DNA of 64,000 nucleotides from Thermofilaceae archaeon (lineage in GTDB: Archaea; Thermoproteota; Thermoprotei; Thermofilales; Thermofilaceae). Made by a program: the position numbers and the translations under genes. The stretch lies in the NCBI GenBank assembly GCA_038861545.1, contig JAWCCZ010000001.1, positions 491,926 through 555,925 of the forward strand, in the 5' to 3' direction. How positions within the stretch are numbered: position 1 is the stretch's first letter; each line of letters opens with the position of its first letter. Below, one piece after another: positions 1 through 64,000 of this stretch. The notes beneath the pieces are model-generated. The model saw only the letters and a program-made list of their open reading frames with translations. It had not been told where the DNA came from and searched no databases.

Positions 1-1
1 G

Positions 2-601
2 CTAGCTATAGTGCAAGTAATCAACGGTACGCGCTACATACCCGTTATCACCTACATATATTGGAAGAACTCCAGAAGCGGGGATGGCTATTGGCTTAGC
101 ACCGAAATGGGGAAAGGTATAGCCGAGATGTTCCTATACTTCACAGCAGGTTTACAAGCCGTAGGAGGGCAAACGCGGGCAAACTGGACCTACAACTCAC
201 CTTTCCAATGGGTAGAAAATCCCTCTGTTGAGTGTTACGGGGATCCGGGTTTCATAGTCTCGCACTGGAGCGGTACTGCGAATATCGGTAGAGCAGTGAT
301 ATTGAACTGGATGGGGGTAAACCTTTTAAGGAATGTTGGAGGCTCAAGTGCTCGCTTCTGTGTAACAAAGTATGCTCCAGGTGGAACGAGACAGGGCTCA
401 GTCGAATATGCGTTCTGGCCATACGATCAAGAGAAATCCGTAAGTCAAGGACTCATATTAAGTTTCTGGAGTGTTATTTTTGATTTCAAAAAATCAGGTA
501 CAGGTTTTCTAAACCGTGACGATAATACTATGTGGCAAAACGCCTACATCTACGCTCCAATGTTCCTCGAAAAATATACTCCTACAGTCGTTAAGCCTTA
601 G
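2..601 (+). CDS. Hypothetical protein, C-terminal part (frame open to the window edge); aromatic/Gly-rich, possibly an extracellular pilus-associated protein
   Basis: No stop upstream of the GTG at 11; W/Y/G/N-rich sequence; converges on the TadC-like gene. Confidence 0.55.
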   Translation, partial: LAIVQVINGTRYIPVITYIYWKNSRSGDGYWLSTEMGKGIAEMFLYFTAGLQAVGGQTRANWTYNSPFQWVENPSVECYGDPGFIVSHWSGTANIGRAVILNWMGVNLLRNVGGSSARFCVTKYAPGGTRQGSVEYAFWPYDQEKSVSQGLILSFWSVIFDFKKSGTGFLNRDDNTMWQNAYIYAPMFLEKYTPTVVKP

Positions 602-634
602 TAGTTGTATATGGAATTGGGCCTTATTTAAAGA

Positions 635-2443
635 TTACAGCTTTGGCATTAAACCAGTGGTAACTGCTGGGGCAATGAGCATCGCTACCAGATTAGATAA
701 TGTTAGGAAAAGCGCATGCTTGAATCCGGCTGCAACTCTCTCAGAGCTGATTTTTCCTGCGGCGAGGCCCATCAAGTAGCTGTTAAGGACTACTGGAGGC
801 AGAAACATATTTATTAGCTGGGCTTCAGAAATAGTTGCACCGGCGAATTTCATTAGCGAGCCCATGAAGCTGACTATGATGAGTACTACGACAGTGATTA
901 TGATGGAGCCAACATAGGGCATTAATATTAAAGGCCTTAAAGCCCTAGCTTTTTCTTTCTCCACCTGCTCTAAGGTTTCCGCGTAGCTGGCTAACGCTTC
1001 AAGTGTCTGCGGGGTGCCTCCACCCACTTCAATGCTTTCTGTTAACAAGTACATTGAAATTAAAGCAAACCAATTTTTCATACCCCGAGAGAAACGTTCG
1101 AAAATTTTGCTTAAAGGTACTCCCCATCCAACTTGCTTGGCGATATCCTTCAGGTATAATGTAAACTTTCCGTAATCTCTATTCCTTAAATTTATAATAC
1201 ATTTTTCAGGGGACATTCCGGTTTTTCTCACCTCTACTAAATCTCTTAGGAAGCGGGTTAACCCATATTGGATACCACCGAACTTAGCGGCCGAGTGAGT
1301 TTCAATGATCATCGCAGGTAGAAGGCCAACTGACAGCGGTATTATCACACCAACCCCACTCTCATAGCCTTTCTCAAACCCTAAAGCTGTTGTCAGGAAT
1401 TTGTTTAGCATAACAAGAGGTGCAAATATGGATGAGAGGACTCCGGCTAAAGGTTGGGGAAGCATGAAGGGTAACCCCATACCTATGAATAAGATCAGCG
1501 TGAGCGGGATACCTATTGAAAAGTAGACAATATAAGCTTTAGTATCGTAAACTGGATATCTTGGTTGCATGAGATCAGCTAGGTAGATGAATAAGCCAGA
1601 CATCATCGGCATAAAAATATATGAGAACAGCATGAACTGGAACTCCCCCCCAGCGAGCCCCATTCCCGCCTGTGCGAGCGCCATGTTTACCACATACATT
1701 ACATAAATAGTCATCGAGGTGAGCAACACCATAGCCATATACGATTCCAGCAGCATCCCTATTCGTTCGCCAGCCATTCGAACCTGCGTAACCCTTTCCC
1801 GAAGCATAACTTCGGTTTGTCTCTGGAGATAGTGGACAACGTCGCCGCCAGCTCTCAGCGTGGCCGCGTAACCCAGCATTAACTGCTTGTACCCACCATG
1901 AGGTGTACGTTGAGCTCCCTCTTCAATCGCAGAAAGCGGGTCGTAGCCCATAGCACGAACCCTAAGGAAGAACCGCATTGCTTCTTTCTTAACTTCCCTG
2001 AATAAAACCGCCGGCGCCTTAGCTAGCCGCTCAAAGCTTGTGTAGGGTGAGATACCGCCAGTCGCCATCACTGTAACGTACACAGAAAGGTATGGTACCT
2101 CTAAGTCGAAGCTGCTAGTTCTATTGCTTACTTTCATTTTGGGGTATACGATCCCTATGCCAAACACTACGAAAGCGGCTAGCAGCGGGATTAGCGATGA
2201 TACCGCGATGGCCTGTATGAAGGCTAGGAAGCCGACTTGCGCTAGTAGAAGTGAGAGAGGCGTAGCTACAGCAGCCCCAGCTATAGCAGCTATAATAGAA
2301 AATAAAACAACTTTTGCAGCATAAGCCGAGGGGTACACTTTCATGTCGGCTGACACAATGTCGTTTCGCAGCCATGGGAACATCCGAGCTAGCGATTCTC
2401 CTGCCCAACTAAATAACGAGTACGCGAGGCTCTCTAAACTCAC
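635..2443 (-). CDS. Type IV pilus/T2SS-F family membrane platform protein (TadC/FlaJ-like)
   Basis: Two T2SSF-like repeats (MATGGISPYTSFERL; EVRKTGMSPEKCI...ESIEVGGG), many TM helices, divergent from the secretion ATPase. Confidence 0.9.
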   Translation of the reverse strand: MSLESLAYSLFSWAGESLARMFPWLRNDIVSADMKVYPSAYAAKVVLFSIIAAIAGAAVATPLSLLLAQVGFLAFIQAIAVSSLIPLLAAFVVFGIGIVYPKMKVSNRTSSFDLEVPYLSVYVTVMATGGISPYTSFERLAKAPAVLFREVKKEAMRFFLRVRAMGYDPLSAIEEGAQRTPHGGYKQLMLGYAATLRAGGDVVHYLQRQTEVMLRERVTQVRMAGERIGMLLESYMAMVLLTSMTIYVMYVVNMALAQAGMGLAGGEFQFMLFSYIFMPMMSGLFIYLADLMQPRYPVYDTKAYIVYFSIGIPLTLILFIGMGLPFMLPQPLAGVLSSIFAPLVMLNKFLTTALGFEKGYESGVGVIIPLSVGLLPAMIIETHSAAKFGGIQYGLTRFLRDLVEVRKTGMSPEKCIINLRNRDYGKFTLYLKDIAKQVGWGVPLSKIFERFSRGMKNWFALISMYLLTESIEVGGGTPQTLEALASYAETLEQVEKEKARALRPLILMPYVGSIIITVVVLIIVSFMGSLMKFAGATISEAQLINMFLPPVVLNSYLMGLAAGKISSERVAAGFKHALFLTLSNLVAMLIAPAVTTGLMPKL

Positions 2444-2461
2444 ACTCCTATAATGTAGTTG

Positions 2462-2567
2462 AGTTATATATTCTTCACGCTAAACTTCGCTTGAAAAGGT
2501 GATTCTGGCTATAAATCGGAGGCCGTATTGACATTGAGGCGCAGAGGACACGCTATAGTTATATATT
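2462..2567. promoter_or_regulatory. Divergent promoter region with two AGTTATATATT TATA-like boxes
   Basis: Identical 11-mer at 2462-2472 and 2557-2567, about 20-30 nt from the two divergent start codons. Confidence 0.5.
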
Positions 2568-2593
2568 ACCGACTTAACTTACATTGAGTTAGT

Positions 2594-4687
2594 GTGAGCG
2601 CCCAAGCTATTGAGAAAGAAGCTGGAGGGGGAAAAGCCAAAAAGGAGAAGGTTAAAAGTCAGAATAAAAAAGCCAAAAAGGAAAGATCTAAAAAGAAGGT
2701 TGAGGAAAAAACCGGAGAGGAGAAGGCTGGAGATGGTGTAAGTTTCCTACCGCTTAAAGAGCACTACAAAATCCTTGAAGAGTACTGGGTGGCTGAACCG
2801 TACGCTAAAGTCAAAATCGCTGAAATACCAGAGCTGGGAAATCAGCGGATGTACTTCGTCGAAGAAGTACAGCTAGCAAAGGGGGAGAAAAGCGTTCTAG
2901 GGAAGCTGATCGATATCCTGGCGGTCGAGCTTGAACCTCCAGCTTCGTTCGATGTGGATCTGAGGGAGCATATAGTCAAGGAAGCTAGGAGGCTTGCAGA
3001 GAAGTACCGGGCAGTCGCACGCGGCTTAAGCGAGGAAAGCTGGAATAGAGTGCTCTATTATGTTGAAAGAGACCTTGTCGGATATGGTCCGATAGAAGTT
3101 CTGATGCGTGACTACAAACTGGAGGATGTCTCCTGCGACGGTGTTGACAGGCCCATACACGTCTGGCACAGGGATTACGAGTCCATCCCTACGAACATCG
3201 TTTTCAGGGACAGGGACACGTTGAGAGAGTTCATTGTGAAGATCACTCACATGTCCGGGAAGCATATCTCAGCCGCTTTCCCTATTGTGGACGCTATGCT
3301 CCCTGGTAGGCACCGGCTTGCAGCAACCTACGGTGAAGAGGTATCCCCGAAGGGTAGCACGTTCACGATTAGGAAGTTCAGGGAAAGGCCTTTCTCAGTC
3401 GTCGAGCTAGTCGAAACGGGTAACATCGACTCGTGGACCGCTGCTTACCTATGGTTGATGATCGAAAATAAAATGACCGTCATGGTGATCGGAGCCACGG
3501 CCGCGGGTAAAACCACGTTCCTCAACGCAATCGCTAACTTCTTTAAGCCGGGCTTTAAGATTGTCACTATTGAGGAGACCCCTGAGCTGAACCTACCCCA
3601 CGAGAATTGGGTCCAGCTGGTTAGCAGGGAGAGTTACGGCCTCGGCGAATCAAAGGTCGGCGAGATCTCGCTTTACGACCTTGTAAGGCTCTCGCTTAGG
3701 TATAGGCCCGACTATATCATCGTCGGCGAAGTCAGGGGCTCCGAGGCTTTCGTCCTCTTCCAAGCGATGGCGACGGGGCATGGCGGTATGAGCACGATGC
3801 ATGCCGATTCACTTGAAGCCGCTGTTAGGAGGCTTACGAGCCCGCCGATGAACGTGGCACCTGCATACATTCCGGCGTTGAACGTAGCGTGCTACGTGGA
3901 GAGGACTATTCTCCCGGACGGGCGGGTCGGTAGGAGGATGAGGCACCTTTGGGAGGTAGAAGACTACCAGAAGTACAGGGAGATTGTCCGCTGGGACCCA
4001 GTTAGGGACACGCACGTGGTCGTTGGCGGCAGTACTCATGCGGGCTTTGTTGCCACGAGGTTGGGCAAAAGCGTAGACGAAGTATTCGAGGAGATCGAGC
4101 GGAGAAGACAAGTTCTCGAGTGGTTAAAGATGAAAGGCGTTAAAGATACAAAAGACGTATTCATCTGGATAAACCGCTACTACATGAACCCCAAGGAGGT
4201 GTACGAGCTAGCCCGCAGCGAGCTTGAGCAGCTCAAGGTGAAACCCGCGCCACCCATTGTAGCACCATCAGCGCCTTCAGCACACGTACCCGTAGTGGCT
4301 CCATCAGCCGCGGCGCAAGTCGCTCAACCGATCGCAAGGCCTGTTCTAGCTAAACAAACCTCAGAGGTAGATCCCCTTCAAGCGCTTCGATCTCTCCCAA
4401 GAGCAATACAGGTTAGAAGAGGGGCAGCAGCATCTGAGCCGATAATGATCAGCAAAGAGGCGCTTACAGTGCTTAAAGCTCTTGGAGGGCTGGGCGGGGT
4501 AGCGGATAGGGAAACTCTCCGCTCCTCGGCGGGGCTAGCCTACAACGTATATACTAAAGCTATCTCTGAGCTTGCGCAGAGAAGGCTTGTTGAAATTGCA
4601 GTAAGCTACTCGGGTGGATCCCCTAAAGTCAGCTACAGGTTAACGGAGCTTGGCGAAAGACAGCTTGAAGCGCTGCCACCCGAATAG
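2594..4687 (+). CDS. Type IV pilus assembly ATPase (FlaI/VirB11 family) with C-terminal Pro/Ala linker and wHTH-like domain
   Basis: Walker A GATAAGKTT, Asp box TIEETPEL, LRYRPDYIIVGEVRG, His box TGHGGMSTMH. Confidence 0.93.
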   Translation: MSAQAIEKEAGGGKAKKEKVKSQNKKAKKERSKKKVEEKTGEEKAGDGVSFLPLKEHYKILEEYWVAEPYAKVKIAEIPELGNQRMYFVEEVQLAKGEKSVLGKLIDILAVELEPPASFDVDLREHIVKEARRLAEKYRAVARGLSEESWNRVLYYVERDLVGYGPIEVLMRDYKLEDVSCDGVDRPIHVWHRDYESIPTNIVFRDRDTLREFIVKITHMSGKHISAAFPIVDAMLPGRHRLAATYGEEVSPKGSTFTIRKFRERPFSVVELVETGNIDSWTAAYLWLMIENKMTVMVIGATAAGKTTFLNAIANFFKPGFKIVTIEETPELNLPHENWVQLVSRESYGLGESKVGEISLYDLVRLSLRYRPDYIIVGEVRGSEAFVLFQAMATGHGGMSTMHADSLEAAVRRLTSPPMNVAPAYIPALNVACYVERTILPDGRVGRRMRHLWEVEDYQKYREIVRWDPVRDTHVVVGGSTHAGFVATRLGKSVDEVFEEIERRRQVLEWLKMKGVKDTKDVFIWINRYYMNPKEVYELARSELEQLKVKPAPPIVAPSAPSAHVPVVAPSAAAQVAQPIARPVLAKQTSEVDPLQALRSLPRAIQVRRGAAASEPIMISKEALTVLKALGGLGGVADRETLRSSAGLAYNVYTKAISELAQRRLVEIAVSYSGGSPKVSYRLTELGERQLEALPPE

Positions 4688-4783
4688 TACTGGTAACCGA
4701 TTACAATCATAAAAAATGTTGGTTTCCCGCTATTACATGCGAAAAATATAAATTACAGTGTTCTTCTGATATTATGAGAAGAC

Positions 4784-5239
4784 ATGATTAGGAGGAAGGC
4801 TATAAGCCCGGTTATCGCCACCGTGATTATCGTTGCAGTCACAATCGCTGTAGCGATAGCCGTAGCCTTCTGGATGACCGGCATAGTCGGATTATTCACG
4901 GCAACTGAGAGATTAGAAATCACATCCGCTTTCGTTCAGTCTACTCAAAGTGGATGGACGATTACCATGACTGTCAAAAACACAGGTACGACGCCAACAA
5001 GCATCGACTATATAGTAGTTAACGGGGTAAATCTTGAGGATCCCGCCTGTGGCGGTGTGACTCTAAGTGCAGGAACATTACCGCTGGCGATAAACCCCGG
5101 AACCGATGCGAACCTAGCCATAGATATTACTAGTGGGGGAACGTGTGGAGCTACCACGTTCTCCGCTGGAGTAAGTATTGAGTTAAAGCTTCACAGCACT
5201 GGAGGTAAAGAATACCCGAAGCTACTGGTGTTACCGTAA
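4784..5239 (+). CDS. Archaeal type IV pilin
   Basis: Class III signal peptide RRKA/ISPVIATVIIVAVTIAVAIAVAFW; VKNTG motif; downstream of the assembly ATPase. Confidence 0.9.
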   Translation: MIRRKAISPVIATVIIVAVTIAVAIAVAFWMTGIVGLFTATERLEITSAFVQSTQSGWTITMTVKNTGTTPTSIDYIVVNGVNLEDPACGGVTLSAGTLPLAINPGTDANLAIDITSGGTCGATTFSAGVSIELKLHSTGGKEYPKLLVLP

Positions 5240-5267
5240 GTTCATGTAGCTAAGATTTAAATAAAAG

Positions 5268-5281
5268 TTTTTTATTTTTTT
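5268..5281 (+). terminator. Oligo-T terminator candidate after the pilin gene
   Basis: TTTTTTATTTTTTT about 30 nt after the stop codon. Confidence 0.45.
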
Positions 5282-5482
5282 AACGATATTAACGTGGGCG
5301 GATTATTTGGTTTAACATTATTAGGGAATCGCGTTTATATAAATAGTAAATCCACCTATATGTTTGATTAAATTTACTTCAAATGCTAGGTGTACATGGG
5401 TTGACTTTTTTAAAAGTTTATCTCGTTTTTCCATGTATTTCAAACACGTTAATGCTTTAATCATGGCTTCCTTTTCCAGACT

Positions 5483-6823
5483 GTGGGGCTTAAGCGAGAA
5501 CTGGGCTTAGGGTATGCTACATTGTTCGGTGTAGGTTTAATACTGGGAGCTGGGATATACGTTTTAGTGGGTAGGGCTGCGGGTTTAGTTGGTGATGCAG
5601 TTTGGCTTAGCGTAGCTTTTTCAGGCGTTATAGCGATTTCCACAGCGCTATCGTACGCGGAGCTCGCCGGTGTTTTCCCTTACGCTTCGAGCACACACCG
5701 GTATGTTCTAGAGGCTTTTCCCGAGTGGCGGCTTCCTGCTTTCCTGGCTGCATGGATGGTATTCTTCGAAGGTGTAGCCGGCGCGGCTACAGCGGCTTTA
5801 GGTTTTGCTGGCTACTTTACACGGCTTTTAGGCTTAGGTGTACACGCGACCGTGCCAATAGCGCTAGTGCTTCTATTTTTGCTTTCACTGTTGAATTGGT
5901 TAGGAGTTAAGGAGTCAGCAGCCTTATCCGCTGTGTTTACTTTCATAGAAGCCGGAGGCTTGCTTTTCGTAGCCTTACTCGGACTCCTGCTACCAGTTCG
6001 GGAGCCAATCTATTTTTCCTTTAACCCGACGGTCGAGTCATGGACCGCGGTGTTGGTGGGCGCCGCTATATTCTACTTCGCTTACACCGGTTTCGAGTTC
6101 CAGCCAACGTTGAGCGAGGAGACTAGGAACCCGGAACGGGTAATGCCTAAAGCGATACTTGCAGCTGTAGCGGTCACAACGGTTCTCTACTTGCTGGTTA
6201 GCTTCAGTATCGTGCGTCTAATGAGTTGGGAGGAGCTTGGCTTAAGTGGTGCGCCTTTAGCGGATGCTGCTGCTAGAGTATGGGCTCCCGCTTTCCATTT
6301 GTTGATGATTATCGCGTTGTTCGCGACTACTAACACTGCGCTCGGCTTCTTGGTTACTGCTTCTAGACTCGCGTACGGGCTTGCTGAGGAGGAGGTTGTT
6401 TGGCGTGGTTTCCACTCTGTGGATAAACGTAGAGGTACTCCCAGCTTAGCGGTCATGTTCGCGGGCGTGGTTTCCGCTTTACTGTTGCTTTTAACTTGGT
6501 ATCTGCCGGAGGCTACTGGGTGGCGGTTACGCGTAGCGGGGTTCGAGTACCAGTTAATCGATTTGGTGGGGAAGACGGCCAGCTTAGCTGTATTGCTCGC
6601 CTTTCTTTTCGTGAATTCTGCGCTTATTGCGTTGAGGTTCAGGAACCCCTCTTTGGCAAGACCGTTTAAAGTCCCTCTAAGTGTTAAGCACGTACCGGTT
6701 CTTCCTTTAATGGCTAACGTTTTGATCCTAGTGTTCCTAACTGTAAGTTTTAATGATTGGATCGTATGGCTCAGCACGGTTCTAGTAACGATACTAGGCC
6801 TGCTCTTGTACAAGCGTAAATGA
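5483..6823 (+). CDS. APC family amino acid permease
   Basis: LKRELG...GLILGAGIY, SYAEL, FAYTGFE, EETRNPER, RPFKVP; about 12 TM helices. Confidence 0.92.
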   Translation: MGLKRELGLGYATLFGVGLILGAGIYVLVGRAAGLVGDAVWLSVAFSGVIAISTALSYAELAGVFPYASSTHRYVLEAFPEWRLPAFLAAWMVFFEGVAGAATAALGFAGYFTRLLGLGVHATVPIALVLLFLLSLLNWLGVKESAALSAVFTFIEAGGLLFVALLGLLLPVREPIYFSFNPTVESWTAVLVGAAIFYFAYTGFEFQPTLSEETRNPERVMPKAILAAVAVTTVLYLLVSFSIVRLMSWEELGLSGAPLADAAARVWAPAFHLLMIIALFATTNTALGFLVTASRLAYGLAEEEVVWRGFHSVDKRRGTPSLAVMFAGVVSALLLLLTWYLPEATGWRLRVAGFEYQLIDLVGKTASLAVLLAFLFVNSALIALRFRNPSLARPFKVPLSVKHVPVLPLMANVLILVFLTVSFNDWIVWLSTVLVTILGLLLYKRK

Positions 6824-7320
6824 GTTAACGTGTAAAGTTGAGTTAATTACGTCGTTTGAGTTTAAAGTTTCCTAAGCTTTATGAAATTATTTTCACATTC
6901 CAAGCTAAAACCTTTTCTAATAATCCTAGTATAGACGAGTGTAATTTATGCGAGTGTTAAAGGCTTTTTCTCAAATAATTCTCTAAACGGTTTTATTGCT
7001 AAGCTGGTTATATTCTCAAAGCCGGTCCGGTGCATAGAAAAGTTTTGTAAGATGTGAAGCAACAAGTTTCGAAGGCTTGTTTAATCCTCTTAATCTATTC
7101 GATGATAAGAGCGAGCCTTTGATGCACTTCAAGTGGAGCAGACTGTGAAGATTCTCTGTAGTACTCGTTTGCTGTTGTTCAGCTCTCTAGCACTACGATA
7201 CGCGGATATTATCTAGACTTCTCCAGCTCCTATAGAAGCTCGTTAGATAGGATGATTCAAGGGTTGAGAGTTGCTAGGTAAGTGAAAGTAAGTTTAAGTG
7301 TAACACCGTATTAGTGTCTT

Positions 7321-8058
7321 GTGCCGAAACAAACTGCGTTAGTTACAGGTAGAAGTAGATTAATTGCTTTAACTTCGCTCATGGCTTCAACAGTTTTCCT
7401 CGTTACTGCTGCTTTTTCACTTTATGTTCCGGAAACGAGAGGGTATTTTAACTTCGGAGAGTCTGCTGTTTACCTGACCTCTATTATTTTACCACCTAGT
7501 TGGGCGGCTTTGGCTAGCGGTTTCGGCTCGATGTTGGCTGACGTGTCATTGGGCTACTACCATTATGCGCCAGCGACCTTGCTTATCAAGGGTGCTGAAG
7601 CTTTCGTTGTTTCCACTTTAATGAGGAAACATCCAAAAATTTTTGCAGGAGGAAGCGTAGCCGCTAACTTACTGTTGTCGATCAGCCTTCCCCTCCTAAT
7701 AGGCTTACTCGGCCTTTCGCTTTACACGGGTACAGTTGAGCTCTCTTTCGCTTTACCTTTTACGTCCTTTGTAAGCTATGGGGCGTGGCAGCTTGCGGGT
7801 GTAGTGTGGTTAGCCGTAGCTTTAGTTTTAGGGATTTACTTGGTTTATGCTAATTTAAAGAGGATTGGTGACGCTTGGACTCTATTCTCCCTAGTGTCTG
7901 GCGGGGCTATTATGGTTTTGGGCTACTTTCTTTACGAGCAACTTATCCTCGGCGTAGCGGCTATTGCTGAAGTACCCTTTAATCTCATGCAAGTGCTGAT
8001 AGGGGTTTCCATAGTTCTTCCAGTTATGCACCAAGTTAAACAGCTATCTTCGGGCTAA
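7321..8058 (+). CDS. ECF transporter S component
   Basis: VPETRGYFNFGES, GSMLADV..GY..YAPATL.IKG.E, EVPFNLMQ. Confidence 0.85.
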   Translation: MPKQTALVTGRSRLIALTSLMASTVFLVTAAFSLYVPETRGYFNFGESAVYLTSIILPPSWAALASGFGSMLADVSLGYYHYAPATLLIKGAEAFVVSTLMRKHPKIFAGGSVAANLLLSISLPLLIGLLGLSLYTGTVELSFALPFTSFVSYGAWQLAGVVWLAVALVLGIYLVYANLKRIGDAWTLFSLVSGGAIMVLGYFLYEQLILGVAAIAEVPFNLMQVLIGVSIVLPVMHQVKQLSSG

Positions 8059-8690
8059 AACCCTAAATCCTCGTTTACTAAAATTACATGGAAATCTGTG
8101 AGGGAAGGTTTCCGCTCAACGATCACGGTAATGTTACATGCTCTTTCTGGTGAGCTACAATCCAAGCAACGGTCCAGCTTAACGCAAGGGGTTTTAAGTT
8201 TAAGCCTTTTACAGTTCATTACCGCCGCTATATTCTTAGCTCTCCACAACCCTTCCTTAACATCGCGGACCAACTTATTCTTACCAGCTACAACGATTAC
8301 GCGTTTAGGCCCGAAAATCATCGCAGCCACGCGGTTGCCAACTCCGTCAATGCTTATCAGCTTTCCATCCATCGTTACAGCGTTAACGCTGCATAGGAAA
8401 GTATCCGATGTAAGTTCTTCTCTTCTTAAATGATCGAGTACCTCTGGGGTAGCCTGCACCCAATGATGAATTACCCTGAAACTTCTCCTCTCGAGCTCCT
8501 CAATTAATTCAAGCTCTCGAATAGTAACTGAGCCCCCTATTCCAACCGTGTTCCCCTCTGGTATTAAGCTGAGTACGATACTTTTAGCCTCTTCCCGGTT
8601 TAGCGCAAGGTAGGCAGAAAAGCCGTTCAGCCTTAATGCTTCAACAGTCTTTTCTAATTGCTGCTTAGAGAACCAGCTTTTAGCCTCCAT
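8055..8690 (-). CDS. LUD domain (lactate utilisation) protein
   Basis: GIGGSVT, NAVTMDGKL..IDGVGNRVAAMIFGPK, C-terminal Cys cluster. Confidence 0.88.
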   Translation of the reverse strand: MEAKSWFSKQQLEKTVEALRLNGFSAYLALNREEAKSIVLSLIPEGNTVGIGGSVTIRELELIEELERRSFRVIHHWVQATPEVLDHLRREELTSDTFLCSVNAVTMDGKLISIDGVGNRVAAMIFGPKRVIVVAGKNKLVRDVKEGLWRAKNIAAVMNCKRLKLKTPCVKLDRCLDCSSPERACNITVIVERKPSLTDFHVILVNEDLGF

Positions 8691-8750
8691 GAGTGCTGAA
8701 CGCTTAACGGTCTAAAAAGTTAGCCTAAAAATCTGGTTTACTCCTGAAGC

Positions 8751-9104
8751 TTAATGTGAGGCAGCGATCAGCGCAACTCCCCCTATTATCAGCATTACCC
8801 CTAGAATCTTCGCCAGAGTTAAAGGTTCGCCGAAGAGTAGGTGCCCTGCAACTAACGCTAACGCGTAGTTGACGCTGATCAGAGGGTACAGCTTGCTAAG
8901 CTCCCCCTTACTTAACGCAGCTAACCAAGCTAGGGTGGATAAAGCGTATAACGAGAAACCGAGGATTACGAACTTATTGGACAGCAACTTGAGCAACGAC
9001 TCGAAGCTCAGTCGAGTATCTTTCGGTATAGCATACCTCCAAGCCAGTTGACCTGCTAAACCGAGCAGCGCCGAAATTAGCGCTAAAGCAGCGTCGCTTT
9101 TCAC
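8751..9104 (-). CDS. EamA/SMR-like (ArnE-type) small membrane transporter
   Basis: 4 TM helices, ALSKGELSKLYPLIS, LFGEPLT..KILG. Confidence 0.82.
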   Translation of the reverse strand: MKSDAALALISALLGLAGQLAWRYAIPKDTRLSFESLLKLLSNKFVILGFSLYALSTLAWLAALSKGELSKLYPLISVNYALALVAGHLLFGEPLTLAKILGVMLIIGGVALIAASH

Positions 9105-9178
9105 ACGTTTAACTCTCTAACAGCCTAAAAAAGTATCTGAATACGTTACAGCTATATCCCAGCCCGGAGGTATTAACC

Positions 9179-10468
9179 ATGCCTGAGGTCAATACAAGTA
9201 GTATTCTAAGGATTCTTAAAAACGCCGGCGTGAAAAGGTTAATGTTCATCATTACAGATATTTTCGGAAAGCCTCGTGGAGTCAGTTTCAGCATTAAAGA
9301 GTCTCTTAAGGTTTTAAAGGAGGGGTTATGCTTCGATGGATCTTCCCTACCCAAGTACGCGCCAGTCCATGAAAGCGATATACTAGCTAAACCCGACCTT
9401 TCTTCACTCTACGTAGATCCTAGCGTGCACAGCGCATGGGTTTTCTGCAGCGTGGTTGAGCCCTCTAGCGCTAAGCGAAGAGATCCCCGCTGGCTTCTAT
9501 TTAACGCAACTCAAGCTCTTAGAGAATCTAGGTTTAAGGTGAAAGTGGGGATCGAGGTCGAATTCTTCTTAGTTAAGATGAATGGAGGCGAGGTGAAGCC
9601 GGTGGACACCTGCGGCTACTTTGATATTTCAGCACCAGCGCTGAGCGTCGTAGAAGAGATAGCAAGTAAAGCCGAGCGCGCCGGCTTAGGCGCCGTTAAA
9701 GCGCACCATGAAGTTGCACCTGGTCAATACGAATGCGTTCTCCCCGCCGCAAATCCCGTGAAGGCATGTGATACGTTCTTGCTCTTTAAGGAGCTTGCCT
9801 CGACAACGGCATTATCGTATGGGCTGCGAGTTACGTTTATGCCTAAACCGTTTTGGGGCGTTAACGGTAGTGGAGCGCACGTGCATCTCAGCCTGTATAA
9901 AGATGGCGTCAATGTATTTCGGTTTAAAGGCGAGTTTTCCAGAGAAGGGTTTAGCTGCATAGCGGGTCTGCTACAGATGTCTAGATCGATAGCCGCTTTA
10001 GCTGCACCTACGGTTAACTCATACAAGAGGCTTATACCGCACCACGAGGCTCCAACTAGGATAGCATGGGGCTACGGCAACCGGACGACGCTTATCAGGG
10101 TGCCGCTCTACCAAGGCGCGGCGGAAAGGGTTGAGTTCAGACAACCAGATCCATTAATGAACCCCTACCTCACGGTTTTAACAGTCATTAAGTCCATGCT
10201 CAATGGTTTAGTTGAGAGGCTGGAGTCGCCACCTCCAGTTACAGTCTCAGCATACGAGTTAGAGGGATTAGGTGAAACCCCACGCCACTTAGGTGAGGCG
10301 GCCGACGAGTTCGCTAATACATTCAACCAGCTCGGGATCCCCACTGACCTAGCTGAACTTTACTTAAAATGTAAGAGGGAGGAGTGGAAAGAGTACTTGC
10401 AACAGTGCGGATCCTGGGAGGAGACGTGGAATAAGGTAACCAGCTGGGAGTATAGCCGCTATCTCTGA
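9179..10468 (+). CDS. glnA: Glutamine synthetase family protein (type I)
   Basis: FDGSS, GIEVEFFL, HHEVAPGQYE, FMPKP..GVNGSGAHVH, NSYKRL, NRTTLIRVP, EFRQPDP. Confidence 0.88.
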   Translation: MPEVNTSSILRILKNAGVKRLMFIITDIFGKPRGVSFSIKESLKVLKEGLCFDGSSLPKYAPVHESDILAKPDLSSLYVDPSVHSAWVFCSVVEPSSAKRRDPRWLLFNATQALRESRFKVKVGIEVEFFLVKMNGGEVKPVDTCGYFDISAPALSVVEEIASKAERAGLGAVKAHHEVAPGQYECVLPAANPVKACDTFLLFKELASTTALSYGLRVTFMPKPFWGVNGSGAHVHLSLYKDGVNVFRFKGEFSREGFSCIAGLLQMSRSIAALAAPTVNSYKRLIPHHEAPTRIAWGYGNRTTLIRVPLYQGAAERVEFRQPDPLMNPYLTVLTVIKSMLNGLVERLESPPPVTVSAYELEGLGETPRHLGEAADEFANTFNQLGIPTDLAELYLKCKREEWKEYLQQCGSWEETWNKVTSWEYSRYL

Positions 10469-10531
10469 AATTTCTACGAAAGTTCCCAGAAATGCTTTAC
10501 GAAGGGGGAAAGCGGTACATGGGCTAAAGGA

Positions 10532-12382
10532 TTATAGGTACTTTACCTGTTCCCAAGGGAGGCGCACGCCATCCAGGCATTCGTAGCTTGTTTCAGTTAC
10601 CAGCTCTCTAACATAGTCTGGTAGTAGCGCCGCGTAGTTCCTGTACCTGTAATCGCCGAGCACTAGCACAGCTTGATCTCTGGGACTCCTCAAAGCCCTC
10701 CCTAGGGCCTGCGCAGCTTTCCTAACAGCCGGATACACGTATGCGTAGAGTTTTCCCTTTTCTTCGCCGTATAGCTCCGTGTAGTACGATATATAGAGCG
10801 CTGTTTTCGTAGTGGGCTTCTCAAACGGTATTCCGGCTAGGAAAACACACATTAGCTCTCCGCCGGGGTAATCGGCTCCCTCGGCAAAGCGGCCACCCAT
10901 GGGAGCTACGATTAACCCCCGCCCCTCGGCGGCGAGAGCCTTAAACGATTTAAGAACTTCTGAGGCTTCTAGGCTCGACATTTCTCGCCTTTCAATGAAG
11001 ACTTCGTAGCCAATTTCCTCTGCTTTTCTCTTTAAGCCCGCGTTAACCAGGTCACCCTGTATACGGTAGCTTGCGGTGAAAACCGCACTGTTCTTACGCA
11101 CTCTGGATAGCAGCCTAAGGATTCCGTTAACGTACTTCATGGCCATTTCCTCGCTAAGCTCCTCACCCCTCGTCGAGAGATCCCGAACGAGGTAGACAGA
11201 AGCATTGGTTTCATCGTAAGGACTTGGAGCGTTTACAGCGTAGTAGTTCTCTAATCCGACTGTCTCCGCAAAAGCTTCAATAGGGCTCAGCGTGCCGGAC
11301 ATGAAAATTACCCGCTTGAACTTCTTCCATACTTCGCCGAGGATCTCGGCTGAGCGCATGTCCCAAATACTGAGGCTTAAGCGCTCCTCCAGGCGTTCAA
11401 CGATAAACGCTACCCCCTTGGTACCCCTCAAGCTGAGAGCATTTTCCAGAAAACGAGCGAAATGATAGAGGCTTGACCTTGGTCTAAGCCCTTGCCTGTA
11501 CCTTAACTCCCTGATACTCTCTCCGGCTTTAACAGCTGCTTGGATAAGCCAGTTTTTCTCCTCTGGCACTAGGCTAGCCGGATCAAATAGCTCGGGTTCT
11601 TCTTCGCGCACACTGCTGAATTTCTCCTCAATAATGTTCTGCGCATGTCTTACAAGCTCTAAAGCTTCTTCGCTATTAACTTCCCTCGCCTCGCCTATAG
11701 CTCTGGATAGCGTGCCCTCGGTTATGCTATCGCCCCCGAGGTTTAGGTTCTGCAGATTATGAGCCTCATCAACCACTAGTATCGAGTTGCTGAAGGGAAT
11801 GACCGATTTAAGGCTCCAAGCCAGTTCTTCGTCTACGATGTAATTGTAGCTGAGAGCTACTATATCCGCGTAAGATAAAAGCTTCCTCTGCAGGAAGTAT
11901 GGGCAAAGGCCCAGCTCTTCGGCGGCTCGGTAGACTTCATAGTGAGTTAATGCTCCTTTAGACATCAGATGGTTAACGTCTACCCCCTCCTCTAGCCTCT
12001 GGTAAAACTCGCATTTCTTACGTTCTCTGCTGCATATGTAAGCTACTTCTGCGTAATCGAGCTCTCCACCTAGTTTCTTCGCGAGTAGACACATATCTTT
12101 CTTTCCTCTGTATCCCAGGCCTACTAGCTTTAAGCCGATTTCTTTCCTGAATGTCGAGAGCTCCTCCACTGGTCGGTCAGTCTCGTTTCCAGTCCTCACC
12201 GCCCAGATAACACGGTTACCCCTCTCAATGTACGGCAGTAGTGCGTATATCACCACCGGCGTTTTACCGAAGCCTGTCGGGGCCTCCAATACAACATTTA
12301 CTCTTTTCAGGGCTTTTCTGATTTCGTGAGCCACTTCAACCTGGTGTGGGCGGGGTCTGTACGGGAACCTGTAATCGCTCAT
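10532..12382 (-). CDS. xpd: XPD/Rad3-family Fe-S DNA helicase
   Basis: Q motif RPHQ, EAPTGFGKT, four Fe-S Cys, DEAH, SGTL, EGADY, QALGRALR. Confidence 0.9.
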   Translation of the reverse strand: MSDYRFPYRPRPHQVEVAHEIRKALKRVNVVLEAPTGFGKTPVVIYALLPYIERGNRVIWAVRTGNETDRPVEELSTFRKEIGLKLVGLGYRGKKDMCLLAKKLGGELDYAEVAYICSRERKKCEFYQRLEEGVDVNHLMSKGALTHYEVYRAAEELGLCPYFLQRKLLSYADIVALSYNYIVDEELAWSLKSVIPFSNSILVVDEAHNLQNLNLGGDSITEGTLSRAIGEAREVNSEEALELVRHAQNIIEEKFSSVREEEPELFDPASLVPEEKNWLIQAAVKAGESIRELRYRQGLRPRSSLYHFARFLENALSLRGTKGVAFIVERLEERLSLSIWDMRSAEILGEVWKKFKRVIFMSGTLSPIEAFAETVGLENYYAVNAPSPYDETNASVYLVRDLSTRGEELSEEMAMKYVNGILRLLSRVRKNSAVFTASYRIQGDLVNAGLKRKAEEIGYEVFIERREMSSLEASEVLKSFKALAAEGRGLIVAPMGGRFAEGADYPGGELMCVFLAGIPFEKPTTKTALYISYYTELYGEEKGKLYAYVYPAVRKAAQALGRALRSPRDQAVLVLGDYRYRNYAALLPDYVRELVTETSYECLDGVRLPWEQVKYL

Positions 12383-12481
12383 CCCTACGTACTCCTATAC
12401 ATGAGGTTTACATGCTTAGCGGATATTTTCAAGCCCCGCGAAAGCCAGCTTAAAGCATTTTATCGTGTGTTTTAACCCTTA

Positions 12482-14071
12482 ATGGCGAAGGTTATGAAAT
12501 CGCCGAAATATGTGATGGCGGTAGATCAAGGCACAACTGGGACCAGAGTGATGCTTTTCACGAGGGATGGTTTACCAGTTCAAGGTGGATGGGCTTACCG
12601 CGAACATAGACAAATCTACCCCCGCCCCGGCTGGGTTGAACATGATCCAATGGAAATATGGGAGAACACGAAGCTCTGCATGAAAGAGGCTTTAGAGAAG
12701 GCTCGAGTAGACCCAAGGAACCTAGCAGCTATAGGTGTTACGAACCAGAGGGAGACGATAGTGGTATGGGATCAGCGCACAGGTAAACCTGTTTACAACG
12801 CTATCGTGTGGCAAGATAGGCGGACAGCCCCCTATGTGGATTACTTAAAAGGATACTATGCTGAAGTAGTAAAGTCGAAGACTGGATTAGTTCCCGACCC
12901 TTACTTCTCCGCAACTAAGGTTTGGTGGCTCTTGGATAATGTGCCGAACCTGAGGGAAAAAGCCTCTAAAGATGACGTGCTAATCGGTACTATTGACACG
13001 TGGCTTGTATGGAACCTAACGCGTGGAGCTAGGGATGTACAGACACCAGAGAAAGGAGGAGCACACGTCACTGACTACTCAAACGCGTCTAGAACTATGT
13101 TGTTCAACATATGGTACCTTGAGTGGGATGATGAGTTGTTAGAAATTAACGGTAAAATCCCGAAGGAACCCCTTCCAGCTCCGAGACCTTCAAGCGATAA
13201 GGCAGTTTACGGTTACACGGGACCTGAAGTTGCAGGCTTGCTTAGTGGAGCAAGTGTGCCAGTCACTGGTGATGCCGGTGATCAGCAGGCAGCGCTATTC
13301 GGTCAAGCCGGTTTCTCAGAGGGGGATATGAAGTGCACGTACGGGACTGGTAATTTCCTACTGATGAATACGGGCAGCAGGATCGTGGAATCGAGGCATG
13401 GTTTACTCACCACGGTATTCTATAGCCTTGAGCCTGGGAAGGCCACGTACGCTTTAGAGGGTAGTATCTTTGTCACAGGTGCTGCTATACAATGGTTGAG
13501 GGATGGTTTAAAGATCATCGAAGTCTCTGCTGAGGTGAACCCGCTAGCTGAAAGCGTATCGGACACAGGCGGAGTTTACTTTGTCCCGGCGTTCGTGGGT
13601 TTAGGGGCGCCATACTGGGATCATTACGCTAGAGGGGTAATAGTGGGGATAACTAGGGGAACAGAGCGCAAGCACTTAGCGCGAGCAGCACTGGAGTCTA
13701 TAGCTTACATGACTCGAGACGTTGTGGAAGCAATGACTGCAGACACAGGCTTAAAACTCGATGTCTTAAAGGCGGATGGAGGCGCAGCGAAAAGCGATTT
13801 CCTGCTTCAGTTCCAGGCGGATATCCTAGGTGTTAGGGTCGTAAGGCCGGTGGTTTGGGAGACAACGTCCTTGGGTGCCGCTTACTTAGCGGGGTTAGCG
13901 GTTGATATGTGGGACGGTATAAGCGAATTACGGGGTAACTGGAAGGCGGAGAGAGAGTTCAACCCATGGATGGACGCAGCTACGAGGGATAGGCTTTATG
14001 AGGGGTGGAAGGCCGCGGTGAAGAGGGCTCTCGGCTGGGCGAAAGAGGTACCTTGGGCATATGGGTACTGA
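12482..14071 (+). CDS. glpK: Glycerol kinase
   Basis: [56 protein letters not shown]. Confidence 0.97.
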
Positions 14072-15572
14072 GGCTGGTGACGTGAAGCTGAAAGTAGCTA
14101 TTATTGGAGCTGGTGTAGTGGGGGCTTCGATAGCCAGAGTACTCAGCATGTACGAAAATTTCGATGTAATCCTACTGGAGCGAGAACCGGATGTGGGCTG
14201 GGGTGCGAGCAAGGCTAACACGTCTGTTATTCACCCGGGTCATGAGGAGGATCCAAGAAAGCACCCGATTAGAGCGAAGCTCTGCGTGGAGGGTAACCAA
14301 TTATGGAGGAAGTGGACTGAGGAGCTCGATATCCCGGCTAGATGGCCAGGGGAGCTGATGCTTTTCTACAGTAATGAGGAAGTTAAACGAGCTGCAGAGT
14401 ACGTGGAGTTTGCCAGGCTTAACGGTGTACCCGGCGTTAAAATAGTGTGGGAGGAGGTTAAGCAGATTGAGCCGTGGGTTAACCCGAGCACAACTGGAGC
14501 GATTTACGCGCCAACCGCTGGCTTGGTATCTCCCTTCGAAGCTGTCGCTGCTATAGTGGAGAACGCTGTAGGAAATGGAGTCAGGCTTCTAGCGGATACT
14601 GAGGTAAACGGAATCAAGGTTTCCGGCGGGGAAATAAATGGCGTGGAAACTGGTAGGGGGTTCGTGGAAGCTGATTTAGTAATTAACGCTGCGGGTTTAT
14701 GCGCGGATCGTGTTTCACACATGGCTGGTGTAGAGCTGGGGTTCAGGATAAAACCTAGAAGGGGGGAGTACCTTCTTTTTGATGAGAATGTGCATGTTAA
14801 ACCGCGCATGATCCTGCATCCAGTCCCTACACCTATTACTAAAGGCGTCTACGCCATAACCACGGTTCATGGTAACCTAATGCTCGGCCCTACAGCTGAT
14901 GATCTACCCGAGGAAGAGAAAAATAATCTTTCGACTACAGGGGAGGGCCTTTCTCGCGTGATAGAGGAGGCTTCAAAGTTGTTAAAAGAGATTCCACCCC
15001 ATGATAAGGTGATCAGGTTCTTTACAGGTTTAAGGCCGGAGCCTCCCCATGGCGAATGGTTGATTAAAGCCTACAACGACCCTTGGGGTTTCGTCAACGT
15101 AGCCGGTATTCGATCTCCCGGTTTAACAGCTGCACCGGCTATTGCCAACTATGTTTTAGAGCTCATAGTCAGGGAATATGATGTAAAGCTAAATCGTAAA
15201 CTTTTGTGGAACCCTTACAGGGTGAACGTAACCAGTGTTAGGGGAAAAAACATAGAAGAAATGGATCAGCTAGTGAAAGTAAACCCGGACTATGGAGAAA
15301 TCGTTTGTCGTTGCAGGTTAGTGTCCAAAGCTGAAATTATTGAAGCCATTGAAAGGATGAGGAAGATAGGGCTTGAGCGGATAACTGTTGATGGAGTTAA
15401 ATTTAGGACTACGGCTGGAATGGGCTGGTGTCAAGGGCAGTTCTGCAGGTGGAGGATATCGCTTATTATCTCACAGGCCACCGGCATTCCGCTTTACGAG
15501 GTAGCTGTTAAGCGAGCAAGCTACGGTATAGGGGATGTAAAGGTTCTGCTTAAAGGTGGAAACATTTGCTAG
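14061..15572 (+). CDS. glpA: FAD-dependent glycerol-3-phosphate dehydrogenase subunit with C-terminal BFD-like [2Fe-2S] domain
   Basis: [28 protein letters not shown]-terminal CRC...GWCQGQFC; overlaps glpK. Confidence 0.85.
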
Positions 15573-16816
15573 AGCTAAAGTTCGACTTGGTTGTGGTTGG
15601 AGGCGGTCCAGCCGGAATCGCTGCAGCCTCGAAAGCCTGTGAGCTGGGCATGAAAGTAGGGTTAATTGAGAACAGGGAAGTCCTCGGAGGAATCCCATTA
15701 CAGTGTGTTCATTCAGGTTTTGGTGTGCATATTTTTAGGGAGGATTTAACAGGGCCAGAGTTCATCTATAGGCTCATTGATCGGCTTCAACGCACAGATG
15801 TTAAACTTCTCCTGAGATCTTATGTGCATTCGATTGAGTTGAAGGCTTTCGACGAGAAGATTGTCACGGTATTTTCGCCGAATGGGGTTCAAAGGCTATA
15901 CGCTAAGGCGATTGTGCATTCAACAGGTGCGCGGGAGAGGACGATATTCGAAATAGGCGTAACTGGCGAAAGGCCAGATGGAGTGTACACCGCTGGGGAG
16001 GCTCAGACGATGATGGATTTGTACGGCTTGATGCCGGGTCGAAAGGTAGTTATCATTGGATCCGGTGATGTGGGCTTAATTATGGCTAGAAGGTTCGCGC
16101 TTGAAGGTGCCGAAGTGAGAGCTGTAATCGAGGTGCTTCCCTACCCGGGTGGATCTATGCGGAATGTAGTCAGCTGCCTCCAGGATTTCGGGATACCGCT
16201 TTACCTAAACCATGCTGTGGTCTCCCTCTATGGTAGAAAGAGAGTTGAGAAGGTAGTTGTAGCGAAAGTTGACAGCGAAATGAAGCCTATACCGGGTACG
16301 GAGTTCGAAGTAGAGTGTGATGTAGTCGTAGTGGCCGCCGGCTTAAGACCTAACATGGAGCTGTTGGAGAGGATGGGTGCAGTTCTCGATCCAGCTACAG
16401 GGGGGCCAGTCGTTAATGAAATGCTCGAAACAACGGTTCCTGGAGTCTTCGCGGCCGGCAATGCGTTAGTTGTAAACGACTTAGTAGATTATGCTGTTGA
16501 GCAGGGTGAAAGGGCTGCTGAAGGCGTTTACGAGTTCATCAGCAACTGTTCTAAAAGCGCTGCGTGGAAGAAGGTAATAAAAGGTAGAAATGTGAGGTTG
16601 ATTATACCTCACTACGTCAGCGGTGAACGAGACGTTATATTTTACGCGAGGGTTAAGAACCCTGAAAGAAAGGTTTTCTTTGAGCTACTCGGATCTGATT
16701 TGAAGTTGTACCAGCAGGGCGTCAGACCTTCAGAGATGGTTAGGTTTAAAGTTTCTTCATCAATTATATCCAGCTTAGGTGATAAACTACTCTTCCAGGT
16801 GAGGCCGCTTGAGTGA
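15566..16816 (+). CDS. FAD/NAD(P)-dependent oxidoreductase, partner subunit of G3P dehydrogenase
   Basis: GGGPAG, LQCVHSGFG, TGARER, GSGDVGLIMARR; operon context. Confidence 0.87.
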   Translation: MLELKFDLVVVGGGPAGIAAASKACELGMKVGLIENREVLGGIPLQCVHSGFGVHIFREDLTGPEFIYRLIDRLQRTDVKLLLRSYVHSIELKAFDEKIVTVFSPNGVQRLYAKAIVHSTGARERTIFEIGVTGERPDGVYTAGEAQTMMDLYGLMPGRKVVIIGSGDVGLIMARRFALEGAEVRAVIEVLPYPGGSMRNVVSCLQDFGIPLYLNHAVVSLYGRKRVEKVVVAKVDSEMKPIPGTEFEVECDVVVVAAGLRPNMELLERMGAVLDPATGGPVVNEMLETTVPGVFAAGNALVVNDLVDYAVEQGERAAEGVYEFISNCSKSAAWKKVIKGRNVRLIIPHYVSGERDVIFYARVKNPERKVFFELLGSDLKLYQQGVRPSEMVRFKVSSSIISSLGDKLLFQVRPLE

Positions 16817-17210
16817 GGTAACGCTTATATGTATAATCTGCCCAGCTGCCTGCGAGCTTAAGGCTGTTTTGCTACCGAATGATGAAACGCGGGTAGAGGG
16901 TGCAGGGTGCGCTAGAGGAGTAGAGTACGCCAAGCAAGAAGTGCTTAACCCGAGGCGGATGATAGTAACGGTAGTTAAGGTTAAAGGGGGCGATCTCCCA
17001 GTGGTTTCAGTTAAAACGAGTCAACACGTACCGAAGAGTCGCATCGCAGAGATCATGAGAACTACAGCGGAAGTCGTAGTCGACGCGCCAGTTGAGATTG
17101 GGCAAGTTGTAGCAATGTGCCCGGGGGGTGTAGAGCTTATAGCTACGAGGCGAGTAAAAGCCTTAGCCGATCAAAGGGCCTTGGGAAAGCTGTACGAGAA
17201 CACAAGTTAA
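16809..17210 (+). CDS. DUF1667 family Cys-rich subunit of the glycerol oxidation operon
   Basis: CIICPAAC...GCARG..YA..E..NPRR, VSVKT. Confidence 0.87.
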   Translation: MSEVTLICIICPAACELKAVLLPNDETRVEGAGCARGVEYAKQEVLNPRRMIVTVVKVKGGDLPVVSVKTSQHVPKSRIAEIMRTTAEVVVDAPVEIGQVVAMCPGGVELIATRRVKALADQRALGKLYENTS

Positions 17211-17223
17211 TATATTCCTAAAG

Positions 17224-17589
17224 TTAACTGGCACTTTTCACTGAATCCTCAATCTGCTTAGTGTATTTGTCGAGTAAGTAGTATATTAGACCTAGATTCG
17301 GGTTACTCTTAGATACGAGGCATATTACGCCGTTTTTCAGTTCTCTCAGCATAACGATTCTGCCATCTTCTAACTCAACAACCACGTCCCTAACACCAGT
17401 GCTGAAATACTGTCTAAAAGCCTCTCCCACGCCTGCTACTACAGCTGCTCCAAGCGCTGCTACTATGTCATCGATATCTGACGGATTTGAAGCAGCTATG
17501 GTAACCCCATCAAGAGTTGCTAGCACCGCGCGCTCCAGCTCACCCATACTTCTTTTTACCAGTTCCCCGAGAACTGTTTCAACACTCAT
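17224..17589 (-). CDS. Roadblock/LC7 (MglB-like) protein
   Basis: AVLATLDGVTIAAS...VAALGAA...PNLGLI pattern; 121 aa. Confidence 0.85.
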   Translation of the reverse strand: MSVETVLGELVKRSMGELERAVLATLDGVTIAASNPSDIDDIVAALGAAVVAGVGEAFRQYFSTGVRDVVVELEDGRIVMLRELKNGVICLVSKSNPNLGLIYYLLDKYTKQIEDSVKSAS

Positions 17590-17912
17590 CTGAGCACCAC
17601 CCTGTACACCCCGTCTTCCTGAGGCGTTACTTGTAACTCGTTTTCCCCTATACGTACTCTAAGCTCGCTAAGTCCTCCAGCTTCCTCGAAAACCTTTACT
17701 GCTTGAACAGCGTACACGGCTAACATTTTATCCACTTGCCCCTGCGCTTCCACCACTAGCCCCCTCTTATCGACCAGTGCCGCCCACTTATACCGCCCTT
17801 TATCCTTTTTCTTCCGCGACTTTAAGATAACTATAGCCAGCACCACTGCTACAACCACGATAGCGGCTGCAGTAGCTGTAAGCATGAGCATGGAGCCTGT
17901 TAACGGCATCAT
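17586..17912 (-). CDS. Single-TM protein with roadblock-like cytoplasmic domain
   Basis: N-terminal hydrophobic helix, basic KSRKKKDK, then AALVDKRGLVV (roadblock-like strand-turn); overlaps the roadblock gene. Confidence 0.6.
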   Translation of the reverse strand: MMPLTGSMLMLTATAAAIVVVAVVLAIVILKSRKKKDKGRYKWAALVDKRGLVVEAQGQVDKMLAVYAVQAVKVFEEAGGLSELRVRIGENELQVTPQEDGVYRVVLR

Positions 17913-18029
17913 CGAAAATGATTACAAACTCAGTAATTTAAAGATGTTCCTTAAAGTATTACCCCAGTGTTACGAACCAGTGCATTAAATATAAAACCCA
18001 CCAGTAAAGAGATTATCGCGGGGAAAAGG

Positions 18030-18563
18030 TTGCAGGACACGGAGACCGTGCTCATCGCCGGCCCTTTTGGAGCTGGGAAGACTACATTCATACGCACTGT
18101 CAGCGGTAAGTCGATTACTACGGACAGGGAGCTAAGTGGCATAGGCGTTAGCGCTGGAGAAGTCAAGCTAAAGGGCTCTACAACCGTTTTCGCTGACATG
18201 GGTGTCGCTGAGCTGGATGGGAGGAAGCTCCTCCTCTACGGGGCTCCCGGTCAAGTTCGTTTTAGCTTCACGGTTAAAGGGCTGGCGTCACGCTGTAAGT
18301 ATCTAGTTTTCCTCGTGGACACAACAGATGAAGCAGCTGTTATGAGGAGTAGGCTGTATTATGAGCGACTCATAAAACCCTATTTTGATCGTTTTACAAG
18401 TAAGGTCTTCGCACTAAATAAGAGAGATACATCGAAGCTTCCAATCATGAGGGTGTTGGAGTTATTCGGATCCATGAATTGCCCTTTTGTCGAGCTTGTT
18501 GCGCTGGATAAGGGCTCTTGTCTTACTGCGTTAAGGATTCTTCTAGGAGGTGAAGGGGTATAA
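18030..18563 (+). CDS. MglA/CvnD-like small GTPase (likely TTG start at 18030; the ORF track starts at 17967)
   Basis: G1 GPFGAGKTT, TTVFADMG, G3 LYGAPGQVRF, G4 NKRD. Confidence 0.85.
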   Translation: MQDTETVLIAGPFGAGKTTFIRTVSGKSITTDRELSGIGVSAGEVKLKGSTTVFADMGVAELDGRKLLLYGAPGQVRFSFTVKGLASRCKYLVFLVDTTDEAAVMRSRLYYERLIKPYFDRFTSKVFALNKRDTSKLPIMRVLELFGSMNCPFVELVALDKGSCLTALRILLGGEGV

Positions 18564-18571
18564 TAGAGAGG

Positions 18572-18907
18572 TTGAAGAATATTTTCAGAGAGAGACGGGG
18601 AAAGCGGTATTCTTTTCCCACCACTGTGGTGGCAGGAGATTATGAAGTTATGGGTTCCGCTTTAACTATTGAGGAGGTAAGCGAGGACATGGAGCTGGCA
18701 GATGCATTAAAGCCCTTTGCAGCGATGAGTTCAGATTCGCCTGTACTGGTGATAGCGATAGGCAAGGGTTGGAAGGTTAAGCTAGCGGTGAATAAAGGTC
18801 TAGTGGAGATCGTGGAAGTAGAGGGAATAAACGCTGATAAGGCGATTTTCATGCGGGGGCCAGCTATTGTTCTTCCGTTCCCGGCTAAGGCTTTACGGCG
18901 GAAATAA
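18572..18907 (+). CDS. Hypothetical protein, possibly PATAN/DUF4388/DUF2226-like
   Basis: LADAL...VLVIAIG..WKVKLAVNKGLVEIVEV pattern; 8 nt after the MglA-like gene. Confidence 0.45.
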   Translation: MKNIFRERRGKRYSFPTTVVAGDYEVMGSALTIEEVSEDMELADALKPFAAMSSDSPVLVIAIGKGWKVKLAVNKGLVEIVEVEGINADKAIFMRGPAIVLPFPAKALRRK

Positions 18908-19661
18908 GCGTAAGGAGGGGTCCTCTTCTGAACCTAACGGATCCAAACCTCTCCCCTTCAATATAACTTCTTACTAACTCAGCCGACCAGGTGCCGGCCG
19001 TGCTCCCTAAAGCCACAAGAAACGGGGTTATCGGGTTAGCCCCTTCCCACTCGAGCGGTGCTATCATTATAAACTGGCCTCCCGGTGAAAGTGCAGCGGA
19101 AGCCCTGGAGATCAACGGCATCGGCTCATACAGCCAGTTTGAGGGTGAGGCGATGATGATGGAACCTATTGGCTCGCTCAAATGCCTTAGGAAGCTTGCA
19201 TAATCCCCTTTAACTAAGAGGTAGTTAGAATTCCCTATACCCCTTAACCTTTCCTCTGCTATTGCGAGGTTGATGTCTGAGGGGTCTACCGCTATAAGCC
19301 TGCTCCACAGCTTGGCTGCATACTCCAAGCTCACAGCCGGTCCGCAGTGCATGTCTACTAAAGCCCCCTCCCTCCTCCTCGAGGCTGATAACCCGCCCCA
19401 CAAAAGGTCGGTGAACTCCTTGGATTGCATCAAGGCTTCCGAGAACAATGCAAAGTCCGGCGTATCCCAGGGTTTCTCACCCCGTATTAGAGGAACTCTT
19501 TCAGCGAGGAATTTGAAAACTTTAAGTAGGTAAGGATCTGGGAGCCCCTCCCCCGCTTTAACTGAAGCCGTAATCTGTCGGACACTCTCAGATTCGCGGA
19601 TCCCAGCTGTTGATTTAACAAGATCCCTTAATGCCTCGTAAACGGATCTCCAAGCGCTCAT
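18885..19661 (-). CDS. Class I SAM-methyltransferase-like protein with degenerate motif I
   Basis: LVDMHCGPA, LIAVDPS, LSPGGQF. Confidence 0.7.
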   Translation of the reverse strand: MSAWRSVYEALRDLVKSTAGIRESESVRQITASVKAGEGLPDPYLLKVFKFLAERVPLIRGEKPWDTPDFALFSEALMQSKEFTDLLWGGLSASRRREGALVDMHCGPAVSLEYAAKLWSRLIAVDPSDINLAIAEERLRGIGNSNYLLVKGDYASFLRHLSEPIGSIIIASPSNWLYEPMPLISRASAALSPGGQFIMIAPLEWEGANPITPFLVALGSTAGTWSAELVRSYIEGERFGSVRFRRGPLLTLISAVKP

Positions 19662-20443
19662 CCAGCCACCTCTTCGAACCTTATAATCCCTCTTCTCTCT
19701 AAAGCTAAGATTCCGCTAAACCTTTCTCGCATAGTAACTGGGTCTTGCGCCAGAACCGCGTCAACAAGCCTCCAACCGTCTAAGCCAGCGGCCCAATCTA
19801 TGATCCTGGGCGATATCCAGGGTAAACGGTTTACATACTCCTTGAAAAGTGCTACGGCACCAGTGTCGACTTTCACTACAAGTTTCCTTGATTTGAATGC
19901 TAACTCGAAAAGTCTTACCATAAAGGGGGAAGGTTGAGTGCTGATGCTAGCGTCGAGGAGCAGCGTGGAAAGCAGTATCGTGCCAAGGTCTGCTGTAGGC
20001 ACTTTAGCCAAGCCTTTAAGGTACCCTCTAGCCCACTCAACGGCTGTTTTCGCCAAATCGAGATTCGAAAGCTCAAGCTCAAGCTCCGAATTTTCCTCGG
20101 AAATCTTAAGCGCGGTACCCATACTCCTCCTGTAGCACTCAATCATACCTCCACCGGTTGAGAGCCTGAAACCGTTGATGTGACTCATATAATTCAAGTA
20201 AGCCGGATTAACCCTAAGTGTCTCGCCTTTCTGTAGAGTTCTGAAAACTCTAATCCCTCTATCATGTCCCTCAGCGTCAACATATACGACAAAGACATGG
20301 TCACCATGATAGTCTGCAACACCTACTAAGCCGGTAGGGCTAGATAGAGCTGCCGTCAACGTAGTTGCGTCTAGTACGAACTCTACACCCTTCCCGCAAT
20401 CTGGACACGTGAGCTTTAAGACACGGACAGCTCTTGTGGCCAA
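19658..20443 (-). CDS. Zn-ribbon (CxxC...HxxH) hypothetical protein
   Basis: CPDC...HGDHVFVVYVD..G.DRG; overlaps both neighbours. Confidence 0.65.
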   Translation of the reverse strand: MATRAVRVLKLTCPDCGKGVEFVLDATTLTAALSSPTGLVGVADYHGDHVFVVYVDAEGHDRGIRVFRTLQKGETLRVNPAYLNYMSHINGFRLSTGGGMIECYRRSMGTALKISEENSELELELSNLDLAKTAVEWARGYLKGLAKVPTADLGTILLSTLLLDASISTQPSPFMVRLFELAFKSRKLVVKVDTGAVALFKEYVNRLPWISPRIIDWAAGLDGWRLVDAVLAQDPVTMRERFSGILALERRGIIRFEEVAG

Positions 20444-20949
20444 TTTCCCACCCCCGATAGAAACTCAGCTAGGGCAAGGAAGGGGACATCCGTATTAGCT
20501 CCATCTTTAGCTGAAGTTTCAAAATAAGCTAGAAAACCTCTTCGCGTTGCATAATCTTCTGCCCGCTCGCGTGGAATAACCCTATAAGTTGTCATATCCA
20601 CCTTGTTTCCAACAAGGACGCGCGGTAAATCACCTACCACGTCAAGAACCACAGTAAGCCAGTCCTCTAAGTGCTCGAAAGTTTCCTCCCTCGTTACATC
20701 AAATACAAAAACAGCTCCTCTAGCGCCTTTCAGGAACACTGGGGCGAGAAAGCGGAAACGCTCTTCTCCCCCTAAATCCCATACTATAAGTTTAATCGGC
20801 CCGTCGTTAGTTGGCAACTCTCTCACGTGGTGGGAAACCCCAACTGTAAGTTTTTGCATTGGGTTGAAAGGGGAACCAATGAACCTGCTGACTAAGCTCG
20901 TTTTTCCCACCCCGCCGTCCCCACACATAACAATTTTAAATGCCTTCAT
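20416..20949 (-). CDS. Rab-like small GTPase (Ras superfamily)
   Basis: G1 GDGGVGKTS, G2 TVGV, G3 WDLGGEERF, GARGAVFVFDVT, G4 GNKVD, G5 ETSAK. Confidence 0.93.
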   Translation of the reverse strand: MKAFKIVMCGDGGVGKTSLVSRFIGSPFNPMQKLTVGVSHHVRELPTNDGPIKLIVWDLGGEERFRFLAPVFLKGARGAVFVFDVTREETFEHLEDWLTVVLDVVGDLPRVLVGNKVDMTTYRVIPRERAEDYATRRGFLAYFETSAKDGANTDVPFLALAEFLSGVGNWPQELSVS

Positions 20950-20954
20950 AGACC

Positions 20955-21326
20955 CTAGGGTGAAAGCACCTTACTTAAACGTTCTCCGGCGGACTCCGCC
21001 TGCCAAAGTGCATATCCGAGCTTGGATTCAGCACCGATCAGCATTACGAGCACGAAATCCCTACTCAGGCTCTTAATTAACAATATCCCCTTATCGCTTT
21101 TAACCGCGAGGTATGCCATGCTACCCCCCCTGAGCTCCTTAATTACTTGCTCAGCCACGCCTTGGAGGGTTGCTGCCATCGCGGAGACTTTCAGTTCATC
21201 GGCTTCTTTCATAAGGGAAACCACCGGCATGCCGTCACTGGTGACAACCGCAACAGCATCTAGCCCTGGATTATCTTTCCGCATACCCTCCAGAATATCG
21301 TTTAGGGCCTCGTATCTACCCTTCAA
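20955..21326 (-). CDS. Roadblock/LC7 (MglB-like) protein
   Basis: PGLDAVAVVTSDGMPVVS...VSAMAATL...KLGYAL. Confidence 0.9.
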   Translation of the reverse strand: MKGRYEALNDILEGMRKDNPGLDAVAVVTSDGMPVVSLMKEADELKVSAMAATLQGVAEQVIKELRGGSMAYLAVKSDKGILLIKSLSRDFVLVMLIGAESKLGYALWQAESAGERLSKVLSP

Positions 21327-21439
21327 ACGGACCCCTAGATAAGGGTTAAATTACGGATTAAATATGTTTCGGTTGATTAACCCATGTTAAATCAGCAACT
21401 GTCGATGTAATCAAGCGGGATTTACTTAAGGCCTGTTTT

Positions 21440-22414
21440 CTATGCTTTCAAGATAAAGGCGGGCGCCGGATGCCTCATTCGCTTTTCAATGCGCCATCCA
21501 GCGGTTTTAATCCAATCGTTTAACTGCTCCATCGTCGGCAGTATACTGGATCCCAGAAGGTAAGTTAAAGGAGCAAGCACCAGGCTAAGCTTCGTATCTA
21601 AGACTCCCTGAGTTAGCAAAGCGTTAGGTGTGACTTCTCTAACAGAGTTCAGAATTGTAAGTGGGTCGCTGCACCAGTGTAGAATGTTAATCATGACCGC
21701 GAAGTCAGCACTCTTAACAACCCTATGAATTTCCTCCCCCCTTCCCACTCTAACTTCTAACCTATCGCTTAGACCGAGAACCTCGGCGTAGCTCTTCGCA
21801 ACTTCTAGGTTCGGCTGATAGGGGTCCACAGCGATTACGCGGCTACCCGGGACAAGCCTGAGAATCGTTATAGATGAAAGCCCGATCCCTGCACCTACGT
21901 CCACGACCAACGAACCTGGCGGAATGTTCGCCCATTTTACTACTAGTTCCCTTAACCGATCGTAACCCAGGTTATCTAAGAAACGCCCGAACACGGCTCT
22001 GCTTTCCGCTCCGGCTGAGCTGCGGGCCATAAACCTTTCTCCGCTCATCAGCGAGTCCGGGAGGGTAGCGTAAACCCTGTCGATAACCGGCTTAAATGAC
22101 ACGAGATACCTGTTAGTTACTGGGGGAGGGTTACCAGATGTGCTTAGCCACTTCAACCTATCTGCCTCCCACCGGGCTAAGCCCTCGGCCTCCATTATGT
22201 CTCCGATAAGTTTAGCAAAACTCGGATCGGGGAACTCATGGAAAGGTTTTCTCTCCATCTCTTTATCGACCCCGGATTCTTCCAGCACTTGACGCGCTTT
22301 CCAAACAGCGTACCGCTCAGTCTCTCTTACAGCTTGCAGCATCTCACGCCCCTCTTTGCTGCCGATCATCTTTAGCGTGAACGAGATAAAAGATAACTCC
22401 GGCATCCTAACCAC
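21440..22414 (-). CDS. Class I SAM-dependent methyltransferase
   Basis: Motif I VVDVGAGIG, VIAVDP, ADFAVMINILHW. Confidence 0.85.
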   Translation of the reverse strand: MVRMPELSFISFTLKMIGSKEGREMLQAVRETERYAVWKARQVLEESGVDKEMERKPFHEFPDPSFAKLIGDIMEAEGLARWEADRLKWLSTSGNPPPVTNRYLVSFKPVIDRVYATLPDSLMSGERFMARSSAGAESRAVFGRFLDNLGYDRLRELVVKWANIPPGSLVVDVGAGIGLSSITILRLVPGSRVIAVDPYQPNLEVAKSYAEVLGLSDRLEVRVGRGEEIHRVVKSADFAVMINILHWCSDPLTILNSVREVTPNALLTQGVLDTKLSLVLAPLTYLLGSSILPTMEQLNDWIKTAGWRIEKRMRHPAPAFILKA

Positions 22415-22778
22415 CCTCAGGTTCTAGAACACCAAGCTTAAGCAGGGCTTCCACGGCTTTTCTCACCTCCGGCGTTAGTTCGCCTTCACCTCTTAACGCC
22501 GCGATAACCTGTTCTCTCATACGCTCTAGCATGGAAGGCCAGAGCTCCGGTCTCGCTAACCTAAGCCTTCCAGGTTTGTTCAAAGGTTCAGTAACCTCGA
22601 TTGGCCGAATATCTCGTATATCTGCATTCATATCCGCGAGAATCAAAGTGTAGCCTCCGCATCCAGTGCACCGTACAACTGTAGTTCCCTGCTTAACCTC
22701 AACCACGAGCGAGTTGTCACAGTGCGAGCACGGGATCTTAGCTATCCTGCCTTTTCCTCCAACTTCAACCACTTCCAT
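22407..22778 (-). CDS. Small Zn-ribbon protein (CxxC-CxxC)
   Basis: CSHC...CTGC; overlaps both neighbours. Confidence 0.7.
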   Translation of the reverse strand: MEVVEVGGKGRIAKIPCSHCDNSLVVEVKQGTTVVRCTGCGGYTLILADMNADIRDIRPIEVTEPLNKPGRLRLARPELWPSMLERMREQVIAALRGEGELTPEVRKAVEALLKLGVLEPEGG

Positions 22779-23103
22779 TATTCTCCCCCTCTTTTTTGAA
22801 AATTATTTTTAATTCCTCAAGCCAAAAATTAATGAAATTTTTATCATCGCGCTCAAAAGCGTTTAACAGCTCATCCGGCGGAACCCTGAACCCTCTCTCA
22901 GTCAGGATGCAAGCAACAAGTATGATAAACAACCTAGCATAGTCAAGGTCATTATCATATAAGCCAGCTAGCCGTTCCATAAACCTCCTAGGCGACTCTA
23001 CAACCAGTGTATCAGGGTCACCCCACCCCTCTCTCTCAAACCCTCTTCTTACAAGCATTCCAGCCGGGTAAGCCAGGAAATCGAGAAGCTCAGTCAACCT
23101 CAT
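22765..23103 (-). CDS. Small helical protein, possibly DUF3227/NitrOD5-like
   Basis: LVVESPRRFMERLAGLY resembles the P..F...L..hF core of that family; SD-like GAGGTGA upstream. Confidence 0.5.
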   Translation of the reverse strand: MRLTELLDFLAYPAGMLVRRGFEREGWGDPDTLVVESPRRFMERLAGLYDNDLDYARLFIILVACILTERGFRVPPDELLNAFERDDKNFINFWLEELKIIFKKEGENNGSG

Positions 23104-23104
23104 A

Positions 23105-24118
23105 TCACTTCACCTCTACCTCTTTCTGAAGTTTAACTACTTCACGTAGCAGGTACAGAAGCGGAGTAACTTTCACGATGCCCGGTATCATTGTGAACTC
23201 TATCGCATCAATGTCCAGGTCACCTAGCGCTCTATACAATTCGGGCATTGCCGCACATGGTGGTTGGCCAGATACCAAAGCCTTACTTAGGTCAATGTAA
23301 GCTGTGTGGAACCAAGGTAACTGAACCAATGTATTTGCAACAGCGTAAGCGTCTCTTCCTTCAACGTAAATCACCTTATACGGTGTGGAATCCAGCTTAT
23401 CGTATACGCGTACCCTATTTCCCTCCCATAAATTAAGCAAATGATCTTTGAAATGTTTGCTAAGTACCCGGCGTGGAACTTTTTTCTCAAAGTATTTTTC
23501 GCTTTCTCTTTCAGCTTCTCTCATGGAAGAGAAAGGCCATTTAAACTTCATTGATAGAATTAAAAGGTCAACGTCATCGAGTAGTATATTTTTCTCGGAT
23601 AGGGAAAGCTGCGGCCCTCTCTCTTTTTCACCCTTTTGTAGATATATTTCAGGGATTTTCCCATACAGTTTTCCATTCGTGTACATTGTTAGCTTAGATT
23701 TTGGACTCCACCATGCTCTTTTTACGGCTCTAACTACTAAGGCGTTATCCTCAAAGTTTGATAGCCAGTTTTCAATAACTTCGTTTGCTACTGGCAATAG
23801 TCCAACGTAAAGGTAGTAACGACCTCCCATGATGCGCAGTTCCCTTGTAGACTCATAGTAAGGTAATTTTTCTATATACTTTTTACTGATAACTGCTATG
23901 TTTAAAAGTCCAGCTTTCTCCAGTTTTATTTCAAATCTTAAAGAAACATTTTTGGAAACATTAAATTGGGAGAGTAAACGGGAAACCGTGTATGGTGGTA
24001 AGCCGGATTTTTTCACCACTTCGGATATCGTAAGCGAATCTTCCACTGCTTGTATAACTTTCCATTCATCTTCTCTTATGTTAAGAAATGGGAAAAATTT
24101 TTCTGATATAGTCCTCAC
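23105..24118 (-). CDS. Putative transcriptional regulator with two Lrp/AsnC-like HTH modules
   Basis: N-terminal TISEVVKKSGLPPYTVSRLL HTH; second module LDDVDLLIL...PFSSMREA...LSKHF. Confidence 0.7.
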   Translation of the reverse strand: MRTISEKFFPFLNIREDEWKVIQAVEDSLTISEVVKKSGLPPYTVSRLLSQFNVSKNVSLRFEIKLEKAGLLNIAVISKKYIEKLPYYESTRELRIMGGRYYLYVGLLPVANEVIENWLSNFEDNALVVRAVKRAWWSPKSKLTMYTNGKLYGKIPEIYLQKGEKERGPQLSLSEKNILLDDVDLLILSMKFKWPFSSMREAERESEKYFEKKVPRRVLSKHFKDHLLNLWEGNRVRVYDKLDSTPYKVIYVEGRDAYAVANTLVQLPWFHTAYIDLSKALVSGQPPCAAMPELYRALGDLDIDAIEFTMIPGIVKVTPLLYLLREVVKLQKEVEVK

Positions 24119-24152
24119 CTGAATTTCTTTGTTTTGACCACTTATTTTTATC

Positions 24153-24308
24153 TTAAAGTGGGTCTATGTCAGGCGCAGGCACTCCTCCTGGCGGGGGTGG
24201 AGGCTCGGGAGCAACAATGCTCTTAGAAATTACGAACGCAGCTAGCGCAAGCACTAGCGCAAGCAGCTTCCACTTGTAAATTTTCAGTACGTATTTTATG
24301 GTTCTCAT
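24153..24308 (-). CDS. Unannotated 51-aa signal-peptide-like microprotein MRTIKYVLKIYKWKLLALVLALAAFVISKSIVAPEPPPPPGGVPAPDIDPL
   Basis: Translated by hand, ATG 24308 to TAA 24153; basic n-region, hydrophobic h-region, Pro-rich acidic tail; TATA-like TTTAAGTA about 25 nt upstream. Confidence 0.72.
   Translation of the reverse strand: MRTIKYVLKIYKWKLLALVLALAAFVISKSIVAPEPPPPPGGVPAPDIDPL
24242..24265. repeat. Perfect 12-bp tandem repeat (CTAGCGCAAGCA x2) inside the microprotein h-region
   Basis: Read directly from the sequence. Confidence 0.8.
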
Positions 24309-24339
24309 CAATAATTAGGTGAAAACTGTGATACTTAAA

Positions 24340-24393
24340 CTTTACGCCATTTTTGCAGTCACACATTGATATAGTTGCAAAAATGGCGTAAAG
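24340..24393. promoter_or_regulatory. Perfect 18-bp inverted repeat with 18-nt spacer abutting the microprotein TATA box (operator candidate)
   Basis: CTTTACGCCATTTTTGCA (24340-24357) / TGCAAAAATGGCGTAAAG (24376-24393). Confidence 0.75.
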
Positions 24394-24582
24394 AACTTGC
24401 AGGCAGCAGCGGACTCGTACATTTGCCTCAACTGTATGTTTACTATTTAAACTAAATAGTTGAAATTTTCAAATGAAAACTTGGGATTTATATTTCAGTT
24501 TCTAAGTGTTACATAGGCACTCTTCGAAGATATTCGATGATTGTAAAGTTGGACTTTTAAGGTAATTGGTAGCTAGTATCGA

Positions 24583-25326
24583 GTGCGTAATTTTACCTTA
24601 TCGGATTTCAGGGAGAGGGAGATTTTAAGAAAACTGGCCCACATTATCTTATCGCTCCTAATGATTATACCTCTCTCTCCGAAGTATAGTTTACCAATTA
24701 CCGGCTTTGGGACCTTTGACAATGCTTTAACGACTTACACAGCAGCATTAGTTACAGTACTATTTGTTACGAGCTTACAGGTTAAAAAGCCAGAGCTGCG
24801 CGAGGCTATGCTTAGATTGTCAAGAGAAGCCAGAAAGTCGGTTTTACAACATCTCCGCGAGGTTATCCCGAATCAGGAACTAGTTGAAGGCGTGGAGCAG
24901 GCTTTAGATAGAGCTGAATCCGGTTTTCTCTCTATTATTGAATCTATTGAACGAGATTATGAGCGCAGGTACGGGTATATAGCGGCTGTTTGTGGTCTCA
25001 CAGGTGTGACAGCGAGCTACATTTTTTTCGGTAGAGAAGCAACACTTCGGGGAATTCTCGCACTAGCGGTAGTGGACCCGGTTGCATCAATAACTACGCT
25101 TTACTCTCCAGTTCAAGGTAGAATTTTAAAACATAATGTATTTTCGCCCTTCGCCTCTTTTCTAGTTTACTTCCTAATTTTGATAATTATGGGAGAGAGT
25201 ATAATAACTGCCTTAATACTGGGGTTAGCTTCTTCAACTGTAGAGCTCCTATCTCTTGAGGATAACCTTACGTTACCATTAGGTGCGGCATCACTATATA
25301 TTCTCTGCGTGAAAATAGGGTTATAG
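24583..25326 (+). CDS. Dolichol/phytol kinase-like membrane protein
   Basis: REILRKLAH, LAVVDPVAS, VELLSLEDNLTLP. Confidence 0.7.
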   Translation: MRNFTLSDFREREILRKLAHIILSLLMIIPLSPKYSLPITGFGTFDNALTTYTAALVTVLFVTSLQVKKPELREAMLRLSREARKSVLQHLREVIPNQELVEGVEQALDRAESGFLSIIESIERDYERRYGYIAAVCGLTGVTASYIFFGREATLRGILALAVVDPVASITTLYSPVQGRILKHNVFSPFASFLVYFLILIIMGESIITALILGLASSTVELLSLEDNLTLPLGAASLYILCVKIGL

Positions 25327-25420
25327 GCGTTTTTACCGTAAATCAGCTCTCATGTTTCCTCGCTTTTCAGGCTTAGTAAACGTCATCATTAGGGATGCAT
25401 TAAGGCTATTTCCCTTAGAG

Positions 25421-25714
25421 TTAGGCATCATCTATTGCGTTAGTTTTGGAGTGTTCCCTCAACTCTTTAATCCAAATTCTCCATAAGAGGAATGTTATAA
25501 TTATTAGTATTAGAGTGAGGAGAGTCGCTATAACGAAAAAAGAAGGGGCGAGCTCACCGGCGCCAATACATATCGGTATTGGGATGAAGATGCAGCCCAC
25601 GATCCCTCTAACCGAGCCGGTACTTGCTAAGTAAATTACAGTCAAGACAACTAGCGCGAAGCCTGTTAATATTAACGCGAAAGCGATTTTTTCTACTTGC
25701 ATTATATCTCTCAC
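25421..25714 (-). CDS. Small membrane protein, DUF131-like paralogue
   Basis: Two TM helices around GCIFIPIPICIG; overlaps the DUF131 gene. Confidence 0.6.
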   Translation of the reverse strand: MRDIMQVEKIAFALILTGFALVVLTVIYLASTGSVRGIVGCIFIPIPICIGAGELAPSFFVIATLLTLILIIITFLLWRIWIKELREHSKTNAIDDA

Positions 25715-25974
25715 CTCAGTAACCAGCCGATCAGTAAGAATACCGCAACGCTGAACGCTGTGAAAAGGATAGCTATGGCGATCAGCGACCTGGCAACTTT
25801 CTCACTGGTTCCGATGACTAAGGGTACCGGTCCTATTATCAGAACAGCCCCTCCTTCAATGCGTCTAGCATTCTGCACAGCTTTAAGCGTGGAAAGAAGT
25901 AGGAGGAGTACACCCGCTAATATTAGTATAAAAGCCGCTGTAAATAGCAATAAAGTTATGGGTACAGTCTCCAT
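25711..25974 (-). CDS. DUF131 (TIGR00304) membrane protein
   Basis: EGGAVLIIGPVPLVIGT between two TM helices. Confidence 0.85.
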   Translation of the reverse strand: METVPITLLLFTAAFILILAGVLLLLLSTLKAVQNARRIEGGAVLIIGPVPLVIGTSEKVARSLIAIAILFTAFSVAVFLLIGWLLR

Positions 25975-26069
25975 ACAATAGCGAAATATTCTACAGCTTT
26001 ATAATCTTTAACGCGCGTAGAAAGTTCAATGGAAATAGCTGTTAAACGCGGAAAAATTAAGGAAGGTTA

Positions 26070-27443
26070 CTATCTAAAGTGTTGAGCCATTTCCTTGTTC
26101 TCGGGAATTGAGAGGATGTTAGCGATAATCGAGTCGACTTGTTCGTTAGATTTAGTTCTCGGGTCGACGATAAGCCAATCGAATAGCAAATCTCTCCCTC
26201 CTTCGAGGAAAGCTTCTAGCGCCCATTCCATTCTTATCATCCTAGGCCAAATGACATGCTTCATAATACGTCTAGGCAACCGTAGACCATAAACCCTGCG
26301 AACTCCTCTTCCGTCAACGTAAGCCGGCACCTCTACGGCAACATCGTCAGGTATACTGACGATAGAGCCCTGGTTGGGTATGTTTACCTGGTACAACCCT
26401 CTTCTATCGTTTACCAGCGAATCCATTAATGGTGCTATCGATTCAAGGCTCCTTTTAGGTGGTAGCAAGTCAGTTAGAGGCGTTTTAACGTCAGCTGCAG
26501 CTTCCTTAAACATATCGACGGTTTTCGATTGCCAATCTAGGTATACTTTCCAGCCGATCTCGCTGTCAGGCCCTCCTGTAGGGCCAAACCATTTCTGCTT
26601 TGTTTTTAAATCCCAGTGGTACTTCCACGTACCGCCTCTAACGGCGTCGCCTACCGGGAACAACCCGTAAATTTTATACATATCAACAGCTGCGGGCGAC
26701 ATCTGGATATCGAAGGGGTTCGCTTGATGTTCTCTCCATTTCCTCCAGTACTCCTCAGCTTTCTTTGTTATCCATTCGTCGATTAACGGGTACGCATCCT
26801 CTCCCTTATACTCAAATCTTGTAAGCCAAATTACATGGTTAAACCCGATAGCTTCAAACTCCACCTTATCCGGATCTAAGCCAAGTGCACCAGCAATTTC
26901 CCTGTAGCCGAGGTGTCCATGACAAAGCCCAATAACTTTTACTTTAGTTTTTCTGCTAATTAAGGTTGTTAACTCGAATACAGGGTTAGCCACTTGCAAA
27001 AGCCATGCCTCAGGGCTTAGGTCTTCGATGTCTCTCGCGATGTCCATTGCTAGTTTAAATTGATAGTAACCCCATATCGTGTGATAATCGGAAACCATGT
27101 TCCACTCTACGCTGTTGATCCCCCTATAGTAGCCATGCTTCTCCGATATTTCACGCATTTTCTCGTAGTATGAATGGCCCATGGCCATCGCCGTATTTAT
27201 GACGAAGTCTGCGCCCTCAATTGCTTTTTTCCTATCAGTTGCCACTTCAAACTTTAGGTCGGCTTTTACTTCCTTAGCATACCTTACCGCGAGCGAATGC
27301 ACAAGCTTCAAGCGGTCCTCATTAATGTCCATCAGGTTGATTACGCTGCCATAAAGGCCAGGGGTGCAGCAAATATCTCTAACAAGTGTAGCAGACCAAG
27401 CGACGCTGCCGGCGCCTATAACCGCTATTTTAGCTCCGGCCAT
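26070..27443 (-). CDS. Family 4 glycoside hydrolase (NAD-dependent alpha-glucosidase/galactosidase type)
   Basis: IGAGS, LMDI, ANPV, GLCHG, GFNHVIW, VAVEVPA. Confidence 0.92.
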   Translation of the reverse strand: MAGAKIAVIGAGSVAWSATLVRDICCTPGLYGSVINLMDINEDRLKLVHSLAVRYAKEVKADLKFEVATDRKKAIEGADFVINTAMAMGHSYYEKMREISEKHGYYRGINSVEWNMVSDYHTIWGYYQFKLAMDIARDIEDLSPEAWLLQVANPVFELTTLISRKTKVKVIGLCHGHLGYREIAGALGLDPDKVEFEAIGFNHVIWLTRFEYKGEDAYPLIDEWITKKAEEYWRKWREHQANPFDIQMSPAAVDMYKIYGLFPVGDAVRGGTWKYHWDLKTKQKWFGPTGGPDSEIGWKVYLDWQSKTVDMFKEAAADVKTPLTDLLPPKRSLESIAPLMDSLVNDRRGLYQVNIPNQGSIVSIPDDVAVEVPAYVDGRGVRRVYGLRLPRRIMKHVIWPRMIRMEWALEAFLEGGRDLLFDWLIVDPRTKSNEQVDSIIANILSIPENKEMAQHFR

Positions 27444-28236
27444 ACTATTTCATAGAACCATGGTATTTTAGAGTTGCTGCATCACCATAAATTAACACTG
27501 ATCACAAGTTAAATATTAAACTTATTCTATTATTTAATTTAGAAATAAGTTTCAGAAACTTAATAAAGAGAACGCTAAAAACCAATGAATTGTGAGGAGA
27601 ACAGGAGTAGAGAGTTCTAAGCTTATCTACAAATCTCTACTTATGCATAGTATAGTACCTTGGGCGCATGCATAACTTTTACCTGAAAATTATCCTGAGG
27701 GAGCAACTAGTGTAACCGGTGACACTAAAGTCGGAAACGTAATGAAAGCTAAGCAGTTTAGCATTTTCAACCTAGCGTGACGAAGGGCATCGAAATTCTA
27801 CAAGAGGTTGCACTTGGTTCTTAAAAAAGTTATAGGGTCTTCTACTACACAGGTTGGCCGGGGAAGCACCGAGGTTTAAACGTGTAAGCTGGCATGGCTA
27901 AAAAACTGATAGTGACTGGATTCAAGGTTCTGGAAGTTATGAAAGGATACAGCATACTGACCCGAACATTGTAACTAATGTTGGGTGTTAGGATCTGTAA
28001 GGTGTGAACGTGAACGATGGATAGCATAAAACTCAGCCCGTTGGTTGGAGGGCTAGGTGCGGATGTTTATTCTCTTGAATTTGAGTAGTGCTTTTTACAT
28101 AATGCTTACGCCGCGCAAGTCTATCTGATCAATATCAGAAGTTTTCTATCTTTATTGTTTAATAGTTAAGTATAAACAACTATGATTTAAGCAAATTATT
28201 ATGTCTATTTTTAATATTTGCAAATTATACTTACCT

Positions 28237-29268
28237 TTAACTTATTAAATTAATTGTTTTACCTGATGCAGCAGATTCGTAAGCCGCCTCTATTACTTCT
28301 ACTACATGCTTCCCCTCCTCTGGTGAGCCTATGGGTATCGAATTATTGAGTAAACATCTTACGAAGTGCCTGTGAGTATGTTGGGGCTCTTTTTCTCTAG
28401 CTACGGTCGGTATAACCCAGCTTGCGTTCTTTTGATCATAGAAAGCCACTGGAATGTTAAAGTAGTTTAGAAGAACTGTTCCTTTAGTCCCGTACAAGAT
28501 TGTTCCTTCGACCGTCGCAACCTGCGTCCAACTCGATTCTGCGACAGCTATTGCTCCATTCTCCATCTCCATGAGTAAAGCACAGTTGTCCTCTACTTTT
28601 GCTGACTTATCCAGAGTAGCTACACGAGCTAATACGCTTTTAACCTTACCCAGCAAGTACACTATCTGAGTCACTGCATATACTCCCAGATCTAACAGAA
28701 CGCCGCCATGGGCTTTTTCAGGGTCGAAAAACCAGCAATTCTTCTCTTCACCAAACATGCGGGCTACTCCCTCCTGGTACCCTTCTGGCCCTGCGTGAGC
28801 CACACGGGATCTCACCATACATACTCTTCCTACACCACTACTGCTAAGGAGTTTTTTAGCGTAATCGAAAGATGGTGTATCAAAATAAACGAACGGTAGG
28901 ACCATGACCTTTACGTCGCTATGTTTACGAGCCGCTTTCACGATCATTTCGGCATCCCTCGAATTTGTGCACATAGGTTTCTGAATAATTACGTGCTTTC
29001 CAGCATTTATGCTATCTACGGCAATTTTAGCATGAGTAGGGTGCGGAGTAGCTACCACTACAGCGTCAATGTCATCTCTTTCCAGCAGTTTTGTATAATC
29101 AGTGTACCAGTACTTGATACCGAATCGCTCAGCTGTAACCCTAGCCCTATTCTCTATCACGTCTGCAACGGCAATCACATCCGCCTCCTCAATCGCTTTA
29201 AGTTCCGGAATGTGGAAGTAATTTGATATGCCACCACAACCAATTATGCCAAAGCCGATCTTTCGCAT
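28237..29268 (-). CDS. Gfo/Idh/MocA family oxidoreductase
   Basis: GIIGCGGI, ATPHPTH, GKHVIIQKP, GGVLLDLGVY. Confidence 0.92.
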   Translation of the reverse strand: MRKIGFGIIGCGGISNYFHIPELKAIEEADVIAVADVIENRARVTAERFGIKYWYTDYTKLLERDDIDAVVVATPHPTHAKIAVDSINAGKHVIIQKPMCTNSRDAEMIVKAARKHSDVKVMVLPFVYFDTPSFDYAKKLLSSSGVGRVCMVRSRVAHAGPEGYQEGVARMFGEEKNCWFFDPEKAHGGVLLDLGVYAVTQIVYLLGKVKSVLARVATLDKSAKVEDNCALLMEMENGAIAVAESSWTQVATVEGTILYGTKGTVLLNYFNIPVAFYDQKNASWVIPTVAREKEPQHTHRHFVRCLLNNSIPIGSPEEGKHVVEVIEAAYESAASGKTINLIS

Positions 29269-29680
29269 TCATGACCCCCTCTCCCATATTTTAGGGATTC
29301 AGGCTTATGTCATAATCTAAAAAATTTTTACATAATTAAGGAATGTGTCGCGGCTAAACTGGTTTGACTTTTCGTTCTCTACAGCATTGTACAATATGGT
29401 TCAACCACGCCTCCCTTGATAGAGAGGAGGGAGAAACAATCACGTAGAAGGATACGATTTATCGCGTAAGGGGTGGAAGGAGCTATCACGAGGGGTTGGG
29501 AGCGGTGATCAGCTGGGCCTGAGCCTTTCTAATCGAACTTGGTTGAAGTTGCGAACAGAATTGTTGCTATCGTGCTTAACGTGAATGAAAGGTAGAAGAT
29601 GGCTCTTGGGTTGGCTTTGCAGTACACGTAACCACCGACGTAACCGGCGGTATTCGATGAGTTCGGCGACGGAGCTTACT

Positions 29681-29978
29681 ATGCCGAAGAACGATGCGAT
29701 AGTGCTTTTATCCACCACGTTCCTCGTGATGAAGCTCATAAACAGCAGGAACATGTAATGACCGTTATCAACGATATCGAGCTGTACTATGGAGCCTATA
29801 AGTCCGGGAAAAGGCAGTAGAACCTGGAGCTGTTGAGAAGACAGGTCAAATCTACGCAGAACTGGAGGCGTTGGGGTACTCTGTCGACTTGAAAGGCGTC
29901 ATAATCAAGGTGATAGCTCTCACCAGTGGCTACACGCTAGCGACTAGGAACGTGATACATCTACGCAGGATGAATTGA
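29681..29978 (+). pseudogene. Degraded VapC/PIN-domain toxin gene
   Basis: Fragments in broken frames: IVLLSTTFLV, TVINDIELYYGAYKS, GQIYAELEALG..VDLK..II..IAL..GYTLATRNV.H. Confidence 0.75.
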
Positions 29979-30215
29979 ACCCTATAGTTACCCCCTAGCA
30001 GACCCGAGTTCACTGACAATGCCTTTTTCTTAGCGCGAAGAAAGCTTTCAAGCATAACTACACAACATTGCACTGCAGCAGTAGTGGGTATCCGCTGAGG
30101 TTTTGTGCATCATACCTTAGCTCGGATTGTGCTTTCTTGGCGAAAGCAAGATATACGAGGGATTTCCCCCTATAAGAGTAAACTTTATATTAATGTTTCC
30201 CCCTTTAGGAAACCT

Positions 30216-31514
30216 ATGGATTTGGCTTCTTACATGTTAACGAAGAAGGAGAGCATCCAGGGGCTAACGGTGCACGATAGGGAGTTGGACGTGAGTGAGA
30301 GTGAACACTTCATTGTAGCTGTGGTAGGTCCCAGGAGGGGTGGCAAGACCTATTTCCTTTACAATCTGCTGAGAAGGAGGGGGTTAAGCGACCACGAGTT
30401 CGTGTTTCTGAACTTTGAGGAGCCGGTAGAGGTAAGCTCTCTCGACGAGGTTCTCGCAGTTCACCAGGAGATTTACGGTGTGGAGCCCCGGTACATCTTC
30501 CTTGATGAGATACAGGCGCTTGAGGGATGGGAGAGACGGGTTTACGCACTCTTTGAAAGGAAGCGGTACCGGATCTTCGTTACTGGCTCTTCATCTAGGC
30601 TTCTAAGCCGGGAAGTTGCAACGCAGCTGAGAGGTAGGGCTTTGCCGTTCTACGTTTACCCTTTCTCACTGAGGGAGGTTTTAAGAATTTACGGGATTGA
30701 GCTCAAAAGCTACTACAGCGACTACGAGGGGGCTAGGATTCGCAGCATAGCTTCATCATGCCTGAAGAGGGGCTTCTTCCCCGACGTCGTTCTCGACCAC
30801 GTTGAGCCTTTCCGTTTCTACCGCGAGTTCGTCGATCTCATCGCTTACAGGGACATTATCGAGCGGTACAGGGTGAGGAACCTCTACGCGTTGGAACTGT
30901 TCCTGCGATCCTGCATCTCCTCGAACGCGTCGCTCTTCTCTGTCCACAGATTGTATAATACATTAAAGTCCCAGGGTGCAAAGGTCAGTAAGAAGCTCCT
31001 CTATTCTTTCCAGAGAATGGTTGAGGACTCAATGTTCGGCTTCTTTCTCCACAAATACGCTCGCAGCACCAGGATTGCTGCTCTGAGTATGCCAAAGTTC
31101 TACCTTGTAGACAATGGAGTTTACGCGTTCCATGAAGGCAAGAATCTTGGAAAGCTGCTTGAAAACGTAGTGCTCCTCGAACTAGCGAAGAGAGGCTATA
31201 CTCTCAATACAGACGTCTTCTACTGGAGGGACGAGAGAGGATATGAGGTCGACTTCATCATAGCGGAGAAAGGAGCAGTGAGGGAGCTCATCCAGGTGAG
31301 CTACGCGACCGGGGAGGATGAAGTTGAGAGAAGGGAGCTGGATGCGCTTGCACGATGCGCGAGCGCCTTTAAGTGTGATCGGCTTACAATAGTGACATGG
31401 AGCTTTGAAGGGAAGTTAGAAGCTGAAGGTAGACCTGTAATAGCTATCCCATTCTGGAAATGGTCGCTAAGCCTCCGAAGCATAACCAACGCGGTGCGCA
31501 CAAGCCGAACTTAA
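30216..31514 (+). CDS. AAA+ superfamily ATPase (AAA_14 + DUF4143); likely start at ATG 30216
   Basis: GPRRGGKT, FLDEIQ, VTGSSS, LRGR, KFYLVDNG, LENVV..EL, EVDFI; TATA-like TTTATATT at 30184. Confidence 0.9.
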   Translation: MDLASYMLTKKESIQGLTVHDRELDVSESEHFIVAVVGPRRGGKTYFLYNLLRRRGLSDHEFVFLNFEEPVEVSSLDEVLAVHQEIYGVEPRYIFLDEIQALEGWERRVYALFERKRYRIFVTGSSSRLLSREVATQLRGRALPFYVYPFSLREVLRIYGIELKSYYSDYEGARIRSIASSCLKRGFFPDVVLDHVEPFRFYREFVDLIAYRDIIERYRVRNLYALELFLRSCISSNASLFSVHRLYNTLKSQGAKVSKKLLYSFQRMVEDSMFGFFLHKYARSTRIAALSMPKFYLVDNGVYAFHEGKNLGKLLENVVLLELAKRGYTLNTDVFYWRDERGYEVDFIIAEKGAVRELIQVSYATGEDEVERRELDALARCASAFKCDRLTIVTWSFEGKLEAEGRPVIAIPFWKWSLSLRSITNAVRTSRT

Positions 31515-31643
31515 ACGCATTCAAGGGGAGCCGTATGATCAGCTCTATACGAGAGAAACGCATTTTGTAGGTAGCAGCTTCAGCTTAATTGGAGAAAAGA
31601 TTTTAAAGCTGTAACCGTCATGCAGTGAGCCCGCGATGTGAGG

Positions 31644-32003
31644 TTAAGCTGCACGTCTACTGACAACGTTGTCCGCCGGCCTCCTTGCATCACTCACTTC
31701 CTGCAGAATCTTGCCGAGCCGTTCAGCCAGTTTCTCATACTCTCTGATGCCGAGTTCGGTGAGCTCCGCCTTCAGCTCCAGGATTCGGGGGCCACTCCCG
31801 AGCCCCCTCCAGAGACGTATGTATCCTCTTTCATGAAGCCGGCGTATATTGTTGTCCAAATCCCCCCAAGAGATCTCGAGGGCCCGCCTCAATTCCCTCA
31901 AACTCAATGGGCCGAGCGCGTAGAGGAGACTCACTATTGCGAATCTCTTCGGGTTTAACAAATCCACGTCAACCTCCTTCAATAGCTCAGCGAGCTCCTC
32001 CAT
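31644..32003 (-). CDS. Winged-helix transcriptional regulator (MarR/ArsR-like)
   Basis: NPKRFAI...LSLRELRRALEISWGDL..NI..L...GYI...ELTELG. Confidence 0.82.
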   Translation of the reverse strand: MEELAELLKEVDVDLLNPKRFAIVSLLYALGPLSLRELRRALEISWGDLDNNIRRLHERGYIRLWRGLGSGPRILELKAELTELGIREYEKLAERLGKILQEVSDARRPADNVVSRRAA

Positions 32004-32004
32004 C

Positions 32005-32646
32005 CTAACTCCCGAGTAGCTTCCTAGCTCCGCGGAGAGCTACTAACGCGGCAATAGAGTAGCTGAGGAGGACAAGCGATAGGGCGAGCATCCAACCCGC
32101 CGTGAGCGAAGCCACTGTTACAGCCAATACGAGGGGGGTTGTTACCAGCATGATTGATGATGAGAGGAGGAAAGGTCTCACCAAGATATTGCCCTGCCGG
32201 TACTCCTCCTTCTCTATGAACAGGTGCTCAAGAAGCAATGAGATCGCGAGAGCGGGGTACCACACGACGATATAGAAAGGTGAAGTCCATGGCAGGGCGT
32301 ATAGAACGATGAATGGCGTGGCGAAAATCAATCCAAAGAACTTCCCCCTTGTTCTCCATACAGGGGAGGTGGCTCTAGGGGAGGCGGCAGCCACGATGTA
32401 ACCAACTAGAATTATGAGCAGAATCAGTGCAAGCATGGTGGCTATCCAGAACATACTCGTGTTCCAAGCGTTAAGCAGCACGGCTAGGGACACTACAACC
32501 AGCCAGTATGCGGTTATAAATGAGCCGTAGAAGAGGAATGCATAAGCTGCTTGAACTGTGAGGAAGTACTTCCTCATTCTCTGAGCTAAATCCGCAAGAG
32601 CGATCGCCCTGCCCAAGTCAAGTTGTTCCTCACTCATGCTACTCAC
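32005..32646 (-). CDS. Membrane protein (about 6 TM)
   Basis: Hydrophobic segments; operon with ABC genes and regulator. Confidence 0.7.
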   Translation of the reverse strand: MSSMSEEQLDLGRAIALADLAQRMRKYFLTVQAAYAFLFYGSFITAYWLVVVSLAVLLNAWNTSMFWIATMLALILLIILVGYIVAAASPRATSPVWRTRGKFFGLIFATPFIVLYALPWTSPFYIVVWYPALAISLLLEHLFIEKEEYRQGNILVRPFLLSSSIMLVTTPLVLAVTVASLTAGWMLALSLVLLSYSIAALVALRGARKLLGS

Positions 32647-32667
32647 CTTTTGCGAGCCAGCCCGTGC

Positions 32668-33510
32668 TCACGCTTCTTCCCTCGGCATCCCGGTAACCTT
32701 CCTCATGAGCAGGAAGGATGCCACAGCAAGTAGGAGTATCCAGGCTAAAGTTGACGCAATAGCCAGTGTAGGCTCGATCTCTGTCCCCGAGCTTGGATTG
32801 CGCCAGGGCTGGTGGAAGATCCATCCGCCGGCAAGTGGCTTGGTGCCAGTTGCGGAGCTGACTATGAGGGGGGCTAGCGGGGCTACGGGCAGCAGATAAG
32901 CTATGTTGCCCGGATCCAGCCAGAGGGTTGCGTAAACGCCGAAGCCTAGCATCAGGGGAAGCATCCCCATGAGCTGGGATCGGGGCTTTCTCAGCACTAA
33001 AAGCATCTCGCTGAGTAGGTAGCTCAGCCAGTACCAGAGCGCACCAGCGAGAAGCATGTACCCGATCATCTCAACCAGCTTATCCGGTAGAACTAGAATG
33101 CCGAACCTCGCGTACGTAAGGCCCACCACAGCTACAATTGTGGCCGAAGTGTACGCAAGGATTGCCGCGAGTCCGGCGAGGAAATCTTCTATCAGGTACC
33201 TTGCAGGCGTTAGGCGCGTGAAGCGGGCTGCGAACGCTACGGCGTAAGAGGAGAAGAGCTTGTATTGAGTCAAGCCTATTGCAACTGAGGCCATCGAGAG
33301 CACGCCGAGGTAGGTGTAGGCGAGCGCAGCGTTAACCTTTAGGGCCTGCTCGAGGATCTCTCGGGGCGGAGGCAGCGGCTCCACACGCGTGAAAACGTAG
33401 ATCCATAGGACAGCCCAGAACAACATGAACCCGATCCCCCAGAACAGCCCGCTTCGATCAGTGGCAAGACTCTTCAACAGGTATTTCAAGTAGCGCGTCA
33501 TCTTAACCAC
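32668..33510 (-). CDS. ABC exporter permease
   Basis: About 6 TM helices, LFWGIGFM; overlaps the ABC ATPase. Confidence 0.72.
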   Translation of the reverse strand: MVKMTRYLKYLLKSLATDRSGLFWGIGFMLFWAVLWIYVFTRVEPLPPPREILEQALKVNAALAYTYLGVLSMASVAIGLTQYKLFSSYAVAFAARFTRLTPARYLIEDFLAGLAAILAYTSATIVAVVGLTYARFGILVLPDKLVEMIGYMLLAGALWYWLSYLLSEMLLVLRKPRSQLMGMLPLMLGFGVYATLWLDPGNIAYLLPVAPLAPLIVSSATGTKPLAGGWIFHQPWRNPSSGTEIEPTLAIASTLAWILLLAVASFLLMRKVTGMPREEA

Positions 33511-34294
33511 TCCTCACAACGATATCGTAAAGCCTGTCTAGAGTAAGTAGGCTCGACACTGGCTCCCCAGCTCCTTCCTCCACAAAACTCAATTCCGTCT
33601 CTTCTAGTGACACGCGGAGCAGGGGGCTTTCAACCTTTCCCTTCACGATCCTAGCTGAGGCCAGCTTGCCGGCCGGTGCGGGACCGAAGATTCTACCGTC
33701 AACCATGATATGGGCTTGCCAATCGCGGAGCGTGTTAAGGATCCACGTCTCATGCGTATTCAGAACCAGTGTACCTCTGTAGCTATCTAGGATCTTCGCC
33801 AAGCGCGCCTTCTTAGCCGGGTCGAGCTGCTCGAACGGCTCGTCCAACAGAACGTTCTTGGCGCCGCTTGCCAGCGCGAGTACTGTGCAGAAGGCTTTCA
33901 ACGTGCCGGCCGACAGCTCCCACAACTTCCTACTCTCAATATCTACCATTGGGACGCCGAGCTCCAACAGCAACCGTTTAGCTAGTTTGAGATCCACGTC
34001 CATGATGTCCGAGAATAGTAAAGCAACTTCCCAAGCTCTTACGGGAACTAAGCTATACACCTCAGCTAGATTAGTGGCCAGCAATCCTAATCCGTTCTGA
34101 AGCCTTGCAAGCAGAACTCCATCAATTATAATCTCACCCCTGAATGGCACTAGACCAGCAATGGCTTTGAACAGTGTAGTCTTCCCGCTACCATTAGGGC
34201 CGAGCACGATGTGCTTGTTCGAGAAGACAGTTGAAGCATTATTTACAACCGATTTATTGCCCAGAGTCACATGCAAATCCTTTAACTCTATCAT
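33503..34294 (-). CDS. ABC transporter ATP-binding protein
   Basis: GPNGSGKTT, LSAG, LLDEPFEQLD, TH. Confidence 0.92.
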   Translation of the reverse strand: MIELKDLHVTLGNKSVVNNASTVFSNKHIVLGPNGSGKTTLFKAIAGLVPFRGEIIIDGVLLARLQNGLGLLATNLAEVYSLVPVRAWEVALLFSDIMDVDLKLAKRLLLELGVPMVDIESRKLWELSAGTLKAFCTVLALASGAKNVLLDEPFEQLDPAKKARLAKILDSYRGTLVLNTHETWILNTLRDWQAHIMVDGRIFGPAPAGKLASARIVKGKVESPLLRVSLEETELSFVEEGAGEPVSSLLTLDRLYDIVVRSG

Positions 34295-35048
34295 AGTAAT
34301 TCCAGTGCACAGTAAGGTTATAAATTCCGCTTATTTTCTTAAAACGAGAGTAAATTACTGTACAACCATTGCACAGCTTAGGTGTTTTAATCCATTTAAT
34401 TTTCACCCTTAATAGCATCACACGCTGTAATGAGCGTAACCCAAGAAGGATTATTCGGTTACTCCTCCTTTATCCTTTCCTTCGCGTGCCAGGTCTCATC
34501 CCCTGTAGCGCTCGCGTCCCCCCAATAGCGTGTGCGGCGAATGGGGAAGTATTATTGATCTTCAGGGCAGGAGCATCAACGATATCTTTGTGCAAGCTAC
34601 AGCCGTGTTCGCCGCTACCGATGAGGTTTCAAGTCGGGGGACAACAAGCAATCGTGGAACCACCTCGGCCCAGTGAACAAGACTGTGCGAGCCGTAGAGT
34701 CTAGGGGTGCTTAAATCTACGCGGGGCACATTCTCAGGCCTCCTCATGTTCCATCATAAACCTCACTCCACTGGGATGAGCCTTACAGTGAAGCCCACCT
34801 GGATACCCAGCGTCGCAGCACCTGGAGCGAGTTTTCTCGTCAAGTTGACGAGCTTGGAAGAAGGAGTGCCGGGCAAGAGCCTTAAGGTACTTTTCAACGG
34901 TGTGGAAATCTACCTCTGCTACACAGGGGCGCACGACAGATACGAGTGTACAGTAGAGTGGCCTGCTACAAGTGCGAGAACTGTCAACCTGACGGTGCTG
35001 TATCCGGCGACCGCTATCCATTTTTGTAACATTATTCTACGTCCCCGC

Positions 35049-38000
35049 GTGAGCGCGCGTATCACTCAACAGGAGTTGGAAAGAAGGTTTTTCGAACTGC
35101 TGGCAGCTACCATACAGGACTTTAAGCCGGTTAGTGAATGGATTAAGGGGGGCGAGCAGCTTAAGCTGCCTTACTTAGCTGAAGCTTACCCAGACGAGAC
35201 GTTGTGTTTCGAGAACCAGTTTAGGCTACCGGCTATGGAAGGAACCAAGTGGTTGCTCAGGCTCGATATTACCGGGAACGGGCTTCTCTTAGTTGATGGT
35301 GAGCCGTACCAAGGAGTAGATGAGCAGCACAGGATTGCGGTGCTAGAACCCGGAGAGAGGAGCGTGGCTTTAGAAGCCACCCCGCGCCGACTTTTCGGTG
35401 AAAGTCCCTGGTTCTTCGCGTTTACTGGCTCTAACCTTGCTGCTGTTCACTGGGAGGGCTTTAACACCGCTTTAGCGTTGTGGGACACTGCTATCCTAGC
35501 GAGGCGCCGACAAGAGCTAAGGCAAACTTTGGCTAAAGCCGCAGTAGAGGTTGAGCTAACCCCCAGCGTTGTGCAGGTCTATGCCCTTCAGCGTACTCTT
35601 TACGGGTATTTAATGCAAGAGGGGTCACCGGAGTACGGGTCGATGAGGGGGGATTTAGCGTATATAGCTAATGTTTACGGGGAAAGGGTGGTTCGAGGCG
35701 CGCTGGAGGATACACCTAAACCCAGTATCAGCGAACTACTTGAAACTCTCAATAGGGTTAAAGCAGCCCTACCTGAAGGATTCCCCGTTGGTAAAGTTTA
35801 CCTTTTCGGGCACGCTCACATAGATACCGCTTGGCTTTGGCCGTTCAGCGAAACTAAGAGGAAGGTCGTCAGAACGTTCACCACGGTGGCTAGGCTGGCG
35901 AAGATGGGGTATAGCTTCACCTATGTTCAGAGCGGAGCACAGAACTACAAGTGGCTGGAGGAGCAAAACCCGAAACTCTTCGACGAAATCCGAGGGCTTG
36001 TTAAGAGCGGGCATTGGTTACCGATAGGCGGCATGTGGGTGGAGTCGGATACGCAACTCGTAACCGGCGAATCGCTGGCCCGCCAGTTCCTTTATGGGCA
36101 GCAATACTTTAAGGAGAAATTCGGTTTAAAAAGCCGTATCGGATGGTTACCGGACAGCTTCGGGTTCTCCGCTCAACTACCCCAGCTGATGAAGAAGTCC
36201 GGTATCGAGGTTTTCGTTACACATAAGGTTATGTGGTATGATACTAACGAGTTCCCGTACCACGCTTTCGTTTGGGAGGGCTTAGACGGCAGCGAAGTTA
36301 TAGCTCATATAATCGTCTCCACCTATAATGGTGCTTTAACAGCAACCGAGCTTGCAGGGCTATGGGATAGGTATAAGCAGAAAGATGTGGCACCAGCCGT
36401 GCACGCGTATGGTTTCGGCGACGGTGGCGGAGGGCCTACATTCCTTATGCTGGAAAGGTTAAAACACTTGAAAAAGCTGCCGGGGTTGCCTGAGCCGGTT
36501 GAAGCCCCTAAAGAGAATGAGTACGTTGCAGACTTACTTAACCTGAAACCGAAGCTGCCACGCTGGAAAAGCGAAATCTACAACGAGTTTCACAGGGGTG
36601 TCTACACAACTAACATAAAAGTAAAATCCCTTATGGCTGAAGCTGAGCGGGAAGCTGTATGGGCGGAAGCGGCCAGTGCAATAGCCGACTTCCTAGGGCT
36701 TATACACTACCCGCGGGAAGCGCTGAAAACTGCTTGGGAGCGCGTACTTAGATGCCAGTTCCATGATGTTCTCCCCGGCTCATCCAACTATGAAGCTTAC
36801 GAGGAAGCCTATAGGGATTTAGAGGAGGCGATACGCGAGTTCTTAAAAGCCTCGTCAACAGCGCTAAAATCCATTGCAGATCACGTTAACGCGCCGAAAA
36901 GCAGCTTAATCGTCTTTAACAGTTTGCCATGGCTCAGGACAGTTGTTATAGAGGTTCCGAATGAAGGGTACTCCTACCCCGACGGCAGACCGGTTAAAAT
37001 TCAGAAGACAGGAGGTAAAATTCTAGCAGAGGTCGAGGTTCCATCAATGGGTTACATAGCTCTCGCACCGAGTAAGGGTATTGCAGCCGAGGAAGGTGTA
37101 AAAGCTTACATGGAGGGGGATTGCCTAGTACTTGAGAATGACGCGCTCCGCCTGAAGGTGACTAATAATGGATCCTTGGTCTCCATATATGATAAACAGC
37201 TTCAAGTGGAATTGCTAAGAGGGCCGAGTAACCTACTGAAAGCGCATGTCGATAAACCCGGTAACTTCGATGCATGGGATGTTGACCGCTCAACAGTAGA
37301 GTTGCCCGGTCGCAGCTTAGAAATAGTGGAGAAACCTAGAATCACCGCAGAAGGCCCGCTAATAGCATCGGTTGAGTATGCATTAAAGTTCAAGAATTCA
37401 ATCATCAAGCAGAGGATCACCCTTTACAGGAGTTCAAGGCTAATTGAATTCCATACAGAGGTTGATTGGAGAGATAAATGCTACCTGCTGAAAGCGTGGT
37501 TCAACTTTAATATTAAATCCGGAACCGCTCACTTCGAAGTTCCCTTCGGCGTAGTGGAGAGGGCTACTACGCCGAAGGATAAGTGGGATGAGGCAAAGTA
37601 CGAGGTACCAGCGTTAAGGTGGATGGATATTTCAGACGGAGTGAAAGGTGTAAGCGTAATTGCCCCAACGAGGCACGGCTACAGTATTAGAGGAGCCGAA
37701 GTGGGTTTAAGCCTGCTTAAATCGCCGATACACCCTAATCCCTGGTCCGACCTCGGCCGGTACACGATCACATACTACCTATATCCACACCCTGGCGATT
37801 ATCGCACTGGAAGGGTTTACGAAAAAGCATACGAGATTTGGAGCGACGTGAAAACCGTGGTTAAAGAAAGGGATAGCGGCAATCTCCCATCTAAGGCCAG
37901 CTTCATGGAGGGGCAACCTGGGATACTCGTGGAATCTCTGAAGATGAGTGAAAATGGTGAAGGCTTAATCATTAGAATGTACGAGATTGAGGGAAGGGAA

Positions 38001-38168
38001 AGGAGTACTCTGCTAAGATTCCCCGAACCCCTCGAAGTATACGAGACAAATATACTCGAGGAGGACCCGAAACCCGTACCGAAGCCGTCTAGAGCTAGAA
38101 TGCCCCTTACATTTATTACATTTAAGCCTTTTGAAATAAAAACCCTTCTACTTAAACGTCAGCAGTAA
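35049..38168 (+). CDS. GH38 alpha-mannosidase (likely GTG start at 35049; the frame is open from 34707)
   Basis: GHAHIDTAWLWP, GGMWVESD, ESLARQFLYGQ, WLPDSFG, GDGGGGP, HRGVYT, QFHDVLPGS. Confidence 0.92.
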   Translation: MSARITQQELERRFFELLAATIQDFKPVSEWIKGGEQLKLPYLAEAYPDETLCFENQFRLPAMEGTKWLLRLDITGNGLLLVDGEPYQGVDEQHRIAVLEPGERSVALEATPRRLFGESPWFFAFTGSNLAAVHWEGFNTALALWDTAILARRRQELRQTLAKAAVEVELTPSVVQVYALQRTLYGYLMQEGSPEYGSMRGDLAYIANVYGERVVRGALEDTPKPSISELLETLNRVKAALPEGFPVGKVYLFGHAHIDTAWLWPFSETKRKVVRTFTTVARLAKMGYSFTYVQSGAQNYKWLEEQNPKLFDEIRGLVKSGHWLPIGGMWVESDTQLVTGESLARQFLYGQQYFKEKFGLKSRIGWLPDSFGFSAQLPQLMKKSGIEVFVTHKVMWYDTNEFPYHAFVWEGLDGSEVIAHIIVSTYNGALTATELAGLWDRYKQKDVAPAVHAYGFGDGGGGPTFLMLERLKHLKKLPGLPEPVEAPKENEYVADLLNLKPKLPRWKSEIYNEFHRGVYTTNIKVKSLMAEAEREAVWAEAASAIADFLGLIHYPREALKTAWERVLRCQFHDVLPGSSNYEAYEEAYRDLEEAIREFLKASSTALKSIADHVNAPKSSLIVFNSLPWLRTVVIEVPNEGYSYPDGRPVKIQKTGGKILAEVEVPSMGYIALAPSKGIAAEEGVKAYMEGDCLVLENDALRLKVTNNGSLVSIYDKQLQVELLRGPSNLLKAHVDKPGNFDAWDVDRSTVELPGRSLEIVEKPRITAEGPLIASVEYALKFKNSIIKQRITLYRSSRLIEFHTEVDWRDKCYLLKAWFNFNIKSGTAHFEVPFGVVERATTPKDKWDEAKYEVPALRWMDISDGVKGVSVIAPTRHGYSIRGAEVGLSLLKSPIHPNPWSDLGRYTITYYLYPHPGDYRTGRVYEKAYEIWSDVKTVVKERDSGNLPSKASFMEGQPGILVESLKMSENGEGLIIRMYEIEGRERSTLLRFPEPLEVYETNILEEDPKPVPKPSRARMPLTFITFKPFEIKTLLLKRQQ

Positions 38169-38191
38169 CTTAATCTTCCAGCTTTTTTCTA

Positions 38192-38746
38192 TCAACTTCT
38201 CCCATACCTGCCCATGGTCTCTGCAACTGCTAGGACATGCCCTTTCGCTGCTCTAAGCACATCGCTAAGCCTAGCCCCCTCGCTTAAATTCAATTTAGTG
38301 TCTAGAGCAAACAGTACAAAAAAGTACCTATGAGTTGAACCAGGGGGTGGGCAAGGGCCACCATAACCCTTACGGCCGAAATGGTTTAATCCATTTACAC
38401 CTACTCCAGGTTGGTACTCAGTAACTGAGCCTGGTATGTCATAAACAACCCAGTGGATAAACGTGCCTCCAGGGGCATCAGGATCGTACATTAACAACAC
38501 ATAGGTTACTGTCCCCTCCGGTTGCCCCCTCCATCTCAAAGTAGGCGGTTCGTTCGAGCTGTCGCATGTAAAAGTAGCAGGAATAGGTTCACCGTATCGG
38601 AAATCCGGGCTCTCAAGTTCAAAATTAGTTTTCGCCTCGGCTTTCAGATCGTCGATAAAAACTTCTTTCTCGGCCGTGAAAAAGGCGAGGAACACAGCTA
38701 AAACTATAATTGCTATAAAGGTTATGAGTAGCAGATATTTCCGCAT
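38192..38746 (-). CDS. YbhB/YbcL (PEBP/RKIP-like) protein with N-terminal TM/signal
   Basis: DPDAPGGTFIHWV, YGGPCPPPG..HRYFF..FALD. Confidence 0.93.
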   Translation of the reverse strand: MRKYLLLITFIAIIVLAVFLAFFTAEKEVFIDDLKAEAKTNFELESPDFRYGEPIPATFTCDSSNEPPTLRWRGQPEGTVTYVLLMYDPDAPGGTFIHWVVYDIPGSVTEYQPGVGVNGLNHFGRKGYGGPCPPPGSTHRYFFVLFALDTKLNLSEGARLSDVLRAAKGHVLAVAETMGRYGRS

Positions 38747-38931
38747 AGTATGAATGCTGCACTATCGCTTATGAATCTTACCCAGCGAGAGCCGACAGTT
38801 TTCATCACCTAAGCTCGAAAACCATGCGTCTTCAAACGTTAATCTAGAAGCCTAGCGATCCAAAACTATACTCATTAGATGTTAATTGATAAGAGAAAAA
38901 GTTAAAAAAGGCCAAACTGCCAAAAGGCTGG

Positions 38932-39031
38932 GGGCCCGTAGCTCAGCTCGGTTAGAGCACCCGGCTCATAACTACAGACATTTTAGTTAGAAACCGGGGG
39001 GTCCCGGGTTCAAATCCCGGCGGGCCCACCA
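38932..39031 (+). tRNA. tRNA with CAU anticodon, probably tRNA-Ile2; 22-nt intron at 37/38 (38971-38992); encoded CCA
   Basis: Acceptor GGGCCCG/CGGGCCC-A-CCA, anticodon arm CCCGG-CTCATA|A-CCGGG, T loop TTCAAAT; a GGGCCC acceptor is typical of archaeal Ile rather than Met tRNAs. Confidence 0.88.
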
Positions 39032-39148
39032 CTTAGGTTTTAAGTATTCCCCGAGTTTTCTAGGTCTCTCCAATTTATCGTGATAAGATTACCTCATACT
39101 TGGGTTTACACTAATTGAGTCGCCGGGGATTTAAATGCACAGTATAGT

Positions 39149-39985
39149 TTACTCGCAGAGTAGCTTTGGCAGTTTTTCTCCTAGCAGAACCTCCAGATTC
39201 AGAGTTCTCCTTGGATTCCTAGCTATCACGAGGCCCGAATAAGGTCTCCTAGTCGCTATGAAGTCTACATTATTGAAGAAGACCCACGTGAATGCCGCCG
39301 AAGCGGCTAAATCCCAGAAGTATACCTTCATTTCCTCCCTTTCTCTGGTTACGAGATCAAAGGCTAGGCGTGTTACGTAGCCCGATTTAAAGTCCTTACC
39401 CTTATGTATAGTTAGGACTACTCTCTCTTTCTCGACTAACTCAGGGAGTACCTCCTTATACCCAACTAGGTGTGTAGTATAAACCCTGTCCGTTTCCTCG
39501 TACACAAACAATCCATCGCTTACTAGGAGTCGCGATACGCTTGATAACACCTTTATCCAATCCCAGGGGCTGAAGTGAGGCGTGGTAAAGCCCCATAGGA
39601 GCGCTACATTAAACTCTGCGCCGAGATCAGCTCCTATTATATCGCATTCTACAATGTTAGGCATGAAACCTAGCTCTCTGGAGCAGAAGTCGACAGCCTT
39701 ATCGAGGGCTTCACGGCGGAGGTCGAGTAGGGTTAAAGTAACCTCAACACCTATATTTCTTAAAACCTTAGCCAGAGCGATGCCTCCGATACCAGTACCG
39801 CTGCACACGTCAATTACCTTAAGCATTCTCCTTTTATTGAGAAACTCTTTAAACCACTCATGTTTAACTACTGTTTCAAGCTCGGAAACGGAGGTTTGAT
39901 ATCTTCGAAGCCCCTCGGCTGTTGAGGGATCCTCAGGCCAAGGGAATACCCTGTACAGTCTATTCAGGTACTCATGCTTAGACAT
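39149..39985 (-). CDS. Class I SAM-dependent methyltransferase
   Basis: VIDVCSGTGIGG, LLDLR. Confidence 0.85.
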   Translation of the reverse strand: MSKHEYLNRLYRVFPWPEDPSTAEGLRRYQTSVSELETVVKHEWFKEFLNKRRMLKVIDVCSGTGIGGIALAKVLRNIGVEVTLTLLDLRREALDKAVDFCSRELGFMPNIVECDIIGADLGAEFNVALLWGFTTPHFSPWDWIKVLSSVSRLLVSDGLFVYEETDRVYTTHLVGYKEVLPELVEKERVVLTIHKGKDFKSGYVTRLAFDLVTREREEMKVYFWDLAASAAFTWVFFNNVDFIATRRPYSGLVIARNPRRTLNLEVLLGEKLPKLLCE

Positions 39986-40143
39986 AAAGCCACCGGCTCC
40001 TTACTCAATAACTTTGAAGTGCTGTTCTATTATATTTTTAGCTGAGAGCGTACGGCGCTGTTCAAAGGTTAAAACCGCGAGATTATGATAAGCGAGCCGC
40101 CCAAGACTCCAGTATGCCAGTTTAATGCTTCACAGCTAATTCG

Positions 40144-41163
40144 TTACTGAATCGGTGGCGGAATATGGAGAATCGGCTTGGGCTTATACGGCTCCTCCAT
40201 ATACTTTATTTCGTCGCTTGTGAGCTTCACGTTTAACGCCTCTACCGCTTCCTCTAGGTGTTCTACCTTACTAGTACCTATGATGGGCGCGGTTACACCT
40301 TTGTGGAACAGCCAAGCCAGGGCAATCTGCGCCGGTGTTACACTTTTACTATTCGCGACTTCGACGACTCTCTTAACGATCTCGGCGTTCTCAGGGGGCT
40401 CCACATAAGCTTTATAGGCGTAGAAGTTCGGGTCTCTCAGCCTAGCGGGGTCGTTTGGACCAATAACGATTCTCCCATCTTTCAGGAACCTGCCGGTGAG
40501 CACCCCTACAGCGTTAGGGCTGTAAGCTAAGTAAGCTATGTTATGCGCTTTACAGAACGGTATCATTTCCCTTTCCTCCTCCCTATAAAGGAGGTTGTAA
40601 GGCGTCTGAGTGCTGGTGAATTTCTCGTAACCCTTAAACTCGGCAGTGAAGATAGCCTTAGCGAACTGCCAGGTATACATGCTAGAGGCGCCGATATACC
40701 TAACTTTACCTTGATGCACTAAATCGGTTAAAGTTGAAAGGGTCTCTTCGATAGGTGTTTCATAGTCCCACCTGTGAATTTGGTAAAGGTCCACGTAGTC
40801 AGTCCTAAGCCTACGAAGGGAATCGTTTATTTGTTTCATAATATGTTTCCTCGATAACCCCCTGTCATTCGGTTTATTACTCATGGGGAAGTATACCTTC
40901 GTAGCAACTACAGCATCATCCCTTCTCCCCTCCAGGAATTCGCCTAAGATTTCTTCGGACTTGCCCATCGAGTACACGTTAGCAGTATCGAAGAAGTTGA
41001 CGCCTAGATCCCAAGCTTTGCTCAGCACTTTGAAAGCATCCTCCTTACCAACAACCCATCCACCGCCGCCTAAAATCTGCAAGCTGGAATCCCCGAAAGA
41101 CATGCACCCCAAGCATATTCTCGAAACTTTAAGACCCGACCATCCTAGGCGGACATACTCCAT
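40144..41163 (-). CDS. Aldo/keto reductase
   Basis: LKVSRICLGCM, FDTANVY, ATK, SLRRLRTDYVDLYQIH, GKVRYIG, AQIALAW. Confidence 0.95.
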   Translation of the reverse strand: MEYVRLGWSGLKVSRICLGCMSFGDSSLQILGGGGWVVGKEDAFKVLSKAWDLGVNFFDTANVYSMGKSEEILGEFLEGRRDDAVVATKVYFPMSNKPNDRGLSRKHIMKQINDSLRRLRTDYVDLYQIHRWDYETPIEETLSTLTDLVHQGKVRYIGASSMYTWQFAKAIFTAEFKGYEKFTSTQTPYNLLYREEEREMIPFCKAHNIAYLAYSPNAVGVLTGRFLKDGRIVIGPNDPARLRDPNFYAYKAYVEPPENAEIVKRVVEVANSKSVTPAQIALAWLFHKGVTAPIIGTSKVEHLEEAVEALNVKLTSDEIKYMEEPYKPKPILHIPPPIQ

Positions 41164-41315
41164 ACGGATAGCATGAATGCTTTTTCTTATATAGATGTTC
41201 CAAACGTTTCGCTAAATAGGTAGTTTATAGGCATCACCGGCATATTTGTTCAGTCACTTGAGCAAGCTGGTTGCCTGCAGCAATCGATTTGTATCTCTTC
41301 TTGGGTTTTACTCGC

Positions 41316-44030
41316 ATGGATAAGTTTAACCTGATTTTAATCGCTCATACTCATTGGGATCGAGAGTGGTACTACACATTTGATAAATTCAGGTATAGGT
41401 TAGTTAAGTGTCTCGACAGTGTACTAGACCTGTTAAAAGATCCTCGCTATGGTTCTTTCATGCTCGACGGACAGGTCGCCCCCCTAGATGACTATCTCGA
41501 GCTTCGACCGGAGAAAGCCTTAGAGGTTAAGGAACTTATTTCAAAGAACCGGTTAATTATTGGCCCTTGGTATGTTCAGCCTGACGAGTTCCTGGTTCAC
41601 GAGGAATCACTTATCAGGAATTTAATGTATGGACGCATGCGAGCGAAGGAGTACGGCGGGTTTTCCAACATTGGGTATTTACCTGACACATTTGGCCACA
41701 CCGCTCAACTGCCGCAGATTCTAAAGGGTTTCGGCATTGACACATTTGTTTTCCACCGCGGGATGGGAGAAGAGTTCGAAAAAGTTGGTACGCCATTTTC
41801 TTGGGTAGCCCCAGATGGGAGCGAAGTCTCCGCGCTCTTCCTCTATGGGGGTTACTGCAACCTAGCCTGGCTTCCTCCTGATCCTGACGCGGCCGCTGAG
41901 ATGGTCCGCGAGCTATACGAGCTTTGGAGAAAGTACTTGCGTATCAGGTCTATCCCCGGGATGGTGGGTTGCGATCACCACCTGCCTAAAGATTATTTGC
42001 CGAAGATTTCAGAGGAGCTTTCTCGTAGAAACCTGCCTGTACGTGTTTTTCAAGGGACACTGGATGAGGTTCTCACCGAAGCCCGTAAGGCGAGGCTAGG
42101 CAGGGTTAGTGGTGAGCTGTTAAGTAGTCGGTACCACTGGGTTTTATACGGTGTTTGGTCGACGCGGACATACTTGAAACAGGTGAACTTTGAGTGTGAA
42201 AGTTTAATGATCTACTCCGTCGAGCCGCTTTGGTCCATAGCTTACGTGCTCACCGGCATTTATCCGGAGAAGGAGATTTGGCAAGCTTGGCGTTACCTAC
42301 TGCTCTGTCACCCGCATGACTCGATCTGCGGCTGTAGCGTTGACGAAGTTCACCGAGAAGTGGAGGCTAGACTGATGAAGGTTAGAGAGCTAGGAGAGGA
42401 GTTGCTGCATTGCACGGGCAGGAAGTATGGGTCTCTGGAGGGTTTCTTAGCCGGCAGGGCGGGTTACAGCTATGAGTGGCATGCAATGCCCTTGATCGCG
42501 TCTAAGGTAGACCTTTCCTTCGCTGGTGACTCCGCTTACGTTATCGCCTTTAACACTCTACCGTGGAGGAGGAGAGCTGTCGTGAAGCTGAGGATTAAAC
42601 CTTACAAGTTTACAGCACTAATGCTTGATGAACTAGCCCGAGTATCTAGCAGAAACTTATCGAAAGACATTTCTAAATTGATTGAAAAAGGGGTGGTTAT
42701 CAGCTTTGATTTAAGGGGAGCATCCCTAAAGAGCGCGGAAGGGGAGCTTATTCCCTGTCAAGCAAGGGAACTAGAGGATGGAACGATAGAGTTTACATGG
42801 GTTGACGAACTCCCCGCTACAGGTTACAAAGCTTACGCCGTTGAGCCCGGGATCCAGCCTGTTACAGCGATGAGGTGGGGGCAAGCTTATATCGAAAACG
42901 AGTACTTTAGGGTAGAGTTCGATTTAGAGAATGGCGGAGCCCTAAAGTTAACCGATAAGAGAAGTGGGGAGGTGTACGAGGGGCTGGTTTTGCTCGAAGA
43001 CGGGGGAGACGTCGGAGACGAGTATGACTATTCACCTCCCCTACTGGATCATGTTTTAACAAGCCGTGGCTTTCGCGCCAACTTTAACGTAGTTGAGAGC
43101 GGGCCGGTCTACATTCGAGCTAAAGTGTCCTACACATTAAAATTACCAGTTGCAGCCTCTCTGAACGGGAAATCTAGGAGTAAAGAAGAGGTAAACATTC
43201 CAGTAGAAATTTACGCAACATTGTTTTCGGGAATACCGCGGCTCGATTTAGATATAATTATCGATAACAGGGCTAAGGATCACAGGCTTAGGGTGGTTTT
43301 CCCAACAGGGGTTAAAAGCGCAAAGCATTTAGCGAAGACACACTATATGGTTATTGAGAGGCCCAACAAGTCACCGTTCCATTATCGTAGAGGTGAGGAG
43401 AAAGCTTCAATACACACGTGGCCAACAAGACTCTGGGTATCTGTCGAAGATGGGAGAAGAGGGTTATGCGTGGTTGCTAAAGGATTGTATGAGTATGAAG
43501 TACGGGAAAGAGATGGGGCGGAGATAGTTTACACACTGTTAAGATCTGTAGGTTGGCTTTCGCGAAGTGACTTACTCACTAGACCCGGACACGCAGGCCC
43601 GGAGATTCAAACCCCTGATGCCCAGTGCCCTGGGTTACGTAAATTCGAACTTTGCATTATCCCATATTCAGGAAGTTGGGCTGAAGCGGGAGTGCACAGG
43701 ACCGCTTTAGAGTACGTTGCACCGGGTCTAGCGCATGAAGATATTCCTCATAAAGGCGATTTACCGTCACAGTATTCGCTCCTTGAAGTCAACAGCGATC
43801 TGCTACTCTTCTCAGCATTAAAAAAGAGCTTGGATGGAAGGGGCTTTATACTAAGGATTTACAACCCCACGCCGAGAGAGGTACCAGCTTCAGTGAAGCT
43901 AAACATTAAATCCCGAAGAGTCTTTAGAACCAGGCTTGACGAAACCCCTGTAGAGGAGCTGATGCCAAGCAGCGAGCTAAAGCTTAAGATCATGCCTTAC
44001 AAGGTCGAAACTATAAAGGTAGAGCTCTAA
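41316..44030 (+). CDS. GH38 alpha-mannosidase (MngB-like subgroup); likely start at ATG 41316
   Basis: HTHWDREWY, LDGQ, IGPWYVQPDEFL, YLPDTFGH, HDSICGCSVDEVH, DVGDEYDY. Confidence 0.92.
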   Translation: MDKFNLILIAHTHWDREWYYTFDKFRYRLVKCLDSVLDLLKDPRYGSFMLDGQVAPLDDYLELRPEKALEVKELISKNRLIIGPWYVQPDEFLVHEESLIRNLMYGRMRAKEYGGFSNIGYLPDTFGHTAQLPQILKGFGIDTFVFHRGMGEEFEKVGTPFSWVAPDGSEVSALFLYGGYCNLAWLPPDPDAAAEMVRELYELWRKYLRIRSIPGMVGCDHHLPKDYLPKISEELSRRNLPVRVFQGTLDEVLTEARKARLGRVSGELLSSRYHWVLYGVWSTRTYLKQVNFECESLMIYSVEPLWSIAYVLTGIYPEKEIWQAWRYLLLCHPHDSICGCSVDEVHREVEARLMKVRELGEELLHCTGRKYGSLEGFLAGRAGYSYEWHAMPLIASKVDLSFAGDSAYVIAFNTLPWRRRAVVKLRIKPYKFTALMLDELARVSSRNLSKDISKLIEKGVVISFDLRGASLKSAEGELIPCQARELEDGTIEFTWVDELPATGYKAYAVEPGIQPVTAMRWGQAYIENEYFRVEFDLENGGALKLTDKRSGEVYEGLVLLEDGGDVGDEYDYSPPLLDHVLTSRGFRANFNVVESGPVYIRAKVSYTLKLPVAASLNGKSRSKEEVNIPVEIYATLFSGIPRLDLDIIIDNRAKDHRLRVVFPTGVKSAKHLAKTHYMVIERPNKSPFHYRRGEEKASIHTWPTRLWVSVEDGRRGLCVVAKGLYEYEVRERDGAEIVYTLLRSVGWLSRSDLLTRPGHAGPEIQTPDAQCPGLRKFELCIIPYSGSWAEAGVHRTALEYVAPGLAHEDIPHKGDLPSQYSLLEVNSDLLLFSALKKSLDGRGFILRIYNPTPREVPASVKLNIKSRRVFRTRLDETPVEELMPSSELKLKIMPYKVETIKVEL

Positions 44031-44244
44031 CCTTTATTATATATGGTAAACTAGTATAGCGTATTTCGCTCATAGCTCAGCATTAACTGCATAGTTGGAT
44101 AAGAGGTGGACATGCTTTTAGAAATAAAACTTAGAGTAACAATGAGTTAGGCTCAGTTTTTATTTAATTGACCAGAATTCTGCGAAAGATTCAATTAGTA
44201 GCAAAGAATAGACGGGTAAAAGGTACACTTTCAGTGTCTAGAGG

Positions 44245-45198
44245 GTGCCCGGCATGGTTTACAGAGAGTTCATCGCTTACCAATATTCCGGGTTTCAAAG
44301 TTTCCGTAAGTTTGCCTACCTGATCATATTACTATATCATAATGTCAGGGTTAGGGATTGGAGAGCTTATATGGCGATGGGAATGCTTGGTTACCTACAT
44401 TACTCCCAAAATTTACCGGCCAGCAGGTTTATCCTGAATGCTATTATGCTGGCTATCACTTTAGTATTGTACTTGGCTTTTGCTTTTTCCATTAATAACT
44501 GCTTTGACGTAGACTGCGATAGGCTTCAACAGCGAAAACTTACTAAAAATCCGATAGCATCGGGCTTGATCAATTTCAAAACCGGTCTAGTGTTTTCTTT
44601 ATGCTTAGCATTTACAGGCTTCTTGCTCACTCTGATATGGTTTCAACCAGCCGGCACCCCCTCAACAATATATCTGGCTTTACTGACTCTAGCCGGTTTT
44701 TACTCTTCACCCCCTTTAAGGTTTAAATCGAAGCCATTTTTCGACCTCTTATCGCATAGCTTATTCTTCGGAGGTTTATTATACCTGTATGGAGCATCGG
44801 CAGGAGGAGGGTTACCTCTTTACTTATTGCCCATAGCCTTATCCATATCTTTATATTCTATAATATTGGAGCTAAGAAACCATATCGAAGATTTTCAGGC
44901 GGATGCCAGCGCGGGGGTTAGAACTGTAGTTATTCGACTGGGGTGCAAAAGATCGGAAACTATTTTACGGGTACTTCTAACTTGGCATTGGATATGCCTA
45001 GCCGCCATTTCAATTATTTCTTATCCCTATGCTACAGTAATACCAGTGGCAGCTCTTATCTACCTGTTAGCCCGGTGGGAGAGCGTCAGTATTTCATCAA
45101 GTTACCTTAGAGTGGCTGATTTGGCGACCTGTATCTTTTACTCTGTGATTACGTTCCCGCATGTCTTGACAATTGTGCTGAGGGTGTTGACTCTTTGA
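44245..45198 (+). CDS. UbiA family prenyltransferase (start uncertain)
   Basis: NNCFDVDCD...NPIASG, YSSPPLRFK, NHIEDFQAD..AG. Confidence 0.85.
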   Translation: MPGMVYREFIAYQYSGFQSFRKFAYLIILLYHNVRVRDWRAYMAMGMLGYLHYSQNLPASRFILNAIMLAITLVLYLAFAFSINNCFDVDCDRLQQRKLTKNPIASGLINFKTGLVFSLCLAFTGFLLTLIWFQPAGTPSTIYLALLTLAGFYSSPPLRFKSKPFFDLLSHSLFFGGLLYLYGASAGGGLPLYLLPIALSISLYSIILELRNHIEDFQADASAGVRTVVIRLGCKRSETILRVLLTWHWICLAAISIISYPYATVIPVAALIYLLARWESVSISSSYLRVADLATCIFYSVITFPHVLTIVLRVLTL

Positions 45199-46310
45199 GG
45201 GTGATTCTTTCCAGTGATTATTTTTACCCTAAAATTGGGGGAATAACAACTCATATTGAATACTTAGCTAAATCGCTTGAGCAGAAAGGTCATGAGATAG
45301 TTATCCTAACCAAAAAAGGTAACTTTAACGATGCCTCTCATCGTTTGAACGTTGTTAGAGTTAATTCTCTTTTCAATTATTCGGGTGTTTTAGACTTACC
45401 CAGCACTGACGAAATCGATCGTATTATCGAGCAGATGAAGCCCGACATCTTGCATGCTCACCATGCTTTTTCACCGTTATCGCTATTCTCTCTATCAATA
45501 GCGAAGAAACGCGGTGTAGCTACAGTGCTTACAAATCATTCAATTCAGTTCATGTACAATTTCGATCTCCTGTGGAGGCCGTCATCATATATTCTATTCC
45601 CAATACGTCAAATGATAAACAGTGCCGATAGAATAATAGCCGTAAGCCAAGCTGCTAAAGAGTTTATCCGCTACTTTACAGATAAGGATATAGTGACGAT
45701 ACCGAACGGAGTAAACGTCAGAGAATTTGCTCCTGAGAAGAAAGAATTCGATGGGAGAAGCATACTCTTCGTCGGCAGGCTCGTTTATAGGAAAGGCGTA
45801 CATCTCTTGCTGGAAGTAATGCTCCACGTTCTCACGAAGCTGCCTGATGTATGTTTAACGATAGCTGGTACAGGTTACTTAGCCACGTTTGTAAGGTATC
45901 TCATCAAAGATTGGGGGTTGCAAAGAAACGTAACGGTTATCCTAAAGCCTAGCAGGCTAAAGTTGATCGAACTTTACCGTAAAGCTAACGTGTTTGTACT
46001 TCCATCGATTTACGGCGAGTCCTTCGGGATTGTTGCGCTTGAGGCGATGGCCTCTAAAACCCCCATAGTTGCAGCAAACCAAGGTGGAATAAGTGAAATT
46101 ATTAAACACGGGGAAACAGGGTTTCTGGTAGATAAAGGCAACGTTAAATTGATGGCTGATTACATCATCCAAGTTCTAGAGGATAAGAGCTACGCTAGAG
46201 CTGTTTCCGAGAGAGCTTTCAAAAACGTGTGGAACTACGATTGGAGTGTAATAACTCCGAGGATAGAGAAAGTCTACGAGGAGGTTATTGCCGACTCGAA
46301 AACACCTTAA
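45195..46310 (+). CDS. GT4 glycosyltransferase, PIG-A-like
   Basis: SDYFYPKIGG, HAHH, TNHS, FVGRLVYRKG, ESFGIVALEAMA. Confidence 0.9.
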   Translation: MRVILSSDYFYPKIGGITTHIEYLAKSLEQKGHEIVILTKKGNFNDASHRLNVVRVNSLFNYSGVLDLPSTDEIDRIIEQMKPDILHAHHAFSPLSLFSLSIAKKRGVATVLTNHSIQFMYNFDLLWRPSSYILFPIRQMINSADRIIAVSQAAKEFIRYFTDKDIVTIPNGVNVREFAPEKKEFDGRSILFVGRLVYRKGVHLLLEVMLHVLTKLPDVCLTIAGTGYLATFVRYLIKDWGLQRNVTVILKPSRLKLIELYRKANVFVLPSIYGESFGIVALEAMASKTPIVAANQGGISEIIKHGETGFLVDKGNVKLMADYIIQVLEDKSYARAVSERAFKNVWNYDWSVITPRIEKVYEEVIADSKTP

Positions 46311-46336
46311 ATCTTAGGTTGTAAACCGGATTTATC

Positions 46337-46741
46337 CTAAACGTAACCTTTCGGCTCTCCTTTCTCAGGCTGGGGGGCTGAGACCGGCATTGGTACCGGC
46401 GGAGGCAGACCAATCTCCCTCGATAAGAGGGCAATTATGGGAAAGAGATAACTATAGATCGAAGCAGCTATAGCAGGTGGAGCTTGTCCGCTTTTCACCC
46501 CGTTTTCCAGTGAGTTACATTCTTCTTCATTGCTCGGGGTAATATTCGCTAAACCTTTCACATCTATTGAAGCTATCGGAGGCGAGTACTCGAGCTTGAC
46601 TACAAAGCTAAGCCTGTACCCTGGTTGGCTTTTTTCAAGCTTACCTAACATTATGTTAACATTGATCCCGAGCTGGCTAATAGCCTCGAAATTATACCTT
46701 TCAGCCCGTATACTCTCCACTTGGAACGAGAGGTTAGGCAT
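46337..46741 (-). CDS. Conserved-type hypothetical protein, possibly SecB-like fold (likely ATG 46741)
   Basis: Alternating beta strands, then a helix and REIGLPPPVP; the longer ORF call overlaps the opposite-strand gene. Confidence 0.6.
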   Translation of the reverse strand: MPNLSFQVESIRAERYNFEAISQLGINVNIMLGKLEKSQPGYRLSFVVKLEYSPPIASIDVKGLANITPSNEEECNSLENGVKSGQAPPAIAASIYSYLFPIIALLSREIGLPPPVPMPVSAPQPEKGEPKGYV

Positions 46742-46823
46742 ACTCCACCTTCCATAAACTTCTAAAGTTATAATTTTTTGCATTCCAGATATTATGGGCT
46801 GGGCTAAAAGGCTATAAAGAGCA

Positions 46824-48242
46824 GTGTCTAAATTAGCGCCTATGGATAATGTGTTGCATTTCATGACTACCCCCTTACCGGGAGACCTGTGTTCACTTTT
46901 AGAGCGAGGTGAGTTTTCGAAAGCAGAGCAGTTAATAGCGGAAATGCTTCGCATCGCTACAGGAGTTGAACGGTTAAGGCTTGAATTCGAACTCGATAGA
47001 ATTGCCAGGTGGAGGTATGAATTCCCTTACACACTGGATCAAGGATTTAGAGAGCTTGGAAAAGAGGTACCGGATCTAAAGCGTGAAGAAATGGAGGCGT
47101 TATTAACTGAAGGTTGTCTAGATTACTCTATTATCGATGGAGAGGTAAGGCTGTTAAGAAGGTTTGTTCCCAATGCATTCTGGATGTGCCCTAAGCTGAA
47201 AGCGAGGCGGGCTAAAGGCTGGGATGAGCTTAATTGGGCTGTTAACGCTGTCTTAAAGAGCCGTGCTAACCGCGTAACCCAAACCGCCCGCGAACTCGGC
47301 GGTGGACATGTGTTGCCTTTGAAGTACAGAGTTAGGGCTGAAATAGTAGTTAAACCAGGTGTGGCTCCTAAAGGAGAAACTCTTAGAGTATGGTTACCAT
47401 TGCCGCGGGTCTGTGATCTACATCCCGAAGTGCGAATACTTTCAGCCGAACCTAGACCCGTTCACGTTGCATGTGACTACCATCCTCAGAGGACTGCCTA
47501 TTTCGAAGTTGAAATGGGAACTAAGGGTAGTGCGTGCAGCCTAGAGTTTGAGTTTGTCTCTCGGGGATTCTACATAGAAGTTGATCCTCAACAGGTTTAC
47601 GTTGACGAGAAGTCAGATATCTATGAGCTTTACACCTCAGAGCGCCCACCGCATGTCGTGAAGACACCTTGCATGGTGGATCTAGCTCAACGCATTGTAG
47701 GGGATGAGAAAAACCCCTACTTAGTGGCTAAGAGAATCTGGGATTGGGTAACGAGCAACGTACGCTACACCTATGCCAGAGATTATACTTTGTATAACTG
47801 TATAAGCAAATACGTGGCTAAAGAAAAGCGGGGAGACTGTGGCATGCAAGCATTACTTTTCATCACTTTATGCCGCATAGCGGGTGTGCCGGCACGATGG
47901 CAGTCAGGCTGGTACATGAATCCAGTGAAATGGGGGATGCATGATTGGGCTCAATTTTATGTTGAGCCGTATGGGTGGCTCTACGCAGACCCTAGCTTCG
48001 GTGGAAAATGGCGTGGTGAGGGGTGGAGAAACAGCTTCTATTTCGGTAATAGTGAGGGTTATAGAATGGCTCCCAACATCGAGGTATCATCATGTTTTGA
48101 TCCCCCCAAAAAATTCTTTAGATCCGATCCCGTCGACAGTCAACGTGGCGAGGTAGAATGGGAGCGCGGCAATCTCTATTACGATAAGTGGGACTTCCAG
48201 CTACGTGTTCTCGAAGTTAAAAGCTTAGAGGAGCTTGAGTGA
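46824..48242 (+). CDS. Transglutaminase-like domain protein
   Basis: GDCG, CRIAGVPARWQSG, HDWAQFY..PYGW..ADP (Cys-His-Asp triad). Confidence 0.9.
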   Translation: MSKLAPMDNVLHFMTTPLPGDLCSLLERGEFSKAEQLIAEMLRIATGVERLRLEFELDRIARWRYEFPYTLDQGFRELGKEVPDLKREEMEALLTEGCLDYSIIDGEVRLLRRFVPNAFWMCPKLKARRAKGWDELNWAVNAVLKSRANRVTQTARELGGGHVLPLKYRVRAEIVVKPGVAPKGETLRVWLPLPRVCDLHPEVRILSAEPRPVHVACDYHPQRTAYFEVEMGTKGSACSLEFEFVSRGFYIEVDPQQVYVDEKSDIYELYTSERPPHVVKTPCMVDLAQRIVGDEKNPYLVAKRIWDWVTSNVRYTYARDYTLYNCISKYVAKEKRGDCGMQALLFITLCRIAGVPARWQSGWYMNPVKWGMHDWAQFYVEPYGWLYADPSFGGKWRGEGWRNSFYFGNSEGYRMAPNIEVSSCFDPPKKFFRSDPVDSQRGEVEWERGNLYYDKWDFQLRVLEVKSLEELE

Positions 48243-48433
48243 GTAGAAAAGTAATTTCTTGGAGTAAACTAAATTCAAACTACCAGATTCCATCCTTAGA
48301 GATGAAGAATCCCTAGCAGGCTAAGCTGTGACAGCCATTTCCTCGAGATAGTTATACAACAGTTTTGAACTTTCTCAAGAGTTTGCTGTGACTCCTTTAG
48401 ACAAGATTATTTAGATATATACGTGATAAACAA

Positions 48434-49435
48434 TTATTTTTCCATCTTCTCGTCACGGTAAGATGGCCTCTCTGAAAGTAAGATCAGAGCCGGAGTAGCT
48501 AGAGTTTCTCCAAATTCTTTGAGGAGCTGCCTCATTATATCGCTTCTAAATATCTGAGGGAAGATTGGCCTATCTGGCTTAACTCTAAGCTCGTAAGTTA
48601 CGGAGTAAGGAGATAATTCTTTAATTAAAAGACGGTAATCACTAATCCCAATGCTTTCATGGTGCTCGCTGTAGGTTTGTAGTGCTCTGATGATGCCAGC
48701 TTTAACATCCTCGTAAGGGAAGCTGTAAGGTAGGGTGAAACACAGGTCCACGTAGCTGCGGGTTCTACGACTGAAGGTTTTTCTGTAGATTTCTAATAGA
48801 AATCTGAGGTTAGGCACATATATTTCCTCATTAAGATTGTTCAGCAGCACTGTGTGCGAGTAGCCTATTCTAACGACTTTCAATACCTCGCTGCCGAAGC
48901 TTATGTAATCACCTGCCTCGATTAAATCGCCAAACTTTAACACCATCCATGCTAAGTAATTACCGAAGATTTCCTTAACCTGTAAGGCTACTATCATGGC
49001 AATTAAAACCGATGTAAACCCTGAAAGCGTAGATGCGACCCACTCCGCCACTCCGGCTACCGCGGATACTCTGATCGAAACTAGCCTCAAGCTGGTTACA
49101 AGGAATACTAGGATCGCAATGGCACCGAAAGATACTCGAGCAAAAAATATCAGTTGTTTATACTTCGGTTTTTCGCTCAGGAGTGTAGAGATTACACCAC
49201 CTATATCATATGCCAGCCTAGCCAGAAAGTAGGATAAAATAAGCGAGGTGAGCCCGAATAGAGTTATGTAGATGCTTAAAGCTTGTTCGGGGGGCAGAAC
49301 AAATTCGATGTAATACGTTATGAAATGCTCTGAGACATGTATCGCGAACAACAACACTGTTGTCAAAATTACTCGTAGCAAAGACCGCCTAAGCATCTGT
49401 AATACGTTTAAACTATTCCGGTAAATGTCTGGCAA
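48434..49435 (-). CDS. MscS family mechanosensitive channel
   Basis: N-terminal TM helices, GDYI, IGYSHT, IYVPN. Confidence 0.8.
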   Translation of the reverse strand: MPDIYRNSLNVLQMLRRSLLRVILTTVLLFAIHVSEHFITYYIEFVLPPEQALSIYITLFGLTSLILSYFLARLAYDIGGVISTLLSEKPKYKQLIFFARVSFGAIAILVFLVTSLRLVSIRVSAVAGVAEWVASTLSGFTSVLIAMIVALQVKEIFGNYLAWMVLKFGDLIEAGDYISFGSEVLKVVRIGYSHTVLLNNLNEEIYVPNLRFLLEIYRKTFSRRTRSYVDLCFTLPYSFPYEDVKAGIIRALQTYSEHHESIGISDYRLLIKELSPYSVTYELRVKPDRPIFPQIFRSDIMRQLLKEFGETLATPALILLSERPSYRDEKMEK

Positions 49436-49649
49436 GGCACCCCAGTAAGACTTTTTGCAGACTGATAAGAGGATTGCGTTTATATCTTACTTTTAGGTAG
49501 CCAAGTACATACTTGTTGACTAGAAAGGTAAAACAGTTAAGTATCTCTTAACTCCCATTTTTATTCCGGGAAAGTCTTCAGACAATATATACATTAGAGC
49601 TGGAGTTAGGGTTATAAGGGAGAAAACGAAAGTTATAGGGGTATACGTT

Positions 49650-50138
49650 ATGAGTGTTATCGATGTTAGATCGGATTTTAACAGGCAACTGAACCAAGAG
49701 CTCCGAAATGCGTACTTTTACTTTTCGATGTCGGCTTTCTTCGATAACTTATCGTTAACCGGTTTTGCCCACTTTTTTAGAGTTCAAGCGAAAGAGGAGC
49801 TTGGACATGCTATGAAGTTTTACGAGTTCATTGTAGATAGGGGGTGGAGGGTCGAGCTTCAAGAAATCCATAAGCCTAAGGCTGAATGGGGTAGCATTTT
49901 AGAAGCTGTTCAAGATTTTCTAAAAGCTGAGGAGGAGAATACAAAGCGTATATGGCAGATGGTTGACTTAACACGTCAAGCCGGCGATAAGGCAGCCGAG
50001 AGCTTTCTACAATGGTTTGTAAACGAGCAAGTGGAGGAGGAAAAAACTGCGAGCGAGCTTTTAGCACACTTAAAGCTGGTGAAAGATCAACCCGCTGGGC
50101 TGCTTGCGTTAGACAGGGAGTTATCCGAGAGAAAGTAA
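49650..50138 (+). CDS. ftn: Ferritin (non-haem)
   Basis: QLNQEL..AYFY, QAKEELGHAMKF, FLQWFVNEQVEEE. Confidence 0.95.
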   Translation: MSVIDVRSDFNRQLNQELRNAYFYFSMSAFFDNLSLTGFAHFFRVQAKEELGHAMKFYEFIVDRGWRVELQEIHKPKAEWGSILEAVQDFLKAEEENTKRIWQMVDLTRQAGDKAAESFLQWFVNEQVEEEKTASELLAHLKLVKDQPAGLLALDRELSERK

Positions 50139-50241
50139 CGCTACGACTTTAGTGTAAACTTTCAAAATTTAAAAGTTTGTTAATAGGGATTAGAAGTTTT
50201 AAATTATAGCGGAGAAGTTATTTACACTTATTTTTCTGATT

Positions 50242-50556
50242 TTATTCGAATATTGAAATAACCTTATCCATAAAGCGCTTTCCCTCACCTGCTGTTTTCA
50301 AAATATATTCTACAATAACGTCATCGCTCTGTTCAGTAATGTTCAAAATCATTGCTTTAACTCCTCTGCTCTCCAGTAGTTGTGAAAAGTCATCGAAGTA
50401 ATCATAGAAGCCGCAACTTAAGCAGAAGCTATCACGAAACTCCGCTATGAGCTTGTTTTCACGTCAACCAACAATTTTGACCGTAGCTTCGACCCCGTGG
50501 AACCGGTTAAATTCTTCAATCGCATACTCTATAAGCTGTTTGACTTGGTTATTCAT
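50242..50556 (-). pseudogene. 104-codon CxxC protein gene with a single in-frame TGA (50464-50466)
   Basis: Hand translation MNNQ...AIEEFNRFHGVEATVKIVG*RENKLIAEFRDSFCLSCGFYDYFDDF...SIFE; frame intact across the stop. Confidence 0.7.
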
Positions 50557-50646
50557 CTAAGGAGTGTTAGTTAATCGGCTTATAAACTTCAGCTTTCTTA
50601 GCGTACCTAATGTTACTTTTAAAAGGAGTGGCTTGCCGAACTAGCG

Positions 50647-51075
50647 ATGAAATTTATTTCAGAGTCCAGAGCCAAGTCTCCATGGATCTTTCACGTGAAC
50701 GCAGCTTCATGCAACGGCTGTCTTATTGAGCTCTTAGCAACATTGTCCCCACGTTACGACGCAGAGAGGCTCGGCTGTGTTCTAGTAGGTTCACCGCGCC
50801 ACGCTGATATACTGGTAGCGATGGGGCCAGTTACAAGCAAGACGCTACCAGTTCTGATGAGAGCTTATAGGCAGATACCGGAACCCAAGGTAACGGTAGC
50901 TTTGGGGTCGTGCGCCGTCTCGGGCGGTGTTTTCATGGGTAGTCATGTTTTCGAAGGACCTGTGGAAAAGGTTATTCCTGTAGACATCTATATTGGAGGT
51001 TGCCCACCTAAACCTGAAGCAATCATGAAAGGGTTAATGAAAGCGGCTAAAAAACTTGAAGGGGTGTACAGGTAG
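50647..51075 (+). CDS. Group 4 [NiFe]-hydrogenase small subunit (NuoB-like)
   Basis: SCNGC, SPRHADIL, GSCAVSGG, GCPPKPE. Confidence 0.92.
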   Translation: MKFISESRAKSPWIFHVNAASCNGCLIELLATLSPRYDAERLGCVLVGSPRHADILVAMGPVTSKTLPVLMRAYRQIPEPKVTVALGSCAVSGGVFMGSHVFEGPVEKVIPVDIYIGGCPPKPEAIMKGLMKAAKKLEGVYR

Positions 51076-52268
51076 TGGAAGTTGAACGAAGGTTAACGCG
51101 CTTACCTTTTGGTCCTGTTCACCCTGCTACAAAGGAGCCAGCGTTGCTTATGCTTACGGTTGACGGTGAACGAGTAGTCGACGTAGAGCTCAGGCTGGGG
51201 TACGTGTACAGAGGTATAGAGGCTCTAGCACAGGCTAGGAACATTATTCAAGTGCTCCACCTGGTTGAAAGGGTTTGCGGCATCTGCTCCCACGCTCACC
51301 CGCTCTGTTATGTGCAAGCAGTGGAAAGCATAGCTGGTATTGAGCCTTGCGAAAGATCGTTATACATACGCACCGTGGTTGCAGAACTGGAGAGGATTCA
51401 GAGTCATCTCCTATGGATAGGTGTTTTAGGGTACCAGCTGGGGTTTATTGCCCTCTTCATGTACGCTTGGCGCATTAGGGAAAGCGTTCTAGATGTTTTA
51501 GAGGAGATGACTGGTAATAGAATCATGAAGGAGGTTAACGCTATAGGCGGGGTTCGCAGTGATCTCAGCGATCAGGTGAAAGCTAAAATAGAGATGTTGA
51601 TTAACGATGTAAGAAAATCAGCCACGTTTTTATTCGATGTAATTCATGATAAAACTGTTGAGTCACGATTAGCGGGCGTCGGGGGTCTTAGCCGCAATGA
51701 CTCGATAAGTACGGGGGCTGTGGGACCAACTGCACGGGCTTCGGGCGTGGATTTCGATGTTAGAAGAGATTACCCGTATGCTGCGTATGAGGAACTTAAA
51801 GGCTCGTTTTCTGTTGCAGTGCTCTCCGGTGGAGATGCACTTTCTAGAACAGAGGTACGGGTTGCCGAGCTGATAGAATCGGCGAATCTCCTAGAGGCAG
51901 CCTTAGACACCTTTCCGTCAGGTCGAATAAGTCCCCCGCCTCCGCCGCATAAGGTCTTAAGAGAGGTTCCGGAGGGCGAAGCCGTGGCGAAAGTTGAGGC
52001 GCCTAGGGGAGAGTTATTCTACTATGTTAGAACTGATGGAAAGGGGTTCCTAAAGCGGCTGAGGATTAGAACCCCCACTCTAGCAAACCTTTCGGCTCTG
52101 ACTGTAATGCTTAAAGACTTGGAGCTCGCGGACGTCCCCGCCGTGTACATCTCCATCGATCCTTGTATCTCATGTACGGAACGCGTGCTAGTAATAGATG
52201 CGCGCAGTGGTGTATGGAGGGAAACAAACTTGATGGAGCTGGAAAAGAGGTGTAGTGAAGCGTGTTAG
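51075..52268 (+). CDS. Group 4 [NiFe]-hydrogenase large subunit
   Basis: L1 ERVCGICSHAH, L2 DPCISCTER with C-terminal extension, EAPRGE. Confidence 0.93.
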   Translation: MEVERRLTRLPFGPVHPATKEPALLMLTVDGERVVDVELRLGYVYRGIEALAQARNIIQVLHLVERVCGICSHAHPLCYVQAVESIAGIEPCERSLYIRTVVAELERIQSHLLWIGVLGYQLGFIALFMYAWRIRESVLDVLEEMTGNRIMKEVNAIGGVRSDLSDQVKAKIEMLINDVRKSATFLFDVIHDKTVESRLAGVGGLSRNDSISTGAVGPTARASGVDFDVRRDYPYAAYEELKGSFSVAVLSGGDALSRTEVRVAELIESANLLEAALDTFPSGRISPPPPPHKVLREVPEGEAVAKVEAPRGELFYYVRTDGKGFLKRLRIRTPTLANLSALTVMLKDLELADVPAVYISIDPCISCTERVLVIDARSGVWRETNLMELEKRCSEAC

Positions 52269-53191
52269 TTTTAGAGCTGTTAGCTGCGGCTCCTTTAGTT
52301 GTCGCGGTAAGCTTGCTATACGACGGGATTGATAGGAAGGTGCGCGCCAGGATGCACGGCAGAGTAGGGCCTCCTTTTGTTCAGCCATTCTACGATTTAG
52401 TGAAACTATTCTCCAAGGATAGGGTCGTGCCAAGAGCTTCCGCTCGTCTTATTTATGTTGCCTCCCCATTGTTATCGGTAGCTTTAGCAGTAACAGGGGG
52501 TTCACTGCTTCTAGCAGGGCTAGTTGGAAGCCTTCAAGTACCAGGAGATGTAATACTTATTTTCGCGCTTTTAACTGCTTCCTCCCTCTTGCTCATGGTA
52601 GGGGGAGCATCCTCCGGTAATCCTTACGCAGCTGTTAGCCTAACAAGAGGTATATCGGTTCTCTTCTCTTACAAGATGCCGATGATGATTTCAGCGATTA
52701 CCGCGTCTGCAAGTGGAGTCCCTCTCCTCTCGATAGCTGGTACAGTAGAACTCCAGCGTAAAACCGGCTCCCTAGCTTTCTCCTCGATCAGTGGAGCGCT
52801 CGCGTTCACGTCTTTCTTTCTTTGCATGCCATCGGAAGGCGAAGTGACGCCATTCGATGTTACGACGGCTGAAACGGAGGTAGTTTACGGCTTCATGATA
52901 GAGTACGGTGGGCCCTACCTTGCGCTCGTAAAACTAGCCAAAAGCGTGTCCCGTTTCACCGCAGCACTTTTAGCATCTTCCCTTTTCCTGTACACTTCAT
53001 TGGGCAGCAGGCCGATCGAGTTGGCGACTTGCATACTGGAAGCTGTGATGCTAGCGCTAGTCTCGGTAACCGCGTTAGGCACTTTTATGGCTCGCGTAAA
53101 AGTTCGCCAGGTTATTGGCTTCTACTGGAGGCTGCCGGTGGTCTTAGCCTTTGGGGCCTTTGCGATGTTCCTACTCGGGCGATTCTGGTGA
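52262..53191 (+). CDS. Hydrogenase membrane subunit (NuoH/HycD-like)
   Basis: DRKVRARMHGRVGPP..QPFYD..KL..K, PFD...AETE...G...EYGG. Confidence 0.9.
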   Translation: MLVLELLAAAPLVVAVSLLYDGIDRKVRARMHGRVGPPFVQPFYDLVKLFSKDRVVPRASARLIYVASPLLSVALAVTGGSLLLAGLVGSLQVPGDVILIFALLTASSLLLMVGGASSGNPYAAVSLTRGISVLFSYKMPMMISAITASASGVPLLSIAGTVELQRKTGSLAFSSISGALAFTSFFLCMPSEGEVTPFDVTTAETEVVYGFMIEYGGPYLALVKLAKSVSRFTAALLASSLFLYTSLGSRPIELATCILEAVMLALVSVTALGTFMARVKVRQVIGFYWRLPVVLAFGAFAMFLLGRFW

Positions 53192-53523
53192 GTATCGGTA
53201 AAATTATGAGGGATGCTGCTTTCAGGTTACTTAGAAAACCCTTTACGATGAAGTACCCCCTCAAGCCGGAACGCGTCGAGGTACCTGATAGCTACAGGGG
53301 AGCTATATATTTCAACTCGAAACTATGCGTAGGTTGTATGCTATGTGTTAGGTTTTGTCCAAGCGGCGCTATAACTGTAGCCGATAAGGGGAAGATCACT
53401 TTCGATTTAGCTAGGTGCATCTACTGTAAGCAATGCGTAGAAGTATGTCCCAGAAAAGCTATAAAATTAACAAAAGAGTTTGAATTAATATATGAAAACT
53501 CAGGATTATTCAAGCAGCAATAA
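53188..53523 (+). CDS. 2x[4Fe-4S] subunit (NuoI/HycF-like); likely GTG start overlapping the upstream TGA
   Basis: CVGCMLCVRFCP and CIYCKQCVEVCP. Confidence 0.9.
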   Translation: MSIGKIMRDAAFRLLRKPFTMKYPLKPERVEVPDSYRGAIYFNSKLCVGCMLCVRFCPSGAITVADKGKITFDLARCIYCKQCVEVCPRKAIKLTKEFELIYENSGLFKQQ

Positions 53524-53545
53524 AGGGAAGAATTTTATATGAAAC

Positions 53546-55513
53546 TTGTCAGACGGAACCGTGCCGTTTCAGGGGATTTCAGAGTTTAATGTGGTATCTT
53601 TAGCTTCACTAGCTATAATACTCCCCGTTCTAGCTTCGCTATTCTCTCCGGCACTTGCACTGATACCGAGCATAGGGCAGGTCTTAGCGGTTTCCATATG
53701 TATAGCCTCGGCCTACTTCACACTGGCCGCTCTCCTGATGCTAGCGTCTGTAGTCGCAGCCGCTCCGATCCATGGGGTTTTAACAGGTACGCAGCAGAGT
53801 AGCTTCGGTATACCCATTGAGCTTTACGTGGATTCCTTTTCTTTAATCCCAGCCTTGCTGACCTCGCTGATCGGAGCACTTGCGCTAACTTACAATACGC
53901 GGTACCTCTCCCCCTCGAATAGGGCTTACAAAGTTAAGGGCTTCAACAGGTCTTACCCGGTGATATCGCTCTTCATTGGGTCAATGCTCGGGCTTTTCTT
54001 TTCAAGTAACATGCTGAGCCTTTTGGTTTTTTGGGAACTAGTGTCCATCTGCTCCTACGCCTTAATCACATTCCGGCTAGAGCTTCAGAAAAGTTTAGCC
54101 GCAGGTCTAAAATGCATCCTCCAGACCCATGTAGGGGGAGTGGGGTTAATCGCAGCCGCTTTACTGGTCAACTCGACAACCGGCAGTTTCAGCTTTTCCA
54201 GTTTACCGAGTATGAGAGCGTCCGAGCTCCGCTGGCTTCTTTTAACCTTAACTGTAGTGGCTGTTCTACCAAAGGCAGTGCAGTACCCGCTTCACACGTG
54301 GCTTCCGGACGGCGTTGTAGCTCCTACATCAGCAACCGTGCTATTTCATGTCTGCGGGTTTCAGTCGGGAGTATACGTGCTTATTCGTTTCCTCCAACTG
54401 CTTTACGCTAAGGACTCGCATACAGTGTTCGGTTTCGACTCATTAGCTCTTGCCGTAACTACGATAGGTTCTCTAACGGCAATCATAGGGGGCGTTAACG
54501 GGCTTATATCGCGCGACTTGAAGAAAGTGATAGCCTACGGTACTATATCCGGGCTGGGCCTAATATTAATGAGTGTCGGGCTTCTTACACCGATGGGCTT
54601 AGCCGCTGGGCTTACTCTACTGTTTTCGCATGCGCTATGCTTTTCACTACTTTTCTTTTGCGCAGGCTCTGTGATCTATGCAAGTGGAGAAGAGGACTTG
54701 GATAGGCTGGGAGGCCTCTACCAGGATATGAAAGCGGTGGCAGTGTGTTGTTTCATCGCCTGTTTATCGCTAGCGGCTATGCCCTCTACCCCGGAGTTCG
54801 TCGGCAAGTATCTTCTATTCCAAGCTATTCTAGAAGCTGGTTACGCGCACCTATTGCCTGTCGTGGTTCTCGGAAGCTTGCTTAGCGCGGCTATAGGAGC
54901 GAGGCTGTTTTACGCAGTGTTCCTGGGGGATAAAGGCTACGAGTTTCAAGCAAGGGATCCGCCGCTATCCATGCTTGCGCCAATACTGGCTATCTCGGGG
55001 GCGATTCTGGCTTTGGGGATTTATCCTCAGCCAGCGCTTGAAGGCTTAGTTTTACCGGCTTTGAATCAACTCGGCTATGTCCCTGAAGAGGGGTTGTATG
55101 AACCTTTTTACAAGCTTTCTGGGCTGCTTTTATCAACTGTAGCCAGTTTAGCATCCGTATTTTTCGCAACTCTGGTGGTTACGAAGCTTTTATCCAGGAA
55201 AGAGGTTAAAACCGGAGAGAGTGAAGAGGGGGAAGAAGCTGTCAAGCTTTTCCTTTGCGGTGAGGAAGTAGATTACGTTTCTCCTAAGGGGGGAGGGTTA
55301 TACGCCTCTCTACTACACGCCGCCAAGCTTCCCCGCGTATCGCAGTTGACCGATCCGGACCGCTTTTACGCCCAGCTAGCTAAAGCCTATGATGTTTTTG
55401 CCGCACGCGTATTGAAGCTAGACATACTCTACGATTACAGGGCCACAGTTCTTTCGTTTCTCGTTTCTGCACTAGTTTTGCTGGCTAGCGTGGGTGCATT
55501 AATATGGAAGTGA
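53546..55513 (+). CDS. Antiporter-like subunit (NuoL/MrpA/HyfB-like)
   Basis: FWELVS, KAVQYPLHTWLPD..APT, DLKKVIAY.TIS, LGGL. Confidence 0.9.
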   Translation: MSDGTVPFQGISEFNVVSLASLAIILPVLASLFSPALALIPSIGQVLAVSICIASAYFTLAALLMLASVVAAAPIHGVLTGTQQSSFGIPIELYVDSFSLIPALLTSLIGALALTYNTRYLSPSNRAYKVKGFNRSYPVISLFIGSMLGLFFSSNMLSLLVFWELVSICSYALITFRLELQKSLAAGLKCILQTHVGGVGLIAAALLVNSTTGSFSFSSLPSMRASELRWLLLTLTVVAVLPKAVQYPLHTWLPDGVVAPTSATVLFHVCGFQSGVYVLIRFLQLLYAKDSHTVFGFDSLALAVTTIGSLTAIIGGVNGLISRDLKKVIAYGTISGLGLILMSVGLLTPMGLAAGLTLLFSHALCFSLLFFCAGSVIYASGEEDLDRLGGLYQDMKAVAVCCFIACLSLAAMPSTPEFVGKYLLFQAILEAGYAHLLPVVVLGSLLSAAIGARLFYAVFLGDKGYEFQARDPPLSMLAPILAISGAILALGIYPQPALEGLVLPALNQLGYVPEEGLYEPFYKLSGLLLSTVASLASVFFATLVVTKLLSRKEVKTGESEEGEEAVKLFLCGEEVDYVSPKGGGLYASLLHAAKLPRVSQLTDPDRFYAQLAKAYDVFAARVLKLDILYDYRATVLSFLVSALVLLASVGALIWK

Positions 55514-56103
55514 CGTTATTTCCCGTATCAGCGGTAATTTCGATAGTAGCTATTTTGACGAAGCGAGCGGATAGACTGCCGTACCTCCTAGCGTTACAAG
55601 CAGTTCTCATAAGCGCGTGCGAGATATATTCCTATGATCACGATTTACTCTCTCCTGAAGCTATCGCGTACTTTGGGGCTTCTATAGCGAATTCCATACT
55701 CCCCCCGCTCCTCCTACTAAAGCTAGCTAAACATGTAGATAATCCTCCGGAAGAGGCGCCAAGAATAGCTGTAGCGTTTTCCTCCGGCGTTGCCGCTCTA
55801 CTGGTGTACTTATCACTCCTACCTCCCTTCAAAGCCAAGGAGGTAATGTCGTGCGCCTTATCGACCATCACCCCCATCTTCATGATAGCATATAGTTTAA
55901 ACCCCGTTAGGGTGATTACGGCATTGAATATGGCGTCCAATGCATTACACCCCTTGCTGGCTGAAGGACCCCCGTTTTTCTCAGCGATCTCCAACCTCTC
56001 TATGCTTCTAGTGAACGGTGTGGCATTCTTCTTAATCGACCAGGCTCGGAAAACCTACGGCGGCTCGGACTTAGCGGGATGGGATAAGTGGCTCAAGAAG
56101 TAA
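55504..56103 (+). CDS. Small hydrogenase membrane subunit (HyfE-like position)
   Basis: Multi-TM; overlaps both antiporter-like genes. Confidence 0.6.
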   Translation: MEVTLFPVSAVISIVAILTKRADRLPYLLALQAVLISACEIYSYDHDLLSPEAIAYFGASIANSILPPLLLLKLAKHVDNPPEEAPRIAVAFSSGVAALLVYLSLLPPFKAKEVMSCALSTITPIFMIAYSLNPVRVITALNMASNALHPLLAEGPPFFSAISNLSMLLVNGVAFFLIDQARKTYGGSDLAGWDKWLKK

Positions 56104-57497
56104 CTTTTACGCTAGCAGCACCCTTACTGTTCTCACTTATAGCTTTAGCTGTAGGTCGAAAAGAGCGTCTACATGCGCTCATAGTTATCGCTGGGACCGG
56201 CGTTACCTTGTTTCTCTCGATAAATTTGCTATTGGCGTGCATTAGAGGCGGCGTGCTAAGCGAGGGCAGTTTAATGGTTGAATGCCGGGTAACTGACGCG
56301 GTTGTAGTAGTCACATCAAACTTCATCGCTTTCCTAGCAGCAGTTTACAATTTCGGTTTAAACCCCCTCGGAAGGTTTAGTTTAGATAAATATGGTTCAC
56401 TTTTCTTACTATTAGCCTTCTGCTTTAACTATATGGTGCTTGTCCATAACGCGTTAATGCTTTTTCTGCTGGTGGAAGCCTTGATAGGAGTTTCCGTAGC
56501 GTTAGTTGCACATTCAACTCGTAGTGACGCACTTGAGGTAGCTTTCAGATACCTTGTAGTTACAACTTTAAGTGCTTTCTTTGTGCTAGCTGGAGTAGCC
56601 CTTCTTTTCGTCTCTACGGGTTCCTATTCGCTCGACCAGTACTCACACTTAAGTGGAGATAGCGAGCGTCTACTTGCGTTGGCGTGTATCTTATTCGTGA
56701 TAGGCCTCGGTGCAGATATAGGTTTCTTCCCATTTCACGGCTGGGTTCCTGATGCTTTCCCAGCTTCTACGCCTATCATAAATGTTTTAACTTGCGCTGA
56801 GCACGCTCCGCTTTTCACTGGACTTTACATGCTCCTACTACCAATAAGGGAAACAAGTTACTCGAATACGATTTCCTTAACTCTCGCAACCTTGGGCTTA
56901 GTTTCAATCCCCATATCATATACTTTAGCTTTCAGGCAAAGGGATGCATTCAGAAGAATAGGTTATTACACGATTGGCGAATATGGGAACATTACACTAG
57001 CTTTGGGAATTTCTATAATGAATCCGGCTTCCACGCCTACTTGGAGGGCATACCTGTTAAACTCTTCCCTCATGAAGGCAGGTATTCTAGCTTGCCTAGG
57101 GTTGGCAACGGCAACGGATAATTGGGAAGCACTACCAAAGCGGGCGAGGGAACTAGTATCCCTGTCCTTCGTTATCTGTAGTTTATCCTCAGTGGGTATA
57201 CCGCCGCTCAGTGGTTTTCACGTAAAGCTACGCTACTTTCTCTCAGTGTACATATTTGCAATAGGACGTGTAGGGGCTTGGGCCGCGTCCTTACTTCTAA
57301 TATTCTTGCTCGGTATGACGTTTATCCCCTTATATTTCCTCATAACATTATTACACGAGTTTTTCCTCGAAAGGTTACAAAATTCTGGTAGAGGTAAAGT
57401 AAGTTTGCGAGAGGTTGCCGCTGTAACCTCCTGTGTAACATTAGCCGTAGTTGCTGTAATTATGGGTTTATGGCCGGGTCTAATTTTTCTAGAGTAA
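56088..57497 (+). CDS. Antiporter-like subunit (MrpD/HyfF-like)
   Basis: EVAFRYL, FPFHGWVPDA, GIPPLSGF..K. Confidence 0.87.
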   Translation: MAQEVTFTLAAPLLFSLIALAVGRKERLHALIVIAGTGVTLFLSINLLLACIRGGVLSEGSLMVECRVTDAVVVVTSNFIAFLAAVYNFGLNPLGRFSLDKYGSLFLLLAFCFNYMVLVHNALMLFLLVEALIGVSVALVAHSTRSDALEVAFRYLVVTTLSAFFVLAGVALLFVSTGSYSLDQYSHLSGDSERLLALACILFVIGLGADIGFFPFHGWVPDAFPASTPIINVLTCAEHAPLFTGLYMLLLPIRETSYSNTISLTLATLGLVSIPISYTLAFRQRDAFRRIGYYTIGEYGNITLALGISIMNPASTPTWRAYLLNSSLMKAGILACLGLATATDNWEALPKRARELVSLSFVICSLSSVGIPPLSGFHVKLRYFLSVYIFAIGRVGAWAASLLLIFLLGMTFIPLYFLITLLHEFFLERLQNSGRGKVSLREVAAVTSCVTLAVVAVIMGLWPGLIFLE

Positions 57498-57504
57498 GTT
57501 GATA

Positions 57505-57948
57505 TTATGCTAAGTCGAGGGCATCTATTCTATGAAAAACCCACTCTCTCTTTCCGATGTGCAACCCTAAGTTAACCTCTAATTCCTCGATGAGGCGTTG
57601 AAGAGTATAACCGCTCTCGCTAATTACTTTGATCATTTCATACTTTGCACTGTATATTTTCTGCTCTTCATCGTTTACTTTCATTGTTTCTAGCTCTTTT
57701 TCTATAGTACCGAGAAACTCGATGGTAATTTTAACGCTCATGAAGTAGCCAGTATAAACCGCGGTTCTCTCTTCTCGGGTGAGTATGCTAACAGGCTTAT
57801 GTCTATGTGTTTCTAGGATGGATTCATCTTCTTCAACTTTCCCGAAACCAAGCCTTCTCTCCAAGAAATCCTCTAAAGAAGTGTAATCCATACTCCTGAC
57901 CACTACATCTTCTAGCAATAACACGACAACTTCATGCCATTGCTTCAA
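57505..57948 (-). CDS. Hypothetical protein
   Basis: ORF with protein-like composition filling the gap; no motif recognised. Confidence 0.55.
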   Translation of the reverse strand: MKQWHEVVVLLLEDVVVRSMDYTSLEDFLERRLGFGKVEEDESILETHRHKPVSILTREERTAVYTGYFMSVKITIEFLGTIEKELETMKVNDEEQKIYSAKYEMIKVISESGYTLQRLIEELEVNLGLHIGKREWVFHRIDALDLA

Positions 57949-58095
57949 AGTACCACCTTCCTGTATCGTAACAGAGCATTAGTTTAAACATAAATTTTTT
58001 CGTGAGTTCAAGAAAACACTGTCGCTTTTCTTTTTAGCTGTGCTCGCTGAGGTTAAACTACAAACATATATACAGTGCAGCTGTAAACGTGTTCC

Positions 58096-58884
58096 GTGAA
58101 GCTTCTAGCACTGGATTTAGATGGAACGCTTTTAGAACCAGATAAGCGGGTGTCACCAGAAGCCATTGAAGCACTGAGGCTTGCGGTTCAACGAGGCGTA
58201 ATTGTAGGCACAGCTTCCGGGCGGAGTCTGCGTGATCAGTTAAATATACTCTCTTCTAATGGCCTTGGACCGAGCGCCGGTTTCCCTCATTTCCTTATAG
58301 TTGATGAATGTTTAATTTATGTGCTCAAGGATGGGCTTTACGTAGACCTGGCTGAACACAACTCTCAAGTGAGGCAGATGTGGCTTCAGGTTTTCGAGGT
58401 TGCTAAGAGGGTTTTAGAGGAGGAGTTAGCAAGGTTACTTGCAAGCGGCGTACATATTATGATGTCTGTTACAAGTGAAGAGGAATCCCGTATTAGGTAT
58501 TTAATAGCCGTATTCTTCGAACATCAAAATGAAGCGGAGGTTGAGGAAAAACGCTTAAACAGACTTTTTATGGAATTGGGGCTTCCCCTGCACTGCACCC
58601 GCAACTATAGGATCGTAACAGTGTTACATTCCTACTGCGATAAAGGAGTAGCGCTCCTTAAAGTGTCCGAGTTTTTCAGGGTTCCACATAGCAAGGTTTT
58701 GGCCGTAGGGGATTCCGCGAACGATATACCTATGTTCGATCAACGCTATGGTTTTACTCCAGCCACTACTGAGAACGCTGAAGGGCACGTGGAAAACTTA
58801 GTTATAATACGGGGAGGCTATGTGGCTTCTAGGCCGCGTAGTAGAGGAGTAGCAGAAATTGTGCAAAAATTGGTTCTAGCTTAA
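58096..58884 (+). CDS. HAD-superfamily (Cof-type) hydrolase
   Basis: DLDGTLL, ASGR, DKG, GDSAND. Confidence 0.9.
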   Translation: MKLLALDLDGTLLEPDKRVSPEAIEALRLAVQRGVIVGTASGRSLRDQLNILSSNGLGPSAGFPHFLIVDECLIYVLKDGLYVDLAEHNSQVRQMWLQVFEVAKRVLEEELARLLASGVHIMMSVTSEEESRIRYLIAVFFEHQNEAEVEEKRLNRLFMELGLPLHCTRNYRIVTVLHSYCDKGVALLKVSEFFRVPHSKVLAVGDSANDIPMFDQRYGFTPATTENAEGHVENLVIIRGGYVASRPRSRGVAEIVQKLVLA

Positions 58885-58971
58885 AGTACCCTCCTGCATC
58901 GCTAGGCTTAGAGGTCTCTTCATACCTTGAAGCTTTGAACCGCTACGAACTCTCCCAGAATTAACTTTACT

Positions 58972-60666
58972 TCATGCACACCGGGTTCGCTTGACTAATT
59001 GCATGACCGGCTCGTAGTCGTAGGGGCAAGCGACCAACCTCTCCCCCTCTTTGATCAGAGCTGCGATGAATGCTGTGCCGCTCGCTAAACCCGCGTGAGC
59101 GTAGAAGTTCCTAGCGTCGAGTCCCGCCTCGGGTAGAGAGATTATGAGCTTCACATCCCCTCTGCAGTACTCCAGATACTTCCTCCTGCCGGGCCTCTGA
59201 ACACCGCTACCGGTCTCCGGCCCACCGCTGCGGATCCTTTCAAGCAGGGCGCGCGCCTCCCTAATCTCGTAGTCGATCAGGTTGGCGGTGTCAATAGGGT
59301 ATACTTGACTCGCTACGGTCTTCATCCGATCCAGATCGAGTACCGGTATCCTGCTCTCCCCCTGCTCAAGCTTAGCGGCTATCCCCCGAACTTCATTCTC
59401 CTCCTCGCCGCTGTACTCCCTCAAACACTTCGCAAGGAGGTTGTGCAGCTCGGGGCCCGCTTTAAGCTGCTCCGCTATCTCGCTGAGCGCGCGAACGATT
59501 TGACTGACCAGGAGAACCTCGACGAAGGGACTGGCCCCCTCGTCATCGTCCCACCTGTACGTCAACCTGCGCACTAGGAGTTCCTCCCCAGTTTCCCCGT
59601 GCACTTTACTTCTCACCTCTGTTTCCACCTTAACCTCCTCAAGTCTCTCCAGGATCTTGTCTAACGTTGGGACTCTGCTGTAAAGAGCTAGAGTGAGAGC
59701 CCAGAGGAGGGCCCCCCTAACCAGCATTAAGCAGGATGCCAACGCCTTGAGCCACTCGCCCGTAGTGCAGTCATCTCTGCTCCAGTGCCCGGCTAGACTC
59801 TCGGCAGCTTTCTCGAGCGAGCCGAAGCTCGCGATATAGTTCTCAAGGAATTCCTTGAGGCGTGGAACCACTAGCGCGCGGATCTCCTCTTCGGCGAGTT
59901 TGTTGATCCTAACAGACACACCTTCCCTCTCGACGCCCCTTATCGACAAGGGATCGGAGTTGTAGTGGGAGAGGGTGATCGTGACGAGTTGCAAGGTCTG
60001 CTCTAGCGAGTACAGCGAGCAAGCCAGCGACACGCCCTCTCTAAGCGCGTGGGCGAAGTAGTTGATGCCGTGCGTGGTATCAACGATAACATCGATCGAA
60101 CCCTCCCCCGCGTGCATGCACAAGGCCTTGAGCGTGTAGCCCACGATGCCCGCGAGGAGCGCCCTGTAGAAGTTCTCCCTTCCACCCCTCCACGTATAAA
60201 CGTAGCTGTCTCTCCTTCCTGATGCAATTCCCGGCAGCGTAGTGACCTCGCACTTGAACTGACGGCAGAACTCCTCAAAGCGCCTACGCGCTTCATTAAC
60301 TCTCTCCTGATCCTCTTTCCGGAGCGCGCTCTCGTAGTACGAATATATCCAGGAGCCGCGCACGAGATGGTTTGCTAAGTCGGCTCTGCGTAGTACCCTC
60401 CTCGGGAAAAGCTCGTTTATCAAACGCTGATCACCTTGAAGCAGCCTGTTCAGGAGGAGGGAATCCTGAACGAAGATTTTCACGAGCTTTGCAGAGTAGC
60501 AACGTGCTAGAGCTTCTACGGAGAAAAACGTCTCGTACTGCTCCACCCCCCGGCATGCGCTGGCATCCGTGAGGTACTCGCACTTGACAAGGTCGAGGAC
60601 GTCCCCAGCAGCCGCGAATACCAGCGTCGTGGACGAGCCAGCCTCGCCCAAGGGGCACTCACCCAA
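58972..60666 (-). CDS. csx1: CARF-HEPN cOA-activated ribonuclease
   Basis: CARF DTTHGINY motif, HEPN RNFYAHAG; follows cmr3. Confidence 0.88.
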   Translation of the reverse strand: MGECPLGEAGSSTTLVFAAAGDVLDLVKCEYLTDASACRGVEQYETFFSVEALARCYSAKLVKIFVQDSLLLNRLLQGDQRLINELFPRRVLRRADLANHLVRGSWIYSYYESALRKEDQERVNEARRRFEEFCRQFKCEVTTLPGIASGRRDSYVYTWRGGRENFYRALLAGIVGYTLKALCMHAGEGSIDVIVDTTHGINYFAHALREGVSLACSLYSLEQTLQLVTITLSHYNSDPLSIRGVEREGVSVRINKLAEEEIRALVVPRLKEFLENYIASFGSLEKAAESLAGHWSRDDCTTGEWLKALASCLMLVRGALLWALTLALYSRVPTLDKILERLEEVKVETEVRSKVHGETGEELLVRRLTYRWDDDEGASPFVEVLLVSQIVRALSEIAEQLKAGPELHNLLAKCLREYSGEEENEVRGIAAKLEQGESRIPVLDLDRMKTVASQVYPIDTANLIDYEIREARALLERIRSGGPETGSGVQRPGRRKYLEYCRGDVKLIISLPEAGLDARNFYAHAGLASGTAFIAALIKEGERLVACPYDYEPVMQLVKRTRCA

Positions 60667-61696
60667 GCTCGATGAGGCTCCCGTAGCCCGTCCTCCCCAG
60701 CAGCTCGATGAGCGACGTCCTCTTTGGTACGTTCGCGTAGGGGCCCATGTCCCTCGTGTAGCATTGACCCTCGCGGAGCCTGATGATCGATCCCTCGAGT
60801 ATCGCCGGATACATCGGCTTCCTCGACCTCTCAGCGATGCTGAAGCCTAACCCCCTGAGGCCTGCAGCGCCGGTGACCAGTCCGAAGAGGCACCCACCGT
60901 CCACCTCCACGCTCACCCTTCCACCCTCTCTCTTGATTCTCAGCGGGCTAGGAAGAATGAGCGGCGAAAGGAGCACCGCGTAGCCCTCCTTGAACTCCGC
61001 GCTAGCGATAGGCTTCACAACGCCTCCGTCAACACCCCGTACCTCGAGCCTGGCGATCCTACCTTCACCGCCTACCGCTGCCGCAGCCCCGTTGAGGCGG
61101 TTCAGCAGATGGGGTGCCGTGCTGCCGTCCAAGCCGACTTCGACGGCCATGTAATCGCAGTGGACCGAGACGTAGCTCGCAGTGTAGAGGAAGCCCTCTC
61201 TTACGGCTTTCAACCCTTCTCGAGCGGTCAAGGCTATCCCCACCCGCTCCTGCAGGCGGGGCTCTGCGCGGTCCTGCAACTTCCGCAATCTATTCATGAA
61301 GTCCTCTAGACCCCCCCTCTCGATCTTAGCGAGCTCCCGCTTGAAGTGATAAACGAGCTGGTTCAGATCGATGAAGAAGAAGTCGCCACCCGCTCTGATT
61401 GGAACGTAGCGGGTGGAGTCCCGGACCAGGTAGGGTCCGCGAATCCATCTGATGCCCAGCTCGTTGAGCAGCTTGAGCATCCTATCCACGTAGCACATCC
61501 AGCTTGAAACGGGCTTCACCGGCTGCTGTAGGAGGAGGGCTGTTAGGAGCCCAGCGACGGTGCTGGGAGCGAGGAATGCCTGCGAGACGGCGGACGCGCT
61601 CACCCCACGCGCTGAAGGGTCAAACTCGCCGGGACCCCTCAGCATGAGCGGCTCCAGCGGCCTTACCCTAACCTGGTAGACTGAAACACCGCTCAC
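60659..61696 (-). CDS. cmr3: Type III-B Cmr3 (Cas5 group)
   Basis: PLEPLMLR..F, PSTVAG, ERVGIAL, EGFLY, GGEGR, AILEGS. Confidence 0.88.
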   Translation of the reverse strand: MSGVSVYQVRVRPLEPLMLRGPGEFDPSARGVSASAVSQAFLAPSTVAGLLTALLLQQPVKPVSSWMCYVDRMLKLLNELGIRWIRGPYLVRDSTRYVPIRAGGDFFFIDLNQLVYHFKRELAKIERGGLEDFMNRLRKLQDRAEPRLQERVGIALTAREGLKAVREGFLYTASYVSVHCDYMAVEVGLDGSTAPHLLNRLNGAAAAVGGEGRIARLEVRGVDGGVVKPIASAEFKEGYAVLLSPLILPSPLRIKREGGRVSVEVDGGCLFGLVTGAAGLRGLGFSIAERSRKPMYPAILEGSIIRLREGQCYTRDMGPYANVPKRTSLIELLGRTGYGSLIELG

Positions 61697-64000
61697 CGTA
61701 TCCCACCCCTTAGATTCCTCGCGGAGCGAACGATTGCCGTGAAAATGTGCGCAGCTTCCTCTCTCCCTCCTGTTTCCGCCTCTACTACGCTAGCCCTAAA
61801 CTTCATGCTCTCATGCTTATCCAGCTCGCAGATGAGCTCCGAGAGTTCATCCCACCTGATTCCTCCTGCCTCTCTTCTCTCCCTTCCGCGCGCCAAGTTC
61901 CTCTTAAGGACGAAGTCCATCAGCAATTCAACAAGCTCCACGTGGCGCCTGGCGGCTTCCACAAGGTTGTTGTTCACGCTCTCCACGTCGTAGAGGAGAC
62001 TGGTGGAGTACAGCTGCTCGCCGAGAAGCGGGGATACCGAGCGGAGCAGGCCGTCAACGGCTTTGGCGGTTAGAGATACCTCGCAGAGGTAGTCTTCAGC
62101 TCTAACGCTCCCGTCCGCGACGTGGAAGCCCCTGTTCAGCGTCAGCGGAACGAAGGAGAGCTCCAAGCCCCCTCTCGGCACGTATGCGAAAGCGGCAGTA
62201 TCCTTCACGAGCACCTCCTGAACTTTTCCATGCACGCGGGTGCGAACCCTGCTTTTCGCATCTTCAAGAGCTGAGCCCGCGCGATTGAGTGCCAGGTGCA
62301 GCGGGTAAAGGTAGTGAGTTGGCAGCGCGCAGTAGCTCCTACCGACGCATGGCAGGGCTGGCAGCCAGGCGTTATTCACCCTGATAAAGCCCTTTTCCGG
62401 CGAGACTCGTATTCCACCGCTGGTCGAGTACGGCTGCTCAGACTCGTGCCGCTCCCCCGCCGTAGAAGCTCGCGGTTCACCGTCAGGCGTCGTCTCAGCG
62501 CAGCATTTATCGAGGGGGGCTCCCGCGAAGATGCGCCTGCTAACGTAGACTAGCCTCGCCAGAGAGTCGACTGGTGTGAACGCCATCAAATCGTCTCCGC
62601 CGGCATAGACGATGAAGCCTCCCAGCCTCGAGACCGCCACCGCTTCGAGGATTGCGATTCTGGATAGGGCACTGCTGATCGAGAAGTGGTAGGATATGCT
62701 CACAGGAATCATGCACTTGCGCCGAATTTCCTCTACCACCTTCCTGGCGCTGGTCAGCCGCCTTCTCACCTCATCCTCGCTCTCGTTCAGCTGCTCCGAG
62801 AGGGGTGCCGACCACTGTTCTAGGGCAGCCTGCCACCTCTCCTCATCTTCCTCCAGTAGCGCGGCGAGCAGCTTCTCGAACTCGCAAGATCCAGCAGTCC
62901 TCAAGATGCTTGCGAGCAAGGTTCTCAGTCTCGCAGGCTCGTCCTCCAGGCCGTACAGCGCCGAAACGTCGCCCACGAGCAGCTTACCGATGTTGTCGCC
63001 GTCGGCCAGAACGATGCCATAGTAGCTCCACAGGAAGCCAGCGAGACCCCACTCGCGCATAAGCGAGCTCCAGCGGGTCCTCAACTCCTTGTCGCTGGAA
63101 AGCCAGAGCGTTTCGGCGTCCGCCTTAAGGAGCCCGAGCAGCAGGATCTTCAGATCCTCACTCAGCTTCAACTCCCTAATCTCCCTCTCCAGCTTCCTTT
63201 CGGCGAGCCAGGGCCTGGCCTCGCTCGCAGCTGCTTTGAGAACTTCGAGGAACAGGGGGAAGCGAACTTCCAGCTGATCTTGGAGCCTCTGCGCTGGGAG
63301 AACCCCCTTACCTACGCTCTCGACGAGCCTCTCCCTAAGCCGAAGTGAGGCCACGTCGGGTGTGGATGGGAAGCCGAAGCGAGCTCTCTGAGGTGTCCGG
63401 GGTTCCTTGGCGAGCCGTCTAGCGTATTCCTCATCCTTGCCTAAGAGTAGTACGTTGAGTAGTCGTGGCTCGAGGCTGAGGACCCTCTTCGCGAAGCACC
63501 AGGCGCAGAGCCTCTCTCCGGGGGCGAAGATCGTCTTGAGGCCCCGAAGATCAATCTTAACTTTGTAGTTCTCCAGCCATTGGGTGAAGCCATCGAGCTC
63601 CGGCTCTTTCTCTCCGTGAGCCGCAGCATCTCTAATCCTTCTCCACCGTGCCTCGATTTCGGCGCTCTCCCAGCCCTTCGCCATGGCACCGTACACGTAG
63701 AAGCCGTACTCCTCCTCTTCGGGGCGTTCGCCCTCCCCCGAGGGTAGCACGAGGAGGGCCGGCAGCCTTCCACAGGAGGTGCAGTACTCGAAGCCTCTGG
63801 GCGAGCGGCGGGGGAAGCCTATGCCCCTAGCGAAGGCCGCTTCCGTGAGCTGGTCGACCTGCAGCTCAGCTTCAGGTTCGACCCTCTTGTACTTGCGCTG
63901 AGCTAGCCTCGAAGCCAGCTCGTTGTACTTTTCGCTGTAGGTACGCCAGTACTCTTGCCCCTCTAGCTCAACCTCGACCACCTCCATCCTGAGTAGGAGC
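61693..64000 (-). CDS. cmr2: Type III-B Cas10/Cmr2, 5'-truncated by the window edge
   Basis: CTSCG...ERLCAWCFAKR, FPST, ADGDNIG, YAGGDD palm motif; frame open to 64000. Confidence 0.92.
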   Translation of the reverse strand, partial: LLLRMEVVEVELEGQEYWRTYSEKYNELASRLAQRKYKRVEPEAELQVDQLTEAAFARGIGFPRRSPRGFEYCTSCGRLPALLVLPSGEGERPEEEEYGFYVYGAMAKGWESAEIEARWRRIRDAAAHGEKEPELDGFTQWLENYKVKIDLRGLKTIFAPGERLCAWCFAKRVLSLEPRLLNVLLLGKDEEYARRLAKEPRTPQRARFGFPSTPDVASLRLRERLVESVGKGVLPAQRLQDQLEVRFPLFLEVLKAAASEARPWLAERKLEREIRELKLSEDLKILLLGLLKADAETLWLSSDKELRTRWSSLMREWGLAGFLWSYYGIVLADGDNIGKLLVGDVSALYGLEDEPARLRTLLASILRTAGSCEFEKLLAALLEEDEERWQAALEQWSAPLSEQLNESEDEVRRRLTSARKVVEEIRRKCMIPVSISYHFSISSALSRIAILEAVAVSRLGGFIVYAGGDDLMAFTPVDSLARLVYVSRRIFAGAPLDKCCAETTPDGEPRASTAGERHESEQPYSTSGGIRVSPEKGFIRVNNAWLPALPCVGRSYCALPTHYLYPLHLALNRAGSALEDAKSRVRTRVHGKVQEVLVKDTAAFAYVPRGGLELSFVPLTLNRGFHVADGSVRAEDYLCEVSLTAKAVDGLLRSVSPLLGEQLYSTSLLYDVESVNNNLVEAARRHVELVELLMDFVLKRNLARGRERREAGGIRWDELSELICELDKHESMKFRASVVEAETGGREEAAHIFTAIVRSARNLRGGIR

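Follow-up and report, generated by a model that had tools for sequence, protein, structure and literature searches.

Do two small GTPases, several roadblock proteins, zinc-ribbon proteins, methyltransferases, a small peptide and a transcriptional regulator that are encoded side by side in an archaeal genome belong to one signalling circuit? This was proposed in an earlier note on a 64,000-nucleotide stretch of DNA (the window, below), in which the peptide and the regulator were thought to control both GTPase switches. The window comes from a hot-spring archaeon of the Thermofilaceae.

Our analysis resolved the 13 genes into three modules. The core of module 1 runs from a Rab-like GTPase through Zn2, a protein with CpXC-zinc, longin-like and winged-helix domains, to the degenerate methyltransferase MT2. 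Module 2 is Zn1 followed by the intact methyltransferase MT1, a mobile pair that is paralogous to that of module 1 and sometimes lies within pilin clusters. Module 3 consists of the peptide, regulator and helical genes, with a candidate operator of its own at the peptide promoter. The 13 genes thus came to lie together only locally, and their layout should not be described as one system. We regard it as somewhat probable that the stretch is composite, with module 1 being a GTPase switch that acts on pili and module 3 a separate autoregulated cassette.

Gene content and conservation

All 13 open reading frames were found in the window as the earlier note had placed and oriented them (Table 1), and every one has conserved orthologues in other genomes. 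Packing is tight: within units, neighbouring genes overlap by 4, 28, 4, 8 and 14 nt or stand 1-34 nt apart, and 113 nt separate the two minus-strand units. Pfam searches of the window returned two roadblocks above the cut-off, Ras, the MglA-type ATP_bind_1 and two methyltransferase folds; of the three roadblocks originally counted, the third is a weak match. The plus-strand 111-aa protein had been called PATAN-like. We rejected this label, as the DUF4388 profile gave no match to it at E 10; no Pfam or NCBIfam match was found either, and the gene is missing from the equivalent place in g8.

Table 1. Features of the analysed locus, in window coordinates
Feature	Module	Position	Strand	Basis
Roadblock RB1, 121 aa, MglB-like	1	17224..17589	-	Pfam Robl_LC7 E 1e-7
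TM-roadblock, 108 aa	1	17586..17912	-	N-terminal hydrophobic helix; Robl_LC7 weak, E 0.03
MglA-type GTPase	1	17967..18563	+	Pfam ATP_bind_1 E 4e-7
Genus-specific protein, 111 aa		18572..18907	+	Only 3 homologues, 81-95% identical
MT2	1 (core)	18885..19661	-	Class I methyltransferase fold, Pfam E 9e-5
Zn2, candidate adaptor	1 (core)	19658..20443	-	Invariant residues; AlphaFold2; fold searches
Rab-like GTPase	1 (core)	20416..20949	-	Pfam Ras E 6e-41; alignment
Roadblock RB3, 123 aa	1	20955..21326	-	Pfam roadblock E 1e-12
MT1	2	21440..22414	-	Class I SAM methyltransferase, Pfam E 7e-9, above cut-off
Zn1	2	22407..22778	-	Short Zn2 paralogue; HHalign against Zn2 family
Helical protein, 112 aa, weakly NitrOD5-like	3	22765..23103	-	Position after regulator
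HTH regulator, 337 aa	3	23105..24118	-	Family matched 1-6 times in each Thermofilaceae genome
Peptide, 51-52 aa	3	24153..24311	-	Upstream conservation; RNA reads
TATA-like box TTTAAGTA		24332..24339	-	Sequence; alignment of 6 genomes; about 24 nt before ATG
Perfect 18-bp inverted repeat, 18-nt spacer		24340..24393	.	Directly upstream of TATA box

The order Rab > Zn2 > MT2 is kept in 19 of the 22 evaluable genomes, and MT2 lies directly 3' of Zn2 in 24 out of 24 genomes examined, while Zn2 > MT2 occurs without a preceding Rab gene in G393, G354 and G348. In two genera the trio is joined head to tail with the MglA-type GTPase and three roadblocks; the resulting seven-gene block (RB1 < TM-roadblock <> MglA >< MT2 < Zn2 < Rab-like < RB3) is identical in G000, G002 and G011-G014, and also in G010 as far as assembled. 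RB1 keeps its position in two g1 and five g8 genomes, the TM-roadblock is conserved in g1 and g8, and RB3 heads the Rab operon in g1, g2 and g8. Because most of the compared genomes are related, these counts are not independent. The two GTPases, the roadblocks and the zinc/methyltransferase pairs are co-conserved, as the earlier note had anticipated, and they come together again in an independent family (G418). The full 13-gene order was found only in the window genus (G000, and G002 to its contig end). In the sister genus, module 3 directly adjoins a glycerol operon (G010, G011, G013), and modules 1 and 2 therefore occupy the gap between this operon and module 3 in the window genus only.

The two GTPases and their partners

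The designation of the plus-strand GTPase as MglA-like was borne out by its ATP_bind_1 match, by its G1 (GPFGAGKT) and G4 (NKRD) boxes, which fit GxxxxGKT and NKxD, and by the adjoining TM-roadblock and RB1 genes. Roadblocks within four genes and a G2 box (TTV) with Thr in place of the Group 1 arginine are as expected for MglA of Groups 2-5 (PMC4316618). Different from those groups are a roadblock with a membrane helix and the G3 box, which reads GAPGQ in the window MglA clade and GTPGQ, the Groups 2-5 form, in its relatives. The window and G418 proteins form one clade (96/97), from which those of the g9 and g7 roadblock > MglA operons are separate, and in g9 these operons are placed elsewhere than the Rab trio. 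Translation of the window gene probably starts at TTG 18030 rather than at GTG 17967. The TM-roadblock is by its sequence a candidate membrane anchor, and together with RB1 it may provide MglA with a GAP and an anchor.

The second GTPase is indeed Rab-like, with all G1-G5 boxes present and invariant in the alignment. It was rejected as a true Rab since it lacks the DxxGQ glutamine, which is replaced by Glu in switch II (DLGGE; DxGGE is invariant across 17 aligned sequences), and the C-terminal prenylation Cys motif, which is also absent from most orthologues. Because of this Gln to Glu change, its GTP hydrolysis is probably slow or partner-dependent. The protein very probably belongs to the same single-copy Thermofilaceae family as the Thermofilum Rab-like GTPases, which cluster with two Lokiarchaeal sequences (Surkont and Pereira-Leal 2016, PMC4915359); that paper gives no gene context (operon, neighbor or roadblock), and the partners are added here.

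The 261 aa of Zn2 are taken up by three domains: a CpXC zinc domain (C13, C16, H46, H49), a longin-like part (88-172) and a winged helix (180-260). AlphaFold2 models of Zn2 reached pLDDT values of 87 and 91; Foldseek against the PDB gave no match at E 0.001 for either model. In a fold search with residues 88-172, longin domains made up all of the best 26 matches, at middling Z-scores (Z 4.5-6.2, rmsd 3.0-4.1, 76-91 aligned), and the modelled part has four strands and is missing the longin helix after strand 2. In its predicted fold, this part resembles a reduced longin. For residues 183-258, the top match was the RiPP recognition element 8t19 (Z 6.8, rmsd 2.6, 68 aligned), with other winged helices ranking next; the GATOR1 chain 8fw5_C aligned with the longin part (Z 4.9) as well as with the winged helix (Z 5.9). 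A longin with a small C-terminal winged helix recalls NPRL2/NPRL3. Unlike the Asgard NPRL2-like proteins (Liu et al., bioRxiv 10.1101/2020.10.19.343400), the longin part of Zn2 is devoid of the conserved GP motif or arginine: a comparison with the GAP longins of NPRL2, FLCN and SMCR8 found no invariant GP or Arg within residues 88-172, and the conserved Arg62 and Arg65 sit in the zinc domain. Pfam gave no DENN match in Zn2, and DENN proteins align through the longin part only. Leads from the ESM Atlas, all below 0.9 and with a TM of about 0.3, pointed to Promethearchaeota CpXC clusters.

Zn1 is a four-Cys zinc domain with a helical tail and no longin part, related to the Zn2 family by HHalign (95.9%, E 5.5e-9), and it pairs with MT1 homologues in g8 and G418; longer fusions of Zn1 were looked for without success, which is weak evidence. 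The proposed pairing of zinc proteins with methyltransferases holds for both Zn2 > MT2 and Zn1 > MT1, which are co-conserved. Methylation as an output or adaptation is a different matter. Motif I is intact and glycine-rich in MT1 (DVGAGIG), of which the window genome has two stand-alone paralogues elsewhere. In the GTPase-linked MT2, for which a methylating role is doubtful, it is eroded (DMHCGPA), with one Gly here, none in g7 and g9 and two in several other lineages, and the SAM-binding motif is lost in complete genomes of genus g9. MT2 is probably a pseudo-enzyme or a SAM/SAH sensor.

The likely function of module 1, as we infer it from these sequences, is that of a GTPase switch with an adaptor and a SAM-fold partner, acting on pili. 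The Rab-like GTPase would dock on the longin-like domain of Zn2, by analogy with the small GTPase-longin contacts in SRalpha/SRbeta, TRAPP and Mon1-Ccz1. The methyltransferase-fold partner would be held by the zinc domain of Zn2 together with its helical tail, because the short homologues without a longin part stay paired with methyltransferases with no GTPase near. MT2 would then be a scaffold or sensor and not an enzyme, and the module would most likely serve to control how type IV pili are assembled or where they are placed.

The peptide-regulator cassette

The peptide has a basic start, a hydrophobic core and a Pro-rich tail with an IDPL end; its start is probably ATG 24308. Its gene also precedes that of the regulator in G001, G010, G011, G013 and G014, and the helical gene is kept 3' of the regulator gene in G000, G001, G010, G011 and G013. 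NitrOD5 (PF11537) matched one of six aligned members of the helical family (E 0.0013), which is not the window protein. The label of a tandem-Lrp regulator was not confirmed: an N-terminal HTH is present, the internal repeat is weak (17.9% over 35 columns, half against half) and the Lrp protein PH1519 was matched at no better than E 0.65. Upstream of the peptide gene, the inverted-repeat arms GCCATTTTTG are kept in six genomes around a variable spacer, and this repeat is a candidate operator for the regulator. A sigma-70 promoter scan, with a model unsuited to archaea, performed at chance level.

How does this cassette relate to the GTPases? That peptide and regulator govern both switches, with methylation as the output, now appears very unlikely. 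A genome search found a single complete operator site, at the peptide promoter, and none at the GTPase promoters of the window genome or the g8 loci; in G001, G010, G011 and G013, moreover, module 3 has no GTPase, zinc or methyltransferase gene alongside. Transcript data, consisting of about 44 fragments from one metatranscriptome sample (run X4; 88 reads in a single orientation), gave a mean depth of about 4.1 over 18808-21215, zero over 21216-21516 and about 1.1 over 21517-24526, where minus-strand reads cover the peptide gene. The two minus-strand units, for which co-regulation had been expected, thus differ about fourfold in this sample; MglA and RB1 had no reads in X4, and runs X2 and X3 yielded none. 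Speaking for the integrated circuit are the 14-nt overlap that translationally couples Zn1 > MT1 to the helical gene, likewise in G002, and metagenome contig L166, where a distant member of the regulator's family (24% identical) lies ~4 nt upstream of Zn2 > MT2 > roadblock. We rather read module 3 as an autoregulated peptide/regulator cassette that would exert no direct control on the GTPase operons, with Zn1 > MT1 as the tail of the peptide operon in the window genus only. RRNPP-type peptide/regulator cassettes offer an analogy: a small exported-type peptide gene lies beside a DNA-binding regulator, with the putative operator at the peptide promoter, but the regulator here is an HTH protein without a TPR match.

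Pilus linkage, rival readings and known systems

Type IV pilus genes (TadC, ATPase and pilin) do lie ~12 kb away, at 635-5239, and their suggested role as a target gained support from other genomes, where the module repeatedly adjoins such genes. Orthologous TadC, on the strand of RB3, ends 170 nt (G011) or 416 nt (G012) upstream of RB3. Similar GTPase/zinc/methyltransferase mixes adjoin pilus genes in other families: in G418, MglA > roadblock > gene > Zn1 > MT1 > small GTPase converges on pilin-like genes with TadC nearby, and G393 has pilin-like genes <> MglA >< MT2 < Zn2 < pilus ATPase. Further recurrences are GTPase > short Zn > MT in G250 and, in G342, a GTPase followed by a zinc domain fused to a roadblock-like region. 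In the examined g9 genomes, the roughly 10 kb around the Rab trio hold neither roadblock nor MglA nor pilus genes, and the pilus link is therefore not universal.

This g9 arrangement is a point in favour of a cytoplasmic job unrelated to pili, for example as a metabolic or SAM-state switch or as a Trm112-like activator of a protein or RNA methyltransferase, with pilus closeness due to a shared variable region. Zn > MT pairing is moreover the tightest of all links, and several Zn1 > MT1 pairs are distant from pili (L112, L116, L119). Since at least three separate families have pilus genes beside the module, in differing arrangements, we consider such a job somewhat unlikely. Its Trm112-like variant is countered by a genuine Trm112 gene at C3:108887, the sole match of PF03966 in the genome, with none on Zn1 or Zn2; Trm112 structures were absent from wide fold lists, which barely sampled the zinc domain. 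Least probable of all is that the winged helix is decisive, through DNA binding as its output, which has been proposed for Group 3 MglA systems, or through RiPP-like presentation of the peptide to MT1. The 8t19 match and the joint operon of peptide, Zn1 and MT1 in the window genus fit this idea, but winged helices are common and the top fold matches are tied within 1 Z. A RiPP cluster was rejected, as four other genomes have the peptide gene with no accompanying Zn1 > MT1, and at least six loci have Zn1 > MT1 with no accompanying peptide gene. The pilus-acting switch remains our preferred reading of module 1.

Literature searches, with subscription papers outside their coverage, returned no paper describing the GTPase/roadblock/zinc/methyltransferase combination, in line with the earlier note. 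What this analysis adds is a longin-like fold in a non-Asgard lineage, a link to pilus genes and the separation of the genes into modules. MglA-MglB(-MglC) systems share with the window the likely type IV pilus link, as in Myxococcus, but lack an attached second operon that combines a GTPase with a zinc/longin adaptor and a methyltransferase fold; for the crenarchaeal Group 2 Rup GTPases, no conserved neighbours were found (Wuichet and Sogaard-Andersen 2015, PMC4316618). Roadblocks (arCOG02603) are frequent in the type IV pilus loci of archaea, and archaellum regulators are linked to a SAM methyltransferase that carries an N-terminal domain (arCOG05058; Makarova et al. 2016, PMC4858521), while neither Ras-like GTPases nor a Zn2-type zinc adaptor is mentioned there for Thermoproteales. 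The Asgard roadblock > Rab-like GTPase > DENN operon (10.1101/2020.10.19.343400) likewise joins a roadblock, a Rab-like GTPase and a longin-fold protein. It differs in that the host here is not Asgard, the third gene encodes a CpXC zinc protein with no Pfam DENN match, and a methyltransferase fold comes next. The Asgard Rab-like loci that we fetched had no zinc/methyltransferase neighbours, and the GTPase genes of MK-D1 are seldom found in one operon with a roadblock or longin gene (Tran et al. 2024, PMC10933270).

Few partners of small GTPases are known from archaea, and the block names testable candidates outside Asgard: a defined set of small thermostable proteins for binding and GAP/GEF tests, from a family of which some members are in culture. 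The finding of a longin-like adaptor with a Rab-like GTPase outside Asgard also bears on when longin control arose. An ancient two-GTPase machine in Thermoproteia, with a Rab-like GTPase on an NPRL2/3-like adaptor, an MglA positioned by a membrane-anchored roadblock pair and a methyltransferase fold coupling SAM state to type IV pilus activity, is an unlikely but far-reaching extension; were it true, such a machine and the same trio in Asgard would imply that longin control of Rab-like GTPases predates the Asgard/Thermoproteota split. Four other CpXC homologues had no identified GTPase neighbour, and on two contigs a Ras-type gene adjoins a CpXC protein.

Modular organization of the locus

All 13 open reading frames that an earlier note had described as tightly packed are present and closely spaced (assembly size 1.63 Mb, completeness 92%), beginning 13 nt after the end of the glycerol operon. 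Pfam searches identified two clear roadblock domains and a third, weaker one that carries a membrane helix, one Ras-family and one MglA-type GTPase, and two methyltransferase folds; the genome contains no roadblock matches other than these three. The nearest relative locus, with a 91%-identical GTPase, belongs to an uncultured Thermofilaceae genome, which places the window in that family. Positions of the features discussed are collected in the table.

Positions of the features in the window, on contigs of its genome (G000) and in other loci (L)
Feature	Source	Position
TadC, pilus ATPase and pilin genes	window	635-5239
Glycerol kinase/dehydrogenase operon	window	12482-17210
Inverted repeat	window	24340-24393
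247-aa membrane protein	window	24583-25326
Lone operator half-site	G000, C5	107351
MT1 paralogue, 37% identical	G000, C1	443844-444803
MT1 paralogue, 41% identical	G000, C2	225670-226617
Asp/Pro-rich ORF	L057	2479-2562
Asp/Pro-rich ORF	L058	1406-1573
Asp/Pro-rich ORF	L073	2478-2564
Trio on JAHAWR010000194.1	L002	1-2130
Regulator-family gene, Zn2, MT2, roadblock	L166	3758-6875
Roadblock cluster	L150	3929-7331
CpXC-roadblock-like fusion	L232	2114-3064
V4R/Bet3-like protein	L226	5619-6263
V4R/Bet3-like protein	L220	14461-14937
V4R/Bet3-like protein	L228	4100-4633
V4R/Bet3-like protein	L153	6414-7106

We consider the dissection of the locus into modules highly probable. Within module 1, the GTPase block, the order Rab-like GTPase, Zn2 (the long CpXC zinc protein) and MT2 (a methyltransferase) is kept in synteny in 19 of the 22 genomes, from Thermofilales and one neighbouring family, that could be evaluated; these 19 include every complete genome of genus g9 examined. 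MT2 directly followed Zn2 in 24/24 genomes examined, and three genomes (G393, G354 and G348) carried this pair without the Rab gene upstream. A survey of 401 genomes across the phylum located full-length Zn2 in 12/12 sampled family members, two further Thermofilales and one other family. MglA and three roadblocks complete a seven-gene block that is conserved in two genera, g1 (that of the window) and g8. In g7, g9 and others a different MglA belongs to a roadblock-MglA operon elsewhere in the genome. A tree splits the two MglA types, and the clade of the window's MglA groups with that of a genome from another family (G418; support 96/97). There the order is MglA, roadblock, an unknown gene, Zn1 (the short zinc protein), MT1 (its methyltransferase) and a small GTPase, converging on pilin-like genes; two GTPases, a roadblock and a zinc/methyltransferase pair therefore exist in a second arrangement, which possibly arose either by inheritance or by transfer. 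The Zn1-MT1 pair (module 2) occurs in one to three copies per g8 genome, apart from the GTPase block.

The micropeptide of module 3, as claimed in the earlier note, is real, and five further genomes have a homologue upstream of the regulator gene; these homologues share a basic start, a hydrophobic core and a Pro-rich tail ending IDPL. An 18-bp perfect inverted repeat, with arms kept in six genomes and a variable spacer, abuts the TATA box of the peptide gene and is a candidate operator that the regulator may bind. In three genomes (G010, G011 and G013) the peptide, regulator and helical genes converge on the final gene of the glycerol operon with nothing in between, so that g1 is the only genus in which modules 1 and 2 fill this gap; in G001 another gene follows module 3. 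That final glycerol gene marks the junction at which the GTPase block lies in g1. Short Asp/Pro-rich ORFs lie upstream of more distant regulator paralogues in three loci, and one of them has a hydrophobic core and ends PGPL; the family may contain more peptide-regulator pairs of this sort. A lone perfect half-site, its partner arm absent, lies on C5. Divergent from the peptide gene is a membrane protein, by eye only of dolichol/phytol kinase type, for which a Pfam search gave no match; other genes take its slot in g8.

Proteins of the GTPase block

All G boxes are present in the Rab-like protein, but an invariant Glu replaces the catalytic Gln, and there is no prenylation tail. Zn2 was confidently predicted as three domains (pLDDT 87). 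The first carries invariant C13, C16, H46 and H49 as well as a hairpin of the form DxxGxxRG. It shows homology to Zn1 (95.9% in HHalign); Zn1 and Zn2 are thus true paralogues, which bears out the paired Zn-ribbon/methyltransferase modules proposed earlier. For residues 88-172, a fold search of 48,161 chains returned longin domains in all of the best 26 rows (Z 4.5-6.2), including SRalpha, synbindin, VAMP7, adaptins, Lst4, TRAPP and GATOR1. Since these scores are middling and one longin helix is missing in the model, we call the predicted domain longin-like rather than longin. Motif I is intact in MT1; MT2 retains one of its glycines in the window and none in g7 and g9.

MglA/MglB coupling (PMC4316618), Rab-like GTPases in Thermofilum (PMC4915359) and an Asgard roadblock-Rab-DENN operon with NPRL2-like proteins (bioRxiv 10.1101/2020.10.19.343400) are already known. 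The parts thus have precedents; none of the papers retrieved in our literature search describes the GTPase/zinc-longin/methyltransferase set.

A 2.1-kb contig of a genome labelled Jordarchaeia (Asgard) also holds the Rab-Zn2-MT2 trio and part of a 111-aa gene specific to the window's genus; the sequences are 88-89% identical to those of the window. It is probably a Thermofilaceae contig binned into the wrong genome, a caution when eukaryotic-signature genes are counted. Family f4 genomes (L220, L221, L224; G354, G417) each carry three Rab-like paralogues, one with an N-terminal extension and two in tandem in G417.

Pilus linkage, transcription and alternative readings

Roadblocks in pilus loci were noted before (Makarova et al. 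2016). A TadC orthologue (70-76% identical) ends 170 nt upstream of the roadblock gene RB3 in G011 and 416 nt upstream in G012, in both on the strand of RB3; in G013 it lies 6.5 kb off. In G393 a pilus ATPase gene precedes Zn2 and MT2, with MglA divergent from pilin-like genes, an order repeated in G430 as far as its contig extends. Zn1-MT1 pairs lie within pilin clusters in G014 and G011, and in G283 pilin-like genes are found close to a methyltransferase/short zinc pair. The link between the modules and pili is recurrent, not universal.

In our preferred reading, Zn2 would serve as a platform for the GTPase and hold the methyltransferase fold, the roadblocks would serve MglA as GAP and membrane anchor, and pili would be the target. 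Taken whole, with the modular dissection, this reading has our moderate confidence. A cytoplasmic switch independent of pili is possible but rather unlikely. In its favour, a search of about 10 kb around the g9 trio turned up no pilus gene; against it, pilus genes recur beside the modules in the genomes just described. The third domain of Zn2 is a winged helix, with fold matches at Z 6.8 to a RiPP recognition element and at Z 5.9 to GATOR1/SEA chains; that it acts in DNA binding or a RiPP-like role seems very unlikely.

Only slightly less improbable is the integrated circuit of the earlier note, with peptide and regulator controlling the GTPases. By weight-matrix scan the full repeat site occurs once in the genome, and none was found at GTPase promoters in the window or its relatives. 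Hot-spring RNA run X4 placed 88 reads on the locus (81/88 at at least 99%), all 88 with the first mate on the plus strand, which in most stranded libraries denotes minus-strand RNA. The Rab operon had a mean depth of ~4.1 and the peptide operon one of ~1.1; depth was 0 in the bin that separates them, and likewise for MglA, the roadblock pair and the glycerol genes. The run X1 contigs covered essentially the Rab operon alone. This pattern, from ~44 fragments of one sample, fits separate transcription units.

On a metagenome contig (L166), a distant regulator-family gene lies immediately upstream of Zn2, MT2 and a roadblock gene, the sole second case joining a module 3-type regulator to module 1. 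A roadblock gene cluster with a ParB-like and two HTH-like genes (L150) adjoins the G393 pilin/MglA/Zn2 locus.

Short zinc proteins in other families

In Thermoproteales-type families, too, short zinc proteins have a small GTPase or a methyltransferase as neighbour, in the order GTPase, zinc protein, methyltransferase in G250 and zinc protein, methyltransferase in G295. G342, also Thermoproteales-type, has a CpXC domain fused to a region that by eye is roadblock-like, directly downstream of a small GTPase. By-eye V4R/Bet3-like proteins, without a match in a Pfam search, adjoin short zinc proteins in four loci, three of the four sitting between the zinc protein and a gene for either a small GTPase or a roadblock protein. 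Two stand-alone MT1 paralogues of G000, on C1 and C2, have no adjacent zinc partner.

Follow-up and report, generated by a model that had tools for sequence, protein, structure and literature searches.

Does the short open reading frame that precedes a regulator gene in a Thermofilaceae archaeon encode a real peptide and, if so, could that peptide serve as a signal for the protein encoded behind it? The question arose from a sequence-only reading of the window (the whole stretch of DNA analysed, 64,000 nt long), which had described a 51-aa exported or membrane micropeptide as the first gene of the regulator operon and had likened this layout to bacterial peptide signalling. Signalling by peptide pheromones has, to our knowledge, been described in bacteria and their phages and is not established in Archaea.

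A small gene with a candidate promoter ahead of the regulator

The 51-aa frame is found where the earlier reading had placed it, on the minus strand at 24153–24308. It runs from an ATG at 24308–24306 to a TAA stop codon at 24155–24153, and a gap of 34 nt separates it from the GTG start codon of the regulator at 24118. The only alternative start is an in-frame TTG one codon further 5' (24311). The TATA-like box TTTAAGTA, which had been noted together with a leaderless geometry, lies 23 nt from the ATG and is preceded by a BRE-like GTAAAG. Six orthologues have kept both the box, with the consensus (A/T)TAA(G/A)TA, and its distance from the start codon. Archaeal promoter geometry points to TTTAAGTA as the promoter of the pre-peptide gene. 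The positions of all features are collected in Table 1.

The pre-peptide matched no Pfam or NCBIfam family, a PsbQ match at E 0.054 being taken as noise. A scan of the region against Rfam gave no RNA family; the inverted repeat next to the TATA-like box produced hairpin matches, all of them below threshold.

Table 1. Features of the cassette and of the genes behind it, with positions in the window.
Feature	Position	Strand	Description
Candidate operator	24340..24393	.	Perfect 18-nt inverted repeat CTTTACGCCATTTTTGCA-N18-TGCAAAAATGGCGTAAAG; abuts the TATA box
TATA-like box	24332..24339	-	TTTAAGTA; 23 nt 5' of the ATG, leaderless geometry
Pre-peptide gene, whole	24153..24308	-	51 aa, MRTIKYVLKIYKWKLLALVLALAAFVISKSIVAPEPPPPPGGVPAPDIDPL; stop codon included
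Residues 1–14, basic amphipathic N-region	24267..24308	-	MRTIKYVLKIYKWK; net charge +5
Residues 15–33, uncharged core and c-region	24210..24266	-	14-residue core LLALVLALAAFVIS followed by c-region KSIVA (small last residue)
Residues 34–51, acidic Pro-rich tail	24156..24209	-	PEPPPPPGGVPAPDIDPL; predicted mature peptide
Tandem Lrp/AsnC-fold protein	23105..24118	-	337 aa, (HTH + RAM-like) x 2; candidate receptor/regulator
Helical protein, third cassette gene	22765..23103	-	112 aa; starts 1 nt after the regulator stop
Zinc-ribbon protein	22407-22778	-	123 aa; lineage-specific passenger
SAM methyltransferase	21440-22414	-	324 aa; lineage-specific passenger

Distribution, pairing and selection

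The starting set comprised 95 loci with a full-length relative of the regulator, drawn from all 41 genomes of the Thermofilales, an order that inhabits hot springs. At about one third of these loci a small ORF lies just 5' of the regulator relative on the same strand. These ORFs are built alike: the N-region is basic and amphipathic, the core uncharged, the c-region short with Ala or Gly as its last residue, and the tail acidic and Pro-rich, with a C-terminus of the xPxPxP type. A profile HMM was built from 31 homologous pre-peptides. Among the 44,221 six-frame ORFs of the genome under study it matched the 51-aa ORF alone (E 5.6e-14), the runner-up having an E of 1.2. Applied to the whole order at E < 1e-6 and with no constraint on position, the profile recovered 41 ORFs in 29 of the 41 genomes. 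A regulator-family gene lies directly downstream on the same strand for 38 of these 41 ORFs, counts that were taken over related genomes and do not represent independent events; the remaining three are two orphans and one ORF at a contig end. The search of 79 genomes from other orders of the class returned no match, which we read as 'not found' because most genomes are MAGs.

An HMMER profile search of 1.84 billion representative proteins yielded only 56 matches, all of them 44–97 aa long and of the same architecture. The named relatives belong to Thermofilum, Thermofilaceae and Infirmifilum, and the public records are unnamed or labelled 'hypothetical protein'. A word-index search with the single pre-peptide gave one near-identical copy only, and a related-locus search with the single regulator protein gave three Thermofilaceae contigs. 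Metagenome contigs were collected solely by a DNA pattern for PGxxPxP(D/N)IDPL followed by a stop codon. In all 13 contigs found in this way, at least one of which is a contig of a genome already counted, the ORF has a signal-like N-terminus and a regulator-family gene directly behind it. The proposed search for small ORFs upstream of regulator homologues was therefore productive, with about 40 loci in addition to the 13 metagenome contigs.

Pairwise dN/dS between pre-peptides was 0.13–0.37 for the pairs with unsaturated dS. A chance or mis-called ORF is already contradicted by a family conserved in more than 40 loci with dN/dS below 0.4. By these sequence comparisons the 51-aa ORF is a genuine gene, conserved and under purifying selection; its product is an export-type pre-peptide, and it is physically coupled to the regulator gene.

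Architecture of the pre-peptide

The basic n-region and hydrophobic core that had been claimed are present, and the same build recurs across about 40 loci. In the family, the N-region alternates between hydrophobic and basic residues, continues into LLxN(K/P)(K/R) and has a net charge of +1 to +6. Its sequence is more conserved than is the case in ordinary signal peptides.

The uncharged core has a median length of 14 aa (range 12–27) across the family and is usually trailed by a polar residue and 4–7 further residues, the last of which is small. Cleavage sites were placed with a simple (-3,-1) small-residue heuristic rather than with SignalP or another trained predictor. This heuristic could place a site in all 75 unique family members, with A in 51, G in 20 and S in 4 at −1, where it allows A, G and S only by rule. 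At the sites so placed, the +1 residue is Asp in 42 of the 75 members and the predicted mature peptides are 8–56 residues long (median 18). With a median of 14 aa, the core falls short of the length of a typical membrane helix; its shortness and the c-region favour a cleavable Sec signal over a membrane anchor, and the members with cores of 18–27 residues could be anchors.

The Pro that follows IVA in the window, to which the earlier reading had drawn attention, is indeed the predicted +1 residue, but it is a local oddity, common to this genome and one close relative only; in the other orthologues its place is taken by D, T, G or K. Pro at +1 blocks bacterial signal peptidase I. Given this residue, cleavage of the window pre-peptide may be shifted or absent.

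Three other types of processing signal were considered and rejected. A type IV pilin-like (class III) signal would carry a [KR]-[GA] motif, whereas KWK, NKK, NPR and the like precede the core here; a lipoprotein would have Cys at +1, which is missing; and an archaeosortase signal is C-terminal, whereas the hydrophobic part of the pre-peptide is N-terminal.

The tail matches its first description, with 18 residues, nine of them Pro, and a net charge of −3. Within the orthologue group, defined by regulators that are 45–52% identical, the last 12 residues, PGxxPxP[D/N]IDPL, have a mean pairwise identity of 0.77, compared with 0.14–0.36 in the other segments (N-region, core, c-region and linker). 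Within this group, constraint therefore falls on the tail. Across paralogue groups the tail differs, with IDPL, PDPDPF, PSPDPSP, DPFPIPK and others. The expectation of a conserved n/h-region combined with a variable tail was thus borne out for the n/h build, and for the tail only between paralogue groups; among orthologues the tail is the most conserved part of the peptide.

One genome encodes three paralogues that are only 27–29 aa long and lack both the N-region and the core. The tails of these short forms are acidic and Pro-rich, close to the tail of a full-length form from the same genome, and their genes carry a conserved GGTGA ribosome-binding site and an inverted repeat of their own. 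Because the signal-less short forms retain the tail, it is the tail that appears to carry the function, and it should be able to act without an export signal. The short forms provide the strongest sequence argument for a tail-borne function. From the sequence we infer a possible role of the pre-peptide as a peptide signal or a tethered ligand.

In a rival reading the precursor is not cleaved. It would then be a single-pass membrane protein with its N-terminus inside and its tail outside, and its N-region would hold or modulate the regulator and/or the NitrOD5-like protein encoded by the third gene (see below) at the membrane, as a tethered co- or anti-regulator. The N-region may have a role of its own at the cytoplasmic face of the membrane, and its pattern is unusually conserved for a signal peptide; some of the 18–27-aa cores could span the membrane, the Pro at +1 in the window argues against cleavage there, and the frequent third gene comes from a death-domain-like adaptor family. 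Against this, the core has a median of only 14 aa and gives way to a polar c-region in which the −3 and −1 residues are small, the highest conservation lies in the tail rather than in the N-region, and the short forms dispense with N-region and core altogether. We consider a tethered precursor unlikely.

The Pro-rich C-terminus also invites comparison with the arrest peptides SecM, MifM and VemP, whose upstream ORFs likewise begin with a signal or membrane segment, finish with a conserved motif that contains Pro, and lie just ahead of the regulated gene. The pre-peptide frame would then be a cis-acting uORF that stalls ribosomes and sets the translation of the regulator. Peptide bonds form poorly at PPPPP and repeated D-P motifs, which supports such a role, as do the combination of a signal-like segment with a conserved C-terminal motif, known from secretion monitors, and the position of the pre-peptide end, which lies −17 to about +100 nt from where the regulator starts. 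This same spacing is variable, though, and two orphan copies have no regulator to control. Unlike in SecM, MifM and VemP, the gene behind the pre-peptide encodes a tandem-Lrp protein and not a secretion factor of the Sec/YidC kind, and the family includes signal-less forms in addition to the orphans. Only 8–56 residues (median 18) follow the predicted cleavage site; this distance is too short for force-sensing, and the ribosome would reach the stop codon with the signal still inside its tunnel. The identity of the tail residues, moreover, is conserved and clade-specific beyond their Pro content. Control by ribosome stalling is very unlikely on this evidence.

The regulator is a fused pair of Lrp/AsnC units

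A single-sequence AlphaFold model of the regulator (pLDDT 39) was replaced by a model based on an alignment of 93 homologues, with a pLDDT of 93.8 and a pTM of 0.91. The best PDB match of this model is NirDL (4czc_A, Foldseek E 1.2e-7), with a VIA-align Z of 11.4 and 267 residues aligned at 10% identity. The two halves of the model (residues ~11–147 and 180–317) match Lrp/AsnC structures with Z 5.2–6.3, an rmsd of 3.4–4.2 over 125–132 residues and Foldseek probabilities of 0.9–1.0. The regulator family profile (about 340 positions) reaches the Lrp/AsnC chain PH0061 (N-terminal half, E 3.9e-5). Searches of Pfam and NCBIfam gave no family above threshold, with sub-threshold HTH matches and no AsnC-type match at E <= 0.1; there was likewise no TPR match in Pfam. 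Based on the matches to NirDL, to Lrp/AsnC structures and to PH0061, the name 'tandem Lrp', under which the regulator had been introduced, is correct as a statement about the fold, which comprises two fused Lrp/AsnC units, with the sequence below Pfam thresholds.

The regulator has the same HTH and RAM (beta-alpha-beta-beta-alpha-beta) fold as the Lrp/AsnC regulators FL11/PH1519, ST1022, PH0061 and LrpA, and shares with them a promoter-proximal palindromic site at its own gene, which is a candidate site in the case of the cassette. Unlike them, it fuses two units in one chain, forming an intramolecular pseudo-dimer, and its similarity to them stays below Pfam thresholds. It is also paired with a pre-peptide gene, whereas Lrp/AsnC regulators respond, as far as known, to free amino acids.

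The fused tandem architecture is found in the sirohaem decarboxylase NirDL/AhbA-AhbB as well (4czc, 4ch7, 4czd). That the best structural match is an enzyme favours reading the 337-aa protein as an enzyme of the sirohaem decarboxylase type, with the upstream frame as a chance or mis-called ORF. Apart from the contradiction in the case of the frame, the identity to NirDL is a mere 10%, and the gene context of haem d1 or alternative haem biosynthesis is missing; the neighbours are the pre-peptide, the NitrOD5-like protein, a zinc-ribbon protein and a methyltransferase. The family, unlike NirDL, also has many paralogues (2–10 per genome), each with its own promoter-proximal, operator-like palindrome. 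The probability of this combined reading is close to negligible.

Members of the regulator family occur in 41 of 41 Thermofilales genomes, with 2–10 copies in each, and weakly outside the order; for four distant relatives outside the order (in two genomes) no comparable upstream ORF was found. Loci with a pre-peptide occur throughout a tree of 96 regulators, a distribution that takes at least 10–15 changes to explain. Because the pre-peptides are alignable with one another, the simplest reading is ancestral pairing of peptide and regulator with repeated loss, which is what the sequences suggest.

The most conserved residues of the regulator, H222, H226, W231, N234 and W137, are common to paralogues without a peptide and therefore do not mark a peptide site. 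Paralogues differ hardly at all in the helix that occupies the recognition position of the second HTH. The peptide tail, the operator sequence and the regulator diverge together. This co-diversification does not prove an interaction, because plain co-inheritance predicts the same.

A candidate operator at the predicted promoter

The promoter-proximal arm of the inverted repeat overlaps the BRE position. Across the six orthologous loci, which represent three genera, the cores GCCATTTTTG...CAAAAATGGC are invariant, and the spacer and flanks of the repeat are not conserved. Of the 13 metagenome contigs, 11 carry the repeat, and in the genome under study the paired repeat occurs once, at the cassette only. 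Other clades carry a different repeat at the same position, AGTTTTTGTTTCA-N17/18-TGAAACAAAAACT in one case and TTTGAYCTTGRT-N22-ATYAAAGTCAAA in a further clade, and the repeat of the short-form loci is TTTTACTTTT...AAAAGTAAAA. We infer from these sequences that each regulator binds its own promoter; the arms of 12–18 bp would suit the binding of one two-HTH pseudo-dimer each.

An operator in front of the pre-peptide gene would also be expected if the peptide were the output of the circuit. The regulator would then sense, for example, an amino acid by means of its RAM domains and switch on a secreted or surface-exposed acidic Pro-rich peptide that acts outside the cell, for instance in cation binding, at the cell envelope or in inter-species interaction. 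The pre-peptide gene comes first after the operator, the classical ligands of Lrp/AsnC regulators are amino acids, and linkage alone can explain the co-diversification, all of which agrees with such a role. Signal-less short forms next to a regulator, on the other hand, would be useless as exported effectors unless they had another exit route. The only operator of this type in the genome is the cassette's own, and strict one-to-one pairing, maintained at ~40 loci and in many paralogues, is seen more typically with cognate partners than with the members of a regulon. An output role is doubtful for these reasons, and the short forms together with the tail-centred conservation weigh against it as they do against a tethered precursor and a stalling uORF.

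A cassette that would work like bacterial peptide signalling

The reading we prefer, with a rough probability of 45%, is an autoregulated cassette working like bacterial RRNPP signalling with a non-TPR receptor. Its components would be arranged in the order inverted-repeat operator, TATA box, pre-peptide, tandem-Lrp regulator and, often, NitrOD5-like protein. The precursor would be exported and cut by signal peptidase, releasing a peptide of ~18 residues that accumulates outside the cell. This peptide would be taken up again, or would otherwise reach its cognate regulator, and its binding would alter the hold of the regulator on the inverted repeat that overlaps its own BRE/TATA, resulting in feedback control. 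At least five Opp-type binding proteins are encoded in the genome under study, and their presence would permit re-import of the peptide. The RAM domains of the modelled regulator are of a type that binds small ligands, which fits the role of a candidate receptor. As a speculation, the free C-terminal Leu or Phe of many tails could occupy the amino-acid pocket of a RAM domain. The ligands of Lrp/AsnC proteins known to us are amino acids and not peptides, which counts against the ligand model.

The RRNPP criteria comprise a propeptide of 10–100 aa, a Sec-type signal, a receptor of 250–500 aa, TPR repeats and adjacency of the two genes (PMC10075063). Judged by sequence and structural model, four of these five (PMC10075063) are present or plausibly so in the cassette, and a TPR receptor is clearly absent. 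As in Rap/Phr, NprR/NprX, PlcR/PapR, AimR/AimP, Rgg/SHP and ComR/ComS, a small propeptide, here of 51 aa (44–97 in the family), adjoins the receptor gene, and the 337 aa of the regulator fall within the RRNPP receptor range of 250–500 aa. The Sec-type signal of RRNPP propeptides may have its counterpart in the n/h/c build of the pre-peptide, as assigned by the heuristic and with Pro at +1 in the window. In both systems the conserved information resides in the C-terminal part of the propeptide and a genome has several paralogous cassettes that differ in their peptides, and the signal-less short forms recall SHP and ComS. Unlike in RRNPP systems, the candidate receptor is a fused double Lrp/AsnC fold without TPR repeats, and it belongs to an archaeon (Thermofilales). 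The peptide gene opens the operon and precedes the receptor gene, its predicted mature product is an acidic, Pro-rich peptide, and a third, death-domain-like gene often comes after the receptor gene. No component of the cassette is homologous to an RRNPP component. As we read it, the cassette would work like an RRNPP system and is not a member of the RRNPP family.

A more far-reaching version of this reading is possible but more tentative: the cassette would represent the first archaeal peptide quorum-sensing-type system, in which each cassette exports its own acidic Pro-rich peptide, a double Lrp/AsnC protein serves as a peptide receptor of a new class, its RAM pseudo-dimer reads the conserved peptide C-terminus, each genome runs several orthogonal channels, and the short forms are 'short-circuited' intracellular variants.

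Literature searches returned no description of the cassette, which is the best sequence-level candidate for archaeal peptide signalling known to us. It is compact, bringing together a predicted ligand, a receptor and a DNA site in two or three genes, and it is present in cultivable thermophiles (Infirmifilum, Thermofilum). If the preferred reading is true, the ligand range of the Lrp/AsnC fold widens from amino acids to peptides. The cassette also reveals a whole family of small, predicted exported proteins that gene callers miss or leave unnamed.

Genes downstream of the regulator

The operon genes behind the regulator have abutting or overlapping frames, those of the zinc-ribbon protein and the methyltransferase being among the overlapping ones. 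These two genes fall outside the conserved core, because neither was found downstream in the orthologous loci. The 112-aa protein is conserved directly downstream of the regulator in orthologues, and helical proteins of ~85–120 aa lie behind the regulator in other paralogue groups. A small third gene is present in roughly 14 of 29 testable peptide-bearing loci and in 3 of ~60 loci without a full-length pre-peptide, one of the three having a short form.

A third gene of this kind would also have a place in a toxin module. The pre-peptide would then be a small membrane-active toxin or archaeocin, with the regulator and the third protein as its controller and immunity factor, in a module resembling toxin-antitoxin or bacteriocin systems. 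A small, hydrophobic pre-peptide, a copy number that varies between genomes with repeated loss, and an autoregulatory promoter palindrome are typical of, or compatible with, such modules. The conserved acidic Pro-rich tail, however, is unlike known pore-forming or cationic Pro-rich peptides, and viral contigs contained neither a close relative of the cassette's regulator nor the tail motif of the orthologue group. A toxin is highly improbable in our view.

NitrOD5 is an archaeal output domain of response regulators, a 'death-domain-like' family of unknown function (PMC5847659). Five of 15 third-gene proteins match the Pfam NitrOD5 model (PF11537), with a best E of 2.3e-6. The 112-aa protein of the window gave no direct match to this model, but aligned with other third-gene proteins in hhalign at E 1.8e-4 and a probability of 49%. 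By this indirect sequence similarity it is probably NitrOD5-like (death-domain-like). One orphan pre-peptide gene has a gene of this third type directly behind it and no regulator.

Possible operator recognition and the cassette's immediate surroundings

In the tandem Lrp/AsnC-fold regulator (window 23105-24118), residues 216-234 form the helix that occupies the recognition position in the second HTH. This helix carries the motif SYHxRxHVxPxWxxN, which is conserved in all paralogues: H222 is invariant, and H226, W231 and N234 are nearly so. The first HTH, in contrast, varies among the paralogues. Since the second helix is conserved where the first HTH is not, the sequences suggest that the clade-specific operator would be read by the first HTH only.

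The 34-nt gap between the pre-peptide gene and the regulator gene (24119-24152) contains an A/T-rich ATAAAAATAA approximately 22 nt upstream of the regulator GTG, which may represent a second, internal promoter. The element has no counterpart in the orthologues, where the corresponding gaps measure -11 to +22 nt. The divergent membrane protein gene (24583-25326) was not found beside the cassette at orthologous loci, and its 247-aa product matched no Pfam or NCBIfam family.

Features at the cassette and at related Thermofilales loci
Feature	Locus	Position	Strand	Remark
247-aa membrane protein	window	24583-25326	+	divergent to cassette
(GAA/GAG)n repeat	L089 (own genome, contig C4)	1254-1361		upstream of second regulator paralogue
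Short peptide ORFs	L012, L024, L035 (three contigs of G008)	starts at oriented positions 1321, 1149, 1087		
Orphan peptide gene	L099	1773-1967	-	no regulator behind
Orphan peptide gene	L100	777-965	-	no regulator behind
87-aa protein ORF	L127 (G034:C3)			ends 37 nt before distant regulator paralogue

Variation of the upstream gene among regulator clades

In one peptide-less clade, to which the second regulator paralogue of the window's own genome belongs, the region upstream of the regulators holds no small ORF but instead ~100 nt of purine-rich (GAA/GAG)n tandem repeat (L089, and also L086, L090, L092, L093 and L095). Regulators of a second peptide-less clade (L059, L061, L064, L067, L075, L084, L091 and L094) are always directly preceded by a gene for a multi-pass membrane protein of ~160 aa with the motif PMATPLLAGPGSIY.

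The short forms in genome G008 are signal-less peptides of 27-29 aa (C-terminus, for example, PIPEDPSPLPF) that share a conserved GGTGA ribosome-binding site and carry an inverted repeat of their own, TTTTACTTTT...AAAAGTAAAA; the regulators of these three loci form a single clade.

The 87-aa protein at L127 comprises a signal peptide followed by a longer mature part with a terminal DEDDDNDSWFPDVSPF, and might represent an extended form within the pre-peptide family. Behind the orphan peptide gene at L099 lie a 51-aa ORF and then an 81-aa NitrOD5-like gene, a layout that looks as though the regulator had been deleted.
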